Source: Burkholderiaceae bacterium | GTDB lineage: Bacteria; Pseudomonadota; Gammaproteobacteria; Burkholderiales; Burkholderiaceae_E | DNA: 64,000 bases | Direction: 5' to 3' | NCBI GenBank assembly: GCA_044235405.1 | Contig: JBIIHU010000001.1 | Span: 375 to 64,374, forward strand | Shown: in pieces, positions 1 through 64,000 of the stretch | Numbering within the stretch: the first letter of the stretch is position 1 | Layout of the letters: each line of letters opens with the position of its first letter | The notes under the pieces: model-generated | Seen by the model: only the letters and a program-made list of their open reading frames with translations | What the model was told of the DNA's origin: nothing | The model's database searches: none | Made by a program: the position numbers and the translations under genes

Positions 1-335
1 TCGGGCACGGCTTCGATCAGCCAGTCGATGTGCTGGGTAGCGGCGGCCGGCCCGCCGATCTTCACCAGGTCGATGCCGGTGCCCTCGAGCTGGGACTGCG
101 CCTGCACCCAGTAGCGGCTGTCGGCGAACAGCGCGGCACGCTCGGGCGAGATCGCCAGCGTGCCCATCGAACCGGTGAAGCCGCTGAACCACTGCCGCGC
201 CTGCCAGCGCTCGGGCAGGTACTCGGACAGGTGCGGGTCACTCGAGGGCAGCAGCAGGGCCTGCAGGCCGTGGCGACGCAGGGCGTCGCGCGCGCGCTCG
301 AGGCGCAGACGGATCGGGGAGGTGCGGGTGTCCAT
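1..335 (-). CDS. Aminopeptidase P family (Xaa-Pro aminopeptidase), N-terminal part; runs off the window
   Basis: Manual translation from ATG at 335: MDTRTSPIRLRLERARDALRRHGLQALLLPSSDPHLSEYLPERWQARQWFSGFTGSMG...ADSRYWVQA, the typical creatinase-like N-domain of aminopeptidase P. Not in the ORF track because it is truncated. Confidence 0.88.
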   Translation of the reverse strand, partial: MDTRTSPIRLRLERARDALRRHGLQALLLPSSDPHLSEYLPERWQARQWFSGFTGSMGTLAISPERAALFADSRYWVQAQSQLEGTGIDLVKIGGPAAATQHIDWLIEAVP

Positions 336-487
336 GGGGCCCTCGAAAGCGAGCGGGGCTGACCGCGCCGGCATGGCGTGGTCAGCCCCGATTCTAGTGC
401 GCCCCGGCACGCGCCGAGCGTGGCGCCGGCGGCAGCCGGCCTGCCCGGGGCGTGCGTCGCCCGGGCAAGCCCGCCGCGCCGTCGCAC

Positions 488-2722
488 TCAGGTGCCGATC
501 GTGCCGCCGTCGTTCTTCGTGATGACGATGGTGGCCGAGCGCGGGCGGCTGCCGGCGCCGTAGCCCGCATTCGAAGGCCACTTGCTGGTGTACTTGGTCG
601 GATCGGCGATGTCGGCCTGCCGCGTGGTCTCGCCCGGGTGCTGGATGTTGATGAACAGCGCCTTGCCGTCCGGGGTCTCGCACACGCCGGTGATCTCGCT
701 GCCCGCGGGACCGACCAGGAAGCGCTTGAGGGTCTCGGCGGTGGGCGCCTTGCCGACGAAGGTGTCGACCACGAGATCGGCGAGGCCGGTTCGCGGGTAG
801 GTCAGCGTCTTCTTCGCACCGTCACCGACCGCGCCGGGGCGGGCGACCAGCATCATGCAGTTGGTCACATCGGTGTAGGCGCCATCGTCGGTCTGGATCC
901 AGAGCAGGCCGGTGGCCGGCGAGAAGACCAGGCCGTCGGGGCTGGAGAAATCCTGGTCGCCGGTCAGGTTCGACAGGTTGACCGTCGCCTTGTCGGCGTC
1001 GGCCTGGGCGCCGAACAGGTACACGTCCCAGGTGAAGGTGGTCGCGGTGTTGCCGGCCGCGCCCTCCTTCAGGCGCAGGATGTGTCCGTTGGGGTTGCCC
1101 TGCTGCGAGGTCGTGCCCTTCATGTCGGTGTAGACCCGCGGGTTGGCGGAATCGGGCGCGAGCTGGCTCGACGACGCGGGGGCGACGCGGCGGTTGCTGT
1201 TGTTGGTCAGCGTGAAGTAGATCTCGCCGTTGGCCGGGTTGACCGAGCACCACTCGGGCCGGTCCATCTTGGTGGCGCCCACCGCGTCGGCCGCCAGGCG
1301 GGTGTTGATGGCGATGTCGCCGGCGTCGGCGAAGGCGTAGGTGGTGTAGCCGGAGATCTGCGGGTTGCTGATCGCCAGTTCGATCCACTGGCCGGTGCCG
1401 TCGGCGTTGAACTTCGCCACATAGAGCTTGCCGCTGTCGAGGTACTTGCTGCCGGTGGCCATCCGATCGAGCGGGCTGGCGTCGGCCGCCGTCCAGTTCG
1501 TCGTCGACACGAACTTGTAGATGTACTCGTTGCGCGCGTCGCAGCCCATGTAGACGGCCAGCGGCTTGCCGGCCTCGAGCCTGCCGAAGGCGGCGCTCTC
1601 GTGGGCCATGCGGCCGAGCGCCGTGCGCTTGCGGGCCGTGGTCGACTTGCTGTACGGGTCGATCTCGACCACGTAGCCGAAGCCGTTCATCTCGTTGCGG
1701 TAGTCGTCGCTGCCGTCGGTCGAGGTACCCAGCTTGCTGTTGTTCCAGCGGGCGTACTGGTCGGCCGTGCCGCCCGACTCCCAGCCATGGCGCGAGGCCG
1801 CACCGGCGTTACGGCCGTAGCGGCGCAGCGCGGTCACGCTCTTGTCGTTGCCGCGCGCGGTATCGTCGGTCGACGTGCGGAAGAAGTAGCCGAACCAGTT
1901 CTCCTCGCCGGTGAGCAGCGTGCCCCAGGGGGTCTTGCCGGTGCCGCAGTTGTTCAGCGTGCCGCGGGTACGGGTGCCGTCGAGCGAGTACTTCGTGATC
2001 AGCTGCGGATGACCGCGCGCCGGACCCGAGATCTCCATCGGCGTCATCGTGGTGTAGCGGACGTTGAAGGCGGAATCCTTCACGTAGCTCCAGTCGCCGG
2101 TGCTGCCACGGCGCACCTCGACGACGGACACGCCGTGAATCATCAGCTCCTTGTCGATCTCGGCGGCCGGGCGGGGCAGCGTCGAGGTGCCGCCGTTGGC
2201 GTGCAGGAAGAACGAGGACAGCGCCTCGTCGGTGGTCGCCTCGTGGTTGACGCCGAGCAGGCCACGGTCGTTAGCCGTGACCGAGGGACGGCCCGAGGCG
2301 TCCAGGCCGAACCACTCCATGCCATCGTGGTGGTCGCCAGCGCGGTTCTCGTAGGCGGTGTCGGTGCCGTCGTTCTTGTACGCGGGCGTCGCGGCGTCGA
2401 GCGGGTCGCCGAGCGCGTAGATCACGCTGGCCTTGTAGCCGGTGGGCACGGCGACCACATCGGCCAGGCTCTTGGGCACCGGCGGGAAGGCGAGCAGCGG
2501 CGAGGCCGAGGGGGCGGGCGTCGTACCGCCATCGCTGCCGCAGGCCGACAGACCTAGCGAACCGAGGACAACCGTGGCCGCGCCGGCCATGCCACCGCGC
2601 AGCATGCCGCGGCGGCTCAGGCGCGCCTGCAGGATGCTGTCGAAGGTCGGGTTGGGCGAGGTGTTCGAGTCCTCTTCGTTGAAGTCGATGCGGGTGAGAG
2701 GAAGGTCGGCGGGTCTGTTCAT
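488..2722 (-). CDS. phoX: PhoX-family alkaline phosphatase (DUF839), Tat-exported lipoprotein
   Basis: SRRGML Tat motif and LGLSAC lipobox; GDHHDG, VNHE, LNNCGTGKTPWGTLLTGEEN, GRMAHE, MDRPEW, SPDGL, EITG and INIQHPG motifs. Start trimmed to MNRPADLP at 2722. Confidence 0.95.
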   Translation of the reverse strand: MNRPADLPLTRIDFNEEDSNTSPNPTFDSILQARLSRRGMLRGGMAGAATVVLGSLGLSACGSDGGTTPAPSASPLLAFPPVPKSLADVVAVPTGYKASVIYALGDPLDAATPAYKNDGTDTAYENRAGDHHDGMEWFGLDASGRPSVTANDRGLLGVNHEATTDEALSSFFLHANGGTSTLPRPAAEIDKELMIHGVSVVEVRRGSTGDWSYVKDSAFNVRYTTMTPMEISGPARGHPQLITKYSLDGTRTRGTLNNCGTGKTPWGTLLTGEENWFGYFFRTSTDDTARGNDKSVTALRRYGRNAGAASRHGWESGGTADQYARWNNSKLGTSTDGSDDYRNEMNGFGYVVEIDPYSKSTTARKRTALGRMAHESAAFGRLEAGKPLAVYMGCDARNEYIYKFVSTTNWTAADASPLDRMATGSKYLDSGKLYVAKFNADGTGQWIELAISNPQISGYTTYAFADAGDIAINTRLAADAVGATKMDRPEWCSVNPANGEIYFTLTNNSNRRVAPASSSQLAPDSANPRVYTDMKGTTSQQGNPNGHILRLKEGAAGNTATTFTWDVYLFGAQADADKATVNLSNLTGDQDFSSPDGLVFSPATGLLWIQTDDGAYTDVTNCMMLVARPGAVGDGAKKTLTYPRTGLADLVVDTFVGKAPTAETLKRFLVGPAGSEITGVCETPDGKALFINIQHPGETTRQADIADPTKYTSKWPSNAGYGAGSRPRSATIVITKNDGGTIGT

Positions 2723-2759
2723 CGCTGGCTCCATGGAGGGTGCCTCGATGGTTGCGCGC

Positions 2760-2803
2760 GCCGATGACAGCAGGATTGAAGCCCGATGACGAACACATGA
2801 CGG
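2760..2803 (-). promoter_or_regulatory. PHO box (PhoB-binding, four 11-bp units) upstream of phoX
   Basis: Minus strand reads CCGTCATGTGT TCGTCATCGGG CTTCAATCCTG CTGTCATCGGC. GTCAT recurs at 11-bp spacing, matching the CTGTCAT-N4 PHO consensus, and begins 38 bp upstream of the phoX start. Confidence 0.8.
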
Positions 2804-2944
2804 CCTGCCGGCGTCGCCGCGCAAGGCGCCACGCCGCCGACAGTCCCCGTGTGTACGCCATGCCGCCCGCCGGTCCGGATGGCCGAGGCGAACTAGGCCG
2901 AATGGCCGATACCGCCGCCAGGCCACTTCGTCGACACTGCACCG

Positions 2945-3118
2945 ATGGACGAAGACGAAGTGGTACCCGCCCCGCTGCCTGCCCTGTCGCTGCTGCCCGA
3001 CGGCGCGCTGCTGCTGCTCTATGCCACCGGTCAGGCCTGGCGCGTGGAGCGCGACGGCACGCTGGTGCCCTGCTCGGCCGAAGGCCGCCCGATCGAGGCC
3101 CCGCCATCGCCCTGCTGA
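2945..3118 (+). CDS. Small hypothetical protein (57 aa)
   Basis: Manual translation MDEDEVVPAPLPALSLLPDGALLLLYATGQAWRVERDGTLVPCSAEGRPIEAPPSPC*. Strong G/C at third codon positions; fills an intergenic gap; below the ORF-track cutoff. Confidence 0.5.
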   Translation: MDEDEVVPAPLPALSLLPDGALLLLYATGQAWRVERDGTLVPCSAEGRPIEAPPSPC

Positions 3119-3158
3119 TCCGCAGGCCGCGCATCGGGCAGGCTTGGGCGCAGGCGCA

Positions 3159-3186
3159 TTGACGCCAGCCATCGGGCGGCGATAGT
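3159..3186 (+). promoter_or_regulatory. Possible sigma70 promoter of the M48 protease gene
   Basis: TTGACG-N16-GATAGT ending about 40 bp upstream of the TTG start at 3226. Confidence 0.4.
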
Positions 3187-3225
3187 TTCGGGCACCGACC
3201 TCCGGTCCTGCCTGCACCTACCGCC

Positions 3226-4617
3226 TTGACACGCTCCATCGAATCACCCGCCTGCGCACGGGCCCCTCGGCATACCCCGGACCATGCCGCCAGCCTCGCG
3301 CAACGCCTGCGGCGCCATCGGCTGAGCCGTCGCGACACCCTGTGGCTGTTCGGCGTCGCGGCCGCCGCGAGCACGCTCGGCGGCTGCGCCACATCGCCGG
3401 TCACTGGCGAGCGCATCCTCGTCGGGCTCAGCGAGAGCGACGAGCGCGCCATCGACCGCCGCCAGGCCCCGCACCAGTTCTCCGCCGACATGGGCGCGGT
3501 CCAGGACGCCGGCATCAATGCCTACGTGAGCGGCGTGGGCCGCCGGCTGCAGGCCGGCGTGCACCGGCCCGACATGCCGTACAACTACCGGGTCCTCAAC
3601 GCCAACTACGTCAACGCGTACACCTTTCCGGCGGGCGCGATGGGCGTCACCCGGGGCATCCTGGTCGATCTGCAGGACGAATCCGAACTCGCCGCGCTGC
3701 TCGGCCATGAACTCGGCCATGTCAACGCGCGGCACAGCGCGCAGCGCCAGGGCCAGGCGCTGGTCGCGCAGGCGGCGGCGGCCACGCTGACCGTGGCCGC
3801 GAGCGACTCGCGCTGGGCACCGCTGGTGGGCCTTGGCTCGCAGATCGGCGCCAGCGCCCTGCTGGCGAGCTACTCGCGCGACAACGAACGCGAGGCCGAT
3901 GCGCTGGGCCAGGGCTACCTGGTGCGGGCAGGCTACCCCGCAAACGGCATGGTCCGACTGCACGAGCTCCTGATGAACGAAAAGGAGCGCCAACCCTCGA
4001 TGCTCGAAACCCTGTTCGCGACCCATCCGATGGCGCCCGAGCGCCGCGAGGCGGCGCAGCGTCTGGCCGACAGCACCTATGCCGCGAGCCGGAATGCGCC
4101 GGCCGGCCGCGAGATCTTCATGGACAGCACGGCATCGCTGCGCCGCTTGAAGCCCACCATCGAAGCCTGCAAGCGGGGCGAAACCGCACTCTCCAGGAAG
4201 TCGCTCGGTGATGCCCAGGGCCAGTTCGATCTGGCGCTGCGCCAGAGCCCGCGCGACTACCCGGCGCTGCTGCGGATGTCGCAGACCCTGCAGGCCCAGG
4301 GGCGGCTTGCGGACGCCCGGCGATATGCCGAGAGCGCGCGCGAGGTCTATCCGCAGGAGGCACAGGCGGTCAAGCTGCTCGCCTCGCTCAAGATGGGACT
4401 GCGCGAGCCCGAAGGCGCCCTTCGCGACCTCGAGAGCTTCGACCGGATGCTGCCAGGCGACCCGGGCACCGGTTTCCTGAAAGGCGTGGCGCTCGAATCG
4501 ATGGGCCGGCGCGAGGCCGCCGCGCAGGAGTACCGGCGCTTTCTCGCCGTCACCCAGCAGGGGCAGGCGGCGGGCTATGCGTCGCAGCGCCTGAAGGCCT
4601 GGGGCTACGCGCGCTGA
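3226..4617 (+). CDS. M48-family Zn metalloprotease with C-terminal TPRs (BepA/YfgC-like), Tat lipoprotein
   Basis: SRRDTL Tat motif, LGGCA lipobox, VNAYTFPAG, HELGH zinc motif, YSRDNEREAD, THP and TPR-like repeats. Confidence 0.92.
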   Translation: MTRSIESPACARAPRHTPDHAASLAQRLRRHRLSRRDTLWLFGVAAAASTLGGCATSPVTGERILVGLSESDERAIDRRQAPHQFSADMGAVQDAGINAYVSGVGRRLQAGVHRPDMPYNYRVLNANYVNAYTFPAGAMGVTRGILVDLQDESELAALLGHELGHVNARHSAQRQGQALVAQAAAATLTVAASDSRWAPLVGLGSQIGASALLASYSRDNEREADALGQGYLVRAGYPANGMVRLHELLMNEKERQPSMLETLFATHPMAPERREAAQRLADSTYAASRNAPAGREIFMDSTASLRRLKPTIEACKRGETALSRKSLGDAQGQFDLALRQSPRDYPALLRMSQTLQAQGRLADARRYAESAREVYPQEAQAVKLLASLKMGLREPEGALRDLESFDRMLPGDPGTGFLKGVALESMGRREAAAQEYRRFLAVTQQGQAAGYASQRLKAWGYAR

Positions 4618-6269
4618 GCCGCCGGCATCGGTATCGCCTGCGCGAGCAGCCCCGCGTCGGCGCGCAGCCGATGGCGCGACACCTTTTCGGTCGGCGTCCG
4701 AGGCAGGTTGTCGCGCACCACGAGCCAGCGAGGGTGCTTGAAGGCGGCCAGGTGGCGAGCGCAGTGCTCGACGACCGACTCGGCCGACGGGGCCGCGCCC
4801 GCGCGCGGCACGATCACTGCGAGCAGATCCTCCTCGCCGAGCTCGGCCGGCACCCCCACGCAAGCCGCCTCGCTGACCGCAGGGTGGGTCAGCAGCACAG
4901 CCTCCACCTCGGCCACCGACACGTTCTCGCCGCGGCAGCGGACGATCTCGGTGGTGCGGCCGACCAGCCAGGCGTAGCCCTCGGCATCGAGCCGGCCGAC
5001 ATCCTCGGTGAGGAACCAGCCCTCGGAGTCGATCGCCGAGGCGAGGTCGGGCCGATTGAAGTAGCCGCGCATCAGAAGGCGGCTGCGCAGCATGATGCGG
5101 CCGACCTCGCCGACCGGCAGCGACCGGCGCGCCTCGTCGACGATGCGGATCTCGCTGACCGTCTCGCCACTCAGCGGATGACGGATCGGCCGGCCGAGGC
5201 AGGCACGGTGCTGCCTGTCGTCGAAGTCGATCTGCGCGACGCCCGGCGCTTCGGTCATGCCGTAGCTCTCGACCACATGCGTGATGCCGAAGACCTCGCG
5301 CAACTGCGTGGCCGCCTGCTCGGACACCGGCGCGGCCGACACCTTGCGCAGCGTGTCGTTGCCCGGGAACTCGGCGCGATCGCGCTTGAGCAGGATGTTG
5401 CCCACCGCCGCGATCAGGTTGACCTGCGTGACGCCGTGACGGCGCACGGTCTGCCAGAAGCTGCCGGCGCTGAAGCGTTCCTCGATCACCAGCCGCGCAC
5501 CACTCGCGATCGCGCCACCCACCGAGTAGAAGAGCGCGTTCAGGTGGAACATCGGGAGCATCGCCAGCACGGTGTCCTCGGGCGACAGGCGCATGCGCCA
5601 GGCCGCGATCTCGGCGGCGGCCACGTAGGTGCGCTGCGTGTGGACGGCACCCTTGGGCACGCCGGTGGTGCCGGAAGTGAAGACGATGGCGAGCGGGTCG
5701 TCGGGTTCGGGTGCGTCGCCATGGACGACGACCGCGGGTAGGGCTGCCGGTGCCGAGTCGCGGGCGGGGTCCGGCTGCATCGACGCCGCATCGAGGCACA
5801 GCGTGGCCGCGGGTATGCGCAGGCGCAAGCACGTGACGAGGGAGGCCGCCGCCAGGGCCGCGTCGACCGTGGCGTCGATCGTATCGATCGCGACCACCGC
5901 GGCGGCGCCCAGCACCTGGAGCACCGCGGCGAGCTCCGCGGCGGTCAGGGCCGGGTTGACCGGCGCGAACACCAGCCGCGCGCGGGCACAGGCAAGCAGC
6001 AGCAGCAGCGGCGCATCACCGTTGGGCAGGATCGCCGCCACACGGTCGCCCCGGCGAAGACCCGCCTCCAGGAGGCGTCGCGCCCAGCGATCGACCCGCT
6101 GGTCGAACTCGCGCCATCCCTGCTCGCGACCGCTCGCCGCGAGGAAAGGCGCCACGCCGGCGGCCTGGACGCGAGCCCGGAAGAGCGCATCGAGGGTATC
6201 GGCCACGCGCGGCAGCCGCAGCGCCGCCAGGCAGCGCCGCGCGGCCTCGTCGGGATCGATCGGGGCCAT
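4605..6269 (-). CDS. AMP-binding acyl-CoA ligase (CaiC-like)
   Basis: FTSGTTGVPKG, YGMTE, GWFLTEDVG and RCRGENV motifs. Start MAPIDP overlaps the stop of the hydratase gene (TGATG). Confidence 0.92.
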   Translation of the reverse strand: MAPIDPDEAARRCLAALRLPRVADTLDALFRARVQAAGVAPFLAASGREQGWREFDQRVDRWARRLLEAGLRRGDRVAAILPNGDAPLLLLLACARARLVFAPVNPALTAAELAAVLQVLGAAAVVAIDTIDATVDAALAAASLVTCLRLRIPAATLCLDAASMQPDPARDSAPAALPAVVVHGDAPEPDDPLAIVFTSGTTGVPKGAVHTQRTYVAAAEIAAWRMRLSPEDTVLAMLPMFHLNALFYSVGGAIASGARLVIEERFSAGSFWQTVRRHGVTQVNLIAAVGNILLKRDRAEFPGNDTLRKVSAAPVSEQAATQLREVFGITHVVESYGMTEAPGVAQIDFDDRQHRACLGRPIRHPLSGETVSEIRIVDEARRSLPVGEVGRIMLRSRLLMRGYFNRPDLASAIDSEGWFLTEDVGRLDAEGYAWLVGRTTEIVRCRGENVSVAEVEAVLLTHPAVSEAACVGVPAELGEEDLLAVIVPRAGAAPSAESVVEHCARHLAAFKHPRWLVVRDNLPRTPTEKVSRHRLRADAGLLAQAIPMPAAQRA

Positions 6270-7027
6270 CACAGGTGCCCGGCCGCACGGGCCGCACGGA
6301 AGGCTTCGGTCTGGGCCTGCACATGCCAGTCCATCGCCTCGCGCAGGCCCACCGAGAGTCCCCCGGCAAGCGAGCGCTTGCCCACACCGAAAGCGCTCTC
6401 CGGCATGCGGGCGAGGGCCTCGCACCAGACCTCCGCCTGGGCCTGCAGCGCCTCGGCCGCGCACACCGTGCTGACCAGGCCCATCGCCGCCATCGCCGCG
6501 GCGTCGAACTCGCGGCCGAGCAGCACCATCTCGGCGGCGCGCTGCCGCCCCATCAGCCTCGGCATCAGCCAGCCGCCGCCGGCCAGCCCGCGGTGCGCTT
6601 CCGGGAGCGCGAAGCGGGTTCCCTCGACCGCAACGACGAAGTCCGAGCACAGCGCGAGCGCCGCGCCCCCGCCCCGGGCGTCGGCCTGCACCAGGCAGAC
6701 GATGGGGCGGCTCAGCTCGATCATCTCGGCGTAGAGCGCGAGCACCGCCCGCATGTAGTCGGCGAAGGCGGGCGCGTCGAAGTCGCGGAACTCCTTGATG
6801 TCGGCTCCCGCGCAGAAGCAGCGCCCCTCGGCGGACAGCAGCAGCGCGTGCGGCGCGGCGGCGCCGGCTGCGTTCACCGCGGCGAGGTGCCCGCGCAGCG
6901 CCGCCACCGTGGCGCCGGAGAGGGGATTCACTCCGCTGGCCGACCGCAGGTGCAGCCTCGCCCAGCGCCGGCCATGCGCCTCATGCTCGTGCCACAGGAC
7001 CTCGGTGGCGGTGCGCGGCGCGCTCAC
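6269..7027 (-). CDS. Enoyl-CoA hydratase/isomerase family protein
   Basis: FCAGADIKE, ARGGGAALALCSDF and FALPEAHRG crotonase motifs. Confidence 0.92.
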   Translation of the reverse strand: MSAPRTATEVLWHEHEAHGRRWARLHLRSASGVNPLSGATVAALRGHLAAVNAAGAAAPHALLLSAEGRCFCAGADIKEFRDFDAPAFADYMRAVLALYAEMIELSRPIVCLVQADARGGGAALALCSDFVVAVEGTRFALPEAHRGLAGGGWLMPRLMGRQRAAEMVLLGREFDAAAMAAMGLVSTVCAAEALQAQAEVWCEALARMPESAFGVGKRSLAGGLSVGLREAMDWHVQAQTEAFRAARAAGHL

Positions 7028-7081
7028 TGGCCTACCCTCCGTTCAACGGAGCGTGCGAAGCGAGGCAGGCTCATCGGGCGA

Positions 7082-8125
7082 TCAGTCGAGCGAGATCTTC
7101 TCGCGCCGGATCACCTCGCCCCAGGCCTCATGCTCGGCGCGCATGCGCGCCGCGAAGACCGGCGGATCCGGGAAACCGGGCACCCCGTGCGGCAGCAGCT
7201 GCCGGGCAAGCGCGGCGTCCTCGCGCAGCGAGCCCATCGCCGCGTGCAGTGCCGCGAGTACCGGCGCGGGCGTCTGGGCTGGCGCCATCCAGGCAAGCCA
7301 GAAGGTGACGTCGAAGCCCGGGAAGCCCGACTCGGCGACCGTGGGCACATCCGGCAGGTCGCGCCAGCGCTGTGCACTCGTGACCGCGAGTGCGCGCAGC
7401 CGCCCGCTTCTGACAAGCGGCACCGCGAGCGGCGTGTCGAGCGCGAAGTCGACCTCCTGGCCGAGCAGCCCGGCCTGCGAGGCACTGGTGCCCTTGTAGG
7501 GCACGGTCGTGAGCTTCACGCCGGCCTGGCCGGTGATGATCTCGACGCTGAGCTGGGTGATGTTGCCCAGCCCCGCCGACCCGAAGCGCAGGTCGCCGGG
7601 CCGCGCGCGGGCCATCGCGACGAGCTCGCCGAGGCTGCGCACCTGGGCGGTGCGCTCGGCCGCGGCGTTGACCATCACGATCAGCGGCGCCGACACGATC
7701 ATCGTCACCGGGACGAAATCGCTCATCTGGTAGCCGAGCCGGCGGTACAGCTGCGGGTTGACCGTCATGCCGCTGGAGTTGGTCGCGAGCAGCGTGTGAC
7801 CGTCCGGCTGCGAGCGGATCACGTCGGTGGCCGCGAGCACCCCGTTGGCGCCAGGCTTGTTCTCGACCACCACCGGCTGGCCGAGGCGGGTGCGCAGCGC
7901 CTCGGCGAGCAAGCGCGAGACCACGTCGAGGGTATTGCCTGCCGGAAAGCCGACGACGATGCGGATCGGACGTGTCGGCCAGGCCTGGGACCGCGCGTCG
8001 GGGGCGAGCGCGGCCCCGGCGGCCGCCAGCGGCAGGTGCAGCAGCGAACGCCGCGCGCGCCCCGGCCGGCCTGGAACCGCGGCAGGGAGCACGGGCTGCG
8101 AGGACACGGACAGGTCGTGCGGCAT
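7082..8125 (-). CDS. Bug-family tripartite tricarboxylate transporter substrate-binding protein
   Basis: WPTRPIRIVVGFPAG, VENKPGANG, PDGHTLL and VPYKG. Confidence 0.93.
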   Translation of the reverse strand: MPHDLSVSSQPVLPAAVPGRPGRARRSLLHLPLAAAGAALAPDARSQAWPTRPIRIVVGFPAGNTLDVVSRLLAEALRTRLGQPVVVENKPGANGVLAATDVIRSQPDGHTLLATNSSGMTVNPQLYRRLGYQMSDFVPVTMIVSAPLIVMVNAAAERTAQVRSLGELVAMARARPGDLRFGSAGLGNITQLSVEIITGQAGVKLTTVPYKGTSASQAGLLGQEVDFALDTPLAVPLVRSGRLRALAVTSAQRWRDLPDVPTVAESGFPGFDVTFWLAWMAPAQTPAPVLAALHAAMGSLREDAALARQLLPHGVPGFPDPPVFAARMRAEHEAWGEVIRREKISLD

Positions 8126-8169
8126 GAAGCGCTCCCTGGCAGCCGGGGCTGCGGTGGCGGGAATCGGAA

Positions 8170-8218
<49 letters not shown>

Positions 8219-8394
8219 TCACCAGCATGGCACCAAGTCGGACACCGAGGGTTCCGTTTCGGGCGGGGTCGGCTGTCCGCGGCGGCGCGGCCGCGCTTTG
8301 CGCCCCGCGACGAATCGGGGAAGATGGGCGCCCGTCCTGCCGGGCTCGCGCCGCGACCGCGCACGGGCCCTCTGTGTCGAAGCGAGGAGATCCG

Positions 8395-8745
8395 ATGGCA
8401 CGCGTGCGCTGCATCACCGAGATGGGCATGGGCGTCGACGTCCATGGCCGTGACGCCACCAAGGCCGCGCGCCGCGCGGTGTCGGACGCGATCCGCCACA
8501 GCAGCCTGGGCTTCTTCCGGATGCTGGGCAAGACCGCCCACGACATGTACGTCGACGTCACGATCGGCGTGCCCGACCCCTCGGCCGTCGACACGAAGGC
8601 GGTCGCGGCCGAACTGCCCTACGGCACCGTCTCGGTCACCGCGGTACGCGGCGGCCTGGAAATCCCCGCCGAGGGCGGCGGCGACGCCATCCTCATCGCC
8701 AATGCCGCGGTCATCGTCAGCCTCGATGACGACCGCGACGCCTGA
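8395..8745 (+). CDS. Lin0512-family protein
   Basis: MARVRCITEMGMGVDVHGRDATKAARRAVSDAIRHSSL signature; GAGGAG RBS upstream. Confidence 0.88.
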   Translation: MARVRCITEMGMGVDVHGRDATKAARRAVSDAIRHSSLGFFRMLGKTAHDMYVDVTIGVPDPSAVDTKAVAAELPYGTVSVTAVRGGLEIPAEGGGDAILIANAAVIVSLDDDRDA

Positions 8746-8764
8746 AACCTCCAGGAGACCCACG

Positions 8765-9400
8765 ATGATCAAGCTGCACGGCGCCCCGCTCAGCAACTAC
8801 TACAACATGGTCAAGAGCGCGCTGCTCGAAAAGGGCATCGCCTTCGAGGAAGTGCTCACACGACCCTCGCAGGAAAGCGGCTACCTCGCCCGCAGCCCGA
8901 TGGGCAAGATCCCGTGCCTGGAGACCGAGCGAGGCTTCCTGACCGAGACCCACGCGATCCTCGACTTCCTCGAGGACCTGCAGCCCGCGCCCGCGCTGCT
9001 GCCGGCCGACGCCTGGGAGCGTGCGAAGGTGCGCGAGCTCGTGCAGTCGCTCGAGCTCTACGTGGAGCTGGTCGCGCGGCGCGGCCTGGGCTTCCTGTTC
9101 GGGCGCGAGGTGCCCGATGCGGTCAAGGCCGACATCGCGCGCGACCTGCCCAAGGGGCTGGCCGCGGTCGGCAAGCTCGCGAGCTTCTCGCCGTGGATCG
9201 GCGGCAGCCAGTTCACCTACGCCGACATCTTCGCCTACTGGACCTTCGCGCTCGCGCGACTCTCGGGCAAGCACAACGCCGAGCTCGACATCTTCGCCGC
9301 GCTGCCCGGCTCGAAGGCCTGGTTCGACGCGGTCGCCGCGCGGCCCGGCGTGGCCCGCGCGCTCGCCGATCAGGCCGCCGCGCGCGCGCCGCGCAGCTGA
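8765..9400 (+). CDS. Glutathione S-transferase
   Basis: MIKLHGAPLSNYYNMVKSALLEKG...SPMGKIPCL...LTETHAI GST N-domain; AGGAG RBS. Confidence 0.92.
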   Translation: MIKLHGAPLSNYYNMVKSALLEKGIAFEEVLTRPSQESGYLARSPMGKIPCLETERGFLTETHAILDFLEDLQPAPALLPADAWERAKVRELVQSLELYVELVARRGLGFLFGREVPDAVKADIARDLPKGLAAVGKLASFSPWIGGSQFTYADIFAYWTFALARLSGKHNAELDIFAALPGSKAWFDAVAARPGVARALADQAAARAPRS

Positions 9401-9415
9401 GCTGGAGCGACCACG

Positions 9416-11131
9416 ATGGTCCAGGACAACAGCACCTACTGGAAGCGCTCGCGGGTCGAGCTGCGCGCGGCCGGCTTCGACCCCGACCGCGCCGAGAAGA
9501 CGAACGCCGTCGTCACGATCGCCAGCGCCTACACCAACGCCCACCGCTGCAACAACCGCGTGCGCACCATCACCGACCTGCTGGTCGAGCTGCTCGCCGA
9601 GCGCGGCGGCCAGGGCCTGATCGTCGGCGCGCCGGCCGTGTCGGATGCGCTGACGCAGGGCACGCCGACCGCCGGCTACAGCCTGGTATCGCGCGACACC
9701 GCGGCCGACTGCTTCGAGATCGGCCACTACGCCCACCATGGCGACGCGATGATCGTGATCTCGGGCTGCGACAAGACCGGCGCGGCGGCGCTGATGCCGC
9801 TGGCGCGCACCAACGCCTTCGGCCTCGTGCTGTACCCGGGGACGAGCTCGCCGGGCAGCGTGCCCTTCGAGCCGTGGGCGAGCAAGGGCCAGAATCTGAC
9901 CATCATGGACTACGCCGAGGGGCGCGCCGCGCACGAGGCGGGCCGCATCAGCAGCGAGCAGCTGGTCGCGCTGGAGCGCAACGTGATGCCGGGCAGCGGC
10001 ACCTGCGGCGCGATGTTCACCGCCAACACGATGAGCACCGTGGCCGAGTCGATCGGCATGATGCTGCCGCACGGCGCCTCGCATCCGGCCGACTACCACG
10101 CCGGCAGCGACATCCACGCCGACGTGCGCGCGCAGGCGCGGGCCTCGGTCGATGCGCTGTACCGGCTGATCGAGGCGGGCATCCGGCCGCGCGACATCAT
10201 GACCGAGCGCGCCTTCGAGAACGCGATCACCACAGTCTACGCGATGGGCGGCTCGACCAACCTCTATCTGCATGTGCTCGCGATCGCGCGCGAGGCGCAG
10301 GTGCCGATCACGATCGAGCGCATCCAGGCGATCGGCGAGCGCGTGCCGCTGATCGCGAACCTGCAGCCGCACGGCCCCTACGCGATGGCCGCGCTGCACG
10401 CGATCGGCGGGGTGCCGGTCGTGATGAAGGAGCTGCTGCGTGCCGGGCTGCTGCACGGCGACGTGATGACCGTGACCGGCCGCACGCTCGCCGAGAACCT
10501 CGTCGCCGTGCCCACCGTCGAGGAGCTGGGCGCCCAGGACGTCGTGCGGCCGGTGTCGAGGCCGATCGCGCCGGCCAACAACCACATCAGCGTGCTGAAG
10601 GGCAACCTCGCACCCGAAAGTTGCGTGCTCAAGCTTTCGGGCAAGACGCTCGAGAAGGGCGTGTTCCGCGGCACCGCCCGGGTCTTCGAGTCGGAGGCCG
10701 ACACGATGAAGGCGATCCGCGCAGGCGAGATCGTGCCGGGCAACGTGGTCGTGGTGCGCAACGTCGGCCCGGTGGGCGGCCCCGGCATGCCCGAGATGGT
10801 CATGCTCACCATCCAGCTGCAGGGCCGCGGCCTGGGCGAGGATGTCGCGCTGATCACCGACGGCCGCTTCTCGGGCGTCTCGCACGGCATCCTGATCGGG
10901 CACATCTCGCCGGAGGCCGCCCGCGGCGGGCCGATCGCCGCGGTTCGCGATGGCGACGCCATCGTCATCGACCCGCGCGCGCGAACCCTCACGCTGGAGG
11001 TGCCGCAGGCCGAGATCGACCGCCGCATGGCCGACTGGAAGCCGCGTCCGCGGCCCGACGTGCGGCCCGGCTCGGTGCACGACAAGTACATCCGGCTGGT
11101 GTCCTCGGCGCACCACGGCTGCGTGCTCTGA
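9416..11131 (+). CDS. IlvD/Edd-family dehydratase (dihydroxy-acid or sugar-acid dehydratase)
   Basis: GCDKT, GTCGAMFTANTM, GGSTN, GNLAP, GGPGMPEM, ITDGRFSG and GHISPEAARGG motifs. Confidence 0.9.
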   Translation: MVQDNSTYWKRSRVELRAAGFDPDRAEKTNAVVTIASAYTNAHRCNNRVRTITDLLVELLAERGGQGLIVGAPAVSDALTQGTPTAGYSLVSRDTAADCFEIGHYAHHGDAMIVISGCDKTGAAALMPLARTNAFGLVLYPGTSSPGSVPFEPWASKGQNLTIMDYAEGRAAHEAGRISSEQLVALERNVMPGSGTCGAMFTANTMSTVAESIGMMLPHGASHPADYHAGSDIHADVRAQARASVDALYRLIEAGIRPRDIMTERAFENAITTVYAMGGSTNLYLHVLAIAREAQVPITIERIQAIGERVPLIANLQPHGPYAMAALHAIGGVPVVMKELLRAGLLHGDVMTVTGRTLAENLVAVPTVEELGAQDVVRPVSRPIAPANNHISVLKGNLAPESCVLKLSGKTLEKGVFRGTARVFESEADTMKAIRAGEIVPGNVVVVRNVGPVGGPGMPEMVMLTIQLQGRGLGEDVALITDGRFSGVSHGILIGHISPEAARGGPIAAVRDGDAIVIDPRARTLTLEVPQAEIDRRMADWKPRPRPDVRPGSVHDKYIRLVSSAHHGCVL

Positions 11132-11136
11132 GAGGC

Positions 11137-11170
11137 GAGCCGTCGTCGAGGGCTCGCCCGACGGCGGCTC
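11137..11170. terminator. GC-rich stem-loop between convergent genes
   Basis: GAGCCGTCGTCG-N10-CGACGGCGGCTC, a 12-bp near-perfect stem just after the dehydratase stop; no U-tract. Confidence 0.45.
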
Positions 11171-11239
11171 CGGCGTCGGTTCAGCGGGGGTGGCTGCGGT
11201 CCGCGCGGGTCGGTGGGGCCGGAGCGGACGCGGGCGGGC

Positions 11240-12532
11240 TCAGCGCTGGTTCGCCGGCGCCCTGCGCGGCAGCAGGTCGGCGCGCCACGCGAAGGCGAGC
11301 AGCCCGAGCAGCAGCATGCCGAGGGCGATCATGCCGAGGGCCGCGCTCACGAAACCGGTCACCGGGATCAGGGCGCCGGCGATCAGCAGGCCCAGCGGCA
11401 GCGGGTAGATCGCCAGCATGCGCACGCCCATGATCCGACCCCGAAACCGCGCCTCCGAGGTGCGCAGCAGCAGGATGGCGAGTGACAGCATGCTCAGGCT
11501 CTGCGCGATCCCGGCCGCCACCAGGCCGGCGATCGCCGCGGGCACCGTGGTCGACAGCACGAAGCCGATCAGGCACAGGTACCAGACCAGCGTCGCCCCG
11601 AGCATCATCCAGCCGGGGCGCACGCGCGGCCCCACAAGGCTGATCAGCACCGATCCGATCAGCGCACCGGCCGCGTAGCTCGCCACGAAAAAGCCCAGGC
11701 CGGTCTGGTCGAGCTGGAAGACATCGCGCGCGATGTAGGGCATCAGTCCACCGGTCAGCGGAAAGGCGGTCAGGTTGACCAGCGCGGCGAGGGTCATCGC
11801 GGCAAGCAGCCGCGGGGTCTGCCAGACATAGGCCAGGCCTTCGCGAAGATCGCGCAGCGGCGTCGACCGGGGCGCGGCCACGGCGGCACCGACACCTGAG
11901 GCCGCGCGATCGGGCGCCGCGCTGCCCGCCTCGGGCGGTGCATGACGCGGCGCATGGCCGCCATCGACGCGCAGCGTCAGCAGCACGCCGAGCCCGTAGA
12001 TGACGAGGATCGTGATGTAGGCCGGCACCATCCCGAAGGCGGCCATGAAGCCCGCGCCAGCCAGTGCCCCGCCCACCTTGGCCGAATCCATCGTCGTGCG
12101 CGAGATGCCCATCGCCGACACGAGCATCGCGGGCGGCACCGTAGCGCCCACCAGCGCGCTGCGCATGCCGATGTCGGTCGGCCGGATCAGCCCGCACAGC
12201 GCCGCCACGACGATCACCACCCACGCATCGAGCCGCCCGGCAAGCGCGAAGCCGAGGATCACGGCAGCGAACAGCGCATACGACAGGCGCATCGCCGCGA
12301 GCACGTTGCGCAGGCCAAGCCGGTCGCCGAGCGCGCCGAGCATCGGCGAGACCAGCGTGCCGATGAACTGCAGCGAGCCGAAGACCGTGAGCAGCGTGAC
12401 CGAGCCGGTCTCGACCAGCACGTACCAGCCGAGGATCAGGGTCTCCATCTCGAGCGCCCAGGCCGTGCACAGATCGGCCGTCCACTGGAAGCGGAAGGGG
12501 CGCAGACGGAACGGGGCCAGCGCCGCGATCAT
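11240..12532 (-). CDS. MFS transporter (EntS/H+ antiporter-like)
   Basis: MIAALAPFRLRPFRFQW start, GALGDRLG motif A and about 12 hydrophobic segments; overlaps the upstream DHA2 gene by 4 bp. Confidence 0.88.
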   Translation of the reverse strand: MIAALAPFRLRPFRFQWTADLCTAWALEMETLILGWYVLVETGSVTLLTVFGSLQFIGTLVSPMLGALGDRLGLRNVLAAMRLSYALFAAVILGFALAGRLDAWVVIVVAALCGLIRPTDIGMRSALVGATVPPAMLVSAMGISRTTMDSAKVGGALAGAGFMAAFGMVPAYITILVIYGLGVLLTLRVDGGHAPRHAPPEAGSAAPDRAASGVGAAVAAPRSTPLRDLREGLAYVWQTPRLLAAMTLAALVNLTAFPLTGGLMPYIARDVFQLDQTGLGFFVASYAAGALIGSVLISLVGPRVRPGWMMLGATLVWYLCLIGFVLSTTVPAAIAGLVAAGIAQSLSMLSLAILLLRTSEARFRGRIMGVRMLAIYPLPLGLLIAGALIPVTGFVSAALGMIALGMLLLGLLAFAWRADLLPRRAPANQR

Positions 12533-14073
12533 GCGCGGGTGCGCGGCCGCACCGGGCGTGCGATCAGCACCGGCAGGATCAGCACCAGGTAGACGATGGA
12601 GGAGAACAGGAAGATGTCGTTGGCGCCCAGCGTCAGGGCCTGCTGGTCGACGATCCGCTCGAGCTGCCCGCGCACCTGCTCGGTGCCGAGGCCGGCGCCA
12701 CGCAACGGGTCGAAGAAAGCGTCGTCGAGCGTCCAGCCGGGACGACTGGCCGCGTCGACGAGATCGCCGCGATGCACCTGTGAGCGCACATCCCAGGCGG
12801 TGGAGGCGATCGAGGTGCCGAAGGCCCCGGCCGAGATCCGCACGAAATTGCTCAGCCCCGCGGCCAGCGGCATCTGGTGGGGCGCGACCTGCGAGAACGC
12901 GATCGCGCTCATCGCGATGAAGAACAGCGACCCGGCCACGCCCTGCAGCAGCATCGGGATGACGATGGTCCCGTAGTCGGCCTGCGTGGTGAACAGGGCG
13001 CGCAGCCAGAACGACCAGGCGAAGGCGAAGAACGAGATCACGGCGACGGTTCGCGCCAGGCCGCGATCGATGCCGCGGCCGGCCGCCGGCGAGAACATCA
13101 CGGCGATGACACCGACCGGCGCCAGCACCAGCCCCGCCCAGGTGGCGGTGTAGTTCATGGCCTGCTGCAGCCACAGCGGCAGCAGCACCACATTACCCGA
13201 GAAGAGCGCGAAACCGCCCGACAGCGCGATCACGCCGCAGGCGAAGTTGCGGTTGGCGAACAGGCGCAGGTCGACCACCGGGTGGGGGTCGTTCAGCTCC
13301 CAGGCGACGAAGAACAGGAAACCCACCGCCGCGACCACCGCGAGGGCGACGATCTCGCGCGACTCGAACCAGTCCTCGTCGCGCCCGGTGTCCAGCATGA
13401 TCTGCAGCGCGGCGACCCAGACCACCAGCAGGCTCAGGCCGACCACGTCGACCGGGGCGCGGCGCACCGCGCTCTCGCGCGGTCGGTAGATCGACCAGGT
13501 CATCGCCGCGCAGAAGATGCCCACCGGGATGTTGATGTAGAAGATCCACTCCCAGCGAAGGTTGTCGGTGATCCAGCCGCCCAGCAGCGGCCCGCAGATC
13601 GGCGCGAGCAGCACCGTCATCGACCAGATCCCGAGCGCCCGCCCTGCACGCTCCGGCGGATGGCTGCCGAGCAGCAGCGTCTGCGACAGCGGCATCATCG
13701 GCCCGGCCACCAGCCCCTGCAGCACCCGGAACGCGATCAGCCACTCCATCGAGGTGGCGAGCGCGCACAGCCACGAGGCGGCGGTGAAGAGCAGCGTGCT
13801 GGCGACGAACAGCCGCACCTGCCCGAAGCGCGCGGCCAGCCAGCCCGTGAGCGGCACGGAGATCGCGTTGGCGATGCCGAAGCCGGTGATCAGGCGCGTA
13901 CCCTGGTGCACGCTCGAGCCGAGATCGCCGGAGATCGCCGGCAGCGACACGTTGGCGATCGACGCGTCGAGCACGTTCATGAAGGTGGCAAGCGACAGCA
14001 CCAGCGTGCCGAGCGCACGCGCACTGCCCTGCAGTGGCGGCGGCGGAACGGGCATGGCGGCGGTCGCGGACAT
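12529..14073 (-). CDS. DHA2-family efflux MFS permease (EmrB/QacA-like)
   Basis: LATFMNVLDASIANVSLP, GPLLGGWITDNLRWEWIFYINIPVG and PVVDLRLF motifs. Confidence 0.93.
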   Translation of the reverse strand: MSATAAMPVPPPPLQGSARALGTLVLSLATFMNVLDASIANVSLPAISGDLGSSVHQGTRLITGFGIANAISVPLTGWLAARFGQVRLFVASTLLFTAASWLCALATSMEWLIAFRVLQGLVAGPMMPLSQTLLLGSHPPERAGRALGIWSMTVLLAPICGPLLGGWITDNLRWEWIFYINIPVGIFCAAMTWSIYRPRESAVRRAPVDVVGLSLLVVWVAALQIMLDTGRDEDWFESREIVALAVVAAVGFLFFVAWELNDPHPVVDLRLFANRNFACGVIALSGGFALFSGNVVLLPLWLQQAMNYTATWAGLVLAPVGVIAVMFSPAAGRGIDRGLARTVAVISFFAFAWSFWLRALFTTQADYGTIVIPMLLQGVAGSLFFIAMSAIAFSQVAPHQMPLAAGLSNFVRISAGAFGTSIASTAWDVRSQVHRGDLVDAASRPGWTLDDAFFDPLRGAGLGTEQVRGQLERIVDQQALTLGANDIFLFSSIVYLVLILPVLIARPVRPRTRA

Positions 14074-14160
14074 CCGACGATGGTATCCCGCCGGGTCCGG
14101 CGCCCCCTGGCGCGGGTTCCGGGAAGTGGCCGCGCCGGGTTTCGCGCGCGCGCCTGCGCG

Positions 14161-15117
14161 TCAGGTCAGCAGGCGGCCGACGATGGCGAGCAGCGCCGCG
14201 CGCTCGGCCGCCGGGTCGAAGCGCGGCGAATGGGCGAGCGCGCGCCGGCGCAGGTCCTCGAGCATCGCGGGCTCGTCGCGGGCGCACTCGATCAGGCGGG
14301 CGAGCGCGGCGTCGTCGCCGACTTCGAAGGTCGCGGGCCAGTCGTCGCCGAGCAGCCCGAGGTTGCCATCGATCCGAGAGGCGATCACCGGCGTGCCACT
14401 GCGCAGCGCCTCGATGACGACGTGGGCGCCGCCCTCCATGCGGCTGGCGTGCACCAGCACGTGCGCCGCCTGGATGCGCCGGCGGGCGGCCGCGTGCGGC
14501 AGCGGACCCAGCCAGCGGTAGCGGGGGTGGCTCGCGGCGAGCGCGGCCGCCTGCGCGCCGAGCGCCGGGTCGAGCGCCGCACCGACGTGATCGAGGAGAA
14601 TGTCGCGGCGCGCCGCGAGGCGCCTTGCCGCGCGCAGGTAGGTCAGGGGATCCTTCTCGTCGCGCAGGTGGCCGACCATCAGCGCGCGCAGGTGGCGCGT
14701 GGGGCGGGGCAGCGGCCGGCGGGCGCCGCACGACTGCAGCACCACCCGGCATTTCGCGCGCAGCGCCGGATCGAGCTGCTGCGGCCCGCGATCGTTGAGC
14801 ACGACCAGCGTGTCGGCCAGGCGCAGCGAAGCCTGGGCCTCGGGGTCGGTCGCGATGTCGCGGTAGAGGTCGGTGCCGGTCAGGACCACGACCAGCGGGG
14901 CCGCCGGCCGCTCGCGCTTCCAGGCGGCGATCGCGCCGGCGGAGCGGCGGGCGTGCAGTGCGATCATGAGATCGTCACGACCGCCATCCCAGCCGGTGGC
15001 CAGCCGCACCCGGTAAGCTTGCGCCAGCATGCGCGCCCAGCGCCGCGCGGTCTGCCAGTTGCCGTTGTTGGCGTCGGCAAGCGCCGGGGTGACGATCAGG
15101 ATCGATTCGGGATGCAT
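14161..15117 (-). CDS. senB: Selenoneine-biosynthesis selenosugar synthase (TIGR04348-type glycosyltransferase)
   Basis: ILIVTPALADANNGNWQTARRW, IALHARRS, VLTGTDLYRD, MVGHLRDEKDP and SRMEGGAHVVIEA; adjacent to senA. Confidence 0.9.
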   Translation of the reverse strand: MHPESILIVTPALADANNGNWQTARRWARMLAQAYRVRLATGWDGGRDDLMIALHARRSAGAIAAWKRERPAAPLVVVLTGTDLYRDIATDPEAQASLRLADTLVVLNDRGPQQLDPALRAKCRVVLQSCGARRPLPRPTRHLRALMVGHLRDEKDPLTYLRAARRLAARRDILLDHVGAALDPALGAQAAALAASHPRYRWLGPLPHAAARRRIQAAHVLVHASRMEGGAHVVIEALRSGTPVIASRIDGNLGLLGDDWPATFEVGDDAALARLIECARDEPAMLEDLRRRALAHSPRFDPAAERAALLAIVGRLLT

Positions 15118-16344
15118 CACGCAAGCCTACCGCCAACGGCGGCCGACCGCGCACGACGCGGGGACCGGCAGAGCCTCGCCGACCTGCTGCGCGCCAGCCG
15201 TGCCGACACGCTGGCCACCTTCGACGCCTGGGAGCGCGCCCTGCCCGGGCTCCAGGTGCCCCGACAGCCCGGGCTCAACCCGCCCCTGTGGGAGCTCGGG
15301 CACATCGGCTGGTTCCAGGGGTGGTGGACCACCCGCAACCCCCAGCGCCGCGCGGGCGCGCGGGCCCATCCCGCGGTTCCGCGCGCCCCTGCCGACCCGC
15401 TCGATGCCGATGCGCTCTACGACTCCAGCCGCGTCGCCCACCCGACCCGCTGGTCGCTGCCATTGCCCGGCGCCGATGCCACCCGGGCGCAGCTCGCGCG
15501 CCAGCTCGAGGCCACGCTCGCCGACCTGGCAGCCGAGCCCGACGAGGACGACGACATCCTCTATTTCTATCGGCTGGCCCTGCTGCACGAGGACATGCAC
15601 CACGAGGCGGCCCTCTACATGGCCAGCCATCTCGGCATACCGATCAGCGATCCGCGCTGGCAGGCGCCCCGGCTGCCCGAGCCTTCGCCCCCCTGTTCGC
15701 TCGCCCCCGGGCCCTGGCGTCTGGGCCATCCAGGCGACGGCGGCTTCGTCTTCGACAACGAGGTGCCGGCGACCGTGGCGCAGACCCGTGCCCCGGCCAT
15801 CGACGCCCAGGTGGTGCGCTGGGCGGAATACCTGCCCTTCGTGACCGACGGGGGATACCACGAGGCCCGCTGGTGGGATGCTGCAGGCCTGGCCTGGAAG
15901 GCCGCCTGCGGCGCGCGCGCGCCCCGCCACCTGCGCGCGGAGGGCAGCGCCTGGCTGCAGTGGCGCCATGGTCGCTGGCAGCCGCTGGACGCCGCCGAGC
16001 CGGCCTGTCACCTCAGCTGCCACGAGGCGCTTGCCTGGTGCCGGTGGGCCGGCCGGCGGCTGCCCACCGAGGCCGAGTGGGAATGTGCGGCCCTCACGGC
16101 GGGGCCGGGCTTTCGCTGGGGCGACGTCTGGGAATGGACGGCGAGCGCCTTCGAACCCTACCCCGGGTTCGCGGCGCACCCCTACCGAGACTATTCGGCG
16201 CCCTGGTTCGACGGCCGCCCGGTGCTGCGTGGCGCCTCGTTCATGACTCAGCCGCGAATGCGGCATCCGCGCTACCGCAACTTCTTTCCCGCCGAGCGCC
16301 ATGACGTGCCGGCAGGATTTCGCAGCTGTCCTCGAGGGGACTGA
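15112..16344 (+). CDS. senA: Selenoneine synthase (EgtB-like DinB + FGE-sulfatase domains)
   Basis: LNPPLWELGHIGWFQ, HEDMHHEA iron motif, RRLPTEAEWE, WGDVWEWT, YRDYSAPWF and RHPRYRNFF; next to senB and egtD. Confidence 0.88.
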   Translation: MHHASLPPTAADRARRGDRQSLADLLRASRADTLATFDAWERALPGLQVPRQPGLNPPLWELGHIGWFQGWWTTRNPQRRAGARAHPAVPRAPADPLDADALYDSSRVAHPTRWSLPLPGADATRAQLARQLEATLADLAAEPDEDDDILYFYRLALLHEDMHHEAALYMASHLGIPISDPRWQAPRLPEPSPPCSLAPGPWRLGHPGDGGFVFDNEVPATVAQTRAPAIDAQVVRWAEYLPFVTDGGYHEARWWDAAGLAWKAACGARAPRHLRAEGSAWLQWRHGRWQPLDAAEPACHLSCHEALAWCRWAGRRLPTEAEWECAALTAGPGFRWGDVWEWTASAFEPYPGFAAHPYRDYSAPWFDGRPVLRGASFMTQPRMRHPRYRNFFPAERHDVPAGFRSCPRGD

Positions 16345-16366
16345 TCGGCGCGACCGGGCAGGCGCT

Positions 16367-16392
16367 GTAACCTGAGGGCCGCTTGCCGCGAA
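16367..16392 (+). promoter_or_regulatory. ECF sigma-factor promoter (SigF/EcfF-type) for thioredoxin-ccdA
   Basis: Exact GTAACC-N16-CGAA, ending 64 bp upstream of the thioredoxin ATG. Confidence 0.7.
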
Positions 16393-16456
16393 CTAGTCAT
16401 CATGGCCCGCCGACCGGTGGGCCGCTCCCACCTTCCTTCCGGCACGGAATCCCCTC

Positions 16457-16849
16457 ATGAATCCCGTCGCGCGCCTGCTGCGCCCCACCCTCGCCCTCGT
16501 TCTCGCCGCCCTGAGCTCGCTGGCGCATGCCCTCACCATCGAACCGTACAGCGCGCAGGCGCTGGCGGCCGCGCAGACCGCCGGTCGCCCGGTGGCGGTG
16601 TTCTTCCACGCCGACTGGTGCGGCACCTGCAAGCAGCAGGACAAGGCCTTCTCGCAGCTGAAGACCGAGAGCGGCCTCGACATGGTGCTGCTGGTGGCCG
16701 ACTACGACCGCGAGCGCGACCTGCGCCGCAACCTGAACGTGCGCAGCCAGTCAACGGTGGTGGTCTTCCGCGGCAGCGTCGAGAAGACCCGGGTCGGCGG
16801 CGAGACCGATCCTGGCAAGCTGCGCGCCGCGCTGCGCACGGCGCTCTGA
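16457..16849 (+). CDS. Exported thioredoxin-family protein
   Basis: Signal peptide (…SSLAHA) and FHADWCGTC CxxC motif. Confidence 0.9.
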   Translation: MNPVARLLRPTLALVLAALSSLAHALTIEPYSAQALAAAQTAGRPVAVFFHADWCGTCKQQDKAFSQLKTESGLDMVLLVADYDRERDLRRNLNVRSQSTVVVFRGSVEKTRVGGETDPGKLRAALRTAL

Positions 16850-16889
16850 CCCGGCGTCGCCTCGTCGTCGCCCGTCCCGGATCGGCCCG

Positions 16890-17618
16890 GTGTCCGTCAC
16901 CCTGACCCAGCTCGGCCTGAGCCTGGCCGCCGGCAGCCTCACCACGCTGAGCCCCTGCGTGTTCCCGCTGCTGCCGCTGGTGCTCGGCGGGGCGCTGCAG
17001 GCCAGCCGCCTAGCGCCGGTCGCGCTGGGGGTCGGCATGGCGGCGTCCTTCGCCGGCATCGGCATGCTGGTGGGCGCGCTCGGCCCCGCGCTGGGCCTCG
17101 ACGGCGATCACGTCCGCACGTTCGGCGGCCTGCTGCTCGTCGCGCTGGCCGCGGTGATGCTGGTGCCGGCCTGGAGCGAGCGCTTCACCCGCTGGATGAC
17201 GCCGTTGGCCTCCGGGGCCGGATCGGTCAGTGCCCGGCTGTCGGGCGGTTCGCTGGGCAGCGCGCTGCTGCTGGGCGCCGTGCTCGGGCTGGTCTGGAGC
17301 CCCTGCTCGGGCCCGCTGCTGGCCTCGGCCCTGATGCTGGTGGCGAGCGAGGGCGGCATGGCGCGCGGCGGGCTGATCCTCGGGGTGTTCGGCGTGGGCG
17401 CCGCGATCCCGCTGGTCGCCGTGGCCTACGCCTCGCGAGCCGGATTCACGCGGGCGCGCGGCTGGATCATGACGCGCATCGCCGGCCTGAAGACCGGCTT
17501 CGCGCTGCTGCTCGGCGCGATGGGCGTGCTGATCCTCACCGGCGGCGACAAGTGGCTCGAGGCCCGGGTCAACGCGCTGCTGCCCGACGGATGGCTCGCA
17601 CTCACGGTGCGCTTCTAG
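16890..17618 (+). CDS. ccdA: Cytochrome c biogenesis / CcdA-type thiol-disulfide membrane transporter
   Basis: LSPCVFPLLP and WSPCSGPLL, the two conserved Cys motifs; about six TM segments. Confidence 0.9.
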   Translation: MSVTLTQLGLSLAAGSLTTLSPCVFPLLPLVLGGALQASRLAPVALGVGMAASFAGIGMLVGALGPALGLDGDHVRTFGGLLLVALAAVMLVPAWSERFTRWMTPLASGAGSVSARLSGGSLGSALLLGAVLGLVWSPCSGPLLASALMLVASEGGMARGGLILGVFGVGAAIPLVAVAYASRAGFTRARGWIMTRIAGLKTGFALLLGAMGVLILTGGDKWLEARVNALLPDGWLALTVRF

Positions 17619-18640
17619 GCGTCTTGCCGCGCGCCGGCGTCGGCCGGCGTCGCGAGGAAGACCGCGAACCGCGCCGCCTCGTCGCACCAGTGGCGGGTCG
17701 CGCCGTATCCCGCCTGCGTGAGCAGCTGCTCGAAGGTGGGCACGGTCCACTTGTGGCTGTTCTCGGTGTGGATGCGCTCGCCGGCGGCGAATTCGCGCCG
17801 GGCCCCCGGCCAGCGCACGTGCAGCGCCTCGCGCGCCTGCAGGTGCATCTCGATGCGCGACGCCGCCGTGTCGTAGAAGGCGACGTGGCGCCACTGCCGC
17901 GGATCGAAGTCGGCGCCGAGCAGCCGGTTCAGGTGCCGCAGCAGGTTCAGGTTGAACGCGGCGGTCACGCCCAGCGGATCGTCGTAGGCGCGCTCGAGCA
18001 CCTCCCGGTCCTTGACGAGGTCGACCCCGATCAGCAGGGCCCCGCGATCGGCCACCGCACGCGCCTCGCGCAGCAGGCGCAGCGCGTCATCGGGGGCGAA
18101 GTTGCCGATGCTCGAGCCGGGGTAGAACACGAGGACGGGGCCCTCGTCGAGCACCTCGCGCGGCAGCGCGAGCGCACTGGCGAAGTCCTGGGCCACGCCG
18201 GCGAACGCGATCGCCGGATGCGCCTGGCGCAGCGCCGGCAGCGCGCCACGCAGGTGATCGATCGCGATGTCGACGGCGACGTACCGCGCGGGCTCGAGCA
18301 GCGGGAACAGGGCGGCCGCCTTGGCGCAGTTGCCCGCCCCGAGATCGACCATCGTCGGTCCGGTGCCCAGACGCGCGCGCACCTCGGCTGCGATCGCCGG
18401 GCCGTGCCGTGCGAAGATCTCGCCCTCGGCGCGCGTCAGGTAGTACTCGTCGAGCTCGGTGATCGCCTCGAACAGGCGCGAGCCGAGGGCGTCGTAGAAG
18501 AACTTCGGCGACACCGCCGCGCGTGGCGCCAGCAGGCCGCGCGCGGCTTCGGCGGCGAGCCCCGCCTCGTCGAGACTCGAGGTCTCGACGAAATGCAGGG
18601 GCTGGCCATCGGCAGGGCGGGTCGCTGTCGGGGAACTCAT
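17615..18640 (-). CDS. egtD: L-histidine N(alpha)-methyltransferase
   Basis: SPKFFYDALGSRLFEAITELDEYY, DLGAGNCAK, FYPGSSIGNF, AYDDPLGVTAAFNLN and IHTENSHKW. Confidence 0.93.
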   Translation of the reverse strand: MSSPTATRPADGQPLHFVETSSLDEAGLAAEAARGLLAPRAAVSPKFFYDALGSRLFEAITELDEYYLTRAEGEIFARHGPAIAAEVRARLGTGPTMVDLGAGNCAKAAALFPLLEPARYVAVDIAIDHLRGALPALRQAHPAIAFAGVAQDFASALALPREVLDEGPVLVFYPGSSIGNFAPDDALRLLREARAVADRGALLIGVDLVKDREVLERAYDDPLGVTAAFNLNLLRHLNRLLGADFDPRQWRHVAFYDTAASRIEMHLQAREALHVRWPGARREFAAGERIHTENSHKWTVPTFEQLLTQAGYGATRHWCDEAARFAVFLATPADAGARQDA

Positions 18641-18764
18641 GAACGCTCCGGGGTGCGCGCGTCGCGCACTCTACCCGCAAGAACGTCACGCCGCACGAGC
18701 GCACAAAACCGCAGCCGGGCGCGCCGCCCGGCTCGCCAGAGCCCATCCCCTCAGGAGACCGTCG

Positions 18765-19631
18765 ATGTTCCGTGTCCATCCCTCTCGCATCCTCCGGGCG
18801 CTGGCCGCGGCCGCAGCCTTCGCCCTGACCGCCGCGCTGCAGGCGCAGCCGGTGTTTCGCGTGACGACGATTCCCGAGGAGGCCGCCACCGAGCAGGTGC
18901 GCAAGTTCACGCCGATCGCGACCTACCTCGAGAAGAAGCTCGGCATGAAGGTCGAGTTCACGCCGGTCAGCGACTACCCGGCCGCGGTCGAGGCGCTGGT
19001 CAACCGCAAGGTCGACCTGGTCTGGTTCGGCGGCTTCACGCACGTGCAGGCGCAGCTGCGCTCGGGCGGCAAGATCGTGCCGCTCGCCCAGCGCGAGGAG
19101 GACACGAAGTTCCAGTCGGTCTTCATCGCCAAGACCGACTCCGGCATCAAGACGCTCGCCGACCTGAAAGGCCGGCAGGTGAGCTTCGGCTCGCAGAGCA
19201 GCACCTCCGGCCACCTGATGCCGCGCTACTTCCTGCTGCAGGCGAACCTCACGCCGGAGAAGGACTTCCGGCGCGTGGCCTACAGCGGCGCGCACGATGC
19301 GACCATCGCCTCAGTGGTGAGCGGCAAGGTGGACGCGGCGGCGCTCGACATCACGGTCTGGCGCAAGTTCGTGACCGAGAACAAGGTCGACACCAAGGCG
19401 GTCAACGTGTTCCACACCACGCCGACCTACTTCAACTACAACTGGTCGATGCACGTGGACTCGCCGGCCGAGCTGCGCCAGCGTGTGCAGAAGGCCCTGC
19501 TCGACCTCGACCCGGCCACCCCGGAGGGCAAGGAGATCCTGACACTCAACCGCGCCACCCGCTACATTCCGACCTCGCCCGAGAACTACAAGGGGCTGGA
19601 GGCGGCGGGCCGCAGCGCAGGGCTGATCTGA
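18765..19631 (+). CDS. PhnD-like substrate-binding protein of the putative selenate ABC transporter family
   Basis: RVTTIPEEAATEQVRKF, VSDYPAAVEAL, FGSQSSTSGHLMPRYF and YSGAHDAT; selenium-gene context; CAGGAG RBS. Confidence 0.8.
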   Translation: MFRVHPSRILRALAAAAAFALTAALQAQPVFRVTTIPEEAATEQVRKFTPIATYLEKKLGMKVEFTPVSDYPAAVEALVNRKVDLVWFGGFTHVQAQLRSGGKIVPLAQREEDTKFQSVFIAKTDSGIKTLADLKGRQVSFGSQSSTSGHLMPRYFLLQANLTPEKDFRRVAYSGAHDATIASVVSGKVDAAALDITVWRKFVTENKVDTKAVNVFHTTPTYFNYNWSMHVDSPAELRQRVQKALLDLDPATPEGKEILTLNRATRYIPTSPENYKGLEAAGRSAGLI

Positions 19632-19659
19632 TGCCCGAGGTGCGCGCCGGGGGGCACCG

Positions 19660-20493
19660 GTGAAGCTCGAGCTGCACGCGGCGAGCGCGCGTCATCCGGC
19701 CGCCCGCGCCGGCGCCGCGCCGGCGCTGCGCGACGTATCGCTGGCGGTGGCGGCCGGCGAGCGCATCGCGGTGATCGGTCCCTCGGGCGCCGGCAAGACC
19801 ACGCTGATGCAGCTGCTCGCCTGCGCGCTCGCGCCCGCCGAGGGCGGCCTGCGGCTCGACGATGCTGATCCGTGGGCGCTGCCGAGGCCGGCGCTGCAGC
19901 GGCTGCGCGGCCGGCTCTTCCTCGCGCCGCAGGTGCCGCCGCTGCCGCCTCGTCAGCGGGTGATCACCGCGGTGCTCGCCGGTCGCCTGCCCGCGATGGG
20001 GCTGCTCGCCAGCCTGCGCAGCCTCGCCTACCCGAGCGACATCCCGGCCGCCCAGGCCGCGCTCGCGCGCTTCGATCTCGCCGAGAAGCTCTTCGACCGG
20101 GTCGATCGCCTGTCGGGGGGCGAGCGTCAGCGCGTGGGGCTCGCCCGCGCGCTGCTGGCCCCGGCGCGTCTCTGGCTGGTCGACGAGCCCCTGTCGGCGC
20201 TCGATCCCACCCGGGCACGGCAGGCGCTCGAGACGCTGGTCGACGAGGCCCGAATCCGGGGCATCACGCTGGTGGCGACGCTCCATCAGGTCGAGATGGC
20301 GCTGGCGCACTTCCCGCGCATCGTCGGGCTGCGCGACGGTCGCGTCGCCTTCGACCTGCCGGCTGGCGAGGTCACGCCCGAGCGCCTGGCGCAGCTCTAC
20401 GCGCAGTTCGAGCACGAGCTCGTGTCCGCGCCGGCGCTGGCGCCCCTGCCGCCCGGGCCCGCGGCCGCGCCGGCCCCGATGCATTGCCGCTGA
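19660..20493 (+). CDS. PhnC-like ABC ATP-binding protein
   Basis: GPSGAGKTT, LSGGERQRV, LVDEP and TLHQ motifs. Confidence 0.92.
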   Translation: MKLELHAASARHPAARAGAAPALRDVSLAVAAGERIAVIGPSGAGKTTLMQLLACALAPAEGGLRLDDADPWALPRPALQRLRGRLFLAPQVPPLPPRQRVITAVLAGRLPAMGLLASLRSLAYPSDIPAAQAALARFDLAEKLFDRVDRLSGGERQRVGLARALLAPARLWLVDEPLSALDPTRARQALETLVDEARIRGITLVATLHQVEMALAHFPRIVGLRDGRVAFDLPAGEVTPERLAQLYAQFEHELVSAPALAPLPPGPAAAPAPMHCR

Positions 20494-20497
20494 GCCG

Positions 20498-22123
20498 GTG
20501 ACCATGTCCGCCACGGCCAGCGACCCCGCGCTGCGCGACCCCGCCTGGGCAGGACGCGTGGCATGGACGATCGCAGCCCTGGTGATCCTGTGGCCGCTGC
20601 TGGTCGCCACCGAGTTCCGGCCCTGGCTGCTCTTCGAGGCCCGAAACCTGAAGGTCACCAGCGACTTCCTCGCCAGCTTCGTGCCGCCGGCGGTCGCGCC
20701 CGATTTCCTCGCGATGGTGGCGCGCGAGACCTGGCGCACGGTCGCGATCGCCACCGCCGGCATGGCGCTGGCGATGCTGATCGCGGTGCCGCTCACGCTC
20801 GCGGCCACCTCGGTGCTGTCGGTGTCGGCGCTGCCGGGCCGGATGGCGCGGCTGCCCTTCGCGCTGCGCCAGGCAGTGCGCGTGGTGCTGGTGGTGCTGC
20901 GCAGCGTCCCCGAGCTGGTCTGGGCGCTGGTCTTCGTGCGGGTGGTCGGCCTGGGGCCGACGGCCGGCGTGCTTGCGATCGCGCTGACCTATGGCGGCAT
21001 GCTCGGCAAGGTCTACGCCGAGATCCTCGAGAGTGGCGACACCCACGCCACGCAGACGCTGCTGCGCAACGGCAGCTCCCGCCTGCAGGCCTTCCTGTAT
21101 GGCCTGTTGCCACAGAATGCCGCCGAGCTCACCAGCTACACCGTCTACCGCTGGGAATGCGCGATCCGCAGCTCGGTGGTGCTCGGCTTCGTCGGCGCGG
21201 GCGGCCTGGGCCAGCAGCTCGACAACTCGATGAAGATGTTCAACGGCGGCGAGGTGCTGACGATGCTCGCGGTCTTCGTCGCACTGGTCGCGCTCGCCGA
21301 CGCGACCAGTGCCAGCCTGCGACGCGCGCCCGCGCGCGGTCCTGCCGTCGGGGGCTGGGGCGGCGGTCCGGTGGCGGCGGCCGGCGCCCTGCTGCTGGCC
21401 GCGGCGAGCTTCGCCTCGCTCGGCCTGCAGTGGGCGCAGTTCTTCTCGCTCGACGCGCTGCGCAGCATGGGCCGCTTCGTCGCGGAGTTCTTCCCGCCCG
21501 ACCTCGGCGCGGCCTTCCTGCACAAGGTCTGGGTGGGGACCTGGGAAACGCTGGCGATGTCGGCGCTGGGCACGCTGCTCGCCGCGCTCGCCGGGCTCGC
21601 GCTCGCGCTGCCGGCGAGCCGGCTGCATCAGGCCGATGCCGCGCGCGGCCGCAGCGCCACCCGCCTGCTGCTCAATGCGCTGCGCTCGGTGCCCGAGCTG
21701 GTCTGGGCGGCGCTGCTGCTGATCGCCGCCGGACTGGGCCCCTTCGCGGGCACGCTGGCGCTCGCGGCCCACACCACCGGCGTGCTTGGCCGGCTCTTCG
21801 CCGAGGCCATCGAGAACGCGCCGTCGGGCCCCGGCGACGCGCTGCGCGCGCAAGGGGTGGGCAGCTTCCGCGTCTTCCTGTACGCCACGCTGCCGCAGGT
21901 GCTGCCGCAGCTGATGAGCTACACGCTGTATCGGTGGGAGAACAACATCCGCGCGGCCGCGGTGCTCGGTGTCGTGGGCGCGGGTGGGCTGGGCCAGCTG
22001 CTGTCATTCCACATGGGCCTGTTCCACATGGGCAAGACCGCCACCATCCTCGGCGCGATGCTGCTGCTGGTGGCGCTTGTCGATCTCGCGAGCCTGCTCG
22101 CACGGCGGGCGCTGACGCGCTGA
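20498..22123 (+). CDS. PhnE/PtxC-type ABC permease, two domains fused
   Basis: Two copies of LRSVPELVWA...YRWE..IR...LG.VGAGGLG in one ORF. Confidence 0.9.
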   Translation: MTMSATASDPALRDPAWAGRVAWTIAALVILWPLLVATEFRPWLLFEARNLKVTSDFLASFVPPAVAPDFLAMVARETWRTVAIATAGMALAMLIAVPLTLAATSVLSVSALPGRMARLPFALRQAVRVVLVVLRSVPELVWALVFVRVVGLGPTAGVLAIALTYGGMLGKVYAEILESGDTHATQTLLRNGSSRLQAFLYGLLPQNAAELTSYTVYRWECAIRSSVVLGFVGAGGLGQQLDNSMKMFNGGEVLTMLAVFVALVALADATSASLRRAPARGPAVGGWGGGPVAAAGALLLAAASFASLGLQWAQFFSLDALRSMGRFVAEFFPPDLGAAFLHKVWVGTWETLAMSALGTLLAALAGLALALPASRLHQADAARGRSATRLLLNALRSVPELVWAALLLIAAGLGPFAGTLALAAHTTGVLGRLFAEAIENAPSGPGDALRAQGVGSFRVFLYATLPQVLPQLMSYTLYRWENNIRAAAVLGVVGAGGLGQLLSFHMGLFHMGKTATILGAMLLLVALVDLASLLARRALTR

Positions 22124-22127
22124 GGCG

Positions 22128-23438
22128 ATGGTGCGCGCGTCTGACCCACCGCGCGCCGGCTGGCTCTTCGCTCACGACTGGGACGCTCAGGCGCTGCACG
22201 CGCTCGCGGCGGCCGGCATGGCCCGCTTCGACACCGGCGGCTTCGATCTCTTCCGTTTCCCCGACAACATCCGACTGATCGGCTTCGACATCGAGCGCTT
22301 CGCCCGGCAGCAGGCCCGGCGCGGCCGCCGGCTCGGCTGGCGCGGCGTCCTGTCGCACCACGAGCAGTTCGGCGCGCTCGCCGCGGCGCTGGTCGCCGAG
22401 GCGCTCGGCCTGCCCGGCACCTCGCCCGAGAGCATCCTCGCCGCCCAGCACAAGCTGCACGCCCGGCGCGTGCTGGCGCAGGTGGCGCCCGAGGCGAGCG
22501 TCGAGGCCGATCCGCTGCAGGCGCGCTATGGCGATCCGATCCCGGCAGGCATCGCCTATCCGCGCTTCGTCAAGCCGGTGAAGGCCGCGTTCTCGGTGCT
22601 GGCGCGCCATGTCGACAGCCGCGAGGCGCTGCATCACCACACCCGCTTCGGCCTGCTCGAGCGCTGGCTCATCCATGGGCTGGTCGAGCCCTTCGACCGG
22701 GTGGGCCGCGCGCGGCTGCCGCAGGCCGGAAGCGCGCACCGGATGCTGCTCGAGACCCCGGTGCCCCTGGCGCGCCCGCAGTTCAACCTCGACGGCTGGG
22801 TCTGCGACGGCAACGTGCATGCGCTGGGCGTGGTCGACGCGATCGTGCACCCCGGTACGCAGGCCTTCGTGCGCTGGGAGCTGCCCAGCCGGCTGCCGGC
22901 CCCGGTCCAGGCGCGCATCCTCGAGGTCGCGCGCCGGTTCCTCGCTGCCATCGGCTATCGGCACGGCACCTTCAACCTCGAGTTCTTCCACGACGAGGTC
23001 ACCGGCGAGCTCACGGTGATCGAGTGCAATCCGCGGCTGGCCTCGCAGTTCGGCGACCTCTACCGGCGCGTGCTGGGCGTCGATCCGCATGCGATCGCGG
23101 TGGCCCTCGCCCTCGGCGAGGATCCCGCCTCGATACCGCGCGCCGAGCCAACGGCTGGCGTGGCGGCGAGCCTGGTCTACCGCAGCTTCGAGGGCGCCCA
23201 GCCACCGCCCGCGCCCCGGCGCGCGCAGCGCGAGGCGCTCGCCCGGGCGTTTCCCGACGCGCTGCTCTTCAGCATGCCCAAGCAAGGGCGCGCGCTCGCC
23301 CGCGACTACCGCTGGACGGGCAGCCACCGCTACGGCATCGTGCATCTGGGCGGGCGCGACCGCGACGACCTGCGTGCCCGCGGCGAGCGCGCAAGCGCGC
23401 TGCTGGGCTGGCCCGCGCCCTGGCCCGAGGGCAGCTGA
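22128..23438 (+). CDS. ATP-grasp domain protein
   Basis: FVKPVKAAFS, QFNLDG, FNLEFF and VIECNPRLASQF ATP-grasp motifs; 4 bp after the permease stop. Confidence 0.85.
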   Translation: MVRASDPPRAGWLFAHDWDAQALHALAAAGMARFDTGGFDLFRFPDNIRLIGFDIERFARQQARRGRRLGWRGVLSHHEQFGALAAALVAEALGLPGTSPESILAAQHKLHARRVLAQVAPEASVEADPLQARYGDPIPAGIAYPRFVKPVKAAFSVLARHVDSREALHHHTRFGLLERWLIHGLVEPFDRVGRARLPQAGSAHRMLLETPVPLARPQFNLDGWVCDGNVHALGVVDAIVHPGTQAFVRWELPSRLPAPVQARILEVARRFLAAIGYRHGTFNLEFFHDEVTGELTVIECNPRLASQFGDLYRRVLGVDPHAIAVALALGEDPASIPRAEPTAGVAASLVYRSFEGAQPPPAPRRAQREALARAFPDALLFSMPKQGRALARDYRWTGSHRYGIVHLGGRDRDDLRARGERASALLGWPAPWPEGS

Positions 23439-23554
23439 CGGCGCGGTCCCTGAAAGCCCCGATGCCTCGCGCTTGCGTTTCATCCCGACCTGCCTCGACC
23501 TTCGCGTTTGCGACCTTTTTTACCCCTCGCTTTCCACTCTCCGAGGAGCTCTCC

Positions 23555-24169
23555 ATGCGACAAGGCCCCGAAGCGCGCGCTGCGCGCATCGCGCGCAATT
23601 TTCTCGCGCTCGGCTTGCTGACCGCCGCGCTCGCCGGCTGCGCGCCGATGCGCGCACAGAATCCCGAGGGCGCGCTGCGCCCGGTGAACGCGGCCGCCGA
23701 CGGCGCTGATGCGCGCGTGATGCTGCAGGGCGCCGATGTGGTCGCCTACTTCACGACCGGAAGCCACCAGCGCGGCGACCCGCGCTTCAGCAGCGTTCAC
23801 GAGCAGGTGACCTTCCGCTTCGCCAGCGCCGCGCACAAGGCCCTGTTCGACGCTGATCCCGAGCGTTACCTGCCCCGCTACGGCGGCTACTGCGCCAACG
23901 GCATCGTCTACGGGATTCCGTGGGGTGGTGACGCCGACACCTGGCGCATCATCGACGGCAGGCTCTACATCTTCGGCGGACGAGCCAGCCGGGACGCCTT
24001 CGAGCTCGACGTGCCGCGCAACCGCGAGCTCGCCGACCGCTACTGGGCGCAGGAGGTGGCCGGCCGTCACAGCTTCTTGCAACGGGCGTGGCGGCTGGTG
24101 TGGCGGGTGCCGCACTACCGCTCGGGCGAGGAGCTCGCCCGCGAGGTGGCGCGCGCTCGCGGCAGCTGA
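23555..24169 (+). CDS. YHS-domain (seleno)protein-family lipoprotein, Cys form
   Basis: LAGC lipobox; GADVVAYF, FRFASAAHKALFDADPERYLPRYGGYCA and IIDGRLY; GAGGAG RBS. Confidence 0.85.
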   Translation: MRQGPEARAARIARNFLALGLLTAALAGCAPMRAQNPEGALRPVNAAADGADARVMLQGADVVAYFTTGSHQRGDPRFSSVHEQVTFRFASAAHKALFDADPERYLPRYGGYCANGIVYGIPWGGDADTWRIIDGRLYIFGGRASRDAFELDVPRNRELADRYWAQEVAGRHSFLQRAWRLVWRVPHYRSGEELAREVARARGS

Positions 24170-24238
24170 GAGGCATGAACGGACCCCGCCCCGAACCCCG
24201 CCCGTGCGAGGGTCGCGCCGGGCGTCCGGCCGAAGGAA

Positions 24239-24904
24239 TCAGCGCCGCGACCGGGCGGCGTCGGCGATGCGCGCGGCGAGCACCGCGATCGCCTGCCGGT
24301 GGGCCAGCGCGAGCGCCTCGGCGCTGCCACCGTCGATGGGCACGCTGAGCGCCACATCGCCCGCGAGCGGCGCGCCGCGGCCGTCGGCCGCAGCGATGCT
24401 GAATCGCGCCTGCAGCGCCACCGCGCGCCGTCCGGGCTGCACATCGAGGGCGAGCAGTTCGATGCGCAGCTGCCGCGTCGGCGTCACGCCCGGTGGCAAT
24501 GGCGTCCGCCAGAGCGGTGCGGCCAGCGCCGTCTCGAGATCGTCTCGCAGCAGTCGCGGCAGCGCATCGCGCAGCGGCTCGGCCCAGCGCAGGCCATCGG
24601 CAGCCCGCAGCATCGCGCCCTGGAGGCCGTCGTGCGACGGCAGCATCAGCGCGTCGCGATCGAGGTGCCCGGGCAGGCGCACCGGCGCGAGAAGCTGCCA
24701 GGTGTCGCCGGTCGGGGTGCCGCGCGCCGGCGGCTGCGGGGCCTGCACCGGCAGCTTCAGCCAGACGGTTTCAGGCGGCACCGTGGCGCAGCCGCCGAGC
24801 ACGGCGGACACGAGCAGCGCGGCTGACAAGGGCAGCGCGGCGACCCGCGCTGCGAAGGCGGTGCGCGTCGCACCTCGGGCAAGTGGCGATCGCGGCATGC
24901 TCAC
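24239..24904 (-). CDS. ABC-type transport auxiliary lipoprotein (PqiC-like)
   Basis: LGGC lipobox, VRLPGHLDR and RWAEPL; last gene of the Mla-like operon. Confidence 0.85.
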   Translation of the reverse strand: MSMPRSPLARGATRTAFAARVAALPLSAALLVSAVLGGCATVPPETVWLKLPVQAPQPPARGTPTGDTWQLLAPVRLPGHLDRDALMLPSHDGLQGAMLRAADGLRWAEPLRDALPRLLRDDLETALAAPLWRTPLPPGVTPTRQLRIELLALDVQPGRRAVALQARFSIAAADGRGAPLAGDVALSVPIDGGSAEALALAHRQAIAVLAARIADAARSRR

Positions 24905-26028
24905 CTCGCGGCAGGTTCGGAGGGTAGCGCCGGCGCGGGCGAACGGCGACCGCGCAGCAGCGCATCGGGCTGCCGCTCGAGCAGCTCGGCGAGCTCGCGA
25001 AGCGCGCGCGCGGCGCGCGACACGTCCTCGAAGGCGCGCTCGGCGCCTACCCTGAGGTTGCCCTCCTCGTCGGCGGCCTGCCGCAGCGCGCTGGCCGCCC
25101 GCTGCAGCTCCGCCGCCGCGGTGCCGGCCTCGGCGAAGGCGTCGCGCGCGCCGGCGGCGGCCGGGCGCGCGGCCTGGACCAGGGCCTCGAACTCGGCGGC
25201 TGCGCTCGCGATCGCTCCGAGCGCGCGCTGCCAGTCGGGCACCACCTGTCCGGTGATCGCCTGGCGGCCCTCGCGGATCACCTGGCGCCCATCGCCGATC
25301 GCCTCGCGGGCCTGCCCCAGCAGCGGCGGCAGCTCGCGCTCCAGCCTCGAGGCCAGCGACTGCAGCGCCACGGCGGCATCGGACGCCCGCGCCAGCGACT
25401 GCCTGGCACGCGGATCGGCGAGCAGCGCGCGCAGCGACGCGGCCACGTCGCGAAGGTCGGCACCCAGTCCGGCGACATCGAACCCTTCGAGTTGCGCCTG
25501 CAACGATTGCAGCCTCGTCGGCTCGGTGGGAATCACCGGCAGGCCGCCCGCCGAGGATCCGGTCGTTGCGTCCGCAACGATACCGTTACCCGAGGCCGAT
25601 CCCGACGGTGAATCACCGGCGCGTGGCTTCAGGTCGAGCTCGACATAGAGCAGCCCGGTCAGCAGGCTCTGCAACGCGAGCCGGGCGACCAGTCCTCGCG
25701 CAACCAGCGCGGGAACCACCGGCTCGCCCGACGGCAGCGGCTCGGGCAGCAGCCCCTGCAGCAGTTCGCGATCGAGTTCGACCCGCACCGGCAGCAACGG
25801 CCCCTGCGGCCCCGGGGGCGCGAGTCCGATGCCGCTCACCTGGCCGACCCGCACGCCGCGAAAGACCACCGGCGCGCCCGGCTGCAGCCCCCAGACCGAG
25901 ACCGCGAACCGCATCTGCGCCGGCTCGGTGCGGACGAACCACTGACCGCCAAGCAGCACCAGCACCGCCGCGAGCACGATCGTGCCGACGACCGCGAACA
26001 GGCCGACCCGCCAGGCGCGCGGATTCAC
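24901..26028 (-). CDS. MlaD/MCE-domain protein
   Basis: N-terminal TM segment, SVWGLQPGAPVVFRGVRVGQV, QSLLTGLLYVEL, helical tail and C-terminal LERQPDALLRG. Confidence 0.9.
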   Translation of the reverse strand: MNPRAWRVGLFAVVGTIVLAAVLVLLGGQWFVRTEPAQMRFAVSVWGLQPGAPVVFRGVRVGQVSGIGLAPPGPQGPLLPVRVELDRELLQGLLPEPLPSGEPVVPALVARGLVARLALQSLLTGLLYVELDLKPRAGDSPSGSASGNGIVADATTGSSAGGLPVIPTEPTRLQSLQAQLEGFDVAGLGADLRDVAASLRALLADPRARQSLARASDAAVALQSLASRLERELPPLLGQAREAIGDGRQVIREGRQAITGQVVPDWQRALGAIASAAAEFEALVQAARPAAAGARDAFAEAGTAAAELQRAASALRQAADEEGNLRVGAERAFEDVSRAARALRELAELLERQPDALLRGRRSPAPALPSEPAAR

Positions 26029-26774
26029 GGGGTGACCGTGCGCGTGAAGAACGCGCGCAGCGATGCGCTGCCCTCGCGCAGCAGGCGCTCGAGCGGCCCG
26101 AGCTGCCATGGCGCCCCCGGATCGTCGAGGAACAGCACCCGGTCGGCCACCGCGCGCACGCTCGCGACGTCGTGGGTCACCAGTACGACCGCGGCGCGCA
26201 GGTCGTCGCGCAGGTGCCGCACCAGCTCGTCGAGCCGGGCCGCATTCGGGGGATCGAGCCCGGAACCCGGCTCATCGAGCAGCAGCAACTCGGGATCGAG
26301 CGCGAGCGCGCGCGCCAGCGCGGCACGCTTGCGCATGCCGCCCGAGAGCTGCGCGGGCATGCGGTCGAAATCGGCCGCTAGGCCCACGCGCGCAAGGCGC
26401 GCAAGGGCCCTGTCGCGGCATTGCGCGCGGGTCAGGCGGGTGAAAAGGCGCATCGGCAGCATCAGGTTCTCGCCCAGCGACATCGAGCTCCACAGGGCCC
26501 CCGATTGGAACATGACACCGAGCCGGCGGCGCAGTGCCGCCTGATCCTGCTCGTCGCCCGCGTGCAGATCCTGGTCGGCGAGCAGAACCCGGCCGGCGGG
26601 CGGCCGCTCGAGGCCGGCAAGATGGCGCAGCAGCGTGCTCTTGCCGCAGCCGCTCGGCCCGACCACCGCAAGCACCTCCCCGGGGCTCAGATCGAAGGAC
26701 AGCCCCTCGTGCAGCACCCGCCCGCCGGCCCCGATCGCGAGCTCGCGCACCTGCAGCAGCGGGGACACGGCCAT
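26025..26774 (-). CDS. MlaF-type ABC ATP-binding protein
   Basis: GPSGCGKST, LSGGMRKRAALARA, DEP and VTHD. Confidence 0.92.
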   Translation of the reverse strand: MAVSPLLQVRELAIGAGGRVLHEGLSFDLSPGEVLAVVGPSGCGKSTLLRHLAGLERPPAGRVLLADQDLHAGDEQDQAALRRRLGVMFQSGALWSSMSLGENLMLPMRLFTRLTRAQCRDRALARLARVGLAADFDRMPAQLSGGMRKRAALARALALDPELLLLDEPGSGLDPPNAARLDELVRHLRDDLRAAVVLVTHDVASVRAVADRVLFLDDPGAPWQLGPLERLLREGSASLRAFFTRTVTP

Positions 26775-26779
26775 GGCGC

Positions 26780-27562
26780 TCAGTATCCCAGGATCGTGAG
26801 CACGACCGTCGTCAGGCAGGCCGCGCTGACGATCCAGACCAGCGCCTTGACCACCGCGCGGGTGGTCGCCTCGCCCACCGCCTGCGCGCTGCGCCCGGCG
26901 TGCAGACCCTCGCGGCAGCTGGCCAGGCCGACGAGCAGCGCATAGAGCATGCCCTTGCCCAGGCCGATCCAGAAATGGGTGAAGGTGAGCGCGCGCAGGC
27001 TCTGCGCCAGGTATTCGCTGGCGCTCAGGCCGTAGGACAGCGTGGCGGCCGGCACGCTCGCGAGCACGCCGGCGAGCACGCCGAAGGCCATCAGCGCCGG
27101 CGCCACCAGCAGCAGGCCGACGAGCCGCGGCAGCACGAGATGCGCGACCGGATCGACGCCGAGGACGCGAAGCGCATCGATCTCCTCGCCGGCGGTCATG
27201 CTGGCCAGCTGCGCTGCGAAGGCCGAGCCCACCCGGCCGGCCAGGATGATGCCGGTCATCAGGCCGCCGAATTCGCGCAGCATGCCCACGGTGACCACGT
27301 CGGCAAGCAAGCCCTGGGCGCCCATGCGCGCGAGCTGCGCACCACCCATGTACGCGAGCATCACGCCGACGAGCGCGCAGGTCAGCGCGACAATGCCCAG
27401 CGAGCGGGGACCCGCCTCGTCGGCCTGGCGCAGGATGTCGACGGCGCGCGCGCCGCCGCGGCCACGCAGCGTGCGGGCGGCCGCGAGCAGCACGCTGCCC
27501 ACGAAGGCGATCGTCAGGGCCGCCTGATGCGGAGGGCGAGCCGTGCGCGACGATCGTGGCAT
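26780..27562 (-). CDS. MlaE-type ABC permease
   Basis: LREFGGLMTGIILAGRVGSAFAAQLASM and EEIDAL..LG.DP motifs. Confidence 0.92.
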   Translation of the reverse strand: MPRSSRTARPPHQAALTIAFVGSVLLAAARTLRGRGGARAVDILRQADEAGPRSLGIVALTCALVGVMLAYMGGAQLARMGAQGLLADVVTVGMLREFGGLMTGIILAGRVGSAFAAQLASMTAGEEIDALRVLGVDPVAHLVLPRLVGLLLVAPALMAFGVLAGVLASVPAATLSYGLSASEYLAQSLRALTFTHFWIGLGKGMLYALLVGLASCREGLHAGRSAQAVGEATTRAVVKALVWIVSAACLTTVVLTILGY

Positions 27563-27629
27563 CGGCTGCTGGCCGTTCAGTGCGGCATCGCGCGACCCGG
27601 CGTCAGTCGGCCGGGCACGGTCTCACCGT

Positions 27630-28595
27630 TCACTGCGCCTCGATCTTCGCCTCGCGGATCGCCTTTTCCCACTTGGCGGTCTCGACCTGGTTGCGCTGGG
27701 CCAGCGCCTCGGGCGTGCCGGGATCGATCGCGAAACCGTTGGGGGCGAACTTGTCCTGGAAGTCGCGGGTGGCGACGGCGGCGTTGATCGCCTGGTTCAG
27801 CTTCAGGATCGCATCACGGGGCGTGCCTGCCGGCGCGAAGACCGCGAAGTAGGCGGTGAGCTCGTAGTCCTTGAGTCCGAGCGCTTCATTGACGGTGGGC
27901 AGTTCGGGCACCGCGGCCGAACGCCGCGACGAGGTGACCGCGAGGCCGCGGATCTTGCCCGCCTTGTACTGGGGCACGGTCACCGCGAAATCGGCGGTGA
28001 ACATCGCCACCTGGCCGCCGATCAGGTCGGTCATGGCGGCCGGGCCAGCCTTGTAGGGCACCGGGTTCATGCGGATGCCGGCCATGCTGGCGAGCATCTC
28101 GGAAGACACCTGCTGCGAGGTGCTGGCGTAGGCGAAGGGCACCTGGCCCGGACGCGCCTTCGCCATGTCGACGAAATCCTTCAGCGTGCGCACCGGCAGG
28201 TCGTTGTTGACCGCCACCATCAGCGGCACCGAGCCGACGTAGGCCACCGGCGCGAAGGCCGTGTCCTGGTCGTAGGGCAGCTTCTTCACGAGGAACTTCA
28301 GCGCGGCGTTGGTGCTGTTGGTGCCGACGAGGATCGTGTAGCCGTCGGCCGGCGCCTTGGCGACCGCATCGGCGCCGAGCATGCCGTTGACCCCGGGCCG
28401 GTTCTCGACCACCACCGGCTGGCCCAGCGTCTGGGACATCTTCTCGGCCAGCGCCCGCCCGATCTGGTCGGTGGCGCTGCCGGCCGCGAAGGGCACGATC
28501 GCGCGCAGGGGTTTCGAGGGCCAGGCCTGCGCGAAGGCCGATGCGCCGGCGAGCAGCGCGAACGCGGCGATGACGGGACGGAGGATGGGGTGCAT
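27630..28595 (-). CDS. Bug-family TTT substrate-binding protein
   Basis: WPSKPLRAIVPFAAG, VENRPG, ADGYT and VPYK. Confidence 0.93.
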   Translation of the reverse strand: MHPILRPVIAAFALLAGASAFAQAWPSKPLRAIVPFAAGSATDQIGRALAEKMSQTLGQPVVVENRPGVNGMLGADAVAKAPADGYTILVGTNSTNAALKFLVKKLPYDQDTAFAPVAYVGSVPLMVAVNNDLPVRTLKDFVDMAKARPGQVPFAYASTSQQVSSEMLASMAGIRMNPVPYKAGPAAMTDLIGGQVAMFTADFAVTVPQYKAGKIRGLAVTSSRRSAAVPELPTVNEALGLKDYELTAYFAVFAPAGTPRDAILKLNQAINAAVATRDFQDKFAPNGFAIDPGTPEALAQRNQVETAKWEKAIREAKIEAQ

Positions 28596-28706
28596 GAGCT
28601 TCGCTCCGGATGAGGTGACGACCCCGCAAGTGTCGCACGCGGACCGTCCGTCGGACCGGCCTGCCGCAGCCCCGGACCTCGCGGCACGGCCGCAAAACCG
28701 CCCTGC

Positions 28707-29699
28707 TCACTCCGGCGCGTAGCCCGCGGTGCGCATCATCTCGGTGAAGGACCTGACCAGCGCGCCCTGCCGCGTGGCGAACTCGGCGGGGCCCGAGGTC
28801 AGCACGTCGAGCCCGGTGTCGTAGAGCTTGCGCTTGAGGTCGGGCGACTCGGTCGCCGCCTTGAGCTCCTGGCTCCAGGCCTCGACCAGCGCCGGCGGCA
28901 TCCCCGGCGGGCCGTAGAAGCCGTAGAAACCTTCGTAGACCACCTGCGGATGGCCGAGATCGACCACCGTGGGCAGGTCGGGCGCGAAGGGCAGGCGGCG
29001 CGACGCGCTGACCGCGAGGATGCGCACCTTGCCGGCCTGGTGATGCGTGAGAAAGTCGGTGAGGCCGCCACAGCCTGCGCTCACATGACCTGCCATCAGG
29101 TCCGAAAGCAGCGGCGCCGCCCCCTTGTAGCCGACCGCCTCGAGCGGCGCGCCGATCGCCTTGCCGAGCAGCACGCCGAAGAAGTGGGTGTTGCTGCCGA
29201 GCGCGGTGGTGCCGAAGGTGGGCTTGTCGGGATTGCGCTTGAGCCAGGCCGCGTACTCGGCCAGCGTCGAGACGCCGATCTTCGGCGAGACCACGAAGAC
29301 CGTCGAGGTCAGGCCGGTGAGGCCGATCGGCGTGAGGTCCTTCTCCAGCGAGAAGCCCGGGTTCTTCTTGGTCACGGTCAGCGCCACCGTGGTGGCGGCG
29401 GTGCCGTACATGATGACGCTGCCGTCGGGCGGCGACTTCTTCAGCGCGTCGATCGCGATCACGCCGCTGGCGCCCGCACGGTTCTCGACGATCACGTTGG
29501 CGCCGGTGCGCTCGCGCAGCTTGTCGGCGATGTAGCGGGCCATCACGTCGGTGCCGCCACCGGCCGGAAAGCCGGCGAGGATCCGGATGGTGCCGCCGGG
29601 CAGCTTCGCCTGCGCACGGCCGGTGATCGGCGCGAGGCCGGCGAGCGCCGCGGCCCCGGCGGACTGCACGAGCTGGCGACGGGATGACGAGACGGACAT
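28707..29699 (-). CDS. Bug-family TTT substrate-binding protein (Tat signal)
   Basis: SRRQLV Tat-like motif, GFPAGGGTD, VENRAGASG and PPDG. Confidence 0.9.
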   Translation of the reverse strand: MSVSSSRRQLVQSAGAAALAGLAPITGRAQAKLPGGTIRILAGFPAGGGTDVMARYIADKLRERTGANVIVENRAGASGVIAIDALKKSPPDGSVIMYGTAATTVALTVTKKNPGFSLEKDLTPIGLTGLTSTVFVVSPKIGVSTLAEYAAWLKRNPDKPTFGTTALGSNTHFFGVLLGKAIGAPLEAVGYKGAAPLLSDLMAGHVSAGCGGLTDFLTHHQAGKVRILAVSASRRLPFAPDLPTVVDLGHPQVVYEGFYGFYGPPGMPPALVEAWSQELKAATESPDLKRKLYDTGLDVLTSGPAEFATRQGALVRSFTEMMRTAGYAPE

Positions 29700-29842
29700 G
29701 AGCGGCTCCTCGTGGTGAAATCGATGCATCGGGTCGGCCGCGACCATAGGGCACGCCGACCGGGCGTGCAAGCGCGCAACCCGCAAAACGGCTGCTCGCC
29801 GGACGCTGCCCCGGGCGCGGGCCCGGCACCGACGGGAAACCC

Positions 29843-30409
29843 ATGACGGACACCGACACCCCGCCTGCCGGCGCGGCCACCGAAAGGCTCCATGTCACCT
29901 GCGGCAAGATGGCCGCGGGCAAGACGACCCATGCCCGGCGACTGGCCGCCGATCTCGGCGCGGTGCTCGTTTCCTGGGATCTCTGGCTGCAGCGCCTCTA
30001 CCCGGAGGAAATCGCGGGTTTCGACGATTTCCTGAAGTACTCGGGACGCCTGCGCGCGGTGATGGCGCCCCACCTTGCCGAGCTGCTCGCCGCCGGGCTG
30101 ACCGTCGTGCTCGATTTCCCTGCCAACACCCCCGCGAGTCGCGCCTGGGTGCGCGCGATCGCGCAGTCCGCCGGCACCGGGGTCGTGCTGCACTTCGTCG
30201 ACACCCCCGACGAGCGCTGCCTCGAGCAGCTCGCCCGACGCAACCGCGAACGCCCCGAAGGCTCGATGCCGATGAGCGCCGCGGACTTCGCCGCGATCAC
30301 CGCGCTGTTCGTTCCGCCGGACCCTTCGGAAGGCCTCGCGATCCGGTTCGTGGCGCCGGGCGAAGCTGATCGCGGAGTCTGCACGACCGAGGACAGCGCC
30401 CGCGGGTGA
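29843..30409 (+). CDS. Small P-loop ATPase/kinase (AAA_33-like)
   Basis: GKMAAGKTT Walker A, VVLDFPANT and RLARRN-like lid. Confidence 0.8.
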   Translation: MTDTDTPPAGAATERLHVTCGKMAAGKTTHARRLAADLGAVLVSWDLWLQRLYPEEIAGFDDFLKYSGRLRAVMAPHLAELLAAGLTVVLDFPANTPASRAWVRAIAQSAGTGVVLHFVDTPDERCLEQLARRNRERPEGSMPMSAADFAAITALFVPPDPSEGLAIRFVAPGEADRGVCTTEDSARG

Positions 30410-30527
30410 CACGGTCAATCGCCGCGCCGCCGGCACGGAAAGGCTTGCCTGTCTCGCACCGACCAACGCACCATCGCATCACCGGTGCCGCGAGCGCCGG
30501 CCCACACAAAAGAAGGCAGGAGACACG

Positions 30528-31547
30528 ATGACCATGACACCACCCAGGACCGCCCGTCGCGCAGCCGCGACCCTGATCGCCACCGCCCTTGGAGCAGCCG
30601 CGTTGCTCGCGAGCTCCGGCGCTCGCGCCCAGGCCTCCGACTACCCGAACAAGCCGCTGCGCTTCGTCGTCGCCTCGCAGGCCGGCGGCGTGGTCGACAT
30701 CCGCGCCCGTCGCTTCGGGCCGCGCCTGTCGGAACTGCTCAAGCAGCCCATCCTGGTCGAGAACAAGCCCGGCGCATCGACCACGCTGGGTGCCGATTTC
30801 GTCGCCAAGTCGGCCCCCGACGGCTACACGGCGCTGTTCGGCGGCAACACCGAGGTGGTCACGGCGCCCGCGCTCGGCTTTCCGATCCGCTACGACCCGC
30901 TGAAGGACTTCATTCCGGTGGCCCAGTTCACCCTTGGCTACCCGGTCATGGTGGTGCACGCCGGCATGGGCATCAAGACGCTCCCGCAGCTCATCGAGTG
31001 GGCGCGCGCCCGGCCCGGGCAGCTGCTCTGCGGCACGGCCGGCCACGGCAGCGGCGCGCACTTCATCTGCGAGCTGCTCGCGCGCAGCGCCAAGATCCAG
31101 GTTCGCACCGTGCCCTACAAGGGCTCGGGCCCGATGCTGCTCGACACCGCGGGGGGCCAGGTGCATGTCTCGATCGGCTTCCTCGCCGAGGTCGATCGCC
31201 AGTACATCCAGACCGGCAAGGTGATTCCGGTCGGGGTGCTCGCGCCCAGGCGCATCGCGCGCTTCCCCGAGCTGCCGACGATGGCCGAGCAGGGCCATCA
31301 GGGCTTCGAGATGATGTCCTGGACCGGCCTGTTCCTGCCGGCGGGCAGCCCGCGCGAAGCGGTCAACCGCCTGAACGCCGAGATCACGAAGGTGGTGCGC
31401 GAACCGGCGTTCGCGTCATGGCTGGCCGAGACCGGCAGCGAGGTGGTCACGCCCACGCCGGAGCAGTTCGCCGAGTTCACGCGCAACGAGTACCTGCGCT
31501 GGAAGAAGATGTCCGAAGACTTCGGCATCAAGGCCGAGCAGCAGTAA
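30528..31547 (+). CDS. Bug-family TTT substrate-binding protein
   Basis: YPNKPLRF, VENKPGA, PDGYT and VPYKG. Confidence 0.92.
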   Translation: MTMTPPRTARRAAATLIATALGAAALLASSGARAQASDYPNKPLRFVVASQAGGVVDIRARRFGPRLSELLKQPILVENKPGASTTLGADFVAKSAPDGYTALFGGNTEVVTAPALGFPIRYDPLKDFIPVAQFTLGYPVMVVHAGMGIKTLPQLIEWARARPGQLLCGTAGHGSGAHFICELLARSAKIQVRTVPYKGSGPMLLDTAGGQVHVSIGFLAEVDRQYIQTGKVIPVGVLAPRRIARFPELPTMAEQGHQGFEMMSWTGLFLPAGSPREAVNRLNAEITKVVREPAFASWLAETGSEVVTPTPEQFAEFTRNEYLRWKKMSEDFGIKAEQQ

Positions 31548-31625
31548 CGAAGGGGCGCGGCGCGGTCGCCGCCGCGCCGCGGCACCGCCCTGTCCACCCC
31601 GGCGCCATCCCCGGACCGGCGCGCG

Positions 31626-31662
31626 TTGACACCCTCGCGGGGCCCATGCGAACGTTCGTTCA
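31626..31662 (+). promoter_or_regulatory. TTGACA -35 element with an adjacent palindrome (possible TetR operator)
   Basis: TTGACA at 31626-31631 and perfect palindrome CGAACGTTCG at 31649-31658, over the expected -10 position and upstream of the deacylase. Confidence 0.4.
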
Positions 31663-31690
31663 AAGCCTCGAACGCCCCCCGGAGCCCCGC

Positions 31691-33469
31691 GTGAAACTCT
31701 ATGACCGCATCATCCGCAACGGCATGGTCGTCGATGGCAGCCGCCAGCCGCGCTATCGGGCCGACATCGGCATCCGTGGCGGGCGCGTCGCCGCCATCGG
31801 GCGCCTCGACCCGGCCGACGCCGCCGAGGTGCTCGACGCGACCGGCCTGATCGTCGCGCCGGGTTTCGTCGACCTGCACACCCACTACGACGCGCAGCTC
31901 TTCTGGGACCCGTACTGCACGCTGTCGAGTTGGCACGGCATCACCTCGGTGGTGATCGGCAACTGCGGCTTCGGCTTCGCGCCGGTGCGCCCCGAGATGC
32001 GCGAGCGCGCGATGCTGTCGATGACCCGCGTCGAGGCGATCCCGCTGGCGTCGATGGCTGCCGGCATGCCCTGGGACTGGGTGAGCTTCCCGGAGTTCCT
32101 CGACAGCGTCGATCGTGCCCCCAAGGCGGTCAACATCCTGCCCTATGTGCCGGTGGGGCCGATGCTCACCTGGGTGCTCGGCTTCGACGACGCCAAGGCC
32201 GGCCGCCGGCCGACCGACGCCGAGCACGCCGAGCTGCGGCGGCTGCTGCACGAGGCCATGGACGCGGGCGGCTGCGGCTGGTCGGCGCAGCGCATGCTGC
32301 CCGACGGACCGGCCGCCGTGCAGCGCGACTTCGACGGCTCGCCGATGCCCACCGACGTGATGCACGACGACACCTGCCGCGAGCTCGCGCGGGTGCTGCG
32401 CGAGCGCAATGCCGGGTTCATGCAGATGCTGATGGTCTCGGGCGACAACCGCCGCGACCAGCTCTTCTACGAGGAGATGGCCGAGATCAGCGGCCGGCCG
32501 ATGATCATGAACGTGGTCCAGGCCTTCGACCACCGGCCCGACATCCACCGCCGCGTGCTGCGCTGGCTTGCGAGCTGCCGCGAGCGCGGGGTTCGCGTGG
32601 TCGGTCAGGGCCTGACCACCGACGCGGGCTTCACCTTCAGCTTCGAGGAGTGGAACCTCTTCGACGACGCCGCGCCCTGGCGCGAGGCGACCACCGGCAC
32701 GCTGGAGGAGCGCAAGGCCAGGCTCGCCGACCCCGCGCGCCGCCAGGCGCTCAAGGACCACATGCCCAAGACCGCGACCGGGCCGCTGCCCGAGATCGTG
32801 ATCTGCGGCCCGAAGCTCGAGAAGAACCAGCGCTGGCTCGACCACACGCTGGCGCTGGTGGCCGAGAAGACCGGCAGGCACCCGGTCGACGTGATGCTCG
32901 ACATGGCGGTCGAGGAGGACCTGCGCACCGAGTTCTTCGCCGCGCCGCCCAACGGCCGCATCGACTACCTGAGGGAGATCGTCGACGACCCTTATGTGCT
33001 CTTCGGGGTGTCGGACGGCGGCGCCCACACCCGATTCCTGACGGCCGGCCGCTACCCGACCGAGACCCTGTGCAAGATCGTGCGCGAGCACGGCATGATC
33101 TCGCTCGAGGAAGCGCACTGGCGGCTGTCGGCGCTGCCCGCCCAGGTGGCGGGTTTCGAAGGCCGCGGGGTGCTGCGCGTGGGCGCACCCGCCGACATCG
33201 TGGTCTACGACTACGAGCGCCTGCGGGTGCTGCCCCAGGAGATCGTCCACGACCTGCCCGGCGGCGAATGGCGCCGGATCCAGCGCGCAAGCGGCTACCG
33301 CTGGGTGCTGGTCAACGGCGAGGTCACGATCGAGAACGACGCGCAGACCGGCCGGCACAGCGGGATGCTGCTGCGCCACGGCACCGGCGCGGCCACGCGG
33401 GGCGCTCAGCCCGCGGGCGAGGCTGAAGGGTCGCGATCGCCGAGCATGGCGAGCGCCAGCGCCGCGTAG
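31691..33469 (+). CDS. N-acyl-D-amino-acid deacylase family amidohydrolase
   Basis: IIRNGMVVDG, APGFVDLHTHYD, VVIGNCG, SDGGAH and PADIVVYD. GTG start chosen at 31691. Confidence 0.92.
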   Translation: MKLYDRIIRNGMVVDGSRQPRYRADIGIRGGRVAAIGRLDPADAAEVLDATGLIVAPGFVDLHTHYDAQLFWDPYCTLSSWHGITSVVIGNCGFGFAPVRPEMRERAMLSMTRVEAIPLASMAAGMPWDWVSFPEFLDSVDRAPKAVNILPYVPVGPMLTWVLGFDDAKAGRRPTDAEHAELRRLLHEAMDAGGCGWSAQRMLPDGPAAVQRDFDGSPMPTDVMHDDTCRELARVLRERNAGFMQMLMVSGDNRRDQLFYEEMAEISGRPMIMNVVQAFDHRPDIHRRVLRWLASCRERGVRVVGQGLTTDAGFTFSFEEWNLFDDAAPWREATTGTLEERKARLADPARRQALKDHMPKTATGPLPEIVICGPKLEKNQRWLDHTLALVAEKTGRHPVDVMLDMAVEEDLRTEFFAAPPNGRIDYLREIVDDPYVLFGVSDGGAHTRFLTAGRYPTETLCKIVREHGMISLEEAHWRLSALPAQVAGFEGRGVLRVGAPADIVVYDYERLRVLPQEIVHDLPGGEWRRIQRASGYRWVLVNGEVTIENDAQTGRHSGMLLRHGTGAATRGAQPAGEAEGSRSPSMASASAA

Positions 33470-34089
33470 CGGTCGGCCAGTCGCTCGGGCGACAGTTCGC
33501 CATCGGGGCGCCACCAGGCCGACACCGCATTGCACATCGTGACCAGCGCGTTGGTGGCCTGCGCGCGGAAGGGGCAGCTGAACACGCCCGCGCGCGCACC
33601 CTCGGCGATCGCGTCGCGGAAGATCGCGGTCACGGCGTCGTAGCGCCCGATGACCGAGGGCCGATCGGAGGGGGCGAGGCTTCGCAGCTCCGAGCGTCCG
33701 ACCAGCGCCTCGGCCTGGCGCCGGCAATGGAACAGCACCTGCGCGCGCACGATCGCGACCAGGCGGGCGCGCGGCTCGTCGCCCGCGCCGGCGAGGGCCG
33801 CCCGCAGCTCGGCCAGCAGATCGTCGACGATGTCGATCATCATCGAACGCAGCACGTCGCCCTTGGATGGGAAATAGTAGTAGACATGCGACACGCTGCA
33901 GCCGGCGCGGGCCGCGATATCGCGCATCGACGTGCCGTGGAAGCCACGCTCGGCGAAGAGTTCGAGCGCTGCCCGGCGCAGTGCCGCACGGGCACTCTCG
34001 GGCGCGACCGCCGGCGACGGCTCGGCAGCCGTCTCGGCGACGGATGGTGGCGCGCCGGCAACGCGGAGGCTGCGCTGGGAAGTGGGCAT
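33406..34089 (-). CDS. TetR/AcrR-family regulator
   Basis: AALELFAERGFHGTSMRDIAARAGCSVSHVYYYFPSK HTH. Confidence 0.93.
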   Translation of the reverse strand: MPTSQRSLRVAGAPPSVAETAAEPSPAVAPESARAALRRAALELFAERGFHGTSMRDIAARAGCSVSHVYYYFPSKGDVLRSMMIDIVDDLLAELRAALAGAGDEPRARLVAIVRAQVLFHCRRQAEALVGRSELRSLAPSDRPSVIGRYDAVTAIFRDAIAEGARAGVFSCPFRAQATNALVTMCNAVSAWWRPDGELSPERLADRYAALALAMLGDRDPSASPAG

Positions 34090-34234
34090 CGATCAGGATC
34101 CTGTTGCGTCGAGCATAGCAAAGCCCCCCGTCACGACCGCCCCGGCACGGCCCGCAGCGTCGCGTGACGAAGGCCCGCACCGGGCCTGCGGAAAATCGAC
34201 TAGAGTCGGAGGCTTCGCCTGGAGGAGCACTTCG

Positions 34235-35224
34235 ATGAGACTGCTCGCGCTGTTCGCAACCGCCCTCGCCGCCCTTCTCGCACTGGCTGGCGGCGCCGCG
34301 GCCACGCCGTTCAAGGTCCTGGTCGTCATGAGCTACGAGGAGAACAATCCCTGGGTGCGCGAGATCCGCGAAGGGATCGACGGCGTGCTCGCCAGCCACG
34401 CCCAGATCAGCTATTTCCACATGAACACCAAGGTCGACCCGAAGGGCGGACCGCGACGCGCCGAGGAGGCCGCAGCGATGTTCGCGAGCCTCAGGCCCGA
34501 CGGCGTGATCACCGTCGACGACGATGCGCAATCGATGTTCGTCGTGCCCTTCCTGAAGGACCGCACGAGCGTGCCGGTGATGTTCAACGGGGTCAACGCA
34601 CAGCCCGCGCGTTACGGCTTTCCGAACGCGCATGTCTCGGGCGTGCTCGAGCGCGCCCATGTCCGCGAGTCGCTGGCCTTCGTGAAGCTGCTGGTGCCCA
34701 GCGTGCAGTCGGCCTGCTTCATGACCAACGACGTGCCGCCCGGCCATTCGCTGCGGGCGCAGGTGGAGAGCGAACGCAACGACTACCCGCTGCGGGCCGG
34801 TGCCTTCCACCATGTGGCCACCACCGCTGAGCTCGTCAGGGTCGCACGCGAGTTGCCGCGTGGCTGCGACGTTCTCTTCGTCGACAGCCTCGAGGGCATC
34901 ACCGACGACAGCAAGGCCCCGCTCAATCACGCCCAGGTGATGAAGCTGCTGCGCACCCACTTCAAGGGGCCGATCCTTGCGGGCAACCGCTACCAGGTCG
35001 AACAGGGCGCCTGGGCTGCGGTGGTCAAGACCGGCCAGGAACAGGGCGACACCTCGGCCCGCATGCTGCTGGAGGCGATGCAGGGCAAGCCGGTCAGCGC
35101 GATCCCGGTGACCCGCAACGTGCGCGGCCAGCGCATCATCAACGTCTCGGCGATGGAGGCCAACGGCATCGCGCTGCGACCGCTCGACATCCGAGGCGCG
35201 ACCCTGGTGCGCGAGCAGCCCTGA
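34235..35224 (+). CDS. ABC-type substrate-binding protein associated with a sensor kinase
   Basis: Signal peptide; KVLVVMSY, VITVDDDA, PVMFNGVN, NVSGVLE-like and EQG motifs; GGAGGAG RBS; no permease nearby. Confidence 0.75.
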   Translation: MRLLALFATALAALLALAGGAAATPFKVLVVMSYEENNPWVREIREGIDGVLASHAQISYFHMNTKVDPKGGPRRAEEAAAMFASLRPDGVITVDDDAQSMFVVPFLKDRTSVPVMFNGVNAQPARYGFPNAHVSGVLERAHVRESLAFVKLLVPSVQSACFMTNDVPPGHSLRAQVESERNDYPLRAGAFHHVATTAELVRVARELPRGCDVLFVDSLEGITDDSKAPLNHAQVMKLLRTHFKGPILAGNRYQVEQGAWAAVVKTGQEQGDTSARMLLEAMQGKPVSAIPVTRNVRGQRIINVSAMEANGIALRPLDIRGATLVREQP

Positions 35225-35294
35225 CGCAAGCCGCCAGGCGCGCGCCGACCGCCCATCCACCCATCGCCTCGCGCGAACGATCCCGGCGCCTGCC

Positions 35295-38200
35295 GTGAAG
35301 GCCTTCCGGCTCTCGGGGATCGGCACCCGGCTACTCGGACTGGTCGGCCTGGTCGTCGCCGCGCTGCTCGCGGTCGCGGCGCTGGTCTTCTTCAGCTTCG
35401 GCCGCATCGAGCGGCTGGTCGCGCAGCAGGCGAGTGCCGAGGTGTCGTCGGTGCTCGCCAACGCGGCGCTGGGGCGCGAGCTGTCGCTGGTGCTCGCGCG
35501 TCTGAACCAGCTGGCGCTCGCCTGCCGCAGCGAACGCACGCCGGCCGAGCTGCTGCGGTCGCTGCGCGCCTCGCTCGGCCAGCTACGCCCCGATGGCCCG
35601 AATCCGCTGCTCGCGAGCGCGATCGGCGAATTCGCGGCCTCGGGCGGCGCGCTGCTCGACGCCTGCGAGCGGGTCGGCGCCACGCTCGCCGAAGCCGCCG
35701 CCAACGACCGCCAGCTGCTCGAGGTGCTCGCGGCACTCGAGAACACGGTTGCCCGCGCGCTGATCGAACAGACAATGGCCGCGCGCTCGGTCGACCACCT
35801 CGACCAGGCGATGGCACAGCTCACCGGCTTTCGCGAGACGGTGCTCCTTGCCGGCAGGCAGCTCGGCCGGCCTCAGTCGCCCGCGAACCCGGGCAAGCCG
35901 GCATCGCCGCCGCGCACCCAGCTGCAGGAGCTCGCGGTCCGGCTGCAGGGTTTCGTCAGCGCCACCCCCGAGATGAGCCGCCAGGCCACCGAGCTGCGCG
36001 CGCTGGTGCTGCGCCAGGTCGACACGCTGGGCCGGCTCGACGCCACGCTGCAGAGCTTCGACGACCGGATCGCCGGTACGCAGAAAGTGCGCGACGCGCT
36101 GCTGCGGCAAGTGGCCAGCCTCGACGGCGACGCCGCCGAACGCACCGCATCGCTCGATTCGACGCTGCAGCGGGTGATCCAGCAGAGCCGTCTGAACGTG
36201 ACCGCCGCCGTGGCGCTGGTGGCCGCGGCTGCGCTGCTGCTGGCGCTGCTGCTGATCAGGTCCGGCATCCGGCGACCGCTCGACGAGGTGCTCGCCCAGG
36301 TCAACCGGATTCGCAGCGGCGCGCAGCCTCAGCCGGCGCCGGCGCGTGCCGACGAATGGGGACAGATCCAGACCGCCCTCGCGACGATGTCGAGCGAACT
36401 GACCCAGGCCTCCGCCGAGCTCGAGCAGGCGCTCGCCGCGGCGCGCAGCGCCGCCGAAGCCAAGGGCCAGTTCATCGCCAACGTGAGCCACGAGATCCGC
36501 ACGCCACTGAACGCCGCGCTCGGGATGCTGAAGCTGCTGCAATCGACCGGCCTGAGCGCACGGCAGGCCGATTACGTCGCCAAGACCGAGGCGGCAACGC
36601 GCTCGCTGCTCGCGCTGATCAACGACATCCTCGATTTCTCGAAGATCGAGGCGCGGCAGATGAAGCTCGACATCGGACCGCTGCAGCTCGACGAACTCGT
36701 ACGCAACATCGGCGTGCTGCTCGGCGTCGTGCTCGAGCGCAAGCCCGTCGAGCTGCTCATCGACATCGACCCCCGGATTCCGCGCCGGCTGCGTGGCGAC
36801 GCGCTGCGCCTGCAGCAGGTGCTGCTGAATCTCGGCAGCAACGCGATCAAGTTCACCGCGCAGGGGGAGGTCGTGCTGCGGATCGCGCTGCGCGAAAGCG
36901 ACGAGCGCACGGTGCTGCTCGAGTTCTCGGTGCGCGACACCGGGATCGGCATCGCCCCCGACCAGCAGACCCGCATCTTCGAGGGTTTCTCGCAGGCCGA
37001 AGCCTCGATCACGCGCCGATTCGGCGGCACCGGCCTGGGCCTGGCGATCAGCCGCGACCTGGTGGCGCTGATGGGCGGGTCGCTCGGCGTGATCAGCGAA
37101 CCCGGTCGCGGCAGCACGTTCCACTTCGCGATCGTCCTGCCGGTCGACGACGCACCCGCCACCGCGGACAACGACGCGAGCGGCCTGCGCGACCTCGACG
37201 TGCTGGTGGTCGACGATCACCCGGCTGCTCGCGACGTGCTCGGCGCGATGGCGCGATCGCTGGGCTGGCGGGTCACGCTCGCCGCCAGTGGCGCCGAGGC
37301 GATCGCCATCGCACGCGAGCGCATCGCGCGGGGCGTCGCCTTCGATGTTGCCTTCGTCGACTGGGAGATGCCGGGCATGGACGGCTGGGAGAGCGCGCGG
37401 GCGCTGCGTACCCTCGCGGGAGCGACCCCGGCGGTGCTGATGGTGACCGCGCACGGCCGCGAAGCCATGGCGCGACGCACCGAGAGCGACATCGACGGGC
37501 TGAACGGCTTCCTGGTCAAGCCGATCACGGCATCGATGCTGCTCGATGCGGTGGTCGACGCACGGCGCGCACCGGGCGGCGTCAGGCGCGAGGCCGCGCC
37601 ACGACCCGCGCCCGTCCGCCAGCGGCCGCTCGCGGGGCTGCGCCTGCTGGTGGTCGAGGACAACGCGGGCAACCGGCAGGTCGCTCAGGAACTCCTCGAG
37701 TCCCGCGGCGCGCAGGTCGCCCTCGCCGAGGACGGTCAGCGTGGCGTCGATGCCGTGATCGCGGCCGATCCGCCCTTCGATGCAGTGCTGATGGACATGC
37801 AGATGCCGGTCATGGACGGGGTGGCTGCGACCGCCCGAATCCGCGAGATCGAGCGGCTGCGCACGCTGCCGATCGTGGCGATGACCGCCAACACCACCGA
37901 GGCCGATCGCCGCGTCTGTCTGCTGGCGGGGATGAGCGAACACGTGGGCAAGCCCTTCGATCTCGATCGCCTGGTCGACACGCTGCGCGCGCTGACCGGT
38001 CGCGGCGCAAAGACCGGCCCTCGCGCAACCGCGCTACCAGCGCTCGCCGGCGCCGCCTGGCGGGAGGCGGCGGCAGCCGGCGTCGATCTCGCCACCGCCC
38101 TCGGGCGCTTCGACGGCGACGTCCCGGTCTACGAACGGCTGCTGCGCAACGCGCTCGACGAGATTCCGTCTCGACTTGTTTCGTTGCGCACGCAACTTTC

Positions 38201-38762
38201 TGCCGCTGACATGCCCGGCGCGAGCGCGACGCTGCACGCGCTGAAGGGACTCGCGGGCGCGCTCGGCGCCGACGCGCTGGCGGCCGAGGCCGGCACCGGC
38301 GAACGCGCCTGCCGCGACGACGATCCGGGCGCCGCGGCTGCAACGCAGCCCTGCCTCGAGGAGGCTGCGCGCGAACTGCTGTTGTACGGCCCGAGGCTCG
38401 CCGCGGCGCTTCGCGAGCCGCCGCAGTCGCAACAGGCCCGGGGCATCGAACCCGGGATGGACGCAAGCGGACTCGAGGTCGCCGATGGGCTGCAGCTCGC
38501 GGACACCTGCGCCGATTCACGCCCTGCGGGCGTCGGTGCGAGCGCACCGGATGCGCGTGACCTGCTGGGCCGCCTCGCGGCGGTGCTTCGCGCGTCCGAC
38601 ATGCGCGCGTTCGAGCTCCTCGACGAAGGCCGCCCGGCACTGCTTCGCGCCGACCCCGCACTGCTCGCGGGACTCGACACGGCGATGGACGCGCTCGATT
38701 TCGAGCATGCCGCGAGGCTCTGCGACGCCGCACTCGCGAGCGTGGCGGCCTCCGGCGCCTGA
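35295..38762 (+). CDS. Hybrid sensor histidine kinase (periplasmic sensor, HAMP, HisKA, HATPase, two REC, Hpt)
   Basis: SHEIRTPLN H-box, NLGSNAIKFT, DTGIGI, GGTGLGLAI; REC Asp in FVDWEMP and LMDMQMP; Hpt LHALKG. Confidence 0.95.
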   Translation: MKAFRLSGIGTRLLGLVGLVVAALLAVAALVFFSFGRIERLVAQQASAEVSSVLANAALGRELSLVLARLNQLALACRSERTPAELLRSLRASLGQLRPDGPNPLLASAIGEFAASGGALLDACERVGATLAEAAANDRQLLEVLAALENTVARALIEQTMAARSVDHLDQAMAQLTGFRETVLLAGRQLGRPQSPANPGKPASPPRTQLQELAVRLQGFVSATPEMSRQATELRALVLRQVDTLGRLDATLQSFDDRIAGTQKVRDALLRQVASLDGDAAERTASLDSTLQRVIQQSRLNVTAAVALVAAAALLLALLLIRSGIRRPLDEVLAQVNRIRSGAQPQPAPARADEWGQIQTALATMSSELTQASAELEQALAAARSAAEAKGQFIANVSHEIRTPLNAALGMLKLLQSTGLSARQADYVAKTEAATRSLLALINDILDFSKIEARQMKLDIGPLQLDELVRNIGVLLGVVLERKPVELLIDIDPRIPRRLRGDALRLQQVLLNLGSNAIKFTAQGEVVLRIALRESDERTVLLEFSVRDTGIGIAPDQQTRIFEGFSQAEASITRRFGGTGLGLAISRDLVALMGGSLGVISEPGRGSTFHFAIVLPVDDAPATADNDASGLRDLDVLVVDDHPAARDVLGAMARSLGWRVTLAASGAEAIAIARERIARGVAFDVAFVDWEMPGMDGWESARALRTLAGATPAVLMVTAHGREAMARRTESDIDGLNGFLVKPITASMLLDAVVDARRAPGGVRREAAPRPAPVRQRPLAGLRLLVVEDNAGNRQVAQELLESRGAQVALAEDGQRGVDAVIAADPPFDAVLMDMQMPVMDGVAATARIREIERLRTLPIVAMTANTTEADRRVCLLAGMSEHVGKPFDLDRLVDTLRALTGRGAKTGPRATALPALAGAAWREAAAAGVDLATALGRFDGDVPVYERLLRNALDEIPSRLVSLRTQLSAADMPGASATLHALKGLAGALGADALAAEAGTGERACRDDDPGAAAATQPCLEEAARELLLYGPRLAAALREPPQSQQARGIEPGMDASGLEVADGLQLADTCADSRPAGVGASAPDARDLLGRLAAVLRASDMRAFELLDEGRPALLRADPALLAGLDTAMDALDFEHAARLCDAALASVAASGA

Positions 38763-38991
38763 GCACCCGCACGCAGCCACCGAGCCTGCTCCAGGGTAGC
38801 CCGGGCGCACACCCCCGCCGCGAGGCCGGCAGGCGCGCTTTCGGACCCGATGGCGCCACCGTGAGCAGGGATACCGCCGATCGGGCTGCGCCACGCGGGT
38901 TACCGTCGCGCCGCGTCTCGCCGTCCGCGTCATGCGGCGGAGGCGGCAGGTCCTGCGGGCAGCCGGCGGCGAGCGAATCCCGGAGCCTTCC

Positions 38992-39522
38992 ATGACCGGA
39001 ACCCTCATCACCGTCGTCCAGGGCGACATCGTCCGGCAACCCGACTGCGACGGCGTGGTCAATGCCGCCAACGCCAGCCTGATGGCCGGCAGCGGCGTCT
39101 GCGGCGCGATCCATGCCGCGGCGGGCCCGCGGCTGGAGCCCTATGCCCGCCGATTCGCCCCGCTGCGCGTGGGCGATGCGCTCGCCACGCCCGGCTTCGA
39201 CCTCGCGGGCTGCCGGCTGATCATCCATGCGGTCGGCCCGCGCTACTTCGACGACCCCGACCCGCCGATCCACCTGGCACGCGCGATGCACAGCGCGCTC
39301 GATCTCGCTGATCGCAACCAGCTGCAACGACTGGCCGTGCCGGCGCTGTCCACCGGTGTCTACCGGTACCCGCCCGAGGCCGCGGTCCCGATCCTGGTCG
39401 AGTCGGCCTTCGTCACGGCGCCGACGCTGAATCACCTGCGCGAGATCCGCTTCGTGGTTCCTGGCGAAACGATGCTGGCGCTGTTTCGGGACGCGATCGC
39501 CGGTCAGTCCGCCAGCCGCTGA
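38992..39522 (+). CDS. Macro-domain protein (ADP-ribose binding/hydrolase)
   Basis: QGDIV, VVNAANASLMAGSGVCGAIHAAAG, IIHAVGP and PALSTGVYRYP. Confidence 0.92.
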   Translation: MTGTLITVVQGDIVRQPDCDGVVNAANASLMAGSGVCGAIHAAAGPRLEPYARRFAPLRVGDALATPGFDLAGCRLIIHAVGPRYFDDPDPPIHLARAMHSALDLADRNQLQRLAVPALSTGVYRYPPEAAVPILVESAFVTAPTLNHLREIRFVVPGETMLALFRDAIAGQSASR

Positions 39523-39553
39523 GTTCGGACGCCGGCGCGAACCACCGGCGCCT

Positions 39554-39595
39554 CGAGCATGCGCCCGATCCGCTCGTTCATGATCACGGAGGTGC
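39554..39595 (+). repeat. Left direct repeat (copy of the acyl-CoA dehydrogenase 3' end)
   Basis: CGAGCATGCGCCCGATCCGCTCGTTCATGATC (39554-39585) is identical to 44770-44801 and extends to 42 bp with 2 mismatches. Confidence 0.95.
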
Positions 39596-41578
39596 GGGGA
39601 TCGAGGCTTGCAGCACAGGCAGGGCGCCCGTTGCCAGCCACTGATCGGCCAGCCATCGCGCGGCCTGCGGGGCGGCCACGCTGGTCCCGTTCATCGTTCG
39701 GACCGAAGCCGAGCGCGTACCGGCGGCAAGCACGCCGCGCCGCGCGGGGGATCGGTCGCCGGTCGCCAGCGACTCCGGCGCGGGCCGCGTACGCGAGCCA
39801 TTCAGATGCGGCCCGTCGGACGAGTAGCGTCGCGGTGCGGGATCCACGGCGCCGCGCGCACCGACGATATCCGTGCGGGCGCCCGTGGCAATGCCGCTGA
39901 GCGTCGTCGCTCGCCTCACATAGCCGGTGGCCGGAATCGGATCGACCAGCCGCGGACGCCCGCTGGGATCGAAGCGCGCGTACTCGGGGTCATCGAAGTA
40001 GGACTGGCGCCCCCTCGCGGGCCTGTCGGCGGGGGTGTCGGCACGGGCGATCCAGGCATGGACTTCCTGGACGGGATCCTCGCCGGGATTCAGGACCTCG
40101 ACCGTCCAGCGCCCCGAGGGGGCGGTCGCGTGAGGGACGACTGCCGGATCCTGGCTCGTCGGCGCGATCGTGAGTTCGATCGCATGGCGATTGCCGCTCG
40201 TCCAGTAGCGTGCCTGACCCACCGGACGCCCCGCCGCATTCTGCAGGGCGACGGGATAAGGTGAAGCGCGCGACGTCGTAGTTGTCAGCTGGCCGCTCGG
40301 CGAGGTCAGCTTGACCTGGACGCCGCCCGCCGGCGGATTGTGCAGCCAGATCTGCATCCGGCTGCACACGAGGCTGCCGGGCTGCAGTCGCCAGGCGAGC
40401 TGGCGGGACCCATGGGCGGGCAGATCGAATGCGGCGTGCGCCCGGGCCTGGCGGGCGTTGCCCGCGGCGAGCACGATCCGCATCGGTGTCGCCGTCTTGG
40501 CGGTCGCCCGGACCAGCCAGTCCATGAAGCGTTCGAGCGTCGATCCGCCGTCGTGGGGTCCCTCGTGCGGGCCGTAGCTCAAGGTCACGATGACCGGCAG
40601 CGTTTCGCCGTCTTCACGCATCGCCCTGGCCCTGTCGAGGATGAAGAGCAGCCCGAGCGCGGCCAGCGGGGTCAGCAGCGAAGCGGCGGGATCTCCGATA
40701 CCGGCGTTCGGCATGTCCACCGCGACGATCGGTCGATTCCTGACGTCGCCCCGCGGATCGTCGCCTGCGACGAGATCGAGCACATGAGCGCCGTGCGAGC
40801 GGCTTCGACCCAGGGCCTTGACCCCGGGCCGCGCGTAGTCCAGCCCGCCGATTGCACGGTAGATCTGATCCTCGTCGCCTCCCGTGCTCGTCAGCGCGGC
40901 ATCGATATCGGCCGCGCTCAGGGTTCTGCCCGGGGCACCCGGAAGGGGTCCGTTGCCTGCGCAGCCCTGCTGCCAGAGGTGGGCGATCCGGGTGCCACCG
41001 GCATGACGGAAACGCGCGTGCGCGAACGGAATGCCCTCGTCGATGACGCCGATGACCACGCGCCTTGGCTTGTCGGGAAGGTCAGTCGGCGCGCTCGCCG
41101 TTGGCTGCGAGGCAGCGTGTTTCCGCGGCGGCTCGAACAGTTCCGCATCGAGCAGCGGCCCGAGCTCGACGCTGGCGACGATGCGCTGCCAGGGCTCGCA
41201 GGATATGACGATGCTGAGGTGGCTGTACGCCACGAAGAGCACGCAGATGTCGGGCTCCGGGATCTCGTCGACTTTCGTGCCGGGGTCGCCGAAGCCGCCG
41301 GGAACCCGGATGACATCGTCACCTCGGAGGTTCTCAGGCAGCCAGTCGAGACGGGAGAAGGCCTGCAGCGGACTGAGCTCACCGAGAAATACGAGCTTAG
41401 CCAGCTCCTCGCGTCGAAACTCGACGAGCATCGGAAAAAAGGGCTGGGGCTCTGCCTTGTCCGGCTCGAGTCCGAGGGGCGCGGCGATCAGGCCGGGATC
41501 GCTCGCGATCAGCCAGTCGATCTGCGGCTGGGCGGGCAGGTTTTCCTTCGCCGGAGCGTCATCGAGGGGCTTCGTCAT
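39584..41578 (-). CDS. S8 (subtilisin-like) serine peptidase without a signal peptide
   Basis: VIGVIDEG (Asp), SHGAHVLDLVAG (His), AAGN (oxyanion Asn) and NGTSVAAP (Ser); long insertion between Asn and Ser; GAAAGG RBS. Confidence 0.88.
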   Translation of the reverse strand: MTKPLDDAPAKENLPAQPQIDWLIASDPGLIAAPLGLEPDKAEPQPFFPMLVEFRREELAKLVFLGELSPLQAFSRLDWLPENLRGDDVIRVPGGFGDPGTKVDEIPEPDICVLFVAYSHLSIVISCEPWQRIVASVELGPLLDAELFEPPRKHAASQPTASAPTDLPDKPRRVVIGVIDEGIPFAHARFRHAGGTRIAHLWQQGCAGNGPLPGAPGRTLSAADIDAALTSTGGDEDQIYRAIGGLDYARPGVKALGRSRSHGAHVLDLVAGDDPRGDVRNRPIVAVDMPNAGIGDPAASLLTPLAALGLLFILDRARAMREDGETLPVIVTLSYGPHEGPHDGGSTLERFMDWLVRATAKTATPMRIVLAAGNARQARAHAAFDLPAHGSRQLAWRLQPGSLVCSRMQIWLHNPPAGGVQVKLTSPSGQLTTTTSRASPYPVALQNAAGRPVGQARYWTSGNRHAIELTIAPTSQDPAVVPHATAPSGRWTVEVLNPGEDPVQEVHAWIARADTPADRPARGRQSYFDDPEYARFDPSGRPRLVDPIPATGYVRRATTLSGIATGARTDIVGARGAVDPAPRRYSSDGPHLNGSRTRPAPESLATGDRSPARRGVLAAGTRSASVRTMNGTSVAAPQAARWLADQWLATGALPVLQASIPAPP

Positions 41579-41593
41579 GGCGGCCTGCCTTTC

Positions 41594-42790
41594 TCACCAC
41601 TCCGCGGCAGCCGCCTGCCACAGCCAGTGAAGCCTCGAGGTCCCCTGAACGGCGCAGGTCGCAAAGCCACCCGGCACAGCGCCCGCTATTCTGTGGGCGT
41701 AACCCGTGGTCTGCCGGCTGCCCGCTTGCGGATCGAAGAGTTCCTGGCCGGAGAAGTCGCCCTGGGGCGGATACTGCGCGACATCCAGAGCCCAGGCGTC
41801 GACCAGGGTAGCACCGCCACCGGACGGCCTGCAGCGCGCGATGAAATACTCGCCGAGGCTCAGGCCGAGCAGCTGACCGGCGGCGCTGTCGATCGGGTAA
41901 TGGACGCCGGCCACCGTCCGGTTGATGGCGATGCGCGCCGCCTGACGCATGAGCAGCTCGCGCAGTTGCGTTTTCGCGCCCGCGCTGGCGGCCGGCAGGG
42001 CCCCGGTGGCGAGTTCGACCAGCACCCGAGCCACCGTGTACGCCTCGGTCGCGTGTCCGCTGGGCAGGGCGGCATGGATCGGGGTCGGGATCATCGGCTG
42101 AACCTGCGCCGAGAGCTCGTGCGGCCTGGGTACGCCGAGCGCATCCTTGAAGTTCATCTCGGCGTACTTGGCCAGGCGCAGCACCATCCCGATCAGCTCG
42201 AAGGTCTTCGGATGGCGCGCGGGCTGCAGCGGAAGCACCGAGGCCCAGAACGCATATTGGGGCGCCTTCTGCGCGAGGATCTCGCGCGCCCGGTCGCCGC
42301 GCAGGTCGGCATAGCCGTTCAGGTAGTCGAGTTGCGCCTCGAGGATCGTCGTCAAGCCCGCAGGGTCGGGCAGGCTGATGCGCACCAATGGCGTCCCGCT
42401 CCAGGCCGGCGTACCGCCCACCGGGGTGACCTCGAGATGCCAGAGGGTTGCGGTCCGCGAGGTCGCGTCGGTGCTGAAGTGGAGCCCCGACAGCAGCTCG
42501 GATTCGAAGAGCAGCCGACGGATCCGGGGATCCAGACGTCCGAGGCCGGCGACACCAAAGTTGGGCGGCGTGGGGTGAACCGCGGGGTCGAGCGCGCGGA
42601 CAGGCCAGACAGGACCCATCGGAGCCCAGGCGCCGACGATGGCATCGCGGTGCGGAATCAGGGCACCGGAGGAGGAGCCCCCCCGCCTCGATGCTCCGTA
42701 ACCCTCGTAGCCCTCGTAACCTTCGTACCCCTCATAACCCTCGTAGCCCTCGTAACCCTCGTAGCCCTCATAGCCTTCGAGTCGACTCAT
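41594..42790 (-). CDS. PAP2 / vanadium-haloperoxidase superfamily enzyme with N-terminal (EGY)9 repeat
   Basis: KDALGVPRP (K-x6-RP), PSGH and RTVAGVHYPID (R-x5-H-x3-D) are all present; strong AAGGAG RBS before MSRLEGY. Confidence 0.88.
   Translation of the reverse strand: MSRLEGYEGYEGYEGYEGYEGYEGYEGYEGYGASRRGGSSSGALIPHRDAIVGAWAPMGPVWPVRALDPAVHPTPPNFGVAGLGRLDPRIRRLLFESELLSGLHFSTDATSRTATLWHLEVTPVGGTPAWSGTPLVRISLPDPAGLTTILEAQLDYLNGYADLRGDRAREILAQKAPQYAFWASVLPLQPARHPKTFELIGMVLRLAKYAEMNFKDALGVPRPHELSAQVQPMIPTPIHAALPSGHATEAYTVARVLVELATGALPAASAGAKTQLRELLMRQAARIAINRTVAGVHYPIDSAAGQLLGLSLGEYFIARCRPSGGGATLVDAWALDVAQYPPQGDFSGQELFDPQAGSRQTTGYAHRIAGAVPGGFATCAVQGTSRLHWLWQAAAAEW
42698..42778 (-). repeat. 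Coding 9-bp tandem repeat x9 encoding (Glu-Gly-Tyr)9
   Basis: Units use GAG/GAA, GGT/GGC/GGG and TAC/TAT; every difference between units is synonymous. Confidence 0.97.
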
Positions 42791-42829
42791 GCTAACTCCT
42801 TCAATCCGGGGATCGGTGTACGCCGATGA

Positions 42830-44608
42830 TCAGTCAGGAACCCCCGCCAACGCCAGGGCCTGCGCCGCCAGCCTGCCATTCTCGTAGCCGCTGCTCGGCG
42901 AGCGGCGAACGAAATCCTCCACGCGAAAGGAGGGGGCCTGACGCATCAGTTCCCTGGTCACGGCGCGGGCCTCGTCGGCGGCGCCGAGATGCCACAACGC
43001 GATGATCAGCGTCCTGAGCGTGGATCCATGCGTCCGATTCAGACGCAGCGAGCTGCGCGCGAGCCGGACGCCGCGCTCATACTGTCCGGCGGAAACCGCG
43101 GCGGTTGCCGCGAGTGCCTCGAAGTAGAAGCGCAGCGGATCCATCGGCGAAAGCCGCATGGCCTGTTTCGTGTGCCGAACGGCCTCCCTGCCCTCGTCGC
43201 GAAAGGCGTGCAGGGTTCCCTTGAGGAGCCATGCCAGCGCGTCGTTCGGGTTCGCCTGCAGCGCCTGCGCATAGCGATCCTCGGCTTCGTCGAGCTGCTT
43301 CAGGATGTAGGTGTGAACCTGGCCTTCCACGGTCAGGGCGAGCGACGAGGCGGCATCGCGATCGAGCGCGCGACGCGCGCATTCCAGTGCTGCACGCCCA
43401 TCGGCCTGCGAATCATCCGACCAGCCCTGGGTCACACGCAGCACATGCCATTTCGCGAGCCAGGCGTGCGGCGCGGCCAGCCGCGGCGCGCGCTCGATCA
43501 GGGTTTCCAGCATCTGGTGCGCACGCCGGAAGGCCTGCGGCGAAATCCGATGCATCAGCGTGATACCCGCCAGCAGCAGCGTGTGGTTCTCGAGCGTCTG
43601 GGCAGCCTGCCCCTGGGCCCGCTGCAGTTCATGCACCATCATGCCGGCACAGGCTTCGTCGACGAGCTGCGCGGGCAAAGGATCTTCGCCGGCCAGGATC
43701 GCCGACACCTTGCCCTTCAGGCTCCCCGCCCAGGCAACCCGCCCGTCCCTGGTCTCGGCGAGCTCGGCCTTCAGCGAGAGCCGGTCGCCCTGCACGTGGA
43801 AGGACCCCGACAGGACATAGTTGGCCCTGAGACGGGTCCCGATGTCTTCCAGGGCGATCGTACGATCCTGCAGCGCCGCGGTCGACAGACGCGACACCAC
43901 GTTGATCTCGAGTGAACGCGACAGCGTCGAAATCACTTCGTCGGCGACGATCTGGCCGAGGATCCGGTGCGGGGATTCCACGTCACGGACAGAGAACGGA
44001 AGCACGGCGACCGTCGCTCGCAGATCGCTCGCAAGGTCCGTGATCGGGATGATCGGCGTGTCGACCGGCGGGCCGACCCGGAATGCTCGCACCGGCTTTC
44101 GGATGTGCTTCAGGTGACATTCGCCGAGATCCTCGAGGTCGGCGTCGATGTCGGGTGTCAGTTGATCGCGAACGTCCGCGGACACGACGGTTTCGCCCGC
44201 GCCGGCCAGCGAGAGCAGCCGCGCCGCGAGATTCAGGCCGTGTCCGTACACATCGTGGCGCCCGGTGATCAGGGGGCTGACATGGATGCCGATGCGCAGC
44301 CAGAGCCGGTACTCGTGGGCGATGCCTGGATGGGTCTGGCCGATTGCCCCGTGCATCGCGAGCGCCGCGCGCACGGCCGCCCGCGCGTCGGGGAACTCGA
44401 TCATCAGGCCATCGCCAAGACTCTTGACCAGACGTCCACCGTTCCCGGGCAGAAACCGATCGACCACGAGATCGACAAAGGTCTGCCAGCGCTTCACCGT
44501 GCCCGCTTCGTCGAGCTGCATCAGCCGCGTGTACTCGACCACATCGGCCATCAGCACCGTGCGGACCACCCGCGTGAGTTTCTCGGCGGCCGACAGGGTT
44601 TGCGACAT
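42830..44608 (-). CDS. Class III adenylate/guanylate cyclase-TolB-like-TPR protein
   Basis: LMADVVEYT and VKSLGDG (metal Asp, base-specifying Lys), HDVYGHGLNLAARL (Asp, N-x3-R), TVAVLPF TolB-like domain and several TPRs. Confidence 0.9.
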   Translation of the reverse strand: MSQTLSAAEKLTRVVRTVLMADVVEYTRLMQLDEAGTVKRWQTFVDLVVDRFLPGNGGRLVKSLGDGLMIEFPDARAAVRAALAMHGAIGQTHPGIAHEYRLWLRIGIHVSPLITGRHDVYGHGLNLAARLLSLAGAGETVVSADVRDQLTPDIDADLEDLGECHLKHIRKPVRAFRVGPPVDTPIIPITDLASDLRATVAVLPFSVRDVESPHRILGQIVADEVISTLSRSLEINVVSRLSTAALQDRTIALEDIGTRLRANYVLSGSFHVQGDRLSLKAELAETRDGRVAWAGSLKGKVSAILAGEDPLPAQLVDEACAGMMVHELQRAQGQAAQTLENHTLLLAGITLMHRISPQAFRRAHQMLETLIERAPRLAAPHAWLAKWHVLRVTQGWSDDSQADGRAALECARRALDRDAASSLALTVEGQVHTYILKQLDEAEDRYAQALQANPNDALAWLLKGTLHAFRDEGREAVRHTKQAMRLSPMDPLRFYFEALAATAAVSAGQYERGVRLARSSLRLNRTHGSTLRTLIIALWHLGAADEARAVTRELMRQAPSFRVEDFVRRSPSSGYENGRLAAQALALAGVPD

Positions 44609-44755
44609 GGTCGGTCTCAGGCAACGAAAATGGGATGTGGAGGGATAAGCCGACGCTGCCGATTCTACCCAGCGGGTGGGGCTGGATCGTCCATCCCCCG
44701 GTAATCCCCGGAGTGGCCACGACTTCCACGCGGATCGGCGGCGTCCCGTCGTCGC

Positions 44756-45916
44756 TCAGGGCCCCTGCACGAGCATGCGCCCGATCCGCTCGTTCATGAT
44801 CTCGGTGGTGCCGTCGGTAAAACCCATCACCTTGGCGGCGGCCAGGTGGCGGCCGAGCCCGTGCTCGTCGAGCAGGCCCTCGGCGCCCATCGCCTGAATG
44901 CAGGCGGCGATCGCGGCGAGCGTGTGTTCGCCAGCAAATTTCTTGGCGATGGCCGCCGCCATCTGGGCGTCGAGCCCGCGGTCGATCAGCCCGGCCGCGC
45001 GGTAGGTGAGCAGGCGCAGCGCCTCGAGCGTGGTGGCGACCCCCGCGAGCGACCAGCGCAGCCCCTGGTGGCCCAGCAGCGGCAGGCCGAAGGCCTCGCG
45101 CGAGGCACCGCGGGCCACCGCCTTGCCGAGCGCGGTCTCGATCATGCCGCAGCACATCGCCGGGATGTGGGCACGCGCCTTGTTGATCGACCCCATGGCC
45201 GCCCTGAAGGCCTGACCAGGCGCATAGAGCATCAGCTCGTCGGGCACGAAGCAGCCCTCCAGCCGGTAGCCGCCGGTGCCGGCGGCATGAATGCCGGCTA
45301 CCGCGAGCGCGGGTTCGCGGATGAATCCGGCCTGGTCGCCGGCGACGATGAAGCAGGCGATCCCGCGATCGCGCGAGCCCGGTTCGGTCTGGGCGAAGGT
45401 GAGGAAGACATCGGCCTTTGATGCGTTGACGATCCAGCGCTTGGCGCCGTCGAGCACCCATCCGCCGGCCACCCGACGCGCGACCGTGGTCGAGGCGGCG
45501 AAGTCGCTGCCACCGCCCGGCTCGGTCATGCCGGTGCAGCCGATCAGCTCGCCCGCCATCAGCGCGGGCACGAAGCGTGCGACGGCCGCCGGCGAGCCGT
45601 GGTCGGCGATGCGCGAGGCCGCGTTGTGCTGGTTCACCAGCGAGAAGGCGAAGCCGAAGTCATGGCGGGCGATCTCCTCGACCATCCGCAGCTTGGCGCC
45701 GAAGGGCAGGCCGAGACCGCCGCGCGCCGCCGGTACCTCGATCGCCGCGAATCCCTGGGCGCAGGCAGCTCGAATCGCCTCGCGCGGGAATCGACCCTCG
45801 CGCTCCCAGTCGGGCGCGGCGGGCGCGACCACCTGCGAGGCGAAGGCGATGGTACGGGCGACGAGCTCGCGCGCGGCGGCGGGCAGGGCGGCGTCGAATT
45901 CGGCGGTGGCGTGCAT
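44756..45916 (-). CDS. Acyl-CoA dehydrogenase family protein
   Basis: GMTEPGGGSD, LDGAKRWIVN, HQGLRWSLA, AKKFA, MGAEG and FTDGTTEIM. Confidence 0.93.
   Translation of the reverse strand: MHATAEFDAALPAAARELVARTIAFASQVVAPAAPDWEREGRFPREAIRAACAQGFAAIEVPAARGGLGLPFGAKLRMVEEIARHDFGFAFSLVNQHNAASRIADHGSPAAVARFVPALMAGELIGCTGMTEPGGGSDFAASTTVARRVAGGWVLDGAKRWIVNASKADVFLTFAQTEPGSRDRGIACFIVAGDQAGFIREPALAVAGIHAAGTGGYRLEGCFVPDELMLYAPGQAFRAAMGSINKARAHIPAMCCGMIETALGKAVARGASREAFGLPLLGHQGLRWSLAGVATTLEALRLLTYRAAGLIDRGLDAQMAAAIAKKFAGEHTLAAIAACIQAMGAEGLLDEHGLGRHLAAAKVMGFTDGTTEIMNERIGRMLVQGP
44770..44811 (+). repeat. Right direct repeat, inside the acyl-CoA dehydrogenase 3' end
   Basis: Matches 39554-39595; encodes ...TEIMNERIGRML of the intact gene. 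Confidence 0.95.
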
Positions 45917-45970
45917 GCTGTGCGACGAGGTCGGAGGATCTGCGGACGGTGCAGGCGCGGACGGGCTGCG

Positions 45971-46759
45971 TCAGCGCGGCCGCACGAACAGGGTGTGCAG
46001 GCTGCGGCCTGCCGGGCCGTCGGCATCGAAGACCGTCGTGTGCACCAGCCCGATCCCGACGCCATCGACCACGGTACGCGCATCCATCCCGAACCAGGGA
46101 CCCCGCGGCAGGCGGTGCAGGTTCAGGCTGAGATCGACCGGCGGGAAGGTGTGCGTGCGGACATCGAGCTCGGCGCTCACGCCGTTGGCCGAGTCGAGAA
46201 AGGTCAGCAGGCCCTCGAGTCCCCCGGTTTGCTCGCCGGCCACCAGCGGAATCCTCGCCCTGCCCCAGACCAGCGCCGGGCCGGGCGCCACGAAGCTGCC
46301 CCGCACGAAACGCCATTCGAGCGCGTGGCCGTAGGGGAAATGCGTGACGCCCGGGAAGAACTCGGTGGTTTCAAGATCGGGCAGCGGCGGGGGCACGAAG
46401 GGGTCGGGTATCGCGGGCGAACTGCCGACGGCCCGCTGAAGACGCCAGGCATGCGCCAGCAGCACCGGCTTGCCGCCGACCGACAGTTCGCCCTGCAGCA
46501 GCTCAATGCGGCGCCCGGGCCGCAGCACGCGCACCGCAACGCTGCAGGGGGCGACCGGCACCGGACCGAGAAACTCGACGGTCAGGCGCGCGATCGTCAG
46601 GTCCTCATCGCCCGGGTGCAGGCGCATCGCGCGCGCGAGCAGGGCGATCGGCGGCCCGCCGTGCTGCAGCTCGCGCGACCAGGGGCCCACCGTGGCTTCG
46701 GTGGGCTGCCAGGTGTGAACGCCTACGGGCAGGAAGAAGGCGTCGGAGAGCCCGGCCAT
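45971..46759 (-). CDS. Thioesterase-family (double hot-dog) protein
   Basis: GPWSRELQHGGPPIALL, ARLTVEFLGPVP, DSANG and DLSLNLHR. Confidence 0.88.
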   Translation of the reverse strand: MAGLSDAFFLPVGVHTWQPTEATVGPWSRELQHGGPPIALLARAMRLHPGDEDLTIARLTVEFLGPVPVAPCSVAVRVLRPGRRIELLQGELSVGGKPVLLAHAWRLQRAVGSSPAIPDPFVPPPLPDLETTEFFPGVTHFPYGHALEWRFVRGSFVAPGPALVWGRARIPLVAGEQTGGLEGLLTFLDSANGVSAELDVRTHTFPPVDLSLNLHRLPRGPWFGMDARTVVDGVGIGLVHTTVFDADGPAGRSLHTLFVRPR

Positions 46760-46777
46760 GCGCAGACGCAGGCGCCG

Positions 46778-47062
46778 CTAGGTGCGGCGAGCCGCCCAGA
46801 AGGTGGCCCCGGCATCGCCATAGCGCTCGGCATGGCGGGTTCCCCGCGCAAGCTCGAAGATTTCCCCGGGGCCGAAGCGGCGGGTATGTTCCCCGACGCT
46901 GAGCCAGAACTCGCCAGCGACCACCAGACCGCGGGCGTCGAAGGGGTGCTCGTGCTCCGGCGCCCGATGACCGGGCGCCCATTCGCGCACCACGACCTCG
47001 TCGTAACCCAGGCGTCGCGCCTCTTCGGTGTACTGCTCGAGCGTGGGCATCGGCATCGGCAT
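46778..47062 (-). CDS. Small cupin-domain protein
   Basis: REWAPGHRAPEHEHPFDARGLVVAGEF...FELARGTRHAERYG cupin motifs; the start may instead be 47056 or 47050. Confidence 0.8.
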   Translation of the reverse strand: MPMPMPTLEQYTEEARRLGYDEVVVREWAPGHRAPEHEHPFDARGLVVAGEFWLSVGEHTRRFGPGEIFELARGTRHAERYGDAGATFWAARRT

Positions 47063-47149
47063 GCGGGACCTCGTGTCGGGGCAAGACCAGATCGCGATAG
47101 TGCCATGCGCAAGGCTGGCTGCCGAGCGACGCCCGCCCGGGCTACCGAT

Positions 47150-47170
47150 ACTTCCGGCCTGGCCGGAAGT
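47150..47170. repeat. Perfect inverted repeat ACTTCCGGCC-T-GGCCGGAAGT
   Basis: 10-bp arms with a 1-nt spacer, between the divergent cupin and Rpn genes. Confidence 0.8.
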
Positions 47171-47233
47171 CGGATTGGCACACGAGGCGCCCGGACCGAA
47201 GATGGTCACGAACCCGCCCGCCGATCCTGCTCG

Positions 47234-48157
47234 ATGCCCGCACCCACCTCCCGGCCGCTGCTGCTGGACCCGAAAAACGATTTCGTCTTCAAGAAGCTGC
47301 TGGCCGACGCGCCGACGCTTCTGGCCGCGCTGATCAACGCCGTGCGCCATCCGCGTCCCGCGGTCACCGTGGTGGACATCCTCAACCCGGTCATCACCCC
47401 CGAGGAACTCGAGGGCAAGTTCATCGTCCTCGATGTCCTTGCCGAAGACCAGCTCGGCCAGCGCCACGACGTCGAGATGCAGTCGAGACCCTTCCCGGCG
47501 TGGGGCGCGCGCAGCGTGTATTACCTCGCCCGCACCCTGGCGCGCCAGCTCGATGCGGGCCACGAATACACGCGGCTGCGCCCGGCGATCGGCATACACC
47601 TGCTCGATTTCGCGCTGTACGATGACGAGGATTCGACGCAACAGGCCGCCTGGTGCTTCGAGCTGCGCGATGGCAGACGCCCGACGGTGCGCCTCGGACC
47701 GGAGCTCGAGCTCCACCTGATCGAACTGCCCAAGGCACGCCGACTTCGTCGACTCGGGTACGAGCCGGCGCTGGCGGGCGCGCTGGGCGCCTGGATCGAT
47801 TTCTTCGAGCACTGGAACGACGAGGAACGCATGGCCGGAATCGACGAACCCGCGGTACGGCAGGCGCTGGTGCGACTGCATGATCTCAGCGCCGACGAGG
47901 AGGCGCGGCGGATGGCCTTCGTGCGGATGCGCGCGCTGCGCGACGAGCGCGCGATCCGGCTCGGGGAACGCGAAGCCGGTCGTGCCGAGGGCGAAATCAT
48001 CCTGCTGCTGCGCCTTCTCGAGCAACGCTTCGGACCCATACCCGCCACCGCGATCGCTCGCCTGCGCCGGGCGACACCCGAGGAATGCGCTGGCGTGGCC
48101 GATCGGATGCTGCGGGCGGCAAGCCTCGTCGAGGCGCTCGGTCCCGTCGCCACCTGA
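47234..48157 (+). CDS. Rpn-family recombination-promoting nuclease / PD-(D/E)XK putative transposase
   Basis: DPKNDFVFKKL, LDVLA...DVEMQ, RSVYYLAR, LELHLIELPK, W..F and C-terminal EGRAEG/LLEQRFG module. Confidence 0.9.
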   Translation: MPAPTSRPLLLDPKNDFVFKKLLADAPTLLAALINAVRHPRPAVTVVDILNPVITPEELEGKFIVLDVLAEDQLGQRHDVEMQSRPFPAWGARSVYYLARTLARQLDAGHEYTRLRPAIGIHLLDFALYDDEDSTQQAAWCFELRDGRRPTVRLGPELELHLIELPKARRLRRLGYEPALAGALGAWIDFFEHWNDEERMAGIDEPAVRQALVRLHDLSADEEARRMAFVRMRALRDERAIRLGEREAGRAEGEIILLLRLLEQRFGPIPATAIARLRRATPEECAGVADRMLRAASLVEALGPVAT

Positions 48158-48196
48158 GCCTCGCGCCGGGTACCCGATCGGGCCGGTGAAGCTTCG

Positions 48197-49357
48197 ATGC
48201 CCTCAACGCTGCGTTCGCAGTTCCTGCTCGACCCGGAACTCGCCTTTCTCAACCACGGCTCCTTCGGGGCCTGCCCGCTGCCTGTCCTGCAGGCGCTGCA
48301 CCGATGGCAGTTCGCGATGGAGCGCAACCCGGTCGCCTTCCTGGGCCGCCGCTCGGCGCAACTGCTGCGCGAGGCTCGCACGGCGCTCGCCACGTTCGTC
48401 GGCGCGCAGCCGACCGACCTGGTCTTCGTGCCCAACGCCACCACCGGCGTGAACATCGTGGCGGCCTCGCTGCCGCTCACGCCCGGCGACGAGGTGCTCG
48501 CCACCGATCACGAGTACGGCGCCTGCGAGGCCACCTGGGAGCGCGCGTGCGCGGGTGCCGGAGCGACCCTGCGCCGCGTGACCATCCCGCTGCCCTTCGA
48601 GCGCGAACGCTTCGCCGACACCATGCTCTCGGCGATCGGCCCGCGTACGCGCCTGATCTTCGCCAGCCACGTCAGCTCGACGACCGCGCTGATCTTCCCC
48701 GTCGAGCAGCTGTGCTCGCAGGCGCGCGCGCGCGGCGTGCTCACGCTGATCGACGGGGCGCACGCGCCAGGGCAGCTGCCCCTCGACCTCGATGCGCTCG
48801 GCGCCGACTTCTACACCGGCAATGCGCACAAGTGGCTCTGCGCACCCAAAGGCGCAGGCTTCCTGCACGCGCGCGCACAGCATCATGCGTCGCTGCACGC
48901 GACGGTCACCAGCTGGGGCTACGTGGCCGGCGATGGCGGGCATACCGGGTTCGATGCCTACACGGGAAGCACCGTCCTCGAAAGACGGCTGCAGTGGCAG
49001 GGCACCCGCGACATCGCGGCCTGGCTGAGCGTGCCTGCCGCCATCGACTTCCAGCGCGAGCACGACTGGCCGGCGGTCCGCGCGCGCTGCCATGCGATGG
49101 CGGTGGCGCTGATGCACCGTGTCGCCGCGCACACCGGGCTCGCACCGATCGGCACCGACCAGGATTTCGCCCAGATGGTGCCCCTGGCGGTGCCGCACAC
49201 CGATGCCGAGGCCCTGCGCACCCGGCTTCTCGAACGGCACGCCATCGAGGTACCGGTCACGCGCCATGGCGGGCGAAGCTTCGTCCGGGTGTCGGTGCAG
49301 GGCTACAACGACGACGACGACCTCGCGCGGCTCGAGGCGGCGCTCCGAACGATCTGA
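48197..49357 (+). CDS. Class V PLP aminotransferase / C-S lyase (CefD/Egt2-like)
   Basis: FLNHGSFGACP, NATTG, IDGAHAPG, YTGNAHKWLCAPKG (PLP Lys), WQGTRD and VRVSVQGYN. Confidence 0.88.
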   Translation: MPSTLRSQFLLDPELAFLNHGSFGACPLPVLQALHRWQFAMERNPVAFLGRRSAQLLREARTALATFVGAQPTDLVFVPNATTGVNIVAASLPLTPGDEVLATDHEYGACEATWERACAGAGATLRRVTIPLPFERERFADTMLSAIGPRTRLIFASHVSSTTALIFPVEQLCSQARARGVLTLIDGAHAPGQLPLDLDALGADFYTGNAHKWLCAPKGAGFLHARAQHHASLHATVTSWGYVAGDGGHTGFDAYTGSTVLERRLQWQGTRDIAAWLSVPAAIDFQREHDWPAVRARCHAMAVALMHRVAAHTGLAPIGTDQDFAQMVPLAVPHTDAEALRTRLLERHAIEVPVTRHGGRSFVRVSVQGYNDDDDLARLEAALRTI

Positions 49358-49434
49358 GCGCGCCCATCGCCCGATCGTCGGACTGCTATCGTTGATGCCC
49401 CACCTGATCGACCGGCCCCGGCATCCGCGGGCCG

Positions 49435-50892
49435 GTGTCGCCCCCTCGGAGCCCTGCCCTGGAACCGTCGTCGCTGCTTGCCGCCCTGACCGTCGGGTCC
49501 GCCATCGGCGCGCTTGCCGCCTGGCTGATGCTGCGCGCGCGCCACGCGGCCGAACGGCGCGAGGCCCGCGACGCGTGGGAGGCCATGCGGGACGCCCTCG
49601 ATGCGAGCCGCGATGAGGCCGCCCGCCTCGATGAGCGAGCCCGGCGTGCAAGCGATCTCGAAGGCAGGCTCGACGCGCGCGACCAGGAGGTTGCGGCGCT
49701 GCGGGTCGAGGCGGCCGAGCTGCGCGGCCAGCTGCGCATCGCCGATGCGCAGCTTTCGGCCGAAAAGGCACGCGCCGCCGACCGCATTGCCGTGCTGGCG
49801 CAAGCCCAGGCGGCGATGGGCGAACGTTTCCGCGCGCTGGCCGGCGAGGCGCTCGATGCCAGCGCAAGGCGGCTGCAGGAGCAGAGCCAGGCCAGCCTCG
49901 CGGCGCTGCTCGACCCGATGCGCCAGCGCCTGGCCGACTTCCAGAGAAAGGTCGAGGATGTCTACATCGACGAGAGCAAGGAGCGCTCGGCGCTGCGTCA
50001 GCAGGTCGAGACGCTGGTGCGCCTGAACCAGACCCTGAGCGACGATGCCCGCAACCTGACCGCGGCACTGCGTGGATCGGCGAGGAGCCAGGGAAGCTGG
50101 GGCGAACTGATCCTCGAAAGAGTCCTGGAGGCGTCCGGGCTGCGCCGCGGTCACGAGTACGAGGTGCAGGATTCGCAACGCGGCGAGGACGGCCAGCGGC
50201 TGCAGCCCGATGTCGTGATCCACCTGCCCGAGTCGCGACGGCTGGTGGTCGACGCGAAGGTCAGCCTGGTCGCCTACGAGCGTTTCGCGATCGCCGGGGA
50301 CGACCCGACCCGGGACGCGGCGCTGCGCGACCACCTCGCCTCCGTTCGTGCGCACCTGCGCGGCCTGTCCGACAAGCGCTACCACACGCTGTACGGCAGC
50401 TCGCTCGACTTCGTGCTGATGTTCGTGCCGATCGAACCCGCCTTCATGACCGCGATCACCCACGACCCGGAGCTCTTCGCCGACGCCTGGGAACGCAATG
50501 TGCTGCTGGTCAGCCCCTCGACGCTGCTGTTCGTGGTGCGTACCGTCGCGCACCTGTGGCGCCAGGAAGCGCAGACTCGCAACGCGCAGGAGATCGCGCG
50601 GCGCGGTGCCGAACTCTACGACCGGCTCGCCGGCTTCGTCGCCGACCTAGAGACGGTGGGCCAGCGCCTCGACGGCGCCCAGAAGGCCTGGGGCGACGCG
50701 CGACGCAAGCTCGCCGAGGGCCGGGGCAACGTGATCCGCCAGGCCGAGATGTTGCGCGAACTCGGCATCAGACCGTCGCGGCAGTTGCCGCGATCCCTGG
50801 TCGAGGCCGCGCTCGACGACGCGCCCGAACGGGCCGATGTGCCGCCCGACCCGACGGAAGACCCGCCAGGACCGCCTGCAGACTCACGCTGA
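49435..50892 (+). CDS. rmuC: DNA recombination protein RmuC
   Basis: TM anchor and coiled coil; QGSWGELILERVLE, LQPDVVIHLP, VDAKVSL, FVLMFVPIEPAF and SPSTLL. Confidence 0.95.
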   Translation: MSPPRSPALEPSSLLAALTVGSAIGALAAWLMLRARHAAERREARDAWEAMRDALDASRDEAARLDERARRASDLEGRLDARDQEVAALRVEAAELRGQLRIADAQLSAEKARAADRIAVLAQAQAAMGERFRALAGEALDASARRLQEQSQASLAALLDPMRQRLADFQRKVEDVYIDESKERSALRQQVETLVRLNQTLSDDARNLTAALRGSARSQGSWGELILERVLEASGLRRGHEYEVQDSQRGEDGQRLQPDVVIHLPESRRLVVDAKVSLVAYERFAIAGDDPTRDAALRDHLASVRAHLRGLSDKRYHTLYGSSLDFVLMFVPIEPAFMTAITHDPELFADAWERNVLLVSPSTLLFVVRTVAHLWRQEAQTRNAQEIARRGAELYDRLAGFVADLETVGQRLDGAQKAWGDARRKLAEGRGNVIRQAEMLRELGIRPSRQLPRSLVEAALDDAPERADVPPDPTEDPPGPPADSR

Positions 50893-50902
50893 TGAACCGA
50901 CC

Positions 50903-52057
50903 ATGACCGCCACCCGCCTGTTCTCCCCCTTCACCCTACGCGACGTCACCCTTCGCAACCGCATCATGGCCGCGCCGATGTGGCAGTACGCCGGCCGCCA
51001 GTGGCGCCCCACCGACTGGCACCTGATGAACCTCGGTCGGCTGGCCGACGGCGGCTCGGGGCTGGTCTTCCAGGAAGGCACCACCGTCGAGCGGCGCGGC
51101 TGCGGCACGGTGGGCGACCTGGGCATCTGGGACGATGGCTGCCTGCCGCATTTCCAGCGTCTGGTGACCCTGATGCGCGAATGCGGCGCGGTCCCGGGCA
51201 TCCAGCTGATGCACGCCGGCCGCAAGTCGCGCCAGAAGCCGCCCGACGCGGGCCGCGGACCGCTCGAGCGCAGCGCCGATATCGCCGACTGGGATGACTG
51301 GGACGTGATCGCACCGAGCGCGATCACGCTGCCCGGCGAGAGCGCCGCGCCGCCGCGCGAGATGAGCACAGCCGACATCCGCGCGGTCATCGACGCCTTC
51401 GTCGCCGGCGCGCGACGCGCCGATGCCGCCGGCTACGAGGTGCTCGACCTGCACGCGGCCCACGGTTATCTGCTGCACAGCTTCCTCTCGCCGCTGGCCA
51501 ACCGGCGCGGCGACGCCTGGGGCGGCAGCTTCGAGAACCGGATCCGCATCCTGCTCGAGATCGTCGAAGGCGTGCGCACGGCATGGCCGCAGGGCAAGCC
51601 GATCTTCGTGCGGCTGTCGTGCATCGATGGCGGCTCCGGCGGCTGGACGATCGAGGACACCCTCGCCCTCGTGAGGCGCCTGCACCCGCTGGGTGTCGAT
51701 CTGATCGACTGCTCGGCCGGGGGTATCGTCGGTTCGCCGCTGCCGGCCGGGCAGGCGGCAAGCTATGGCTACCAGGTCGAACTCGCCGCGACCGTGCGCC
51801 GCGAAACCGGCGTGCCCACGTCGGCGGTCGGCCTGATCGTTCATCCCGCGCACGCCGAGCGCATTCTCGCCGAGGGAGCCTGCGATCTCGTGGCCCTCGC
51901 GCGCGAACTCATCCACAACCCCAACTGGCCGGTGGATGCGGCCGTGAAGCTCGGCGATGACGCCGGCTACCGCGTGATGCGCAGCCGCGGCGGCTTCTGG
52001 CTGGAGCGGCGCGCGGCGAGCGTGCCCGGGCTACGGGCATCGACCATGGGAGAGTGA
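50903..52057 (+). CDS. NADH:flavin oxidoreductase (old yellow enzyme, NamA/YqjM-like)
   Basis: [43 protein letters not shown] and [11 protein letters not shown]. Confidence 0.92.
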
Positions 52058-52139
52058 GCGCCCACTGACGACAAGCACGCTGACCTTCAAGGCCCCTGCG
52101 CGTGGGGCCGCATCCGCCAGCCAGGCATCCGCTCGGGCC

Positions 52140-52790
52140 TCAGCGCAAGAAACCGGGCCGTACCGCCCCCTGGCGCACCGCCTCGTCGGCCTTCGCCTCG
52201 GCCTCGCGGATCGCGGGCAGTCGGGCGATCACCTGCGTCAGCCTCGCGCGCGGCACCACCACCACCCCGTCGAGATCGGCCACGACGACATCGCCGCTGC
52301 ACACCGGCACGCCGCCGAGGACCACCGGACGTCCCACGGTGCCCGGTCCGCTTCGATGCGGCGAGTTCGGCGTCACGCCCATCGCCCAGGCGGGCAGCCC
52401 CACGCGCTGCAGCCCCACCCGGTCGCGGACGCAGCCATCGGTCACGAAACCGACCGCGCCGCGGTTGCGCGCCATGCCGAGCACAAGATCACCGGTGACC
52501 GCGCAGCCGGTGAACCCGTCGGTGGCGGCGACGATCACGTCACCCGGCTGCACGACCTCGAGCGCGTGGATCAGCGCGAGGTTGTCGGCCGGCCCGGTGT
52601 GGCAGGTCAGCGCAACACCGCAGAACGCGTACTGGTCGGCCACGGCGGGCGCCATGCGGAAGTCGAGCGCGCCGCTGCCGCCCATCGCATCGACGAGAAA
52701 TCCGGTGGGCGTATCGCGCAACTGCACGACCCAGGCGGGGTCGGGCCGATCGAAGGGATCCGTCTGGATGGGAGGGGCTTCATCGATCAT
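52140..52790 (-). CDS. RraA-family / HMG aldolase protein
   Basis: PADNLA, PGDVIV, GDLVLGMARNRG...TDGCVRD and VCSGDVVVADLDGVVVVP. Confidence 0.9.
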   Translation of the reverse strand: MIDEAPPIQTDPFDRPDPAWVVQLRDTPTGFLVDAMGGSGALDFRMAPAVADQYAFCGVALTCHTGPADNLALIHALEVVQPGDVIVAATDGFTGCAVTGDLVLGMARNRGAVGFVTDGCVRDRVGLQRVGLPAWAMGVTPNSPHRSGPGTVGRPVVLGGVPVCSGDVVVADLDGVVVVPRARLTQVIARLPAIREAEAKADEAVRQGAVRPGFLR

Positions 52791-52912
52791 CGGCACTCCG
52801 CGAGCGTGAGGGGTCGGGCGGTCGATGATGCCCGAAGCCCCGCGGCCGCGCATCCCGAGCGCAGCTTGCGGCTCGGCCATCGTGCCCGGCAGCCGGTGCC
52901 GATCGGTCGCGC

Positions 52913-54385
52913 CTAGGGGCCGACCTGAAAGCCGCCGAAGCGCGACAGCCCCGGGTGACAAGCCGACGCCCAGAGCGAGCCGCGCGCGAATCGCCAGGCG
53001 TGAACCTGGCCGGCGGTGGTGGTCACCACGAGTTCGATGCGGCCATCGCCATCGAGATCGCCGTAGCAGGGCACGCCCTCGATGCCACCATCCACGCGCA
53101 GCTCGCCCACGCGCTCGCCACTGGCCACGTCCACACAATGCAGCACGCCCGCCATGTCGCCCACCAGCACCGCCGGGCTGCCGCGCCCCAGCACATCGTG
53201 AACGACCGCCGAGGAGTTGACCGGCGCCTGCGACAGGCCGCGGCGCCACAGCGTGCGTGCCTGACCATCCAGGCAGAGCAGGTGACCGGCGTCGCTGCCG
53301 ACCACCAGCCGCAGGCTGGTCGCGTCGCCCACGCGCACCGCCACCGGCGCGCAATCGCAGTCGCCACCGGCATCCTCGGAGCATGCGCGGATCGCGCCGC
53401 TGGCGGCATCGACCACGCAGATCCGATTGTCGCGAGTGGCCACCAGCAGCGCGAGCCGACCGTCGCCGTCGAGATCGGCAGCATGCAGGAAGGCATCGAC
53501 CGGCCCGGTCGGCGCCGACCAGACCAGGCGACCGGTGTCGGCATCCAGACAGCGAGTGAGGCCATCAAGCGCGCCGAAGCACAGCCGGCGTGCGCCCTCG
53601 ATCGCGAGCACCAGCGGGTAGGCCTCGATATTCTCGAGCGCCGCATACTGCCATCCCAGCCGACCGGTCACCGGATCGATGCGCACGACATGGTTGTCCA
53701 GGCCGGCCGCGTAGAGCGACCAGCCACCGGGCTCGCGTACCAGCGTGCCGGCATGCTGGAAGTAGCGGTCGCTCTCGTAGCGCGGCTCGATGCGGTAGGC
53801 GTCGCCCGGCAGCGGATCGACGTCCCAGGGGTCGGCGAGCATCAGCGTGTCGCCGCCCGGGTTGGCAAGCACCTCGCTCCAGTCGCCGGCCGCGGGTCCG
53901 CTCAGCATGCGCACGATCGCGCCCTGGCCACGGCCGCCGTGCCGCAAGAAGGCATTAGGCGCCCAGGACTGGTTGAGGTCGTGCAGGCGATCGCGCGCCG
54001 CGCGCGTGATCCGGCCGCGTCCGGCGCGATCGTAGACGTTGGCGAAAGCCCAGCGCGGTTCGCCGCGCGCGTCCAGGCAGGTGATCCTGCCGTCGTGGCC
54101 CGGCACGAAGATCTCCGGGCGCCCATCGCCGTCGACATCGGCCGCCTGACAGCGTCCGTAGCACCGGCCACCGAGCGCGGTGCGCCAGAGCACGTGGCCC
54201 GCGGCCGCGTCGAGCGCGGTCACCTGACCGTCCCAGCCGCCGAAGACGATCGCGCGACGCACCCGCCGACCGGCGGGCAGGGGCACCGGCCCGATCGCCG
54301 AGGCGTAGATCGGCTCGCGCGCGGGGGTGTCGTGACGCCAGAGCGGCTCGAGGTGGCCGGCGGCGACAAGGTCGGGGGTGGGCAT
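52913..54385 (-). CDS. PQQ-like / FG-GAP beta-propeller repeat protein
   Basis: Three D-x-D-G-D-G motifs, repeated ...LD..TG..(V/L)W blades and no signal peptide. Confidence 0.75.
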   Translation of the reverse strand: MPTPDLVAAGHLEPLWRHDTPAREPIYASAIGPVPLPAGRRVRRAIVFGGWDGQVTALDAAAGHVLWRTALGGRCYGRCQAADVDGDGRPEIFVPGHDGRITCLDARGEPRWAFANVYDRAGRGRITRAARDRLHDLNQSWAPNAFLRHGGRGQGAIVRMLSGPAAGDWSEVLANPGGDTLMLADPWDVDPLPGDAYRIEPRYESDRYFQHAGTLVREPGGWSLYAAGLDNHVVRIDPVTGRLGWQYAALENIEAYPLVLAIEGARRLCFGALDGLTRCLDADTGRLVWSAPTGPVDAFLHAADLDGDGRLALLVATRDNRICVVDAASGAIRACSEDAGGDCDCAPVAVRVGDATSLRLVVGSDAGHLLCLDGQARTLWRRGLSQAPVNSSAVVHDVLGRGSPAVLVGDMAGVLHCVDVASGERVGELRVDGGIEGVPCYGDLDGDGRIELVVTTTAGQVHAWRFARGSLWASACHPGLSRFGGFQVGP

Positions 54386-54516
54386 CGGACAAGGCGAAAG
54401 GCGTACCCCGCATCATCCGGAGGATCGTGCCGGCCCGATTGCGCCGGCGCAGGAAGTTCAGTCGCCCCGCCCGACCCCGCCGAGCGCCAACGCGGCGCCC
54501 GGCATTCGCACCCCGA

Positions 54517-55809
54517 TCAGACCGCCTCGTCGACGTGCTCGAGCGCGGCGCGGAACTTCGCGAGCGCGCGCTCGCGCTGCCCGGGCACGTGGTACTCGGG
54601 GAAGAGCGCGTCGGTGGCCTTGTAGTCGCGCAGCATCTGCTTGGCGAGCGTGGCCTTGTGCACCTCCACCGGGCCGTCGGCCAGCGCCACGTGGTAGGAC
54701 TGCATCACCAGGTGGGCGAAGGGCATCTCCTCGGAGATGCCGATCGAGCCGTGCAGCAGCAGCGCCCGCGAGGCGATATCGTGCAGCACCTTGGGCATCG
54801 CCGCCTTCACCGCCGAGATGTCCTTGCGCACCTTCTTGTAGTCCTTGTGACGATCGATCAGCCAGGCGGTGCGCAGCACCAGCAGGCGGAACTGCTCGAG
54901 CTCGATCCAGGAGTCGGCGAGCCGCTCCTGCACCATCTGCTTGTCGGCGAGGCGCTCGCCCTGCGTGCGCCGCGAAAGCGCCCGCTCGCACATCATGTCG
55001 AGCGCGCGCCGCGCCTCGCCGATCGTGCGCATCGCGTGATGGATGCGCCCGCCGCCGAGCCGGGTCTGGGCGACCACGAAGGCGTCGCCGCGCCCGCCGA
55101 GCATGTGGTCGGCCGGCACCCGGACCCCGTCGAACTGGAGGTAGCCGTGGGTGGGCGTGACCTCGGTCGGGAAGCCGGCGTTGCGGATGATCTTCAGGCC
55201 GGGCGTGGACGTGGGCACGATGAACATCGACATCGTGCGGTAGGGGGAGGCGTCCGGATCGGTCACCGCCATCACGATCAGGAACTCGGCGAAGTTGGCG
55301 TGCGAGGCGAACCACTTCTGGCCGCTGATCACCCACTCGTCGCCGTCGCGCACGGCGCGCGTGGTGAAGACCTTGGGGTCGGCGCCGCCCTGCGGCTCGG
55401 TCATCGCGAAACACGACACGATCTCGTTGTCGAGCAGCGGCTGCAGGAAGCGACGCTTCTGCTCGGGCGTGCCGTAGTGGGCGAGGATCTCGGCGTTGCC
55501 GCTGTCGGGCGCCTGGCAGCCGAACACCGTGGGGCCGAAGCGCGAGCGCCCGAGGATCTCGTTGAGCAGCGCGAGCTTGACCTGGCCATAGCCCTGGCCG
55601 CCGAGCTCGGGGCCGAGGTGGCAGGCCCACAGGCCGCGCTCGCGCACCTGGGCCTGCAGGGGCCGCACGAGCCGGTTGCGGCGCGCATCGCGCACGTCGC
55701 AGGGGTGACCGAGCACATGATCGAGCGGCTCGATCTCCTCGCGCACGAAGCGATCCACCCAGTCGAGCTGCGCCTGATAGGCGTCGTCGGTGCCAAAGTC
55801 CCAGGCCAT
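54517..55809 (-). CDS. Acyl-CoA dehydrogenase (ACAD10/11-like)
   Basis: APDSGNAEIL, FAMTEPQGGADP, AQTRLGGGRIHHAMR and LADGPVEVH. Confidence 0.93.
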   Translation of the reverse strand: MAWDFGTDDAYQAQLDWVDRFVREEIEPLDHVLGHPCDVRDARRNRLVRPLQAQVRERGLWACHLGPELGGQGYGQVKLALLNEILGRSRFGPTVFGCQAPDSGNAEILAHYGTPEQKRRFLQPLLDNEIVSCFAMTEPQGGADPKVFTTRAVRDGDEWVISGQKWFASHANFAEFLIVMAVTDPDASPYRTMSMFIVPTSTPGLKIIRNAGFPTEVTPTHGYLQFDGVRVPADHMLGGRGDAFVVAQTRLGGGRIHHAMRTIGEARRALDMMCERALSRRTQGERLADKQMVQERLADSWIELEQFRLLVLRTAWLIDRHKDYKKVRKDISAVKAAMPKVLHDIASRALLLHGSIGISEEMPFAHLVMQSYHVALADGPVEVHKATLAKQMLRDYKATDALFPEYHVPGQRERALAKFRAALEHVDEAV

Positions 55810-55957
55810 GTCGTCGTCCTCCTTTCGAAAGACGCCATGGTCGGGCGGGCGCGCCGCACGCGCTCGGCGAGAGCGCGCTAAACGGACCGCCGGAATCGCA
55901 GCCCTGAAAACGACTCGCGCGCCCGAAGGCGCGCGAGTTCACCGCGGAGGGGAAGGC

Positions 55958-56959
55958 TTACTTGCCGCCGCGGGCCTTGAACTCGGCCTTGCCCTTCTGG
56001 ATGGCGGCCCAGAGCTCGGCGGCCTGGCCACCGGTCTCCTTGACCATCTGCTCCTGGTTGGGCAGCACGAGCTTGACGAACTCGGCGCGCTGGGCCGGAG
56101 TCAGTTCATGCACGACGCCGCCCTTGGCCTTGAACTCGTCCATCTTGGGCTTGATGCTGGCGTCGACCTCGCGGCGCATGCGCGGGGTGTCGGGCACGGC
56201 GGCCTGCACGGCGGTCTTCTGCTCGGGGGTCAGCCCGTCCCAGATGCGCTTGTTGATGATGAAGGCCGACGGGTGATGCAGGTGCCGGGTGGTCACGTAA
56301 TGCGGGGCGCTCTGCGCGGCCGGCGTGGTGACGTAGTAGGGGAAGGGCAGGTCGGCCGACTCGACCAGGCCGCTCTGCAGCGCCGGGAAGAGCTCGGACA
56401 GCGGCATCTGCACGCCGTTCACGCCCATCGACTGCCAGAAGATCTTCGACGACAGCGCCGGGCCCACGCGCACCTTCATGCCCTTGAAGTCGGCCGGCGT
56501 CAGGCAGGGCTTCTTGCAGACCACGTCGTTCCAGCCCACCTCGCTCACGCCGAGCAGGATCACGCCCTTGGCCTCGTAGATCTTCTTGAGCACCGGCAGC
56601 GCGTAGTTGTCGGTGACGAAGTCGCGCTCGGCGTCGCTCGTCCACAGGTAAGGCGTGGTCATGATGCCCGCCTCGGGAACGGCGGGCGCGAAGCCGGCCA
56701 TCGAGATGCCGGCGACCTCGATACGGCCGCGCAGGATCTGCTGGGCGATCTCCTGCTCGCTGCCGATGAACAGGCGCTCGGCCTTGATGGCGCCCTTGGT
56801 GTTGGTGCCGATCTTGGTGACGACCTCCTCGACGAAACCGAGCAGCGGCGAGCCGGGCTGCGCGGCCGAGGCGACTTTCCAGGCCTGCTGGGCCTGCGAG
56901 GGCGAGGGGACGGCTGCAAACAGCGCCGCCACCGCCACGACGAGCGATGCAATCTTCAT
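55958..56959 (-). CDS. dctP: TRAP transporter substrate-binding protein
   Basis: Signal peptide; GSEQEI..QI.RG, DFKGMKVRV and MPLSELFPALQSGLV. Confidence 0.88.
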   Translation of the reverse strand: MKIASLVVAVAALFAAVPSPSQAQQAWKVASAAQPGSPLLGFVEEVVTKIGTNTKGAIKAERLFIGSEQEIAQQILRGRIEVAGISMAGFAPAVPEAGIMTTPYLWTSDAERDFVTDNYALPVLKKIYEAKGVILLGVSEVGWNDVVCKKPCLTPADFKGMKVRVGPALSSKIFWQSMGVNGVQMPLSELFPALQSGLVESADLPFPYYVTTPAAQSAPHYVTTRHLHHPSAFIINKRIWDGLTPEQKTAVQAAVPDTPRMRREVDASIKPKMDEFKAKGGVVHELTPAQRAEFVKLVLPNQEQMVKETGGQAAELWAAIQKGKAEFKARGGK

Positions 56960-57128
56960 GGTGTCTCCGGGTTGTCGTTCGGGGGCGAGCCGCCCGGGAC
57001 GGACGGCGCGGCGACGCATGTTGCCACGGGGCCTCGCAAGCCCGGCAAAGCCCCGCGGCGCCTAAGGCCTTCGGCCGCAGGGGATACCCCAGGCGCAGGG
57101 CAAGACCGGCGCGCGGCCGCGGCGGCGC

Positions 57129-57872
57129 TCAGGCCTCGAGATAGTTGCCCGCCAGCCGCTCCCGCTCGGCCGGCCCGATGCCGATCGCCCCAAGGTAGCC
57201 CTCGAGCCCGCCGTGCTCGCGATCGACCGCCTCCAGCGCGGCCTCCAGGAAGCCGGCCTGCACCCGCCACAGGACATCAAGCACTTCCTGGGGAAGATCG
57301 GTATGCGACGAACCCGGCGCGCGCCGGTAGAAGGCGTTGGTGAGCAGGAAGTCGTCCATGATGACGTCACGGGAAACACCGAGCGCCGACAGCAGCAGCG
57401 CCGCGGCGAAACCGGTGCGGTCCTTGCCCGCGGTGCAGTGGAAGACCGCCGGCGCATCGTCGTCGGCCAGATGGCGCAGCAGCGCGCCGAAGCGCGGGCC
57501 GCCGTGCCGCACGAAACCGAGGTAGGTGTCGCGCATCGCGTCGACCGCGTGGCCAGGCGTGATGCGCTCGCCCGCCTCGCGCAGCGCGGCCAGGCTCTGC
57601 ACCACCGTGGGCTCGATCGGCAGCGAGTGCTGGCGCACGCCGCGAAGCTCGTAGGCAGTGATCGCGCGCTCGTCGACACCCCGGAAATCGAAGCTGCGGG
57701 CCAGCCCGAGGCGTGCAAGCTCGGCCTGGTCGTCGGCCGTCAGGCCCGCGAGGTGATCGGAGCGGAACAGCCGGCGCCAGCGCACCGTTCGCCCGTCGCG
57801 GCCCCGGTAGCCGCCGAGATCGCGGAAGTTGGTGGCGCCGGCGAGGTTCAGCGATCGGGAGGGTGCGGACAT
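57129..57872 (-). CDS. Tyrosine-protein phosphatase (IphP/PtpB-like)
   Basis: GATNFRDLGGY, LFRSDHL and FHCTAGKDRTG (C-x5-R). Confidence 0.93.
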   Translation of the reverse strand: MSAPSRSLNLAGATNFRDLGGYRGRDGRTVRWRRLFRSDHLAGLTADDQAELARLGLARSFDFRGVDERAITAYELRGVRQHSLPIEPTVVQSLAALREAGERITPGHAVDAMRDTYLGFVRHGGPRFGALLRHLADDDAPAVFHCTAGKDRTGFAAALLLSALGVSRDVIMDDFLLTNAFYRRAPGSSHTDLPQEVLDVLWRVQAGFLEAALEAVDREHGGLEGYLGAIGIGPAERERLAGNYLEA

Positions 57873-57993
57873 TGCAGCCGATTCGAAACGTTCACAGCCC
57901 CCGATCATACGGCGAGCCCGGTGTCGGGCGCATGACGCGACGCCCAACCGGGCGATACTGCAGCCACCGAACGCCCGTCTCCGGAGCCCTGCG

Positions 57994-59328
57994 ATGCCCG
58001 AGCCCGCCCCGCCGATCGCCGGCCTGGCGCCCGCCACCTCGCCCGACGCGGCGCTCGACGCCCTGCTCGCACGCCGCGACCGGCTCTTCGGCCCGGGTGC
58101 GCCGCTCTTCTACCAGCGGCCGCTGCACCTGGTGCGCGGCGAAGGGGTCTGGCTGCACGACGCCGACGGCCGACGCTACCTCGACCTCTACAACAACATC
58201 CCGGTGGTGGGGCATGCCAACCCGCGCGTCGTGGCGGCCCTGGCCGGGCAGGCGGCGCGCCACTGGACGCACAGCCGCTACCTCGATGCCCGCATTCTCG
58301 ACTACGCGCAGCGCCTGGTCGACCTGCACGACCCCTCGATCGGCAGCGTGGTGTTCACCTGCACGGGCACCGAGGCCAACGAAGTGGCGATGCAGATGGC
58401 GCGCATCGCCACCGGCGGCCGCGGCTTCGTGTGCACCACCGCGGCCTACCACGGACACAGCGCACTGGTCGGCTCACTCACCCGCGCGCCGCGACGGGGC
58501 CGGCCCGATGTCCATGCGATCGCGTACCCGCAACGCTATCGCCCGCTGGCCGACGGGCTCGATGCGGCCGGGCTGGTGCGGGCCCATCTCGACGAGGTTC
58601 GCGCCGCGATCGCCGACTTCGATGCCGCCGGCGTGCCCCTGGCCGGCATGCTGGTGTGCCCGATCTTCGCCAACGAAGGCCTGCCCGAGCCGCTGCCCGG
58701 CTTCCTGCCGCAGGCCGCACGGCTGGTGCGCGAGGCCGGGGGCCTGCTGATCGTCGACGAGGTGCAGTCGGGCTTCTGCCGCACCGGACGGTGGTGGGCG
58801 TACCAGGGCGAGGGCGTGGTGCCCGACATCGTCACCACCGGCAAGCCGATGGGCAACGGCATGCCGATGGGCGCGTGCGCGGCCCGCCCGGACCTGGTCG
58901 CGCGCTTTCGCGCCGCGGGCCGCTACTTCAACACCTTCGCCGGCTCGCCCGTGCATGCGGCTGCGGGTCTGGCGGTGCTCGACGAGATCGAGGACCGCGG
59001 GCTGGCGGCGAAGGCCGCGGCCCACGGTGCATGGCTGCTGGAGGCGCTGCGCGAGATCGCGATCAACGTGCAGGCGATCGGCGACGTGCGCGGGCGCGGC
59101 CTGTTCATCGCGATCGAGTGGGTGCATGACCGGACCACACGCGCCCCCGACCGCGAAGGGGCCGTCGCGATGGTCAACCGCCTGCGCGACGCCGGCGCGC
59201 TGATCGGCCATGCCGGCGAACACGGCAACGTGCTCAAGATCCGCCCGCCGCTGGTTTTCGAGCGGGAGCACGCCGAGTACTTCGTCGCCCTCTTCAAGCA
59301 GGCGCTCGAGCGCACGGCGACCGCCTGA
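57994..59328 (+). CDS. Class III PLP aminotransferase family (possibly phospho-lyase subgroup)
   Basis: VRGEGVWL, YLDLYNN..VVGHANP, TGTEANE, DEVQSGFCRTG, TGKPMGNG and NVLKIRPPL. Confidence 0.9.
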   Translation: MPEPAPPIAGLAPATSPDAALDALLARRDRLFGPGAPLFYQRPLHLVRGEGVWLHDADGRRYLDLYNNIPVVGHANPRVVAALAGQAARHWTHSRYLDARILDYAQRLVDLHDPSIGSVVFTCTGTEANEVAMQMARIATGGRGFVCTTAAYHGHSALVGSLTRAPRRGRPDVHAIAYPQRYRPLADGLDAAGLVRAHLDEVRAAIADFDAAGVPLAGMLVCPIFANEGLPEPLPGFLPQAARLVREAGGLLIVDEVQSGFCRTGRWWAYQGEGVVPDIVTTGKPMGNGMPMGACAARPDLVARFRAAGRYFNTFAGSPVHAAAGLAVLDEIEDRGLAAKAAAHGAWLLEALREIAINVQAIGDVRGRGLFIAIEWVHDRTTRAPDREGAVAMVNRLRDAGALIGHAGEHGNVLKIRPPLVFEREHAEYFVALFKQALERTATA

Positions 59329-59333
59329 ACATC

Positions 59334-60422
59334 ATGAGCGCGACCGAAGACCGCGGCAGCGACGGCGATCCCGCGCAGGATCGGGCGGCGCACGCATGCG
59401 CCGGCGCGGCGCTCGCGCACTGGGGCATCGCCGACGCGACCCTCGACTTCGTCGCGGCGCGCGAAAACGTGGTCTTCCGGGCCACGCTCGGCGACGGCCG
59501 ACGGTACGCCGTGCGGATCCATCGCGCCGGGTATCACGACGCCGCCGAACTGACGAGCGAGCACGCCTGGACCACCGCACTCAGCGATGCCGGCATCCCG
59601 ACCCCGCGCCCCGTGCCCACGCTGACGGGCGCGCCGCACGCCGAGCTCGCATGGCCCGGCGCCGGCGGCGGGGTTCGCTTCGTGGGACTGATCGAGTGGA
59701 TCGACGGCGTGCCGATGGCCGAGGCGATCGCCAGCGGCACGGCCGATCCCGTCGACGTGCTCGAGCGCATCGGCGCGACCCTCGCCCGCATGCACGCGCA
59801 GGCCGTCGCATGGGCCGCACCGGCCGGCTTTCGCCGCCCCCTGCTCGATGCCGATGGCCTGATCGGCGAGCGGCCCTGGTGGGGCTCGTTCTGGGATCTG
59901 CCGGAGTTCGACGCGACCCAGGCCCGCGTCGTGCGCGAGGCGCGCGCGCGCATGCATGCCGGCCTGCTCGCCCATGGCCGGCAGGCCGCGACCTTCTCGA
60001 TCATCCATGCCGACGTGCTGCCGCAGAACGTGCTGCTGCGCGACGGCGAGCCGGTCATCTTCGACTTCGACGACTGCGCCTTCGGCTGGCATGCCTACGA
60101 TCTCGCGGTCGCGCTGATCCCCTTCATGCACGACCCGCGCTTCGAGGCGCTCGCGGCGGCTGCCGTGCGCGGCTATCGGCGCGAGCGGCCCTTCCCCGCT
60201 GCCGAGGTCGAGCAGCTTTCCCGGCTGCTGGCGGCGCGGCTTCTGGTGCAGCTCGGCTGGCTGCACCACCGGGTGCCCCGGGCGCTGCGCCTCGGGCCCG
60301 AGCGGGTCGTGCCCCGCGCCGAACTGCTGGGCCCGCGGATCACCGCCGCGCTGTCGGCCTGCGAACAGGTGCTCGATGGCGTCGAACCCTTTCCTCTCGC
60401 GGAGATCCCCCGATGCACCTGA
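59334..60422 (+). CDS. APH/choline-kinase-like phosphotransferase
   Basis: ENVVFR, YAVRIHR, IIHADVLPQNVL and IFDFDD..FGW..YDLA. Confidence 0.9.
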   Translation: MSATEDRGSDGDPAQDRAAHACAGAALAHWGIADATLDFVAARENVVFRATLGDGRRYAVRIHRAGYHDAAELTSEHAWTTALSDAGIPTPRPVPTLTGAPHAELAWPGAGGGVRFVGLIEWIDGVPMAEAIASGTADPVDVLERIGATLARMHAQAVAWAAPAGFRRPLLDADGLIGERPWWGSFWDLPEFDATQARVVREARARMHAGLLAHGRQAATFSIIHADVLPQNVLLRDGEPVIFDFDDCAFGWHAYDLAVALIPFMHDPRFEALAAAAVRGYRRERPFPAAEVEQLSRLLAARLLVQLGWLHHRVPRALRLGPERVVPRAELLGPRITAALSACEQVLDGVEPFPLAEIPRCT

Positions 60423-61969
60423 CCGACCTCTACTTCCGCGGCCTGCTCACGCACCCGGACCGGCTCGCGCTGAGCGGCGATGGCGGCGACATGACCTACC
60501 GGCAGGTCTGGCGGCAGGTCTGCCGCGTCGCCCGCCGACTGCACGAGGCGGGCTTCGGTCCGGGAGACCGCTTCGCGGTGCTCAGCCCCAACACCGGGCA
60601 GGCCTTCATCGCGATGCTGGGCGCGATGCGCGCAGGCGTCGCCTGGAGCAACCTCAACATGCGCGCCGCGCCGGCCGACATCCTGCACATCCTGGCGGCA
60701 GGGCGCTGCGGCCTGCTCTTCTTCGACCCGGCCGCGGGCGGCCTGGTCGAGGCGATCCGGGCTGGCGTGCCGACGCTGCGCGAGGTGGTCTGCCTGGGCG
60801 ACGATCCGCGCGCGCCCTCGCTCGAGACCTGGCTGGGCGATGTGTCCGATGCGCCACTCGACCTGCGGCTGCCGGAGGACGCGCAGGGCTTCCAGGGGGC
60901 GACCGGCGGCACGACCGGCCGATCCAAGCTCACGGTCGGCTCGAACCGATCCATTCTCACGAGCGTGCTCGCGTGGGCGACCTGCCTGCACTTCGACGAG
61001 CCCCCGGTGAATCTGGCCGTCGCGCCGATCACCCACGCCGGCGGTTTCGTCGCGATGGGCATGGGCCAGTTCGGCGGTACGACGATCATGATGTCCACGC
61101 CCGATGTCGGCGCGATGATCGACCTGATCGCGCAGCGCCGCGTGTCGGTGCTCTTCCTGCCCCCGACGCTGATCTACATGCTGCTCGCGCATCCGAAGGC
61201 GGCCGATGCCGACTTCTCCTCGCTGCGCTACCTGATCGCCGCCGCCTCGCCGTTCGCGCCCGAGAAGATCGTCGAGGCGGTGCATCGCGTCGGGCCGGTG
61301 GTCTGCCAGGCCTTCGGTCAGACCGAATCGGGCTTTCCGACCACCTTCATGTCGCCGGCCGAGATCGCGCAGGCGGTGCGCGAGCCCTCGCTGCGCCACC
61401 GGCTTCTGTCGTGCGGCCGACCCACGGTCGTCGTCGAGGCGATGGCGGTGATGGACGAGCAGGGCCGCCTGCTGCCGCCCGGCGAGACCGGCGAGGTGGT
61501 GCTGCGCGGGCCCACGATCATGGACCGCTATCTGGACGACGAGGCGGCGACCGCCGAGATCCAGCAGCACGGCTGGCACCACACCGGCGACATCGGCCGG
61601 CGCGACGAGGACGGCTACTTCTACATCACCGACCGCAAGCGCGACCTGATCATCTCGGGCGGCTTCAACATCTTCCCCTTCGAGGTCGAGAGCGCGCTGA
61701 TGCAGCACCCGGCGGTGCAGGACTGCGCGGTGATCGGCGTGCCCGACCCCAAGTGGGGCGAGGCGGTGAAGGCCTGCGTGCAGCTCAAGCCGGGCGCGCA
61801 GGCGAGCGCCGACGAGATGATCGCCTGGGCGCGAGGCATCGTCGGCGCGATGAAGGCGCCCAAGTCGGTGGACTTCATCGATGCGCTGCCGCGCAGCCCG
61901 GTGGGCAAGGTCCTGAAGCGCGAGCTGCGCGCGCCCTGGTGGGCCGGTCGCGAACGCGGGGTGGGTTGA
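60413..61969 (+). CDS. AMP-binding acyl-CoA ligase
   Basis: TGGTTGRSK, FGQTE, HTGDIG, DRKRDLIISGGFN and PVGKVLK. Confidence 0.92.
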   Translation: MHLTDLYFRGLLTHPDRLALSGDGGDMTYRQVWRQVCRVARRLHEAGFGPGDRFAVLSPNTGQAFIAMLGAMRAGVAWSNLNMRAAPADILHILAAGRCGLLFFDPAAGGLVEAIRAGVPTLREVVCLGDDPRAPSLETWLGDVSDAPLDLRLPEDAQGFQGATGGTTGRSKLTVGSNRSILTSVLAWATCLHFDEPPVNLAVAPITHAGGFVAMGMGQFGGTTIMMSTPDVGAMIDLIAQRRVSVLFLPPTLIYMLLAHPKAADADFSSLRYLIAAASPFAPEKIVEAVHRVGPVVCQAFGQTESGFPTTFMSPAEIAQAVREPSLRHRLLSCGRPTVVVEAMAVMDEQGRLLPPGETGEVVLRGPTIMDRYLDDEAATAEIQQHGWHHTGDIGRRDEDGYFYITDRKRDLIISGGFNIFPFEVESALMQHPAVQDCAVIGVPDPKWGEAVKACVQLKPGAQASADEMIAWARGIVGAMKAPKSVDFIDALPRSPVGKVLKRELRAPWWAGRERGVG

Positions 61970-62031
61970 GGGGCCGGGAGGGGCCGTGGCGTGGGCTGCG
62001 GGGCCGGGCGGGGCAGGCGCTCCCGGCGAGC

Positions 62032-62622
62032 TCAGCGCCCGGGCCTGCGCCGCGGCTCGAGCAGATCGAGCAGCATCTCCGGTCCGCCGAGCCGGATCAG
62101 GTGCTTGGCCGCATAGGCACGCGCCTGCTCGGTGATCTCGCCGGTGGCGATGAAAAGGGCGTCGTGGACGTCGAGCCGCTCGCGCGAGCTCTGCAACGCC
62201 TCGAGCACCTCGATGCCGCTGCGCGCCGCCTTCCATCGCCGTGCGCCCACGACGGTGCGCCGGCCGTTGCGCTCGATGATGAAATCGGCGCTGGAGTGCC
62301 GGATCGCCTCGACCGTGGCCCCCTCGCGCTGCCAGGCCTCGGTCAGCGTCCGGGAGAACGCATCCCAGCTCATCGCCCGCACCGACTCGGTGATCGCGGC
62401 CACGCGCTTCGGGCTGGGCGCATCGAGCTGACGCCAGCCGCGGATGACCCCGATCACGGCGAAGGGCAGCGCGAACATCGCCGCGAAGAAGGGCGGCAGG
62501 AACAGGCCGGTGAAGGCGAACAGGCCCGCGGCGATCAGCATGCTCACCCACCAGGGCGAGCGCAGCAGGATCGCGAACAGCGACCCCTCGGACATTCGCA
62601 GCTGCGGCAGCTTCCAGGCCAT
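62032..62622 (-). CDS. Membrane-anchored Mrr-like restriction-endonuclease-fold protein
   Basis: Two N-terminal TM segments, then MSWDAF...ADF...RRWKA...IATG Mrr_cat-like domain. Confidence 0.8.
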   Translation of the reverse strand: MAWKLPQLRMSEGSLFAILLRSPWWVSMLIAAGLFAFTGLFLPPFFAAMFALPFAVIGVIRGWRQLDAPSPKRVAAITESVRAMSWDAFSRTLTEAWQREGATVEAIRHSSADFIIERNGRRTVVGARRWKAARSGIEVLEALQSSRERLDVHDALFIATGEITEQARAYAAKHLIRLGGPEMLLDLLEPRRRPGR

Positions 62623-63539
62623 CAGCCGCCCCCGCCGCGGTGCGCGCCAGCGCCCTCACCGGCACCACCCGGCCCGTGCACGACGCTGGGCTCGCCGGTG
62701 CTGCCGCGATTCACGCCGGGGCGCTGGGTGAGCACGTTGCCGGCGCCCGCGCCGAACAGCGCGAGCCCCTGAGCGATTCGCCCGCCGTCGGCGACCACGG
62801 TCTCGCCGGTGATGAAGGCGGCGTCGTCGGAGCACAGGAAGGCGGCGAGCGCCGCGATGTGCTCGGGCTGGCCATGGTCGGGCCAGGGCTGCGGCGGCAG
62901 CACCGACTGGATCTTCTCGGGCCGGCCGCGGTGCAGCAGCGGGGTCATGATGGTGCCGGGGGCGACGCTGTTCATGCGGATGCGGTACGGCGCCATCTCG
63001 ACCGCGACGCTGCGCGTCAGGCTGACGACCGCTGCCTTGGCGGCCGAATACGCATGCGAGCCCGCCCCGCCCTGCAGGCCGGCGATCGAGGCGGTGGCGA
63101 CCAGCGCACCGCCCTCGCCATGACGGCGGATCGCGGGCACCGCGTGCCTGATGCCGAGGAACACGCCGCGCACCAGCACGTGAAAGGTGTAGTCCCAGTC
63201 CTCGACCGAGGTCTCGGTGATCGGCCCGAAGGCGCCACCCACCCCGGCGTTCAGGAAGGCATGGTCGAGGCGGCCGAAGTGGTCGAGCGCAGCCTGCACC
63301 ATCGCCGCGTTGTCGGCTTCGCGCGAGACATCGCCGCGCACCGCCACAGCCTGTCCCGCGCCGTGGGCCGCGGCAAGCAGCGTCACCGTCTCATCGGCGG
63401 CGGCCGCGTTGTAGTCGGCCACCACCACGCGCGCGCCCTCGGCGGCGAAGCGCTGCGCGGCGGCACGCCCGATGCCACTGCCGGCACCGGTGACGAGGAT
63501 GGATCGGCCGGCAAAACGGCCTGGGTGGACGGCGGTCAT
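62622..63539 (-). CDS. SDR-family oxidoreductase
   Basis: TGAGSGIG, LNAG, YSAAK and NSVAPG. Confidence 0.93.
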   Translation of the reverse strand: MTAVHPGRFAGRSILVTGAGSGIGRAAAQRFAAEGARVVVADYNAAAADETVTLLAAAHGAGQAVAVRGDVSREADNAAMVQAALDHFGRLDHAFLNAGVGGAFGPITETSVEDWDYTFHVLVRGVFLGIRHAVPAIRRHGEGGALVATASIAGLQGGAGSHAYSAAKAAVVSLTRSVAVEMAPYRIRMNSVAPGTIMTPLLHRGRPEKIQSVLPPQPWPDHGQPEHIAALAAFLCSDDAAFITGETVVADGGRIAQGLALFGAGAGNVLTQRPGVNRGSTGEPSVVHGPGGAGEGAGAHRGGGG

Positions 63540-63671
63540 CAGCGATGGCTCCAGCGTTGGGGGCACGGGACCGCCATCTTGCCACCGGCCGGCCGCGATT
63601 CCGGAAGTACGCCGGCCGCCGCCGGGTGTAGCCTTGGAGGCATCGGTCAACCACCCTCAGGAGAGGCAGTC

Positions 63672-64000
63672 ATGGACGTCAAGGGCAAGGTCGCGGTCAT
63701 CACCGGCGCGGCCAGCGGCATCGGTCGCGCCACCGCACTCAAGTTCCACGCCGAAGGCGCCGCCGGCGTGGTCGTCGCCGACGTCAACGAGGCGGCGCTG
63801 CAACCGGTCGCCCAGGCCGTGGGCGGGCTCGCGGTGCGCTGCGATGTCGGCCGCGAAGCCGACATCCAGGCGCTGGTGGCCGCCGCCGAGCAGCGCTACG
63901 GCCGGGTCGACATCTACTTCTCCAACGCCGGCATCGGCAACAGCCGCGGCCTGGAGGCCGACGATGCGATGTGGGACAGGATGTGGCGCATCCACGGCAT
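63672..64000 (+). CDS. SDR-family oxidoreductase, N-terminal part; runs off the window
   Basis: Manual translation MDVKGKVAVITGAASGIGRATALKF...DIYFSNAG; GGAGAGG RBS. Confidence 0.9.
   Translation, partial: MDVKGKVAVITGAASGIGRATALKFHAEGAAGVVVADVNEAALQPVAQAVGGLAVRCDVGREADIQALVAAAEQRYGRVDIYFSNAGIGNSRGLEADDAMWDRMWRIHG

What the first reader, a model, noticed from the sequence alone, without database searches (positions are those of the whole stretch)
39584..44608. Three-gene operon: cyclase-TPR sensor, (EGY)9-PAP2/haloperoxidase enzyme and cytoplasmic subtilase
Seen: three co-oriented genes with 39-bp and 15-bp gaps (the last two with clear RBSs) fill the whole repeat-bounded cassette. All three keep recognisable catalytic motifs and none has a signal peptide. 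Established: class III cyclases make cyclic nucleotides and include the Pycsar anti-phage cyclases; TPRs sense ligands; proteases are common effectors in conflict systems. Inference: the three form a self-contained sensor, second-messenger and effector unit, either anti-phage defence or regulated modification and release of a Tyr-rich peptide. I do not know of a characterised system with this composition.
Basis: partly seen in the sequence, partly recalled or inferred. Interest (0 to 1): 0.9.

Follow-up and report, generated by a model that had tools for sequence, protein, structure and literature searches.

The report
TPR-cyclase, tripeptide-array phosphatase, subtilase operon
This is a widespread, unstudied three-gene bacterial module whose phosphatase starts with a string of identical three-amino-acid units, and those units change between strains together with the peptide-binding end of the partner sensor, which points to a peptide-coded internal signalling switch rather than a phage defence.

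Summary
Three tightly packed minus-strand genes encode a class III cyclase-TPR protein, a PAP2 enzyme starting MSRL(EGY)9, and a cytoplasmic subtilase. All catalytic motifs are intact, and 42-nt direct repeats flank the cassette.

The trio is strongly conserved. Of 72 informative genome loci from Alpha- and Betaproteobacteria, 68 keep the same order, and 80 metagenome loci agree.

The new result is that almost every PAP2 homologue begins with a tandem peptide array. Units are 99.3% identical within an array, yet I found about 48 unit types across loci. The DNA encoding them is synonymously scrambled. A strain with a 100% identical subtilase carries (DGY)10.

Unit switches track divergence of only the last ~120 residues (C-terminal TPRs) of the cyclase-TPR protein (p=0.001; replicated at p=0.02-0.045). 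The PAP2 body co-diverges with the subtilase instead (r=0.93).

The cyclase is catalytically degenerate in about half the family, and in some members an OmpR/SARP-type DNA-binding domain replaces it. Crp regulators often lie nearby.

PADLOC, NCBIfam and the literature do not describe the system, and flanking genes are housekeeping.

Best reading: a signalling module with a TPR sensor, a tethered peptide-array ligand and a Csp-like protease. Defence is unsupported. The mechanism is inferred, not shown.

The parts
42830..44608 (-). Gene 1: sensor-transducer of 592 aa. It has a class III cyclase domain (aa 17-171), a TolB-N/FlgO-like middle domain (about aa 181-330) and a TPR domain (aa 331-592).
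   Evidence: The ORF is and the Pfam Guanylate_cyc and TPR hits. JGI names it 'class 3 adenylate cyclase/TolB-like protein'. A homologue shows a FlgO hit in its middle domain. The nearest solved cyclase domains are 3mr7 and Ma1120.
44096..44560 (-). Cyclase catalytic domain. It carries the full adenylate-cyclase-type residue set D22, K62, D66, R105, D119, N126, R130.
   Evidence: The set is intact here and in 34 of 66 homologues, and degenerate in the rest.
42833..43198 (-). C-terminal TPR segment (aa 471-592). This is the proposed specificity determinant that co-varies with the array unit.
   Evidence: divergence of 0.26 vs 0.13 (aa 471-536) and 0.47 vs 0.20 (aa 537-592) for different-unit vs same-unit pairs, permutation p=0.001 for both. 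replicates this at p=0.045 and p=0.022. One search shows the segment is conserved within a unit type even when synonymous sites are saturated.
42791..42829 (-). 39-bp intergenic spacer with the Shine-Dalgarno motif AAGGAG (42796-42801), 5 nt before the PAP2 start codon.
   Evidence: An SD-like motif precedes the array-including start codon in 66 of 74 homologous loci.
41594..42790 (-). Gene 2: soluble PAP2 (class-A-acid-phosphatase-like) enzyme of 398 aa that carries the N-terminal peptide array.
   Evidence: The catalytic residues K215, R222, S244, H246, R291, H297 and D301 are invariant in 80 of 80 homologues.
42698..42778 (-). Tandem tripeptide array (EGY)x9 (aa 5-31), preceded by the conserved leader MSRL (42779-42790). 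It is predicted to be disordered.
   Evidence: AlphaFold2 pLDDT is below 50 for residues 1-38. The nine peptide-identical units are encoded by six different 9-mers.
42626..42664 (-). Conserved motif ALIPHRDAIVGAW (family consensus ALIxHRDGIVGxW) directly after the array and linker. It is a candidate docking or cleavage site.
   Evidence: Alignment A2 shows R48, G50, I51 and W55 as nearly invariant and G53 as invariant. The region has low model confidence. Its role is inferred.
41852..42184 (-). PAP2 catalytic core (aa 203-313) with the motifs KX6RP, PSGH and NRX5HX3D.
39584..41578 (-). Gene 3: cytoplasmic Csp-like subtilase of 664 aa. It has a prodomain-like N-terminus (aa 1-170), an S8 catalytic domain and an inserted beta-sandwich (jellyroll) domain.
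   Evidence: D180, H262 and N374 are invariant in 79 of 79 homologues and S633 in 77 of 79. The best structural matches are CspB 4i0w (E=2.7e-21), CspA and CspC.
39554..39595 (.). Left copy of the 42-nt direct repeat. It is a remnant of the acyl-CoA dehydrogenase 3' end and overlaps the subtilase stop codon.
44770..44811 (.). Right copy of the 42-nt direct repeat, lying inside the 3' end of the acyl-CoA dehydrogenase gene (44756-45916, minus strand).
   Evidence: The start-to-start spacing of the two copies is 5216 bp.

Best explanation
The operon is a self-contained signalling module, not a defence system.

Shown:
1. Gene 1 is a TPR sensor-transducer whose N-terminal output domain is swappable across the family. 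In this window it is an intact adenylate-cyclase-type domain. Elsewhere it is a degenerate cyclase or a winged-helix DNA-binding domain.
2. Gene 2 is a catalytically competent soluble PAP2 phosphatase. Its extreme N-terminus is a disordered array of identical tripeptides, (EGY)9 here.
3. Gene 3 is a catalytically competent intracellular Csp-like subtilase.
4. Unit identity co-varies with the last ~120 residues of the TPR protein, while the PAP2 body co-diverges with the subtilase.

Inferred:
1. The array is the cognate, tethered and multivalent ligand of the C-terminal TPRs of gene 1. They would form a lock-and-key pair that diversifies between lineages as pherotype loci do.
2. The PAP2 body is the partner or substrate of the subtilase. 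The subtilase probably cuts the tail at or near the conserved ALIxHRDGIVGxW motif rather than reading the units.
3. Cleavage would free or destroy the ligand, and so change both PAP2 activity and the output of the TPR protein.
4. In this window the output is cAMP. An array with several identical sites could bring cyclase monomers together into the dimer that class III cyclases need. In relatives, Crp-type regulators encoded nearby would read the cAMP.

The input signal and the phosphatase substrate are unknown.
For: Conservation of the trio. In the GTDB genome scan, 68 of 72 informative loci have cyclase-TPR, PAP2 and subtilase in the same order and on the same strand. The genes are tightly packed. 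Homologues at 27-31% identity also keep the trio, and so do 80 metagenome loci. The subtilase profile finds 3771 clusters (50% identity) at E<=1e-30.

The array is translated and under selection.
- It is present in essentially every complete homologue.
- Of 749 units in 77 arrays, 99.3% are identical within their array.
- The DNA is scrambled, with a median of 8 distinct 9-mers per array and Ser codons switching between AGY and TCN.
- Array GC3 is 0.57 against 0.75 in the rest of the gene (p=1.4e-12), and an SD motif precedes the array-including start in 66 of 74 loci.

Rapid diversification. I found 39 unit types in 81 loci and more in the metagenome set. Units differ between loci whose subtilases differ by only 0-11%.

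Specificity coupling.
- Among 39 close pairs in 13 clusters, a unit difference predicts divergence only of cyclase-TPR residues 471-592 (p=0.001). It does not predict divergence of any PAP2 segment, including residues 40-80 next to the array, or of any subtilase segment.
- The effect replicates in independent metagenome loci (p=0.045 and p=0.022).
- Within one unit type this segment is as conserved as the protein core even at saturated synonymous divergence (L083/L074: 9% amino-acid divergence at dS about 0.6). Between unit types it differs by about 50%.
- The C-terminus of L044 (GGL) groups with L038 (GGL), not with its closest relative L048 (GGI).

Second module. PAP2 body and subtilase divergences correlate at partial r=0.93 given the cyclase core.

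Output swapping. The cyclase residue set is intact in 34 of 66 homologues. Variants with an OmpR or SARP-like winged helix exist. Crp-like regulators lie within 10 kb in about 17 loci, all in the intact-cyclase clade.

Enzymes. PAP2 and subtilase catalytic residues are invariant. The folds are class A acid phosphatase and Csp protease.
Against: - No binding, cleavage or cAMP measurement exists. The whole mechanism rests on comparative inference.
- Pairs in the covariation tests are not independent. The replication rests on two informative clusters, with p of only 0.02-0.045.
- Linkage may contribute, because the C-terminus of the cyclase-TPR gene lies directly upstream of the array. Recombination tracts could carry both (one search shows an imported block in L035/L031).
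- The EGY-to-DGY switch in L089 happened without any change in the TPR segment.
- A global mutual-information scan found no simple TPR-residue-to-unit code.
- The subtilase shows no unit-linked divergence, so its target is a guess.
- cAMP cannot be the universal output, because half the family has a dead cyclase.
- No Crp-like gene lies in this 64-kb window.
- One locus (L026) has no adjacent TPR gene.
Confidence: 0.45

Rival explanations
1. RiPP-like peptide factory. The array would be a multi-core precursor fused to its modifying enzyme (PAP2), as in BURP-domain or multi-core precursors. The subtilase would release n identical, possibly modified, tripeptides. The TPR-cyclase would sense or regulate the product.
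For: - Many identical units per protein sit directly beside a dedicated protease.
- The leader length before the array is almost always 1, 4, 7 or 10 residues, that is Met plus whole triplets. This would fit stepwise release of tripeptides.
- Subtilases process multi-copy precursors in other systems (my own knowledge: Kex2 with alpha-factor, prohormone convertases with TRH).
- The TPR covariation fits a sensed product equally well.
Against: - The loci contain no transporter, recognition element or known RiPP tailoring enzyme.
- Unit chemistry is too varied for one side-chain modification (GGL, DAN, EGY, HAA, GGA and others).
- PAP2 enzymes are not known peptide modifiers.
- Subtilase divergence is not linked to unit identity, which argues against cutting between units with unit-specific pockets.
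- Some arrays use 4- or 6-residue units.
- The one tailoring-enzyme lead, a Trp halogenase beside a GGW array, failed. A homologue also sits near a GGL array.
Confidence: 0.2
2. Structural tether without proteolysis. The array would be an extended, polyproline-II or collagen-like rod with three residues per turn. It would hold PAP2 permanently on the TPR protein or oligomerise it. The subtilase would act on something else.
For: - Period 3, with Gly or Ala in most units, matches helices with three residues per turn (my own knowledge of PPII, polyglycine-II and collagen helices).
- The TPR C-terminus co-varies with unit identity.
- Strict unit identity would give three uniform faces along the helix.
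Against: - Units without Gly exist (DAN, DAA, HAA, AAF), as do 4- and 6-residue periods.
- AlphaFold2 models the region as disordered.
- A purely structural role does not explain the invariant pairing and co-divergence of the PAP2 body with an active protease.
Confidence: 0.15
3. Anti-phage or conflict system. The TPR domain would sense infection, the cyclase would make a nucleotide signal, and the protease and/or phosphatase would act as effectors.
For: - There is weak PADLOC similarity to PycC (5.9e-6) and to the C-terminus of IetS (1.8e-3).
- The cassette looks horizontally acquired, with direct repeats and low GC.
- Hypervariability and mosaic recombination are typical of conflict loci.
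Against: - Neither putative effector has a cNMP-binding domain.
- The cyclase is dead in about half the family or replaced by a DNA-binding domain.
- Neighbouring genes are housekeeping and not defence genes.
- The IetA partner is absent.
- The locus is retained with the same neighbours within genera such as Polaromonas, Litoreibacter and Lutimaribacter.
- The recurrent neighbours are transcription factors (Crp, GerE, GAF-HTH).
Confidence: 0.07
4. The covariation is a linkage artefact. The array would be a fast-evolving, low-complexity spacer with no specific partner, and the adjacent 3' end of the cyclase-TPR gene would simply hitch-hike with it.
For: - The two regions are only 39 bp apart.
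- L035/L031 show an imported block with saturated synonymous divergence that spans both regions.
- The E-to-D switch occurred without any TPR change.
- No global residue code was detected.
Against: - A neutral spacer would not keep 99.3% unit identity while its codons are scrambled and shifted to rare codons.
- PAP2 residues 40-80, equally close on the other side of the array, show no association.
- The TPR C-terminus is under purifying selection within a unit type: 4-9% amino-acid divergence at dS 0.3-0.6.
Confidence: 0.1

Closest known systems
RRNPP-type peptide-receptor cassettes of Firmicutes (Rap-Phr, PlcR-PapR, NprR-NprX, PrgX, AimR-AimP)
   Same: A TPR receptor gene is followed directly by the gene that encodes its peptide. 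The receptor carries an output domain. Receptor and peptide diversify together into specificity types. The description of RRNPP systems is from my own knowledge; the matching features of this operon are.
   Different: - No sequence similarity to RRNPP receptors was detected.
- The hosts are Alpha- and Betaproteobacteria.
- The ligand is an N-terminal tandem array fused to an enzyme, not a small secreted pro-peptide.
- There is no export signal.
- The operon carries its own dedicated cytoplasmic protease.
- The output domain is N-terminal and is a class III cyclase or an OmpR-type winged helix.
Pherotype loci with a contiguous hypervariable block (agrB-agrD-agrC of staphylococci, comQXP of Bacillus)
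   Same: A mosaic pattern is seen: an ancient, highly divergent block covers the signal and the adjoining part of its partner gene, and the flanks are nearly identical. The description of agr and com is from my own knowledge.
   Different: The gene families are unrelated. The system here appears to work inside the cell. The signal is a repeat array.
Csp germination proteases of Clostridia (CspB, CspA, CspC)
   Same: They are the best sequence and fold matches. The profile gives E=5.8e-31 to 9sj6. Foldseek gives E=2.7e-21 with target-normalised TM 0.67 to 4i0w. Like the window protein they are intracellular subtilases with a prodomain and an inserted jellyroll, and CspB activates a zymogen by cleavage.
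   Different: Identity is only 14-19%. The hosts here do not sporulate. There is no SleC-like substrate. The partner is a PAP2 enzyme.
Class A non-specific acid phosphatases (PAP2: P. aeruginosa 7f17, PhoN, PhoC, EB-NSAP)
   Same: The catalytic motifs and helical core match.
   Different: Those enzymes are periplasmic and about 220 aa long. This protein is cytoplasmic and 398 aa long, with an extra N-terminal beta/alpha domain, C-terminal additions and the peptide array. Vanadium haloperoxidases match worse (rank 31 or lower, E>=0.02).
Pycsar (PycC cyclase plus a cNMP-activated effector)
   Same: Both have a class III cyclase domain. The PADLOC PycC hit is weak, at 5.9e-6.
   Different: There is no effector with a cNMP-binding domain. 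The cyclase is dispensable in half the family. The context is not a defence island.
Multi-core or enzyme-fused RiPP precursors (cyanobactins, fungal Kex2-processed repeat peptides, plant BURP-domain cyclases)
   Same: Many identical short units sit in one polypeptide, here fused to an enzyme, with a subtilase next door.
   Different: No known tailoring enzyme or exporter is present. The units are hypervariable in chemistry. No product is known.

Membership tests
Class III nucleotidyl cyclase | Cyclase homology domain above the Pfam gathering score | tested here: met
   PF00211 scores 36.7 bits against a cut-off of 21.9, aa 17-171. PDB 3mr7 matches at E=5.7e-23.
Class III nucleotidyl cyclase | Two metal-binding Asp, the substrate pair Lys/Asp, and the transition-state residues Asn/Arg | tested here: met
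   D22, D66, K62, D119, N126 and R130 are present in the window protein. The set is intact in only 34 of 66 family members.
Pycsar | An effector protein with a cNMP-binding domain encoded next to the cyclase | tested here: not met
   No cNMP_binding hit was found in PAP2 or the subtilase. PADLOC gave only a weak PycC hit.
Pycsar | Protection against phage | not testable with these tools
   This needs a phage challenge experiment. The genomic context shows no defence genes.
IetAS | An IetS subtilase together with an IetA ATPase | tested here: not met
   The IetS hit is E=1.8e-3 over 80 residues only. No ATPase gene is in the operon.
PAP2 superfamily | The motifs KX6RP, PSGH and SRX5HX3D, plus a Pfam hit | tested here: met
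   PF01569 scores 39.3 bits against a cut-off of 27.2. The motif residues are invariant in 80 of 80 homologues.
Vanadium haloperoxidase | A fold and sequence closer to haloperoxidases than to phosphatases | tested here: not met
   Acid phosphatases fill ranks 1-28 of the fold search, starting at E=7e-6. The first haloperoxidase (4usz) is at rank 31 with E=0.022. Vanadate binding cannot be tested here.
Subtilase (peptidase S8) | A Pfam hit plus the Asp/His/Ser triad and oxyanion Asn | tested here: met
   PF00082 scores 27.3 bits against a cut-off of 21.8. D180, H262 and N374 are invariant and S633 is present in 77 of 79 homologues.
Csp germination protease subfamily | Prodomain, subtilase domain and inserted jellyroll architecture | tested here: met
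   Foldseek gives CspB at E=2.7e-21, and also CspA and CspC. The sequence profile gives E=5.8e-31.
Csp germination protease subfamily | A role in spore germination (pro-SleC cleavage) | tested here: not met
   The hosts are Alpha- and Betaproteobacteria. No SleC-like gene lies nearby. This operon may work like a Csp protease but is not a functional member.
RRNPP receptor-peptide systems | A TPR receptor gene adjacent to the gene that encodes its peptide, with the two diversifying together | tested here: met
   Synteny holds in 68 of 72 loci. Unit identity co-varies with the C-terminal TPRs. This shows resemblance in logic only.
RRNPP receptor-peptide systems | A secreted, processed and re-imported small pro-peptide; homology to the RRNPP TPR fold family | tested here: not met
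   No signal-like segment was found. No RRNPP protein appears among the PDB sequence matches.
RiPP biosynthetic cluster | A precursor peptide plus a recognised tailoring enzyme, and usually an exporter | tested here: not met
   The loci hold only the three genes. The flanks are variable and contain no tailoring or export genes. The halogenase lead was rejected.

The most novel reading that the evidence does not exclude
A cell-autonomous, proteobacterial peptide-code signalling system. A tethered array of identical tripeptides would be read unit by unit by the C-terminal TPRs of a sensor. Multivalent binding would assemble or activate the sensor's output domain: cyclase dimerisation giving cAMP, or a DNA-binding domain. 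A Csp-like protease would reset or trigger the switch by cutting the array off its PAP2 carrier. The roughly 48 unit types would then be a natural library of orthogonal TPR-tripeptide recognition pairs.
Probability: 0.3. Interest if true: 0.92.

Novelty: categorically new. Interest (0 to 1): 0.86.

Why it matters
If the reading holds, this is a previously unnoticed signalling principle in Gram-negative bacteria: a repeat-encoded, lineage-specific peptide ligand that evolves together with a TPR reader.

It is common. It occurs in at least 176 species-level genomes of Alpha- and Betaproteobacteria and in more than 550 metagenome loci, and the subtilase family has thousands of clusters. Cultured hosts include Bradyrhizobium, Polaromonas, Bosea and Roseibium, so it can be tested directly.

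It would add a new input type to class III cyclase and cAMP-Crp signalling. It would assign a first role to Csp-like subtilases outside spore formers and to cytoplasmic PAP2 enzymes. It would also offer dozens of natural orthogonal TPR-peptide pairs for protein engineering.

The arrays are a clean case of selection for peptide repetition combined with selection against DNA repetition.

There is also a practical point. Public gene calls frequently cut the array off, which probably explains why the feature has gone unnoticed.

Tried and rejected
1. Defence reading. PADLOC scans of the three proteins and four neighbours gave only weak generic hits. Flank clustering found no defence genes.
2. Trp-halogenase link. 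L005 (unit GGW) has a halogenase gene inside the operon. A homologue also lies near L038 (unit GGL), and L084 (unit SGW) has none. I rejected this as coincidence, possibly carried in with an IS element.
3. Global mutual information between cyclase-TPR alignment columns and coarse unit classes. The top columns are not enriched in residues 471-592 (6 of 30 against 6.3 expected). No simple code is visible. Only the phylogenetically local contrasts were informative.
4. Unit-linked divergence in the subtilase (the S1-pocket idea, tripeptidyl-peptidase-like cutting). No subtilase segment shows an association. The 'Met plus 3k' leader rule can also be explained by growth of the array in 9-bp steps.
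5. Empty-site search. Laying contigs from four lake metagenomes across the cassette gave no joint between 39595 and 44770. Mobility therefore rests only on the direct repeats, the low GC and the contig break.
6. A fourth conserved gene. None was found. The only recurrent neighbour is a Crp-like regulator.
7. tRNA and Rfam scans of the window found nothing.
8. Literature. Seven keyword searches were run ([failed on term length], 34, 69, 92, 93). None returned a paper on this gene trio or on the arrays.
9. Haloperoxidase assignment. The fold search favours acid phosphatases.

Full report
1. What is in the window

Three minus-strand ORFs occupy 42830-44608 (592 aa), 41594-42790 (398 aa) and 39584-41578 (664 aa), with gaps of 39 and 15 bp. 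AAGGAG lies 5 nt before the second start codon and AAAGG before the third. No credible terminator separates the genes.

Pfam assigns three domains:
- A class III cyclase domain plus TPRs.
- A PAP2 domain.
- A Peptidase_S8 domain.

All expected catalytic residues are present. The second protein starts MSRL(EGY)9. A crude hydropathy scan shows no signal peptide or membrane segment.

A 42-nt, 95% identical direct repeat brackets the cassette at 39554-39595 and 44770-44811. The right copy is the 3' end of an acyl-CoA dehydrogenase gene. The cassette has the lowest GC in the window and forms its own 5244-bp contig in one public assembly.

2. The trio is a conserved unit

Three homologues of the PAP2 protein that I looked up sat in the same three-gene arrangement.

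A scan of one genome per GTDB species with a subtilase profile found 176 relatives, of which 80 loci were returned. Eight of the 80 are cut by contig ends. Of the 72 informative loci:
- 68 have cyclase-TPR, PAP2 and subtilase in the same order and on the same strand, almost always a few tens of bp apart.
- Three have a divergently transcribed TPR protein instead (L047, L049, L056).
- One has no adjacent TPR gene (L026).

Subtilase relatives at only 27-31% identity keep the trio.

The subtilase profile finds 3771 clusters (50% identity) at E<=1e-30 among 1.84 billion representatives. Hosts are Alpha- and Betaproteobacteria from soil, freshwater and sea. The window itself comes from a freshwater lake bacterium seen in many lake metagenomes.

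3. The unexpected feature: a hypervariable but internally perfect peptide array

Nearly every complete PAP2 homologue begins with a short leader followed by a tandem tripeptide array of 3-18 units, median 9. The leader is typically M-[S/A]-x-[L/F/Y/M].

The unit differs between genomes. Examples are EGY, EGF, EGA, EGV, EGS, DAN, DAA, GGL, GGI, GGV, GGF, GGY, GGW, SGV, TGV, NGS, HGM, HAA and GHT. I found 39 types in 81 loci and further types in the metagenome set. A few arrays use 4- or 6-residue units.

Within an array, 99.3% of 749 units are identical at the peptide level. The DNA, however, is scrambled at synonymous sites:
- The median is 8 distinct 9-mers per array, with about 2 differences per 9 nt.
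- Ser codons switch between AGY and TCN.
- Array GC3 is 0.57 against 0.75 in the rest of the gene (Wilcoxon p=1.4e-12).

An SD-like motif precedes the array-including start in 66 of 74 loci, so the arrays are translated. The pattern is selection for exact peptide repetition together with avoidance of DNA repetition. It is not recent slippage.

AlphaFold2 models the array as disordered (pLDDT below 50 for residues 1-38). A conserved motif, ALIxHRDGIVGxW, follows the array and a variable linker.

Public annotations often start the gene after the array. Examples are Tritonibacter horizontis and Tardiphaga.

4. The array turns over very fast

A JGI contig is 98.7% identical to the window, and its subtilase protein is 100% identical. 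It carries (DGY)10 instead of (EGY)9. Of the 81 nucleotide differences, 42 fall in the 200 bp that hold the array and the spacer before it.

Other close pairs also differ in unit identity:
- SGI vs SGV at 5% subtilase divergence.
- DAA vs DAN at 6%.
- GGL vs GGI at 11%.

5. Who reads the array?

I compared 39 pairs of related loci (13 clusters, cyclase core divergence below 25%). I asked which protein segments diverge more when the unit differs, after regressing on core divergence, and I permuted unit labels within clusters.

Only the C-terminal TPR part of the cyclase-TPR protein responds:
- Residues 471-536 diverge by 0.26 against 0.13.
- Residues 537-592 diverge by 0.47 against 0.20.
- Both give p=0.001.

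The cyclase domain, the middle domain, TPRs 331-470 and every subtilase segment show nothing. Neither does any PAP2 segment, including residues 40-80 right next to the array.

The alignments are gap-free, and the C-terminus groups by unit rather than by overall relatedness. L044 (GGL) resembles L038 (GGL), not its nearest relative L048 (GGI).

Within a unit type the segment is as constrained as the protein core, even at saturated synonymous divergence. L083/L074 show 9% amino-acid divergence at dS about 0.6, and L013/L018 show 5%. Between types it differs by about 50%. In L035/L031 it is part of an imported block with dS 0.59, flanked by DNA with dS 0.03-0.16.

The independent metagenome set gives the same specific result, at p=0.045 and p=0.022, with nothing elsewhere.

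PAP2-body and subtilase divergences correlate at partial r=0.93, and neither correlates with the TPR C-terminus. L013 and L018 share the unit EGA and a nearly identical TPR C-terminus, although their PAP2 bodies (35%) and subtilases (49%) are far apart.

The locus therefore consists of two co-evolving pairs joined by the PAP2 protein:
- The TPR C-terminus with the array.
- The PAP2 body with the subtilase.

Linkage may contribute to the first pair. The type-specific conservation and the silence of the equally close PAP2 residues 40-80 argue that it is functional.

6. What the three proteins are

The subtilase model (pLDDT 79, pTM 0.87) is closest to the clostridial Csp germination proteases, which have a prodomain, a subtilase domain and a jellyroll insert. 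Its triad is invariant in the family.

The PAP2 model (pLDDT 84.6) is closest to class A acid phosphatases. Vanadium haloperoxidases rank far lower. Its catalytic residues are invariant in 80 of 80 homologues.

The cyclase is different. The residue set D-K-D-R-D-N-R is intact in the window and in 34 of 66 homologues, and degenerate in the rest. In some loci the TPR partner carries an OmpR-type (Trans_reg_C, E=3e-4) or SARP-like (AfsR, E=0.004) winged helix instead of a cyclase.

A Crp-like cNMP-binding regulator lies within 10 kb in about 17 loci, all from the intact-cyclase clade. None lies in this window.

The TPR protein thus behaves as a transducer with interchangeable outputs, and the cyclase is one of them.

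7. Interpretation

Shown:
- The trio is conserved.
- The array is translated, selected and hypervariable.
- There are two co-evolving pairs.
- The phosphatase and protease are catalytically competent.
- The TPR protein's output domain is swappable.

Inferred:
- The array is the cognate, tethered and multivalent ligand of the C-terminal TPRs.
- The subtilase cuts the PAP2 tail at a conserved site rather than reading the units.
- Cleavage changes phosphatase activity and sensor output, which in this window is cAMP.

I put about 0.45 on this model as a whole, and somewhat more on the TPR-array pairing alone. The closest analogy in logic is an RRNPP or pherotype-type receptor-peptide cassette. However, no homology to RRNPP receptors was detected, there is no secretion signal, and the repeat-array ligand fused to an enzyme has no precedent that I could find.

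8. Rivals

- RiPP-like tripeptide factory (0.2). This stays open, but no tailoring or export genes are present and the protease does not track the unit.
- Non-proteolytic structural tether (0.15). This cannot be excluded.
- Pure hitch-hiking (0.1). This cannot be excluded either.
- Defence (0.07). There is no cNMP-binding effector, the cyclase is dispensable, the flanks are housekeeping, and the PADLOC matches are only weak.

9. Novelty

PADLOC and NCBIfam have no model for the system. Source names are generic. The literature searches found nothing. I rate the system as categorically new in composition and in its array feature. The caveat is that the mechanism rests on comparative inference only.

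Noticed in passing
L094 4664-5998 (Tritonibacter horizontis); L003 7776-9044 (Tardiphaga MAG): Public gene calls start the PAP2 gene downstream of the array. MARF(GHT)x18 and (AGA)x13 lie upstream of the annotated starts, and in L094 a spurious opposite-strand ORF is called over the array. Many database proteins in alignment A2 likewise lack the array.
   Followed up: partly
L092 4745-5989; P0062 and P0078 in alignment A2: Units are not always tripeptides. L092 has (GGGA)x9, a tetrapeptide unit. P0062 and P0078 have hexapeptide-like units, (LQGAxA)n and (NGHSLQ)n.
   Followed up: no
L043 (two PAP2-subtilase pairs, units GSH and SGQ); L038 11640-13703 (second subtilase paralogue): Some genomes carry two copies of the PAP2-subtilase pair, or an extra subtilase right after the operon. 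This hints at duplication with a change of unit.
   Followed up: no
L005 5309-7930 and L006 1535-3040: A DDE transposase and a flavin-dependent Trp halogenase gene are inserted between the cyclase-TPR and PAP2 genes. The array here is short and degenerate (GGW SST GGW GGW). A homologous halogenase also lies 3 kb upstream of the operon in L038 (unit GGL), so the link to Trp units was rejected.
   Followed up: yes
window 38932-39522 (+): A macro-domain (ADP-ribose-binding or hydrolase) gene converges on the subtilase gene, and its 3' end lies 32 bp from the left direct repeat. The same neighbour is present in all near-identical contigs (L087-L091).
   Followed up: no
window about 47234-48157 (+) and about 49435-50892: A PDDEXK_2 (Rpn/YhgA-like recombination-promoting nuclease) gene lies about 2.4 kb beyond the right direct repeat, and an RmuC gene lies further on. 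Coordinates were mapped from the gene calls of L087. They may be relevant to how the cassette arrived, but this was not examined.
   Followed up: no
window 42400-43000 in lake metagenome runs X2, X3, X4, X6: Assemblies break into short unitigs around the array. Half-depth variants appear at 42689-42695, and a 12-nt insertion at 42580 occurs in one run. Several array and N-terminal alleles therefore coexist in natural populations.
   Followed up: partly
window 44828-45200 compared with 39600-44600, in runs X2 and X8: Contig depth over the acyl-CoA dehydrogenase gene is 2-4 times the depth over the cassette. No contig joins the two direct-repeat copies. Relatives without the cassette may be present, but an empty site was not demonstrated.
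   Followed up: partly
L002/L015 5721-7515 and 7556-8846; L011 6738-8638: The cyclase-TPR or PAP2 genes are split into two or three ORFs in some long-read MAGs. These are probably assembly frameshifts rather than pseudogenes.
   Followed up: no
window 35295-38762 (+): A large hybrid histidine kinase (HisKA, HATPase, two receiver domains, Hpt) lies just beyond the macro-domain gene. A similar hybrid kinase and a GerE regulator also flank the operon in L005.
   Followed up: no

Follow-up and report, generated by a model that had tools for sequence, protein, structure and literature searches.

A duplicated acyl-CoA dehydrogenase gene end around a three-gene cassette in a freshwater Burkholderiaceae bacterium: possibly a scar left when filled and empty alleles recombined

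The window, i.e. the whole stretch of DNA that was analysed (64,000 nt of contig JBIIHU010000001.1, assembly GCA_044235405.1), originates from an uncultured MAG lineage of freshwater Burkholderiaceae. It contains an intact gene for an acyl-CoA dehydrogenase (ACAD), the 3' end of which is repeated in the same orientation 5216 bp away (Table 1). The two copies enclose a 5.2-kb cassette of three intact minus-strand genes, which encode a cyclase-TPR protein, a PAP2-like protein and an S8 protease, and beyond the left copy lies a macro-domain gene on the opposite strand. Outside the cassette, 2.4 kb off the right copy, is a gene for an Rpn-family nuclease, which was found in relatives with and without the cassette alike; this gene and rmuC are the only genes of a recombination type nearby. 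The gene content of the stretch beside the Rpn gene varies among relatives.

Table 1. Features of the locus, with positions in the window.
Feature	Position	Strand	Remarks
Macro-domain gene (O-acetyl-ADP-ribose deacetylase-like)	38992..39522	+	convergent with ACAD in empty-site relatives
Displaced ACAD tail (EAPVVRAGVRTQRLAD, stop) and convergent spacer	39504..39553	-	overlaps macro-domain gene stop
Left repeat copy	39554..39595	-	orphaned ACAD 3' stub; exact 32-bp part 39554-39585
Cassette gene 3: S8 (subtilisin-like) serine peptidase	39584..41578	-	664 aa; PF00082
Cassette gene 2: PAP2-superfamily protein	41594..42790	-	398 aa; PF01569 7e-10
Cassette gene 1: class III adenylate/guanylate cyclase domain and C-terminal TPR region	42830..44608	-	592 aa; PF00211 4e-9; TPR_19 5e-9
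ACAD-cyclase spacer	44609..44755	-	147 nt; collinear with L054 spacer
Acyl-CoA dehydrogenase (ACAD)	44756..45916	-	386 aa; intact
Right repeat copy	44770..44811	-	functional 3' end of intact ACAD, codons ...GTTEIMNERIGRML; exact 32-bp part 44770-44801
Rpn-family PD-(D/E)XK recombination-promoting nuclease	47159..48157	+	PF12784 1e-32; TIGR01784 80 bits, above cutoff of 52

In the PAP2-like protein, all three PAP2 motifs (KX6RP, PSGH and RX5HX3D) can be read off the translation, and the N-terminus reads MSRL(EGY)x9, the coding sequence of which is a 9-bp tandem repeat (42690-42788). The S8 peptidase carries its D, H and S motifs (VIDEGI, SHGAHV and GTSVAAP). The three-gene module is conserved in Beta- and Alphaproteobacteria, plasmids included; a plasmid-borne homologue occurs in a strain of Phaeobacter. 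It has no curated family assignment, a literature search on the cyclase/PAP2/S8 module found no papers, and the S8 protein had no match in phage genomes. Comparison of the cassette proteins with PADLOC and NCBIfam gave only sub-threshold matches, among them weak PADLOC matches to PycC (5.9e-6, 24 bits) and IetS (1.8e-3). A cyclic-nucleotide defence system of the Pycsar/CBASS type was rejected because the PADLOC matches were weak and none of the cassette proteins has a cNMP-binding domain. With neither a family assignment nor papers found, the module is a candidate for functional study. The GC profile called for in the original prediction placed both GC and GC3 of the cassette slightly below those of the flanks.

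The duplication of the ACAD end, 32 bp exact and 42 bp with two mismatches, was confirmed by direct reading of the window, by a repeat search (95% identity) and by comparison with shuffled sequences. The 32-mer occurs twice in the window when up to three mismatches are allowed, and none of 100 dinucleotide-preserving shuffles matched it; the two cassette flanks gave a local alignment score of 37, compared with a mean of 10.8 (sd 1.1) and a maximum of 14.5 for the shuffles. Both mismatches are confined to one edge of the repeat (39586-39595). The ACAD gene reads through the right copy as ...TTEIMNERIGRMLVQGP and a stop codon, and the 32 nt of this copy are conserved, every ACAD orthologue differing from them at 0-5 positions. 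Read in the ACAD frame, the left copy continues as ...IMNERIGRMLEAPVVRAGVRTQRLAD to a stop codon at 39504-39506, overlapping the macro-domain gene's 3' end on the opposite strand; the gene caller annotated this displaced tail in L047 as a 25-aa fragment. The TGA stop codon of the S8 gene (39584-39586) sits within the left copy and includes one of the two mismatched positions, and the C-terminus of the protease is prolonged into the repeat by APP (...IPAPP and stop, versus ...IP and stop in the closest homologues, P0002 and P0007). A 6-bp GC hairpin at 39530-39550, in the displaced tail and spacer, was not significant against shuffles (z = -1.0 to -1.6), and no hairpin in the convergent spacers exceeded the shuffles (z from -1.6 to +0.4).

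The repeat is present in several independent assemblies. A 69-kb contig (L048; k141, ENA) runs continuously from ACAD through the cassette to the macro-domain gene, across both copies; in other JGI/ENA assemblies, four short contigs (L049-L053; L059 duplicates the L049 record) lead from ACAD into the cassette via the right copy, and the S8 and macro-domain genes are also adjacent in a 37-kb JGI contig. In the Logan graph, the repeat node had a depth of 22, versus about 11 in the neighbouring nodes. The depth of the cassette equalled that of the flanks in three Logan graphs, the k=31 contigs of which break at the 32-bp repeat.

Comparison with relatives supports the view that the segment is an insertion, and the empty site that had been predicted, with the dehydrogenase gene converging directly on the macro-domain gene, exists in three of them (L001, L061 and L060). 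In a blastn comparison, the ACAD end of L060 (9106-9153, 48 nt) corresponds to both copies in the window: one HSP ends at 44764, and the other begins at 39595 and continues through the tail, the spacer and the macro-domain gene. The same double-HSP pattern was obtained with L001, again with the left HSP starting at 39595. Because the left copy is collinear with the ACAD end, spacer and macro-domain gene of the empty sites, it is the orphaned original end of the ACAD gene, as had been suspected from its displaced C-terminus. Although non-coding, it matches the coding copy over 32 nt and has the same two differences from L060, whereas the adjoining spacer shows many substitutions and indels; the left copy was therefore probably under the coding constraint of ACAD until recently.

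In a further relative, L054, the same locus is filled by the cassette, with an identical junction on the ACAD side and without the repeat. Collinearity between the window and L054 extends from ACAD over its tail and the spacer into the cyclase gene, and in both the HSP on this side ends at L060 9153. The macro side differs: in L054 the similarity resumes at L060 9183, with 29 nt replaced and none duplicated. Its cassette has no flanking repeats above the shuffle background, and its S8-macro spacer (48 nt, versus 61 nt in the window) has no similarity to the ACAD end that reaches significance, the base-by-base match attempted between the two being too short for this. With about 92% identity in their flanks, L054 and L060 nevertheless differ by the cassette, which means that its presence or absence segregates among close relatives. 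The ACAD/macro locus has two forms in this clade, an empty one in which the two genes abut and a filled one in which the operon follows ACAD. The filled form brings its own short ACAD tail (V-Q/P-G-P/R-stop) and a spacer with a promoter-like hexamer. The last four codons of the ACAD gene in the window (VQGP, stop) represent this cassette-linked type and are homologous to the VPGR tail of L054; the hexamer, TAGAAT at 44662-44667, resembles a -10 element and is common to both sequences as read by eye, and a consensus scan for promoters and terminators flagged neither it nor anything else of relevance.

We consider it slightly better than an even chance (roughly 0.52) that the 42-bp repeat is a scar left by a single recombination of a filled with an empty allele and not an att site. 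A filled allele would have recombined with an empty allele in the lineage of the window. On the ACAD side the exchange would have been homologous, and for this reason the ACAD-to-cyclase junction would be the same as in L054. On the macro side, the end of the protease gene would have been joined illegitimately to the resident 3' end of ACAD, either bluntly at the last proline codon of the S8 gene with two later point mutations, or at a microhomology of 12/14 positions, GCACC(T/A)CCG(T/A)GATC. Linear homology-facilitated illegitimate recombination (HFIR) would yield the same product as the integration of a circularised fragment by a Campbell-type single crossover: an intact ACAD with the cassette-linked tail, a protease reading three extra codons (APP and stop) into foreign sequence, and, still against the macro-domain gene, 42 orphaned bp of the former ACAD end with their former tail. 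The ending IPAPP in place of IP is in keeping with a joint that arose by accident at the stop codon. From these comparisons we infer the polarity of the exchange (the recipient allele), its enzymology and its recency. Events of this kind are known: according to PMC6382021 (citing de Vries & Wackernagel 2002), it is well established that foreign DNA with homology on one side can be taken in by HFIR with illegitimate joints of 3-10 bp.

Since the two 32-bp copies are identical, donor and recipient would have to have matched in that stretch; this is a plausible assumption, with relatives differing there by 1-3 nt. The recombining partners are hypothetical, as neither a conspecific empty-site allele nor a donor was found. 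An empty-type ACAD of 398 aa was sought in the 90% cluster, in which every full-length member has 386 aa, and sliding-window identity to eight relatives revealed no mosaic breakpoint within ACAD, a comparison of low power because these relatives are only 84-86% identical.

The original prediction had explained the repeat by site-specific, att-type integration, and the structure alone looks the same under either explanation. The copies would then be attL and attR of a minimal or decayed element resembling a CIME, with an attP that mimics the ACAD 3' end; the tyrosine or serine recombinase would be encoded elsewhere or have been lost since, and the element would be excisable as a 5.2-kb circle. 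Such an origin would account for direct repeats that duplicate a gene end while the gene is restored, for the empty sites in relatives, for the lower GC3 of the cassette and for the identical ACAD-side junction in the window and L054; a hybrid att site would just as well have its mismatches at one edge, and att-flanked CIMEs without an integrase are documented (PMC5704250). However, a Pfam search found no integrase, resolvase or transposase in the cassette or in about 50 ORFs scanned across the window, and the Pfam lists of the neighbouring genes contain no integrase or recombinase within 10 kb. There is also no leftover DNA for a decayed integrase: the S8 stop codon and the repeat are separated by 0 nt, and the other side holds only the 147-nt spacer conserved in L054. 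A tRNA scan of the window was negative, and the 32-bp core is absent from IMG/VR. In addition, the original prediction counted a relative with the operon at this locus and no repeats as evidence against itself, and L054 is such a relative. Two distant copies of the cassette in other contexts (L056 and L057) likewise have no flanking repeats above the shuffle background (a 21-nt pair in L057, 2233/8385, was judged to be a chance match), and plasmid copies have neither flanking repeats nor an adjacent integrase; in Bosea, an IS1182 gene lies 4 kb from the module and does not flank it. We therefore consider site-specific integration unlikely.

Excision of the cassette, which the original prediction had also envisaged, is possible in principle by repeat-mediated deletion. 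An exact search of JGI metagenome contigs for the predicted empty junction (...ACCGAGATCATGAACGAGCGGATCGGGCGCATGCTCGAGGCGCC...) gave no matches, and the equal depth of cassette and flanks, with twice that depth at the repeat node, gives no sign of it, although k=31 contigs do not resolve a circle. In the single run with raw reads, none mapped to the locus. A transposon or insertion sequence was rejected because there is no transposase domain, no terminal inverted repeats pair the cassette ends, and the duplication is a 42-bp gene end and not a target-site duplication of 2-12 bp.

It is rather improbable that the cassette was inserted long ago in the common ancestor of the window and L054 and that gene conversion has kept the orphan copy in the window identical, with the copy in L054 lost or degraded and the cassette lost in L001 and L060. 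Between the window and L054, the three cassette proteins (83% amino acid identity for the cyclase, 64% and 60% for the others) have diverged as much as the flanking proteins (75-89%) or more, which is compatible with vertical descent; the common ACAD-side junction and the similar lengths of the S8-macro spacers also speak for this scenario. The scenario nevertheless demands repeated conversion across 5.2 kb on a tract of 32-42 bp, at the lower limit of efficient homologous pairing, as well as two independent clean losses that left both convergent genes intact, and the L054 spacer has no significant similarity to an ACAD end.

Quite doubtful, too, is a wider reading in which the operon is an integrase-less mobile cassette that is moved repeatedly and precisely into ACAD 3' ends of related Burkholderiaceae by a trans-acting recombinase or the Rpn nuclease. 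If it were true, the 32-bp core would be a recognition site, and the operon would be an uncharacterised conflict or signalling module travelling on chromosomes and plasmids.

A local rearrangement, in which a template switch or a small ectopic duplication placed the 42-bp ACAD end into the S8/macro spacer beside a resident cassette, is favoured by the confinement of the event to the lineage of the window and by the possible microhomology at the S8 end. It is very unlikely because what follows the left copy aligns collinearly with the empty-site ACAD tail and spacer (L060 and L001) and not with the S8-macro spacer of L054; the empty-allele type therefore extends over more than 42 bp, and a local copy leaves this unexplained. 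Chance similarity or an assembly artefact, for which nothing speaks except the break of the k=31 graph, is practically negligible in view of the shuffles, the contigs spanning the junctions and the doubled node depth.

If the repeat is a scar of allelic recombination, the locus provides a natural example of an accessory operon that entered, or was re-shuffled at, a chromosomal site without a dedicated mobility gene, and the gene-end duplication left behind looks exactly like an att site. This calls for caution in island-finding pipelines in which direct repeats of a 3' end count as evidence of site-specific integration. Related lake bacteria, with their filled, empty and filled-without-repeat alleles, provide a small test set for such pipelines.

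Att sites at the 3' end of a protein-coding gene are exemplified by the ICESt1/ICESt3 family. The locus resembles att-flanked islands and CIMEs (defined in PMC5704250) in its direct repeats of the target 3' end, an intact gene with an element-supplied end and the existence of empty sites, and CIMEs in particular in having no integrase within the repeats. Unlike in these elements, no cognate integrase-bearing element (Pfam, about 50 window ORFs; IMG/VR), att site or decayed mobility DNA was found here, the same core does not flank the cassette in other hosts (L054, L056 and L057), the orthologous cassette of L054 has no second site, and on the left the boundary coincides with a cargo gene's stop codon and gives the encoded protein a different C-terminus. 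The Rpn (YhgA-like) proteins of Escherichia coli raise RecA-independent recombination in horizontal transfer and are now also viewed as toxin or defence nucleases (PMC5350276; PMC10400941). A member of this family is encoded close to the cassette beside a variable stretch; however, its gene is present in empty and filled relatives, and there is no mechanistic link to the joint.

A Campbell-type single crossover likewise produces a direct duplication of the shared segment around the insert, with the mismatches partitioned to one side of the crossover. At 32-42 bp, the segment is close to the shortest length at which RecA-dependent pairing works. Here, no circular form was observed, and the origin of the circle would itself need illegitimate end-joining. 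PMC6382021 summarises the experiments on HFIR in natural transformation (by de Vries & Wackernagel 2002, Prudhomme 2002, and Meier & Wackernagel 2003). Unlike in those experiments, the event is deduced here from comparative sequence, and the apparent microhomology of 12/14 positions exceeds their typical 3-10 bp, unless the joint was blunt and followed by two mutations. The locus shares with HFIR one homologous, collinear junction and a novel one, which may lie at a short GC-rich (micro)homology, the insertion of intact foreign genes beside an anchor gene, and a mechanism that would need no recombinase gene.

The 32 bp at positions 39554-39585 of the window are identical to those at 44770-44801 by direct reading, and the match extends to 39595/44811 as a 42-bp repeat with two mismatches (95% identity) and a spacing of 5216 bp (repeat finder, family D3). 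Even with three mismatches permitted, a search of the 64-kb window finds the 32-mer at these two sites only, and it was matched in 0 of 100 dinucleotide-preserving shuffles; local alignment of the two flanks scored 37 (shuffle mean 10.8, maximum 14.5). The right copy forms the 3' end of an intact acyl-CoA dehydrogenase (ACAD) gene, and the left copy continues in the ACAD frame as EAPVVRAGVRTQRLAD to a stop at 39504-39506; sequence and repeat finder bear out the original description of the repeat and both reading frames. The TGA stop codon of the S8 protease gene (39584-39586) falls within the left copy and takes in one of the two mismatched bases. The conspecific 69-kb k141 contig L048 runs from ACAD through the cassette into the macro-domain gene (macro) across both copies. 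Four further contigs, all short and taken from other JGI/ENA assemblies (L049-L053, with L059 a duplicate record of L049), cross the right copy from ACAD into the cassette. In a 37-kb JGI contig, S8 adjoins macro. Depths in the Logan k=31 graph were 12.5 and 10.3 for the flanks and 11.4 for the cassette, and the depth of 22 at the 32-bp repeat node indicates two genomic copies and nothing more. Chance similarity and an assembly artefact, a concern raised at the outset, are excluded by the shuffles and by the contigs from other assemblies that cross the junctions.

Features of the cassette and its surroundings (window coordinates)
Feature	Position	Strand	Description
Macro-domain gene	38992-39522		convergent
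S8 subtilisin-like peptidase	39584-41578	minus	664 aa; Asp/His/Ser motifs
PAP2-superfamily protein	41594-42790	minus	398 aa; starts MSRL(EGY)x9; three PAP2 motifs kept
Class III nucleotide cyclase domain, then TPR repeats	42830-44608	minus	592 aa
ACAD, three-domain acyl-CoA dehydrogenase	44756-45916	minus	386 aa; intact
Interval upstream of ACAD	45917-46777		variable among relatives
Rpn-family recombination-promoting nuclease	47159-48157	plus	2.4 kb from repeat
Second acyl-CoA dehydrogenase paralogue	54520-55938	minus	473-aa ORF; 9 kb off; without the 32-mer
Small Mrr_cat restriction-endonuclease-domain protein	62035-62655	minus	near window end

The three cassette genes are closely packed on one strand, with spacers of 39 and 15 nt. 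None of the three proteins reached an NCBIfam cutoff, and PADLOC returned nothing on the cassette stronger than weak similarities to PycC and IetS. The G + C content is 0.67-0.70 in the cassette and about 0.71-0.72 in the flanking genes (GC3: 0.82 and 0.87-0.90), and homologous cassettes in the related loci L054 and L057 show the same GC offset. Contigs of one metatranscriptome lie on all three cassette genes and ACAD, which suggests that they are expressed, although such libraries can carry over DNA. The PAP2-like gene always opens with MS(R/M)L, followed by a tripeptide that is repeated 9-10 times and encoded by a 9-bp tandem repeat (window 42690-42788; L054 8807-8914; L056 8812-8919; L057 5191-5298). 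Window and L054 share the tripeptide EGY, L057 has DSY and L056 has EGA; the repeated peptide may serve the adjoining S8 protease as substrate or leader. The length of the PAP2-like gene varies within the species (402 aa in L048, 12839-14047, versus 398 aa); one lake sample (run X10) has a 12-nt insertion after 42580, and strain-level SNPs of the region lie mostly in the genes for S8 and PAP2. The more distant module copies, with all three genes, in L056 and L057 stand in unrelated contexts without flanking repeats. Alphaproteobacterial plasmids and chromids also carry the PAP2 and S8 pair, there with a different first gene, a winged-helix regulator in place of the cyclase on a Phaeobacter inhibens plasmid (L072, 3154-8815) and a 547-aa hypothetical protein on a Bosea plasmid (L073, 3636-8602), and no integrase lies beside the pair on either plasmid. 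The part that is conserved is a (sensor/regulator)-PAP2-S8 module, whose output domain can be exchanged.

To the left of the cassette lie the convergent macro gene, whose ORF may begin at 38932 (196 aa; public calls take the ATG at 38992, and the 176-aa form alone is on record), and a hybrid histidine kinase. The right side has genes for an acyl-CoA thioesterase, a cupin, an Rpn-family PD-(D/E)XK nuclease (TIGR01784, 80 bits versus a cutoff of 52) and a class V aminotransferase, and rmuC. Pfam searches with about 50 ORFs from across the window turned up neither an integrase nor a resolvase or transposase, and ORFs 22116-23435, 58926-60446 and 60499-61173 had no Pfam match; the window contains no tRNA or tmRNA gene and no inverted repeat pairing the cassette ends. 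The Rpn gene occurs in relatives with and without the cassette, but its tblastn matches in L003, L004 and L060 are partial, which suggests truncation or decay there. About 2.9 kb of extra ORFs separate thioesterase from ACAD in L001 (7100-10000), a Monooxy_af470-like gene replaces the thioesterase in L054 (4992-5507), and thioesterase fragments only are left in L060 (6776-7222). Gene content is variable across the whole neighbourhood beside the Rpn gene.

Among the relatives found, ACADs of >80% identity occur only in freshwater Burkholderiaceae or Burkholderiales MAGs. The predicted empty site is present in L001/L061 (ACAD 86% aa identity) and L060 (89%), where ACAD converges straight on macro and the same kinase as in the window comes next; insertion of the cassette is supported. 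In blastn against L060, the ACAD HSP stops at window 44764 (L060 9153), and a second HSP runs from window 39595 (L060 9106) collinearly via tail and spacer into macro. The HSPs overlap on L060, so that 48 nt (L060 9106-9153) occur twice in the window, and the collinearity identifies the left copy as the original ACAD end, displaced from the gene as had been proposed, whose place relative to macro has not changed.

The closest S8 homologue (P0002, only 60% identity) belongs to L054, which has the order ACAD, cyclase-TPR, PAP2-like, S8, macro, kinase at the same locus. Its cyclase-TPR, PAP2-like and S8 proteins are 83%, 64% and 60% identical to those of the window, and its flanking proteins 75-89%. 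The L054 flanks share about 92% DNA identity with the empty L060; close relatives thus segregate for presence or absence of the cassette. On the ACAD side, the HSP between L054 and L060 also stops at L060 9153, and the collinearity of window and L054 extends from ACAD across tail (ending VQGP and VPGR, respectively) and spacer into the cyclase gene. On the macro side, the match of L054 to L060 restarts at 9183, with 29 nt replaced and none duplicated, and L054 has no flanking repeat above shuffled controls. Of the proposed horizontal acquisition, the insertion stands, but the origin appears confined to exchange within a clade.

We give roughly even odds (probability about 0.5) to an origin of the repeat by recombination between filled and empty alleles of the locus. 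Exchange within ACAD would have been homologous, which would explain the junction common to window and L054, and the joint at the S8 gene end illegitimate, which would explain the macro-side junction unique to the window. The S8 protein ends in IPAPP in the window and in IP in its closest homologues, which is consistent with accidental joining at the stop codon. The ends may have met bluntly behind the Pro codon, with two A-to-T changes arising later, or the joint may lie inside the 12-of-14 microhomology GCACC(T/A)CCG(T/A)GATC. A linear event of homology-facilitated illegitimate recombination (HFIR; PMC6382021 with the primary literature cited there) would give the observed product, as would a circularised fragment entering by a Campbell-type crossover; we infer these steps, and the recipient could have been either allele. 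Rare loss of the cassette might occur through the repeats and would restore ACAD with its old tail.

Site-specific integration by a trans-acting or lost recombinase, as originally envisaged and as in CIME-like elements (PMC5704250), which are att-flanked but have no integrase, accounts for the repeat itself, the mismatches clustered at its edge and the ACAD-side junction common to window and L054. It is nevertheless unlikely: the ORFs searched include no recognisable recombinase, a decayed one would have no space, L054 is filled without a repeat or second site, the repeat core does not occur in IMG/VR, and Logan graph depths and JGI contigs give no excision signal. Save for the S8 stop, the 32 nt of the left copy are non-coding, yet they are identical to the coding copy, with the same two differences from L060, while the adjacent spacer has many substitutions and indels; the left copy was thus part of a functional ACAD until recently, or was recently converted. 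An ancient duplication kept up by gene conversion is quite unlikely. The left copy is present in all sampled conspecific contigs covering the left junction (L048), despite differences at nearby sites, so the event is older than the sampled diversity of the species. It seems very unlikely that a trans-acting enzyme moves the cassette with precision, as a minimal unit that lacks an integrase and carries an uncharacterised signalling or conflict module. A purely local copy event is very improbable, because the sequence past the left copy belongs to the empty-allele type and not to the L054-spacer type.

The repeat has the same structure as an attL/attR pair, but the cassette differs from site-specific elements in two defining respects, with no recombinase detected and no recurrent att site found. 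The arrangement behaves as HFIR or Campbell-type scars do and shares one defining feature with them, a junction that is homologous and collinear with a related allele (L054), and the event is a fresh instance of an already known kind.

Follow-up and report, generated by a model that had tools for sequence, protein, structure and literature searches.

A lineage-specific peptide repeat at the start of PAP2 genes

All members of the cassette described here start their PAP2 gene with a perfect short repeat, the sequence of which differs by lineage. This rule is undescribed: full-text literature searches on the gene trio, on PAP2, TPR or subtilase proteins in combination with tripeptide repeats, and on the peptide strings returned nothing on this cassette. 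In the window (the 64,000-nucleotide stretch of a Burkholderiaceae contig that was analysed) the cassette lies on the minus strand, in the conserved order adenylate cyclase-TPR, PAP2 and Csp-like S8 protease. Among 80 genome loci, the cyclase-TPR gene was upstream of PAP2 in 76 and the S8 gene downstream in 78, and no further gene was conserved around the cassette. Hosts are Proteobacteria, plus one locus from Myxococcota, with Variovorax paradoxus, Tardiphaga, Microvirga and Phaeobacter among the culturable carriers. At E ≤ 1e-30 the PAP2 family amounts to 972 clusters of 50% identity. A scan for promoters and terminators yielded nothing informative. NCBIfam gave no informative match for the cassette proteins, and PADLOC defence models gave weak partial matches only (PycC to the cyclase domain, E 6e-6; IetS to the S8 C-terminus, E 2e-3; none for PAP2).

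A perfect tandem peptide repeat opens the PAP2 gene in 159/165 related loci, and the six loci without a tail are all truncated, at a contig end or an assembly gap; with the same kind of array in the same place throughout, the array of the window is not a chance feature. The period is three in 154 of the 159 repeat-bearing genes, with periods of 4, 5, 6, 7, 9 and 12 also present in the wider family and GGGA, GGAA and SAGF as examples of 4-mer units. There are 44 distinct units (GGV, GGF, GGA, EGF, DAN, AQR and others), at a median of 9 copies per locus (range 3 to 19). Glycine is present in 144/153 period-3 arrays, being absent from units such as DAN, AQR, SNR, SSL and NSF. Once the bulkiest residue is set third, G, A or S occupies the middle position in 151/153. 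The initial annotation had raised the prospect of a glycine-containing tripeptide repeat throughout the PAP2 homologues lying next to S8 genes; a repeat is present in nearly all of them and its unit does vary, but glycine is not universal.

In the window, the PAP2 gene (41594..42790, minus strand, as are all cassette coordinates below) encodes a leader M-S-R-L (42779..42790; M-S-x-L throughout the E/D-G-x clade), the array (Glu-Gly-Tyr)x9 (42698..42778; residues 5-31), a Gly/Ser/Arg linker GASRRGGSSSG (42665..42697) and then a junction motif, ALIPHRDAIVGAW (42626..42664; residues 43-55), that is almost invariant in the family. The reverse complement of 42698..42790, read on into the linker, runs ATG AGT CGA CTC, then GAAGGCTAT GAGGGCTAC GAGGGTTAC GAGGGCTAC GAGGGTTAT (units 1-5) and GAGGGGTAC GAAGGTTAC GAGGGCTAC GAGGGTTAC (units 6-9), then GGA GCA, and translates as M-S-R-L-(E-G-Y)x9-G-A. 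Units vary at their three third-codon positions only (GAA/GAG, GGC/GGT/GGG and TAC/TAT), with pS = 0.87 and pN = 0 in unit against unit comparison. The initial description of synonymously varying EGY units that begin at residue 5 behind an AAGGAG ribosome-binding site was confirmed on the minus strand; by direct sequence reading this Shine-Dalgarno sequence occupies 42796..42801, 5 nt 5' of the ATG at 42790. The AF2 model predicts the array to be disordered (pLDDT 35-43).

ATG 42790 is the first start codon past an in-frame TGA (42832..42830) that also ends the upstream gene, and the next Met, residue 58, lies downstream of ALIxHRDxIVGxW (residues 43-55). Because this family-invariant motif is 5' of the next Met, translation must begin at 42790, no other start being possible, and takes in the repeat; as read from the sequence, the (EGY)x9 stretch is a translated peptide. 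An 829-aa plus-strand ORF over the array (40340..42829) was dismissed as an antisense shadow in DNA of 68-70% GC. Public gene calls often miss the repeat, either by starting downstream of it or by calling a spurious antisense ORF across it.

Selection on the tail

TRF resolved the EGY array into 9.2 copies of period 9 and gave two longer periods, 18 and 36, a higher identity; units 2-3 and units 8-9 are identical 18-mers, which implies some block duplication. The array DNA was identical in contigs from three independent lake metagenome runs. One relative, 98.4% identical, has a (DGY)x10 tail that includes runs of identical units, showing that tail arrays can be replaced. Across the arrays of the family, pooled within-array pS was 0.72, meaning that synonymous sites are saturated, against a pN of 0.038, and close relatives keep unit-by-unit orthology with single-unit indels. 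Together, and with the caveat of array replacement by (DGY)x10, the saturated synonymous sites, a codon heterozygosity at the level expected for the genome, kept amino acids and unit orthology support the earlier claim that the tail peptide is maintained by selection as opposed to fresh slippage, and this holds family-wide. Selection for codon scrambling against slippage was also considered and was rejected as marginal, within-array codon heterozygosity being 0.61 versus the 0.59 expected from ordinary codon usage (p = 0.04).

These data bear equally on whether the repeat is a functionally neutral low-complexity spacer or an element that works at the DNA or RNA level, for example a contingency repeat prone to slippage or a leader that sets the translation rate. 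The spread in copy number and the single-unit indels between close relatives would suit either, but the amino acids are perfectly kept, Ser alternates between AGY and TCN codons, the longest exact repeated word has a median of only 17 nt, and nine-base units cannot switch reading frame. Array wobble positions are randomised and therefore no nucleotide-level conservation is left; we regard this explanation, already disfavoured, as extremely improbable.

The PAP2 phosphatase

The 398-aa PAP2 product is predicted to be a soluble phosphatase with an N-terminal repeat tail. Pfam PAP2 matched it at 39.3 bits (cut-off 27.2), and the catalytic domain (41852..42184; residues 203-313) contains K215x6R222P223, P243SGH246 and R291x5H297x3D301, all invariant among 36 aligned sequences. 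Foldseek searches with the AF2 model (m2621b332b6d5; pLDDT 84.7) matched 7f18, 7f17, PhoC and PhoN with probability 1.00 and target TM 0.6-0.64, with vanadium-dependent haloperoxidases at E 0.02 or worse; profile searches likewise gave E 3.5e-12 for acid phosphatase versus 6e-7 to 2e-3 for the haloperoxidases, and PF22778 (VCPO_2nd) gave faint precomputed matches only. The modelled fold therefore resembles class A acid phosphatases most and haloperoxidases far less, and a haloperoxidase identity was rejected on both sequence and fold.

This is relevant to the suggestion in the initial annotation that the fused enzyme halogenates, cross-links or dephosphorylates a Tyr-rich substrate that the S8 protease releases, as in a self-modifying RiPP. 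Short repeated cores N-terminal to an enzyme, beside an S8 gene, do recall BURP-domain precursors and the fungal precursors processed by Kex2. Tyr, however, is found in only 10/153 period-3 arrays, so Tyr-specific chemistry is not a general function of the tail; GGA, GAA and GGV offer no modifiable side chain, the enzyme is of acid phosphatase type, and the cassette contains no other tailoring enzyme. The suggestion is hardly credible in the light of these findings.

In the PAP2 alignment L44, R48 and G53 of the junction motif are invariant or nearly so, and the AF2 model places the motif apart from the folded core, as a helix of low confidence. We consider it a candidate docking or cleavage site.

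The S8 protease

The third gene (39584..41578) encodes a 664-aa Csp-like S8 subtilase with a D180, H262, S633 triad and N374 as oxyanion residue, all four invariant among 35 aligned sequences. CspB (4i0w) was the best Foldseek match to its AF2 model (m13dd4015770f) at E 3e-21 over ~490 aligned columns, followed by 9pr9, 9pr8 and 6mw4 at E 1e-17 to 1e-19, with Csp matches covering 490-660 columns; phmmer matched 9sj6 and 4i0w. From these matches the model has a subtilase core, a Csp-type beta-rich insertion and an N-terminal prodomain. The period of three had prompted a model in which the tail is a fuse consumed by a tripeptidyl peptidase, tripeptidyl peptidase II being an S8 enzyme. This was rejected as the leading model: the fold is Csp-like, tripeptidyl peptidase II was absent among the 50 best fold matches and the sequence matches, the number of residues ahead of the array is sometimes not a multiple of three (Microvirga loci), and 4-mer units exist.

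CspB in Clostridia activates pro-SleC by removal of its pro-region, a precedent for the tail being a plain autoinhibitory propeptide that masks or holds a PAP2 zymogen until the Csp-like protease cuts, with no recognition by the TPR protein. The initial annotation had likewise proposed an autoinhibitory segment that proteolysis removes. The intact triad on a Csp-type fold fits this explanation, as does the modelled position of the tail and the invariant junction outside the folded PAP2 core. It leaves unexplained the identity of the units, their lineage specificity and their covariation with the cyclase-TPR protein, and is in our estimation quite improbable.

The cyclase-TPR transducer and its covariation with the tail

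The first gene (42830..44608) encodes a 592-aa protein with a class III adenylate cyclase domain, a TolB_N/FlgO-like domain and TPRs. Pfam Guanylate_cyc matched residues 17-171 (44096..44560) at 36.7 bits (cut-off 21.9), and the best solved match to this domain was 3mr7 (E 6e-23). The class III catalytic residues D22, K62, D66, R105, D119, N126 and R130, which comprise two metal-binding Asp, the Lys/Asp substrate pair and the transition-state Asn/Arg, can all be identified and most are conserved; the Lys/Asp pair points to ATP. Residues 398-560 matched TPR_19 and further TPR families and lie within a TPR region (residues ~341-560; 42929..43588) that is the best-conserved part of the protein. 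At two loci (L161 and L165) a SARP-like wHTH plus TPR replaces cyclase plus TPR, and such swapping of the output domain identifies the TPR protein as a transducer of signals. Past the last TPR is a C-terminal segment, FRVEDFVRRSPSSGYENGRLAAQALALAGVPD (residues 561-592; 42833..42928), that includes F566 (codon 42911..42913).

Position 566 co-evolves with the repeat unit; the covariation analysis drew on 160 of the more than 1,000 loci. In a scan of 1,346 columns from the three cassette proteins it was the sole column with a perfect score, fitting 9/9 contrasts versus 0/28 same-class pairs. Loci with small or polar units have Tyr at this position in 50/52 cases and those with hydrophobic units have Trp, Phe or His in 90/94; the column discriminates only between these two classes of unit. 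A metagenome replicate followed the same rule in 53/58 loci, and across the combined 146 loci the column fitted 14/16 independent contrasts versus 2/65 same-class pairs (p = 7e-12). Repeating the test on a tree of the C-terminal segment itself gave 14/15 contrasts versus 3/60 same-class pairs (p = 2e-11), and this persistence argues against mere linkage or recombination. The very divergent GGA cassettes of L164 and L166 also follow the rule, and natural swap pairs include EGY with F and EGA with Y, and SGV with W and SGA with Y. Exceptions are SGA with W (L124 and L137), EGF or EGV with Y (L089, L094 and L097) and SAGF with Y (L077); at L168 the unit switches from E to D with an unchanged transducer. 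A second, weaker column that tracks the unit, 581, is in the same segment. No S8 column tracked the repeat unit in the scan, and no convincing column emerged from aromatic versus aliphatic contrasts or from S8 columns, the best being S8 V626 (0.64) and cyclase-TPR A581 (0.59).

The initial annotation had also proposed that the tail is a Gly/Tyr amyloid or condensate motif. More broadly, the tail could self-assemble, as polyglycine-II or collagen-like bundles, amyloid or condensates, and so cluster the enzyme; the dominant period of three, the prevalence of glycine in period-3 arrays and a weak Pfam Collagen match (E 0.41) are in keeping with this. The covariation is heterotypic, with a specific residue of another protein, and fits poorly with self-assembly, as do the polar units, the glycine-free units and periods of 4, 5 and 7. 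A collagen or polyglycine-II repeat as such was rejected: Gly at every third residue is true of the window but is broken by DAN, AQR, SNR, SSL, NSF, GGGA, GGAA and SAGF. Neither EGY nor any other repeat occurs in the cyclase-TPR and S8 proteins of the window; amyloid signalling pairs would require such a motif on the neighbours, and an NLR-type pair (BASS/HRAM-like) was rejected for want of a common motif on adjacent gene products. Self-assembly is accordingly judged very improbable.

A tail possibly read by the transducer

We favour, as a tentative reading that falls somewhat short of probable, the PAP2 tail as a multivalent, lineage-specific ligand of the TPR transducer, with the protease probably removing the tail. 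The tail would bind the TPR or C-terminal module of the transducer of its own cassette, with each of the ~9 identical units as one copy of the same binding epitope. Such repetition would account both for the purifying selection that keeps the units identical and for the pairing of a change in unit class with a change in one aromatic pocket residue (F566 here). Class III cyclases act as dimers. Binding of the tail may tether PAP2 to the transducer, gather several transducer molecules or do both, and given the dimeric cyclase such gathering could set cAMP output. A unit with a tiny middle residue would probably be bound in an extended or polyproline-II-like form; designed repeat proteins bind 4-6 tandem tripeptide units in the polyproline-II conformation (PMC10115654), although tail periods of 4, 5, 6, 7, 9 and 12 mean that this argument is not general. 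More weakly, the Csp-like protease might cut the tail at or near the ALIxHRDGIVGxW junction and thereby switch the phosphatase, the transducer or both; as no S8 column tracks the unit, it is gene order and fold analogy that link the protease to the tail.

The covariation at 566 would apply equally if the tail were a poly-pheromone precursor with RRNPP-like logic, which the S8 protease chops into ~9 identical tripeptides or short oligomers that are themselves the TPR ligand. The S8 gene is adjacent, identical units would yield identical products, and the strain-level EGY and DGY alleles resemble pherotypes; TPR receptors of Bacillota bind short peptides that are matured by subtilisin-type proteases, with some propeptides tandemly duplicated (PMC11343458). 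Against this, no signal peptide was evident by eye in any of the three proteins and no conserved exporter or transporter gene lies close by; the S8 protein has the Csp-like fold of a site-specific zymogen activator, with no tripeptidyl peptidase II among its fold matches, and no column that covaries with the unit, and tripeptides such as GGA are very small as ligands. We view this alternative as possible though unlikely. A wider conception is distinctly doubtful: a Proteobacterial, enzyme-borne peptide-code module in which the protease, when triggered, would release a private tripeptide 'word', singly or as short oligomers, that the TPR transducer reads, via a pocket that includes 566, into cAMP or transcription, with unit alleles (EGY and DGY in one species, at least 44 units in all) as mutually insulated, pherotype-like specificity groups and copy number as dose.

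If the finding holds, the array would represent a sequence feature of a new kind: a perfect repeat conserved in form over hundreds of orthologues while its content is rewritten by lineage, its units being identical as protein and fully scrambled in their codons. The predicted contact between tail unit and TPR-protein residue would give a testable handle on a widespread, uncharacterised cassette, and a systematic annotation error at PAP2 gene starts would be exposed.

Comparison with known systems

The class A acid phosphatases (PhoN, PhoC and P. aeruginosa 7f17/7f18) are the best sequence and fold matches to the cassette PAP2 and share all three invariant motifs. The cassette enzyme differs in being predicted cytoplasmic, without a signal peptide, and in adding a beta-rich N-domain (residues ~80-140), a C-terminal extension, the repeat tail and the junction motif. 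The clostridial Csp germination proteases (4i0w, 9pr8, 9pr9 and 6mw4) are the best structural match to the S8 protein, the catalytic triad is intact, and in both systems the plausible substrate is a partner enzyme that carries a pro-region at its N-terminus; sequence identity to the cassette protease, however, is just 13-19%, cassette hosts are non-sporulating, the presumed substrate is a phosphatase and not a cortex hydrolase, and the cassette adds a cyclase-TPR partner.

Repeat-core RiPP precursors, including those of plant BURP-domain cyclases and the fungal ustiloxin and phomopsin precursors cut by the S8 protease Kex2, resemble the PAP2 gene in their tandem, very short cores, sometimes fused to the acting enzyme, and in the involvement of an S8 protease. 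There is, by contrast, no plausible chemistry common to GGA, GGV, DAN and EGY, and the cassette enzyme is a PAP2 of phosphatase type. Gly-rich tripeptide-repeat proteins, such as mycobacterial PE_PGRS, snow-flea antifreeze and collagen-like proteins, have the G-x-x or G-G-x triplet composition of many tails, but are long and imperfect, are not N-terminal tails of enzymes, keep their unit constant between orthologues and have no co-evolving partner.

Designed tripeptide-repeat binders (PMC10115654), together with natural ARM and TPR binding, offer a parallel in which helical repeat proteins hold extended, polyproline-II-like units and a few pocket residues set specificity. The designed binders, which work by superhelical matching, are synthetic, whereas the cassette has one strong covarying site, which adjoins the annotated TPRs instead of lying inside each repeat, and its binding is putative. 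Should the tail be a natural multivalent tripeptide-repeat ligand, it would be a natural counterpart of these designed binders, from which orthogonal peptide-receptor pairs could be drawn.

The RRNPP(A) systems of Bacillota (Rap-Phr, PlcR-PapR and AimR-AimP) include tandemly duplicated Phr propeptides (PMC11343458). Here the cassette differs in that its units form a perfect array (3 to 19 copies) fused N-terminally to an enzyme (398 aa in the window) instead of a small separate propeptide gene; in having no signal peptide or exporter, so that release of a free peptide is only hypothetical; in its operon-encoded, Csp-like protease; in its Proteobacterial hosts (one Myxococcota locus apart); and in an output of cAMP or a SARP-type wHTH. 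It is alike in that a TPR protein fused to an output domain (cyclase in the window, SARP-like wHTH in L161 and L165) is encoded beside a short-peptide partner, without homology to the RRNPP(A) TPR receptor families being implied. In both, S8 subtilisin-family proteases accompany repeated peptide units, the RRNPP(A) proteases maturing peptides of which some propeptides are multi-copy, and in both the peptide and its receptor, here a putative one, are lineage-specific and co-evolving.

Position and translation of the (EGY)x9 repeat

Read directly from the sequence, the (EGY)x9 array lies on the minus strand, at the start of the PAP2 gene (41594..42790, minus strand; 398 amino acids). As the initial annotation had it, the array follows a strong ribosome-binding site: AAGGAG (42801..42796) stands five bases ahead of the ATG at 42790, which is followed by AGT CGA CTC, the nine 9-bp units (42778..42698) and then GGA GCA, so that the product begins M-S-R-L-(E-G-Y)x9-G-A-S-R-R. 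On the minus strand, 5' to 3', units 1–5 read GAAGGCTAT GAGGGCTAC GAGGGTTAC GAGGGCTAC GAGGGTTAT and units 6–9 GAGGGGTAC GAAGGTTAC GAGGGCTAC GAGGGTTAC. The earlier observation that they differ only synonymously was borne out, variation being confined to the three wobble columns of the unit (pS = 0.87, pN = 0, unit versus unit). TRF gave a period of 9 (9.2 copies), plus periods of 18 and 36 at higher identity; units 2–3 and 8–9 are identical 18-mers, indicating some role for block duplication. After an in-frame TGA (42832..42830) no start codon comes before ATG 42790, and a family-invariant motif at residues 43–55 precedes the next Met; on this reading of the frame the repeat must be translated, provided that the PAP2 protein is made at all.

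In the window, 13 sense codons lie between this TGA and the ATG (42790–42832). Of 70 related loci, 37 have the PAP2 start in frame with the stop of the preceding cyclase-TPR gene (about 23 expected), and in 26 the frame is open directly from that stop. Such a shared frame could point to read-through that now and then fuses the two proteins, or to fusion in an ancestor. An 829-amino-acid plus-strand open frame (40340–42829), which runs opposite the S8 and PAP2 genes and translates the repeat as VTLVALVTFV..., was rejected as a shadow ORF typical of 70% GC DNA.

A conserved three-gene cassette

Between the end of the cyclase-TPR gene (42830..44608, minus strand; 592 amino acids) and the PAP2 start lie 39 nt. 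The cyclase-TPR product comprises, in order, a class III cyclase domain in which every catalytic residue is present along with the adenylate cyclase Lys/Asp pair, a central TolB_N/FlgO-like domain and TPRs at the C-terminus. PAP2 itself matches its Pfam superfamily over residues 203–313 (39.3 bits), and its three catalytic motifs are unchanged across 36 aligned relatives. Its AlphaFold2 model (mean pLDDT 84.7) has residues 1–42 disordered, a low-confidence helix at 38–51 and, from about residue 80 onwards, a core predicted with confidence; this core is closest to the class A acid phosphatases 7f17/7f18, PhoC and PhoN (probability 1.0, target TM ~0.6), vanadium haloperoxidases being far weaker matches. 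The S8 subtilase gene (39584..41578, minus strand; 664 amino acids) begins 15 nt past the PAP2 stop. Residues D180, H262, S633 and N374 of its product are invariant among relatives, and its AlphaFold2 model (pLDDT 82) resembles clostridial germination proteases of the Csp type (CspB 4i0w, E 3e-21; also CspA and CspC); tripeptidyl peptidase II was absent from the S8 matches by sequence and by fold. All three enzymes look catalytically competent. PADLOC and NCBIfam gave no system-level match.

With each species represented by a single genome, a scan recovered 80 loci. They come from Beta- and Alphaproteobacteria and from some Gammaproteobacteria, plus a single one from Myxococcota. PAP2 is immediately preceded by a cyclase-TPR gene in 76 of the 80 and immediately followed by an S8 gene in 78, the exceptions being contig ends; no further gene is conserved around these loci. 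The three genes are a self-contained cassette. The PAP2 family is large, forming 972 clusters at 50% identity (E <= 1e-30). Two divergent cassettes (L161 and L165) keep the same TolB_N-TPR body but carry a SARP/BTAD-like winged-helix DNA-binding domain instead of the cyclase, and their tails are (GHT)x19 and (GGAA)x7 respectively; the output domain of the TPR transducer is therefore swappable. The winged-helix gene of L165 is in divergent orientation.

GC content is 0.67–0.68 in the cassette (39000–45000) against 0.72–0.75 in its flanks, and the flanking genes vary from locus to locus, which together suggest an accessory, horizontally moving cassette. In the window, a macro-domain O-acetyl-ADP-ribose deacetylase-like gene (38932–39522, plus strand) is convergent with the S8 gene and adjoins a hybrid histidine kinase of 1,155 amino acids with an Hpt domain (35295–38762, plus strand); both are kept only in near-identical contigs, not family-wide. 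On the other side, the C-terminal half (47200–48157) of an ORF at 45599..48157 (plus strand; LLDPKNDFVFKKLLADAP...) may correspond to an Rpn-type PD-(D/E)XK nuclease or a transposase-like protein.

The tail is a hallmark of the PAP2 family

Homologues without a repeat were suggested by the protein database, where most matches span only 90% of the query; reading each PAP2 frame upstream to its real start codon refuted this. Nearly every PAP2 gene beside an S8 gene carries a perfect tandem peptide repeat of varying unit, placed after a brief leader (M-S-x-L or M-S-x-x-G-P-E) and before a conserved junction (ALIxxRDGIVGxW). With 80 metagenome loci and divergent cassettes found via distant S8 homologues added, at least three perfect copies were present in 159 of 165 PAP2 ORFs, the other six being cut by contig ends or N-runs. 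The period is 3 in 154 arrays, 4 in four and 6 in one, with a median of 9 copies and a maximum of 18–19. There are 44 distinct units, including GGA, GGF, GGV, EGF, EGV, SGV, EGY, GAA, GAF, DAN, EGA, SGA, GGL, GGI, SGW, SSL, TGI, AQR, SNR, SGH and GHT; the outer PAP2 family has other tail periods (e.g. GGFSQ, GGGGT, SGWSGL, GGGSGIx and 12-mers). The tail is a selected hallmark of the family. Among 153 period-3 arrays the unit contains Gly in 144, any aromatic residue in 50 and Tyr in only 10, a scarcity that leaves the proposal of a Tyr-rich, RiPP-like substrate unsupported as a general function; with the bulkiest residue set third, the middle residue is G, A or S in 151.

Public gene calls often place the PAP2 start downstream of the repeat. 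In Tritonibacter horizontis (L161:3625-3998) the annotated protein has 356 amino acids, whereas the frame in fact begins with (GHT)x19; across the array, a spurious ORF has been called on the opposite strand.

Array evolution

Across 74 arrays, pooled within-array pS was 0.72 (saturation) against a pN of 0.038, a share of the latter due to Ser AGY<->TCN codon switches. Codon heterozygosity was 0.61 compared with 0.59 predicted from codon usage of the three genes (p = 0.04), so the wobble positions are simply at equilibrium. Judged by these codon patterns, the arrays are old and not undergoing homogenisation, with purifying selection holding each unit individually, in agreement with the initial view of an old, selected peptide rather than recent slippage. 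Between close relatives (L008/L009; L023/L026/L032) orthology holds unit by unit, and indels of single units are rare.

The window array is identical as DNA in contigs of three lake metagenome runs and in the related locus L167, among which the PAP2 body varies. The one exception is a JGI contig (3300005525; L168) that is 98.4% identical over 4,971 nt. Set against window 39584-43960, it has an identical S8 protein and identical C-terminal 376 amino acids of cyclase-TPR, yet carries (DGY)x10 in place of (EGY)x9: E is replaced by D in every unit, Gly codons differ, and there are runs of identical units (GACGGCTAC x3 and GACGGGTAC x3). Whole arrays are therefore replaceable, by turnover or recombination, with the homogeneity of units maintained. 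Unit alleles also coexist inside one species-level population, and the L167 and L168 comparisons make the PAP2 gene a mosaic shaped by recombination. The L167 PAP2 body differs by 5% and its product is longer by 4 amino acids. Two short N-domain patches (residues ~57–66 and ~120–137; window 42590-42625 and 42380-42440) vary between near-identical strains, and metagenome run X5 has a 12-nt insertion, CGCGGGGTCGAG, behind 42580.

The repeat unit co-evolves with a transducer residue

Covariation with unit class was scored for each alignment column in all three proteins, by comparing phylogenetically independent pairs taken from an NJ tree that was built on the concatenated proteins. Among 1,346 columns, a perfect score went only to residue 566 of cyclase-TPR, an F in the window that lies just past the last TPR; the runner-up scored 0.74 and no S8 column stood out. 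Column 566 differs in 9/9 contrasts between small/polar and hydrophobic units, the small/polar side always having Tyr, and in 0/28 same-class pairs. The window's own clade repeats the rule (F with EGY, EGF and EGV; Y with DAN, EGA and EGG), as do 53 of 58 loci in an independent metagenome set and the very divergent GGA cassettes L164 and L166, which have Tyr. Over 146 loci combined, residue 566 is W in 64, F in 25, Y in 4 and H in 1 with hydrophobic units, and Y in 50 and W in 2 with small/polar units; 14/16 contrasts fit and 2/65 same-class pairs differ (Fisher p = 7e-12). Co-transfer by recombination was a worry because the two sites are only ~150 nt apart; on a tree of the C-terminal segment with column 566 left out, 14/15 contrasts fit against 3/60 (p = 2e-11). 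The repeat unit and a single residue of the TPR transducer thus evolve together. A weaker signal, for aromatic versus aliphatic units (0.59), came from residue 581 in this C-terminal segment. Such heterotypic covariation, together with the polar units, fits poorly with the suggested Gly/Tyr amyloid or condensate.

A possible role for the tail

We tentatively propose, at slightly less than even confidence, that the transducer's TPR/C-terminal module binds the tail as a multivalent ligand specific to the lineage, with each unit repeating one epitope that fits one pocket. This would explain the identical units, the differences between lineages and a pocket residue that changes with unit class. 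The tail could tether PAP2 to the transducer or, class III cyclases being dimers, cluster transducers. Period 3 and a tiny middle residue fit an extended, PPII-like ligand, precisely the kind of tripeptide repeat that designed repeat proteins bind (PMC10115654). More weakly, gene order and analogy with Csp zymogen activation suggest that the Csp-like protease may cut the tail off at the invariant junction. An autoinhibitory propeptide removed by proteolysis, as the initial annotation also envisaged, is viable but alone leaves the unit code unexplained.

The component families are ordinary. A full-text literature search returned nothing on the cassette or its repeats, and we found no earlier description of the tail, of its perfect repetition under scrambled codons, of the way lineages rewrite it or of the partner residue with which it co-evolves. 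The main rival to a docked tail is that the protease frees unit peptides which themselves are the ligand. In the cassette no secretion signal is evident by eye and no transporter is present; RRNPP(A) signalling, with propeptides that are matured by S8 proteases and sometimes tandemly duplicated, is the nearest described logic (PMC11343458).
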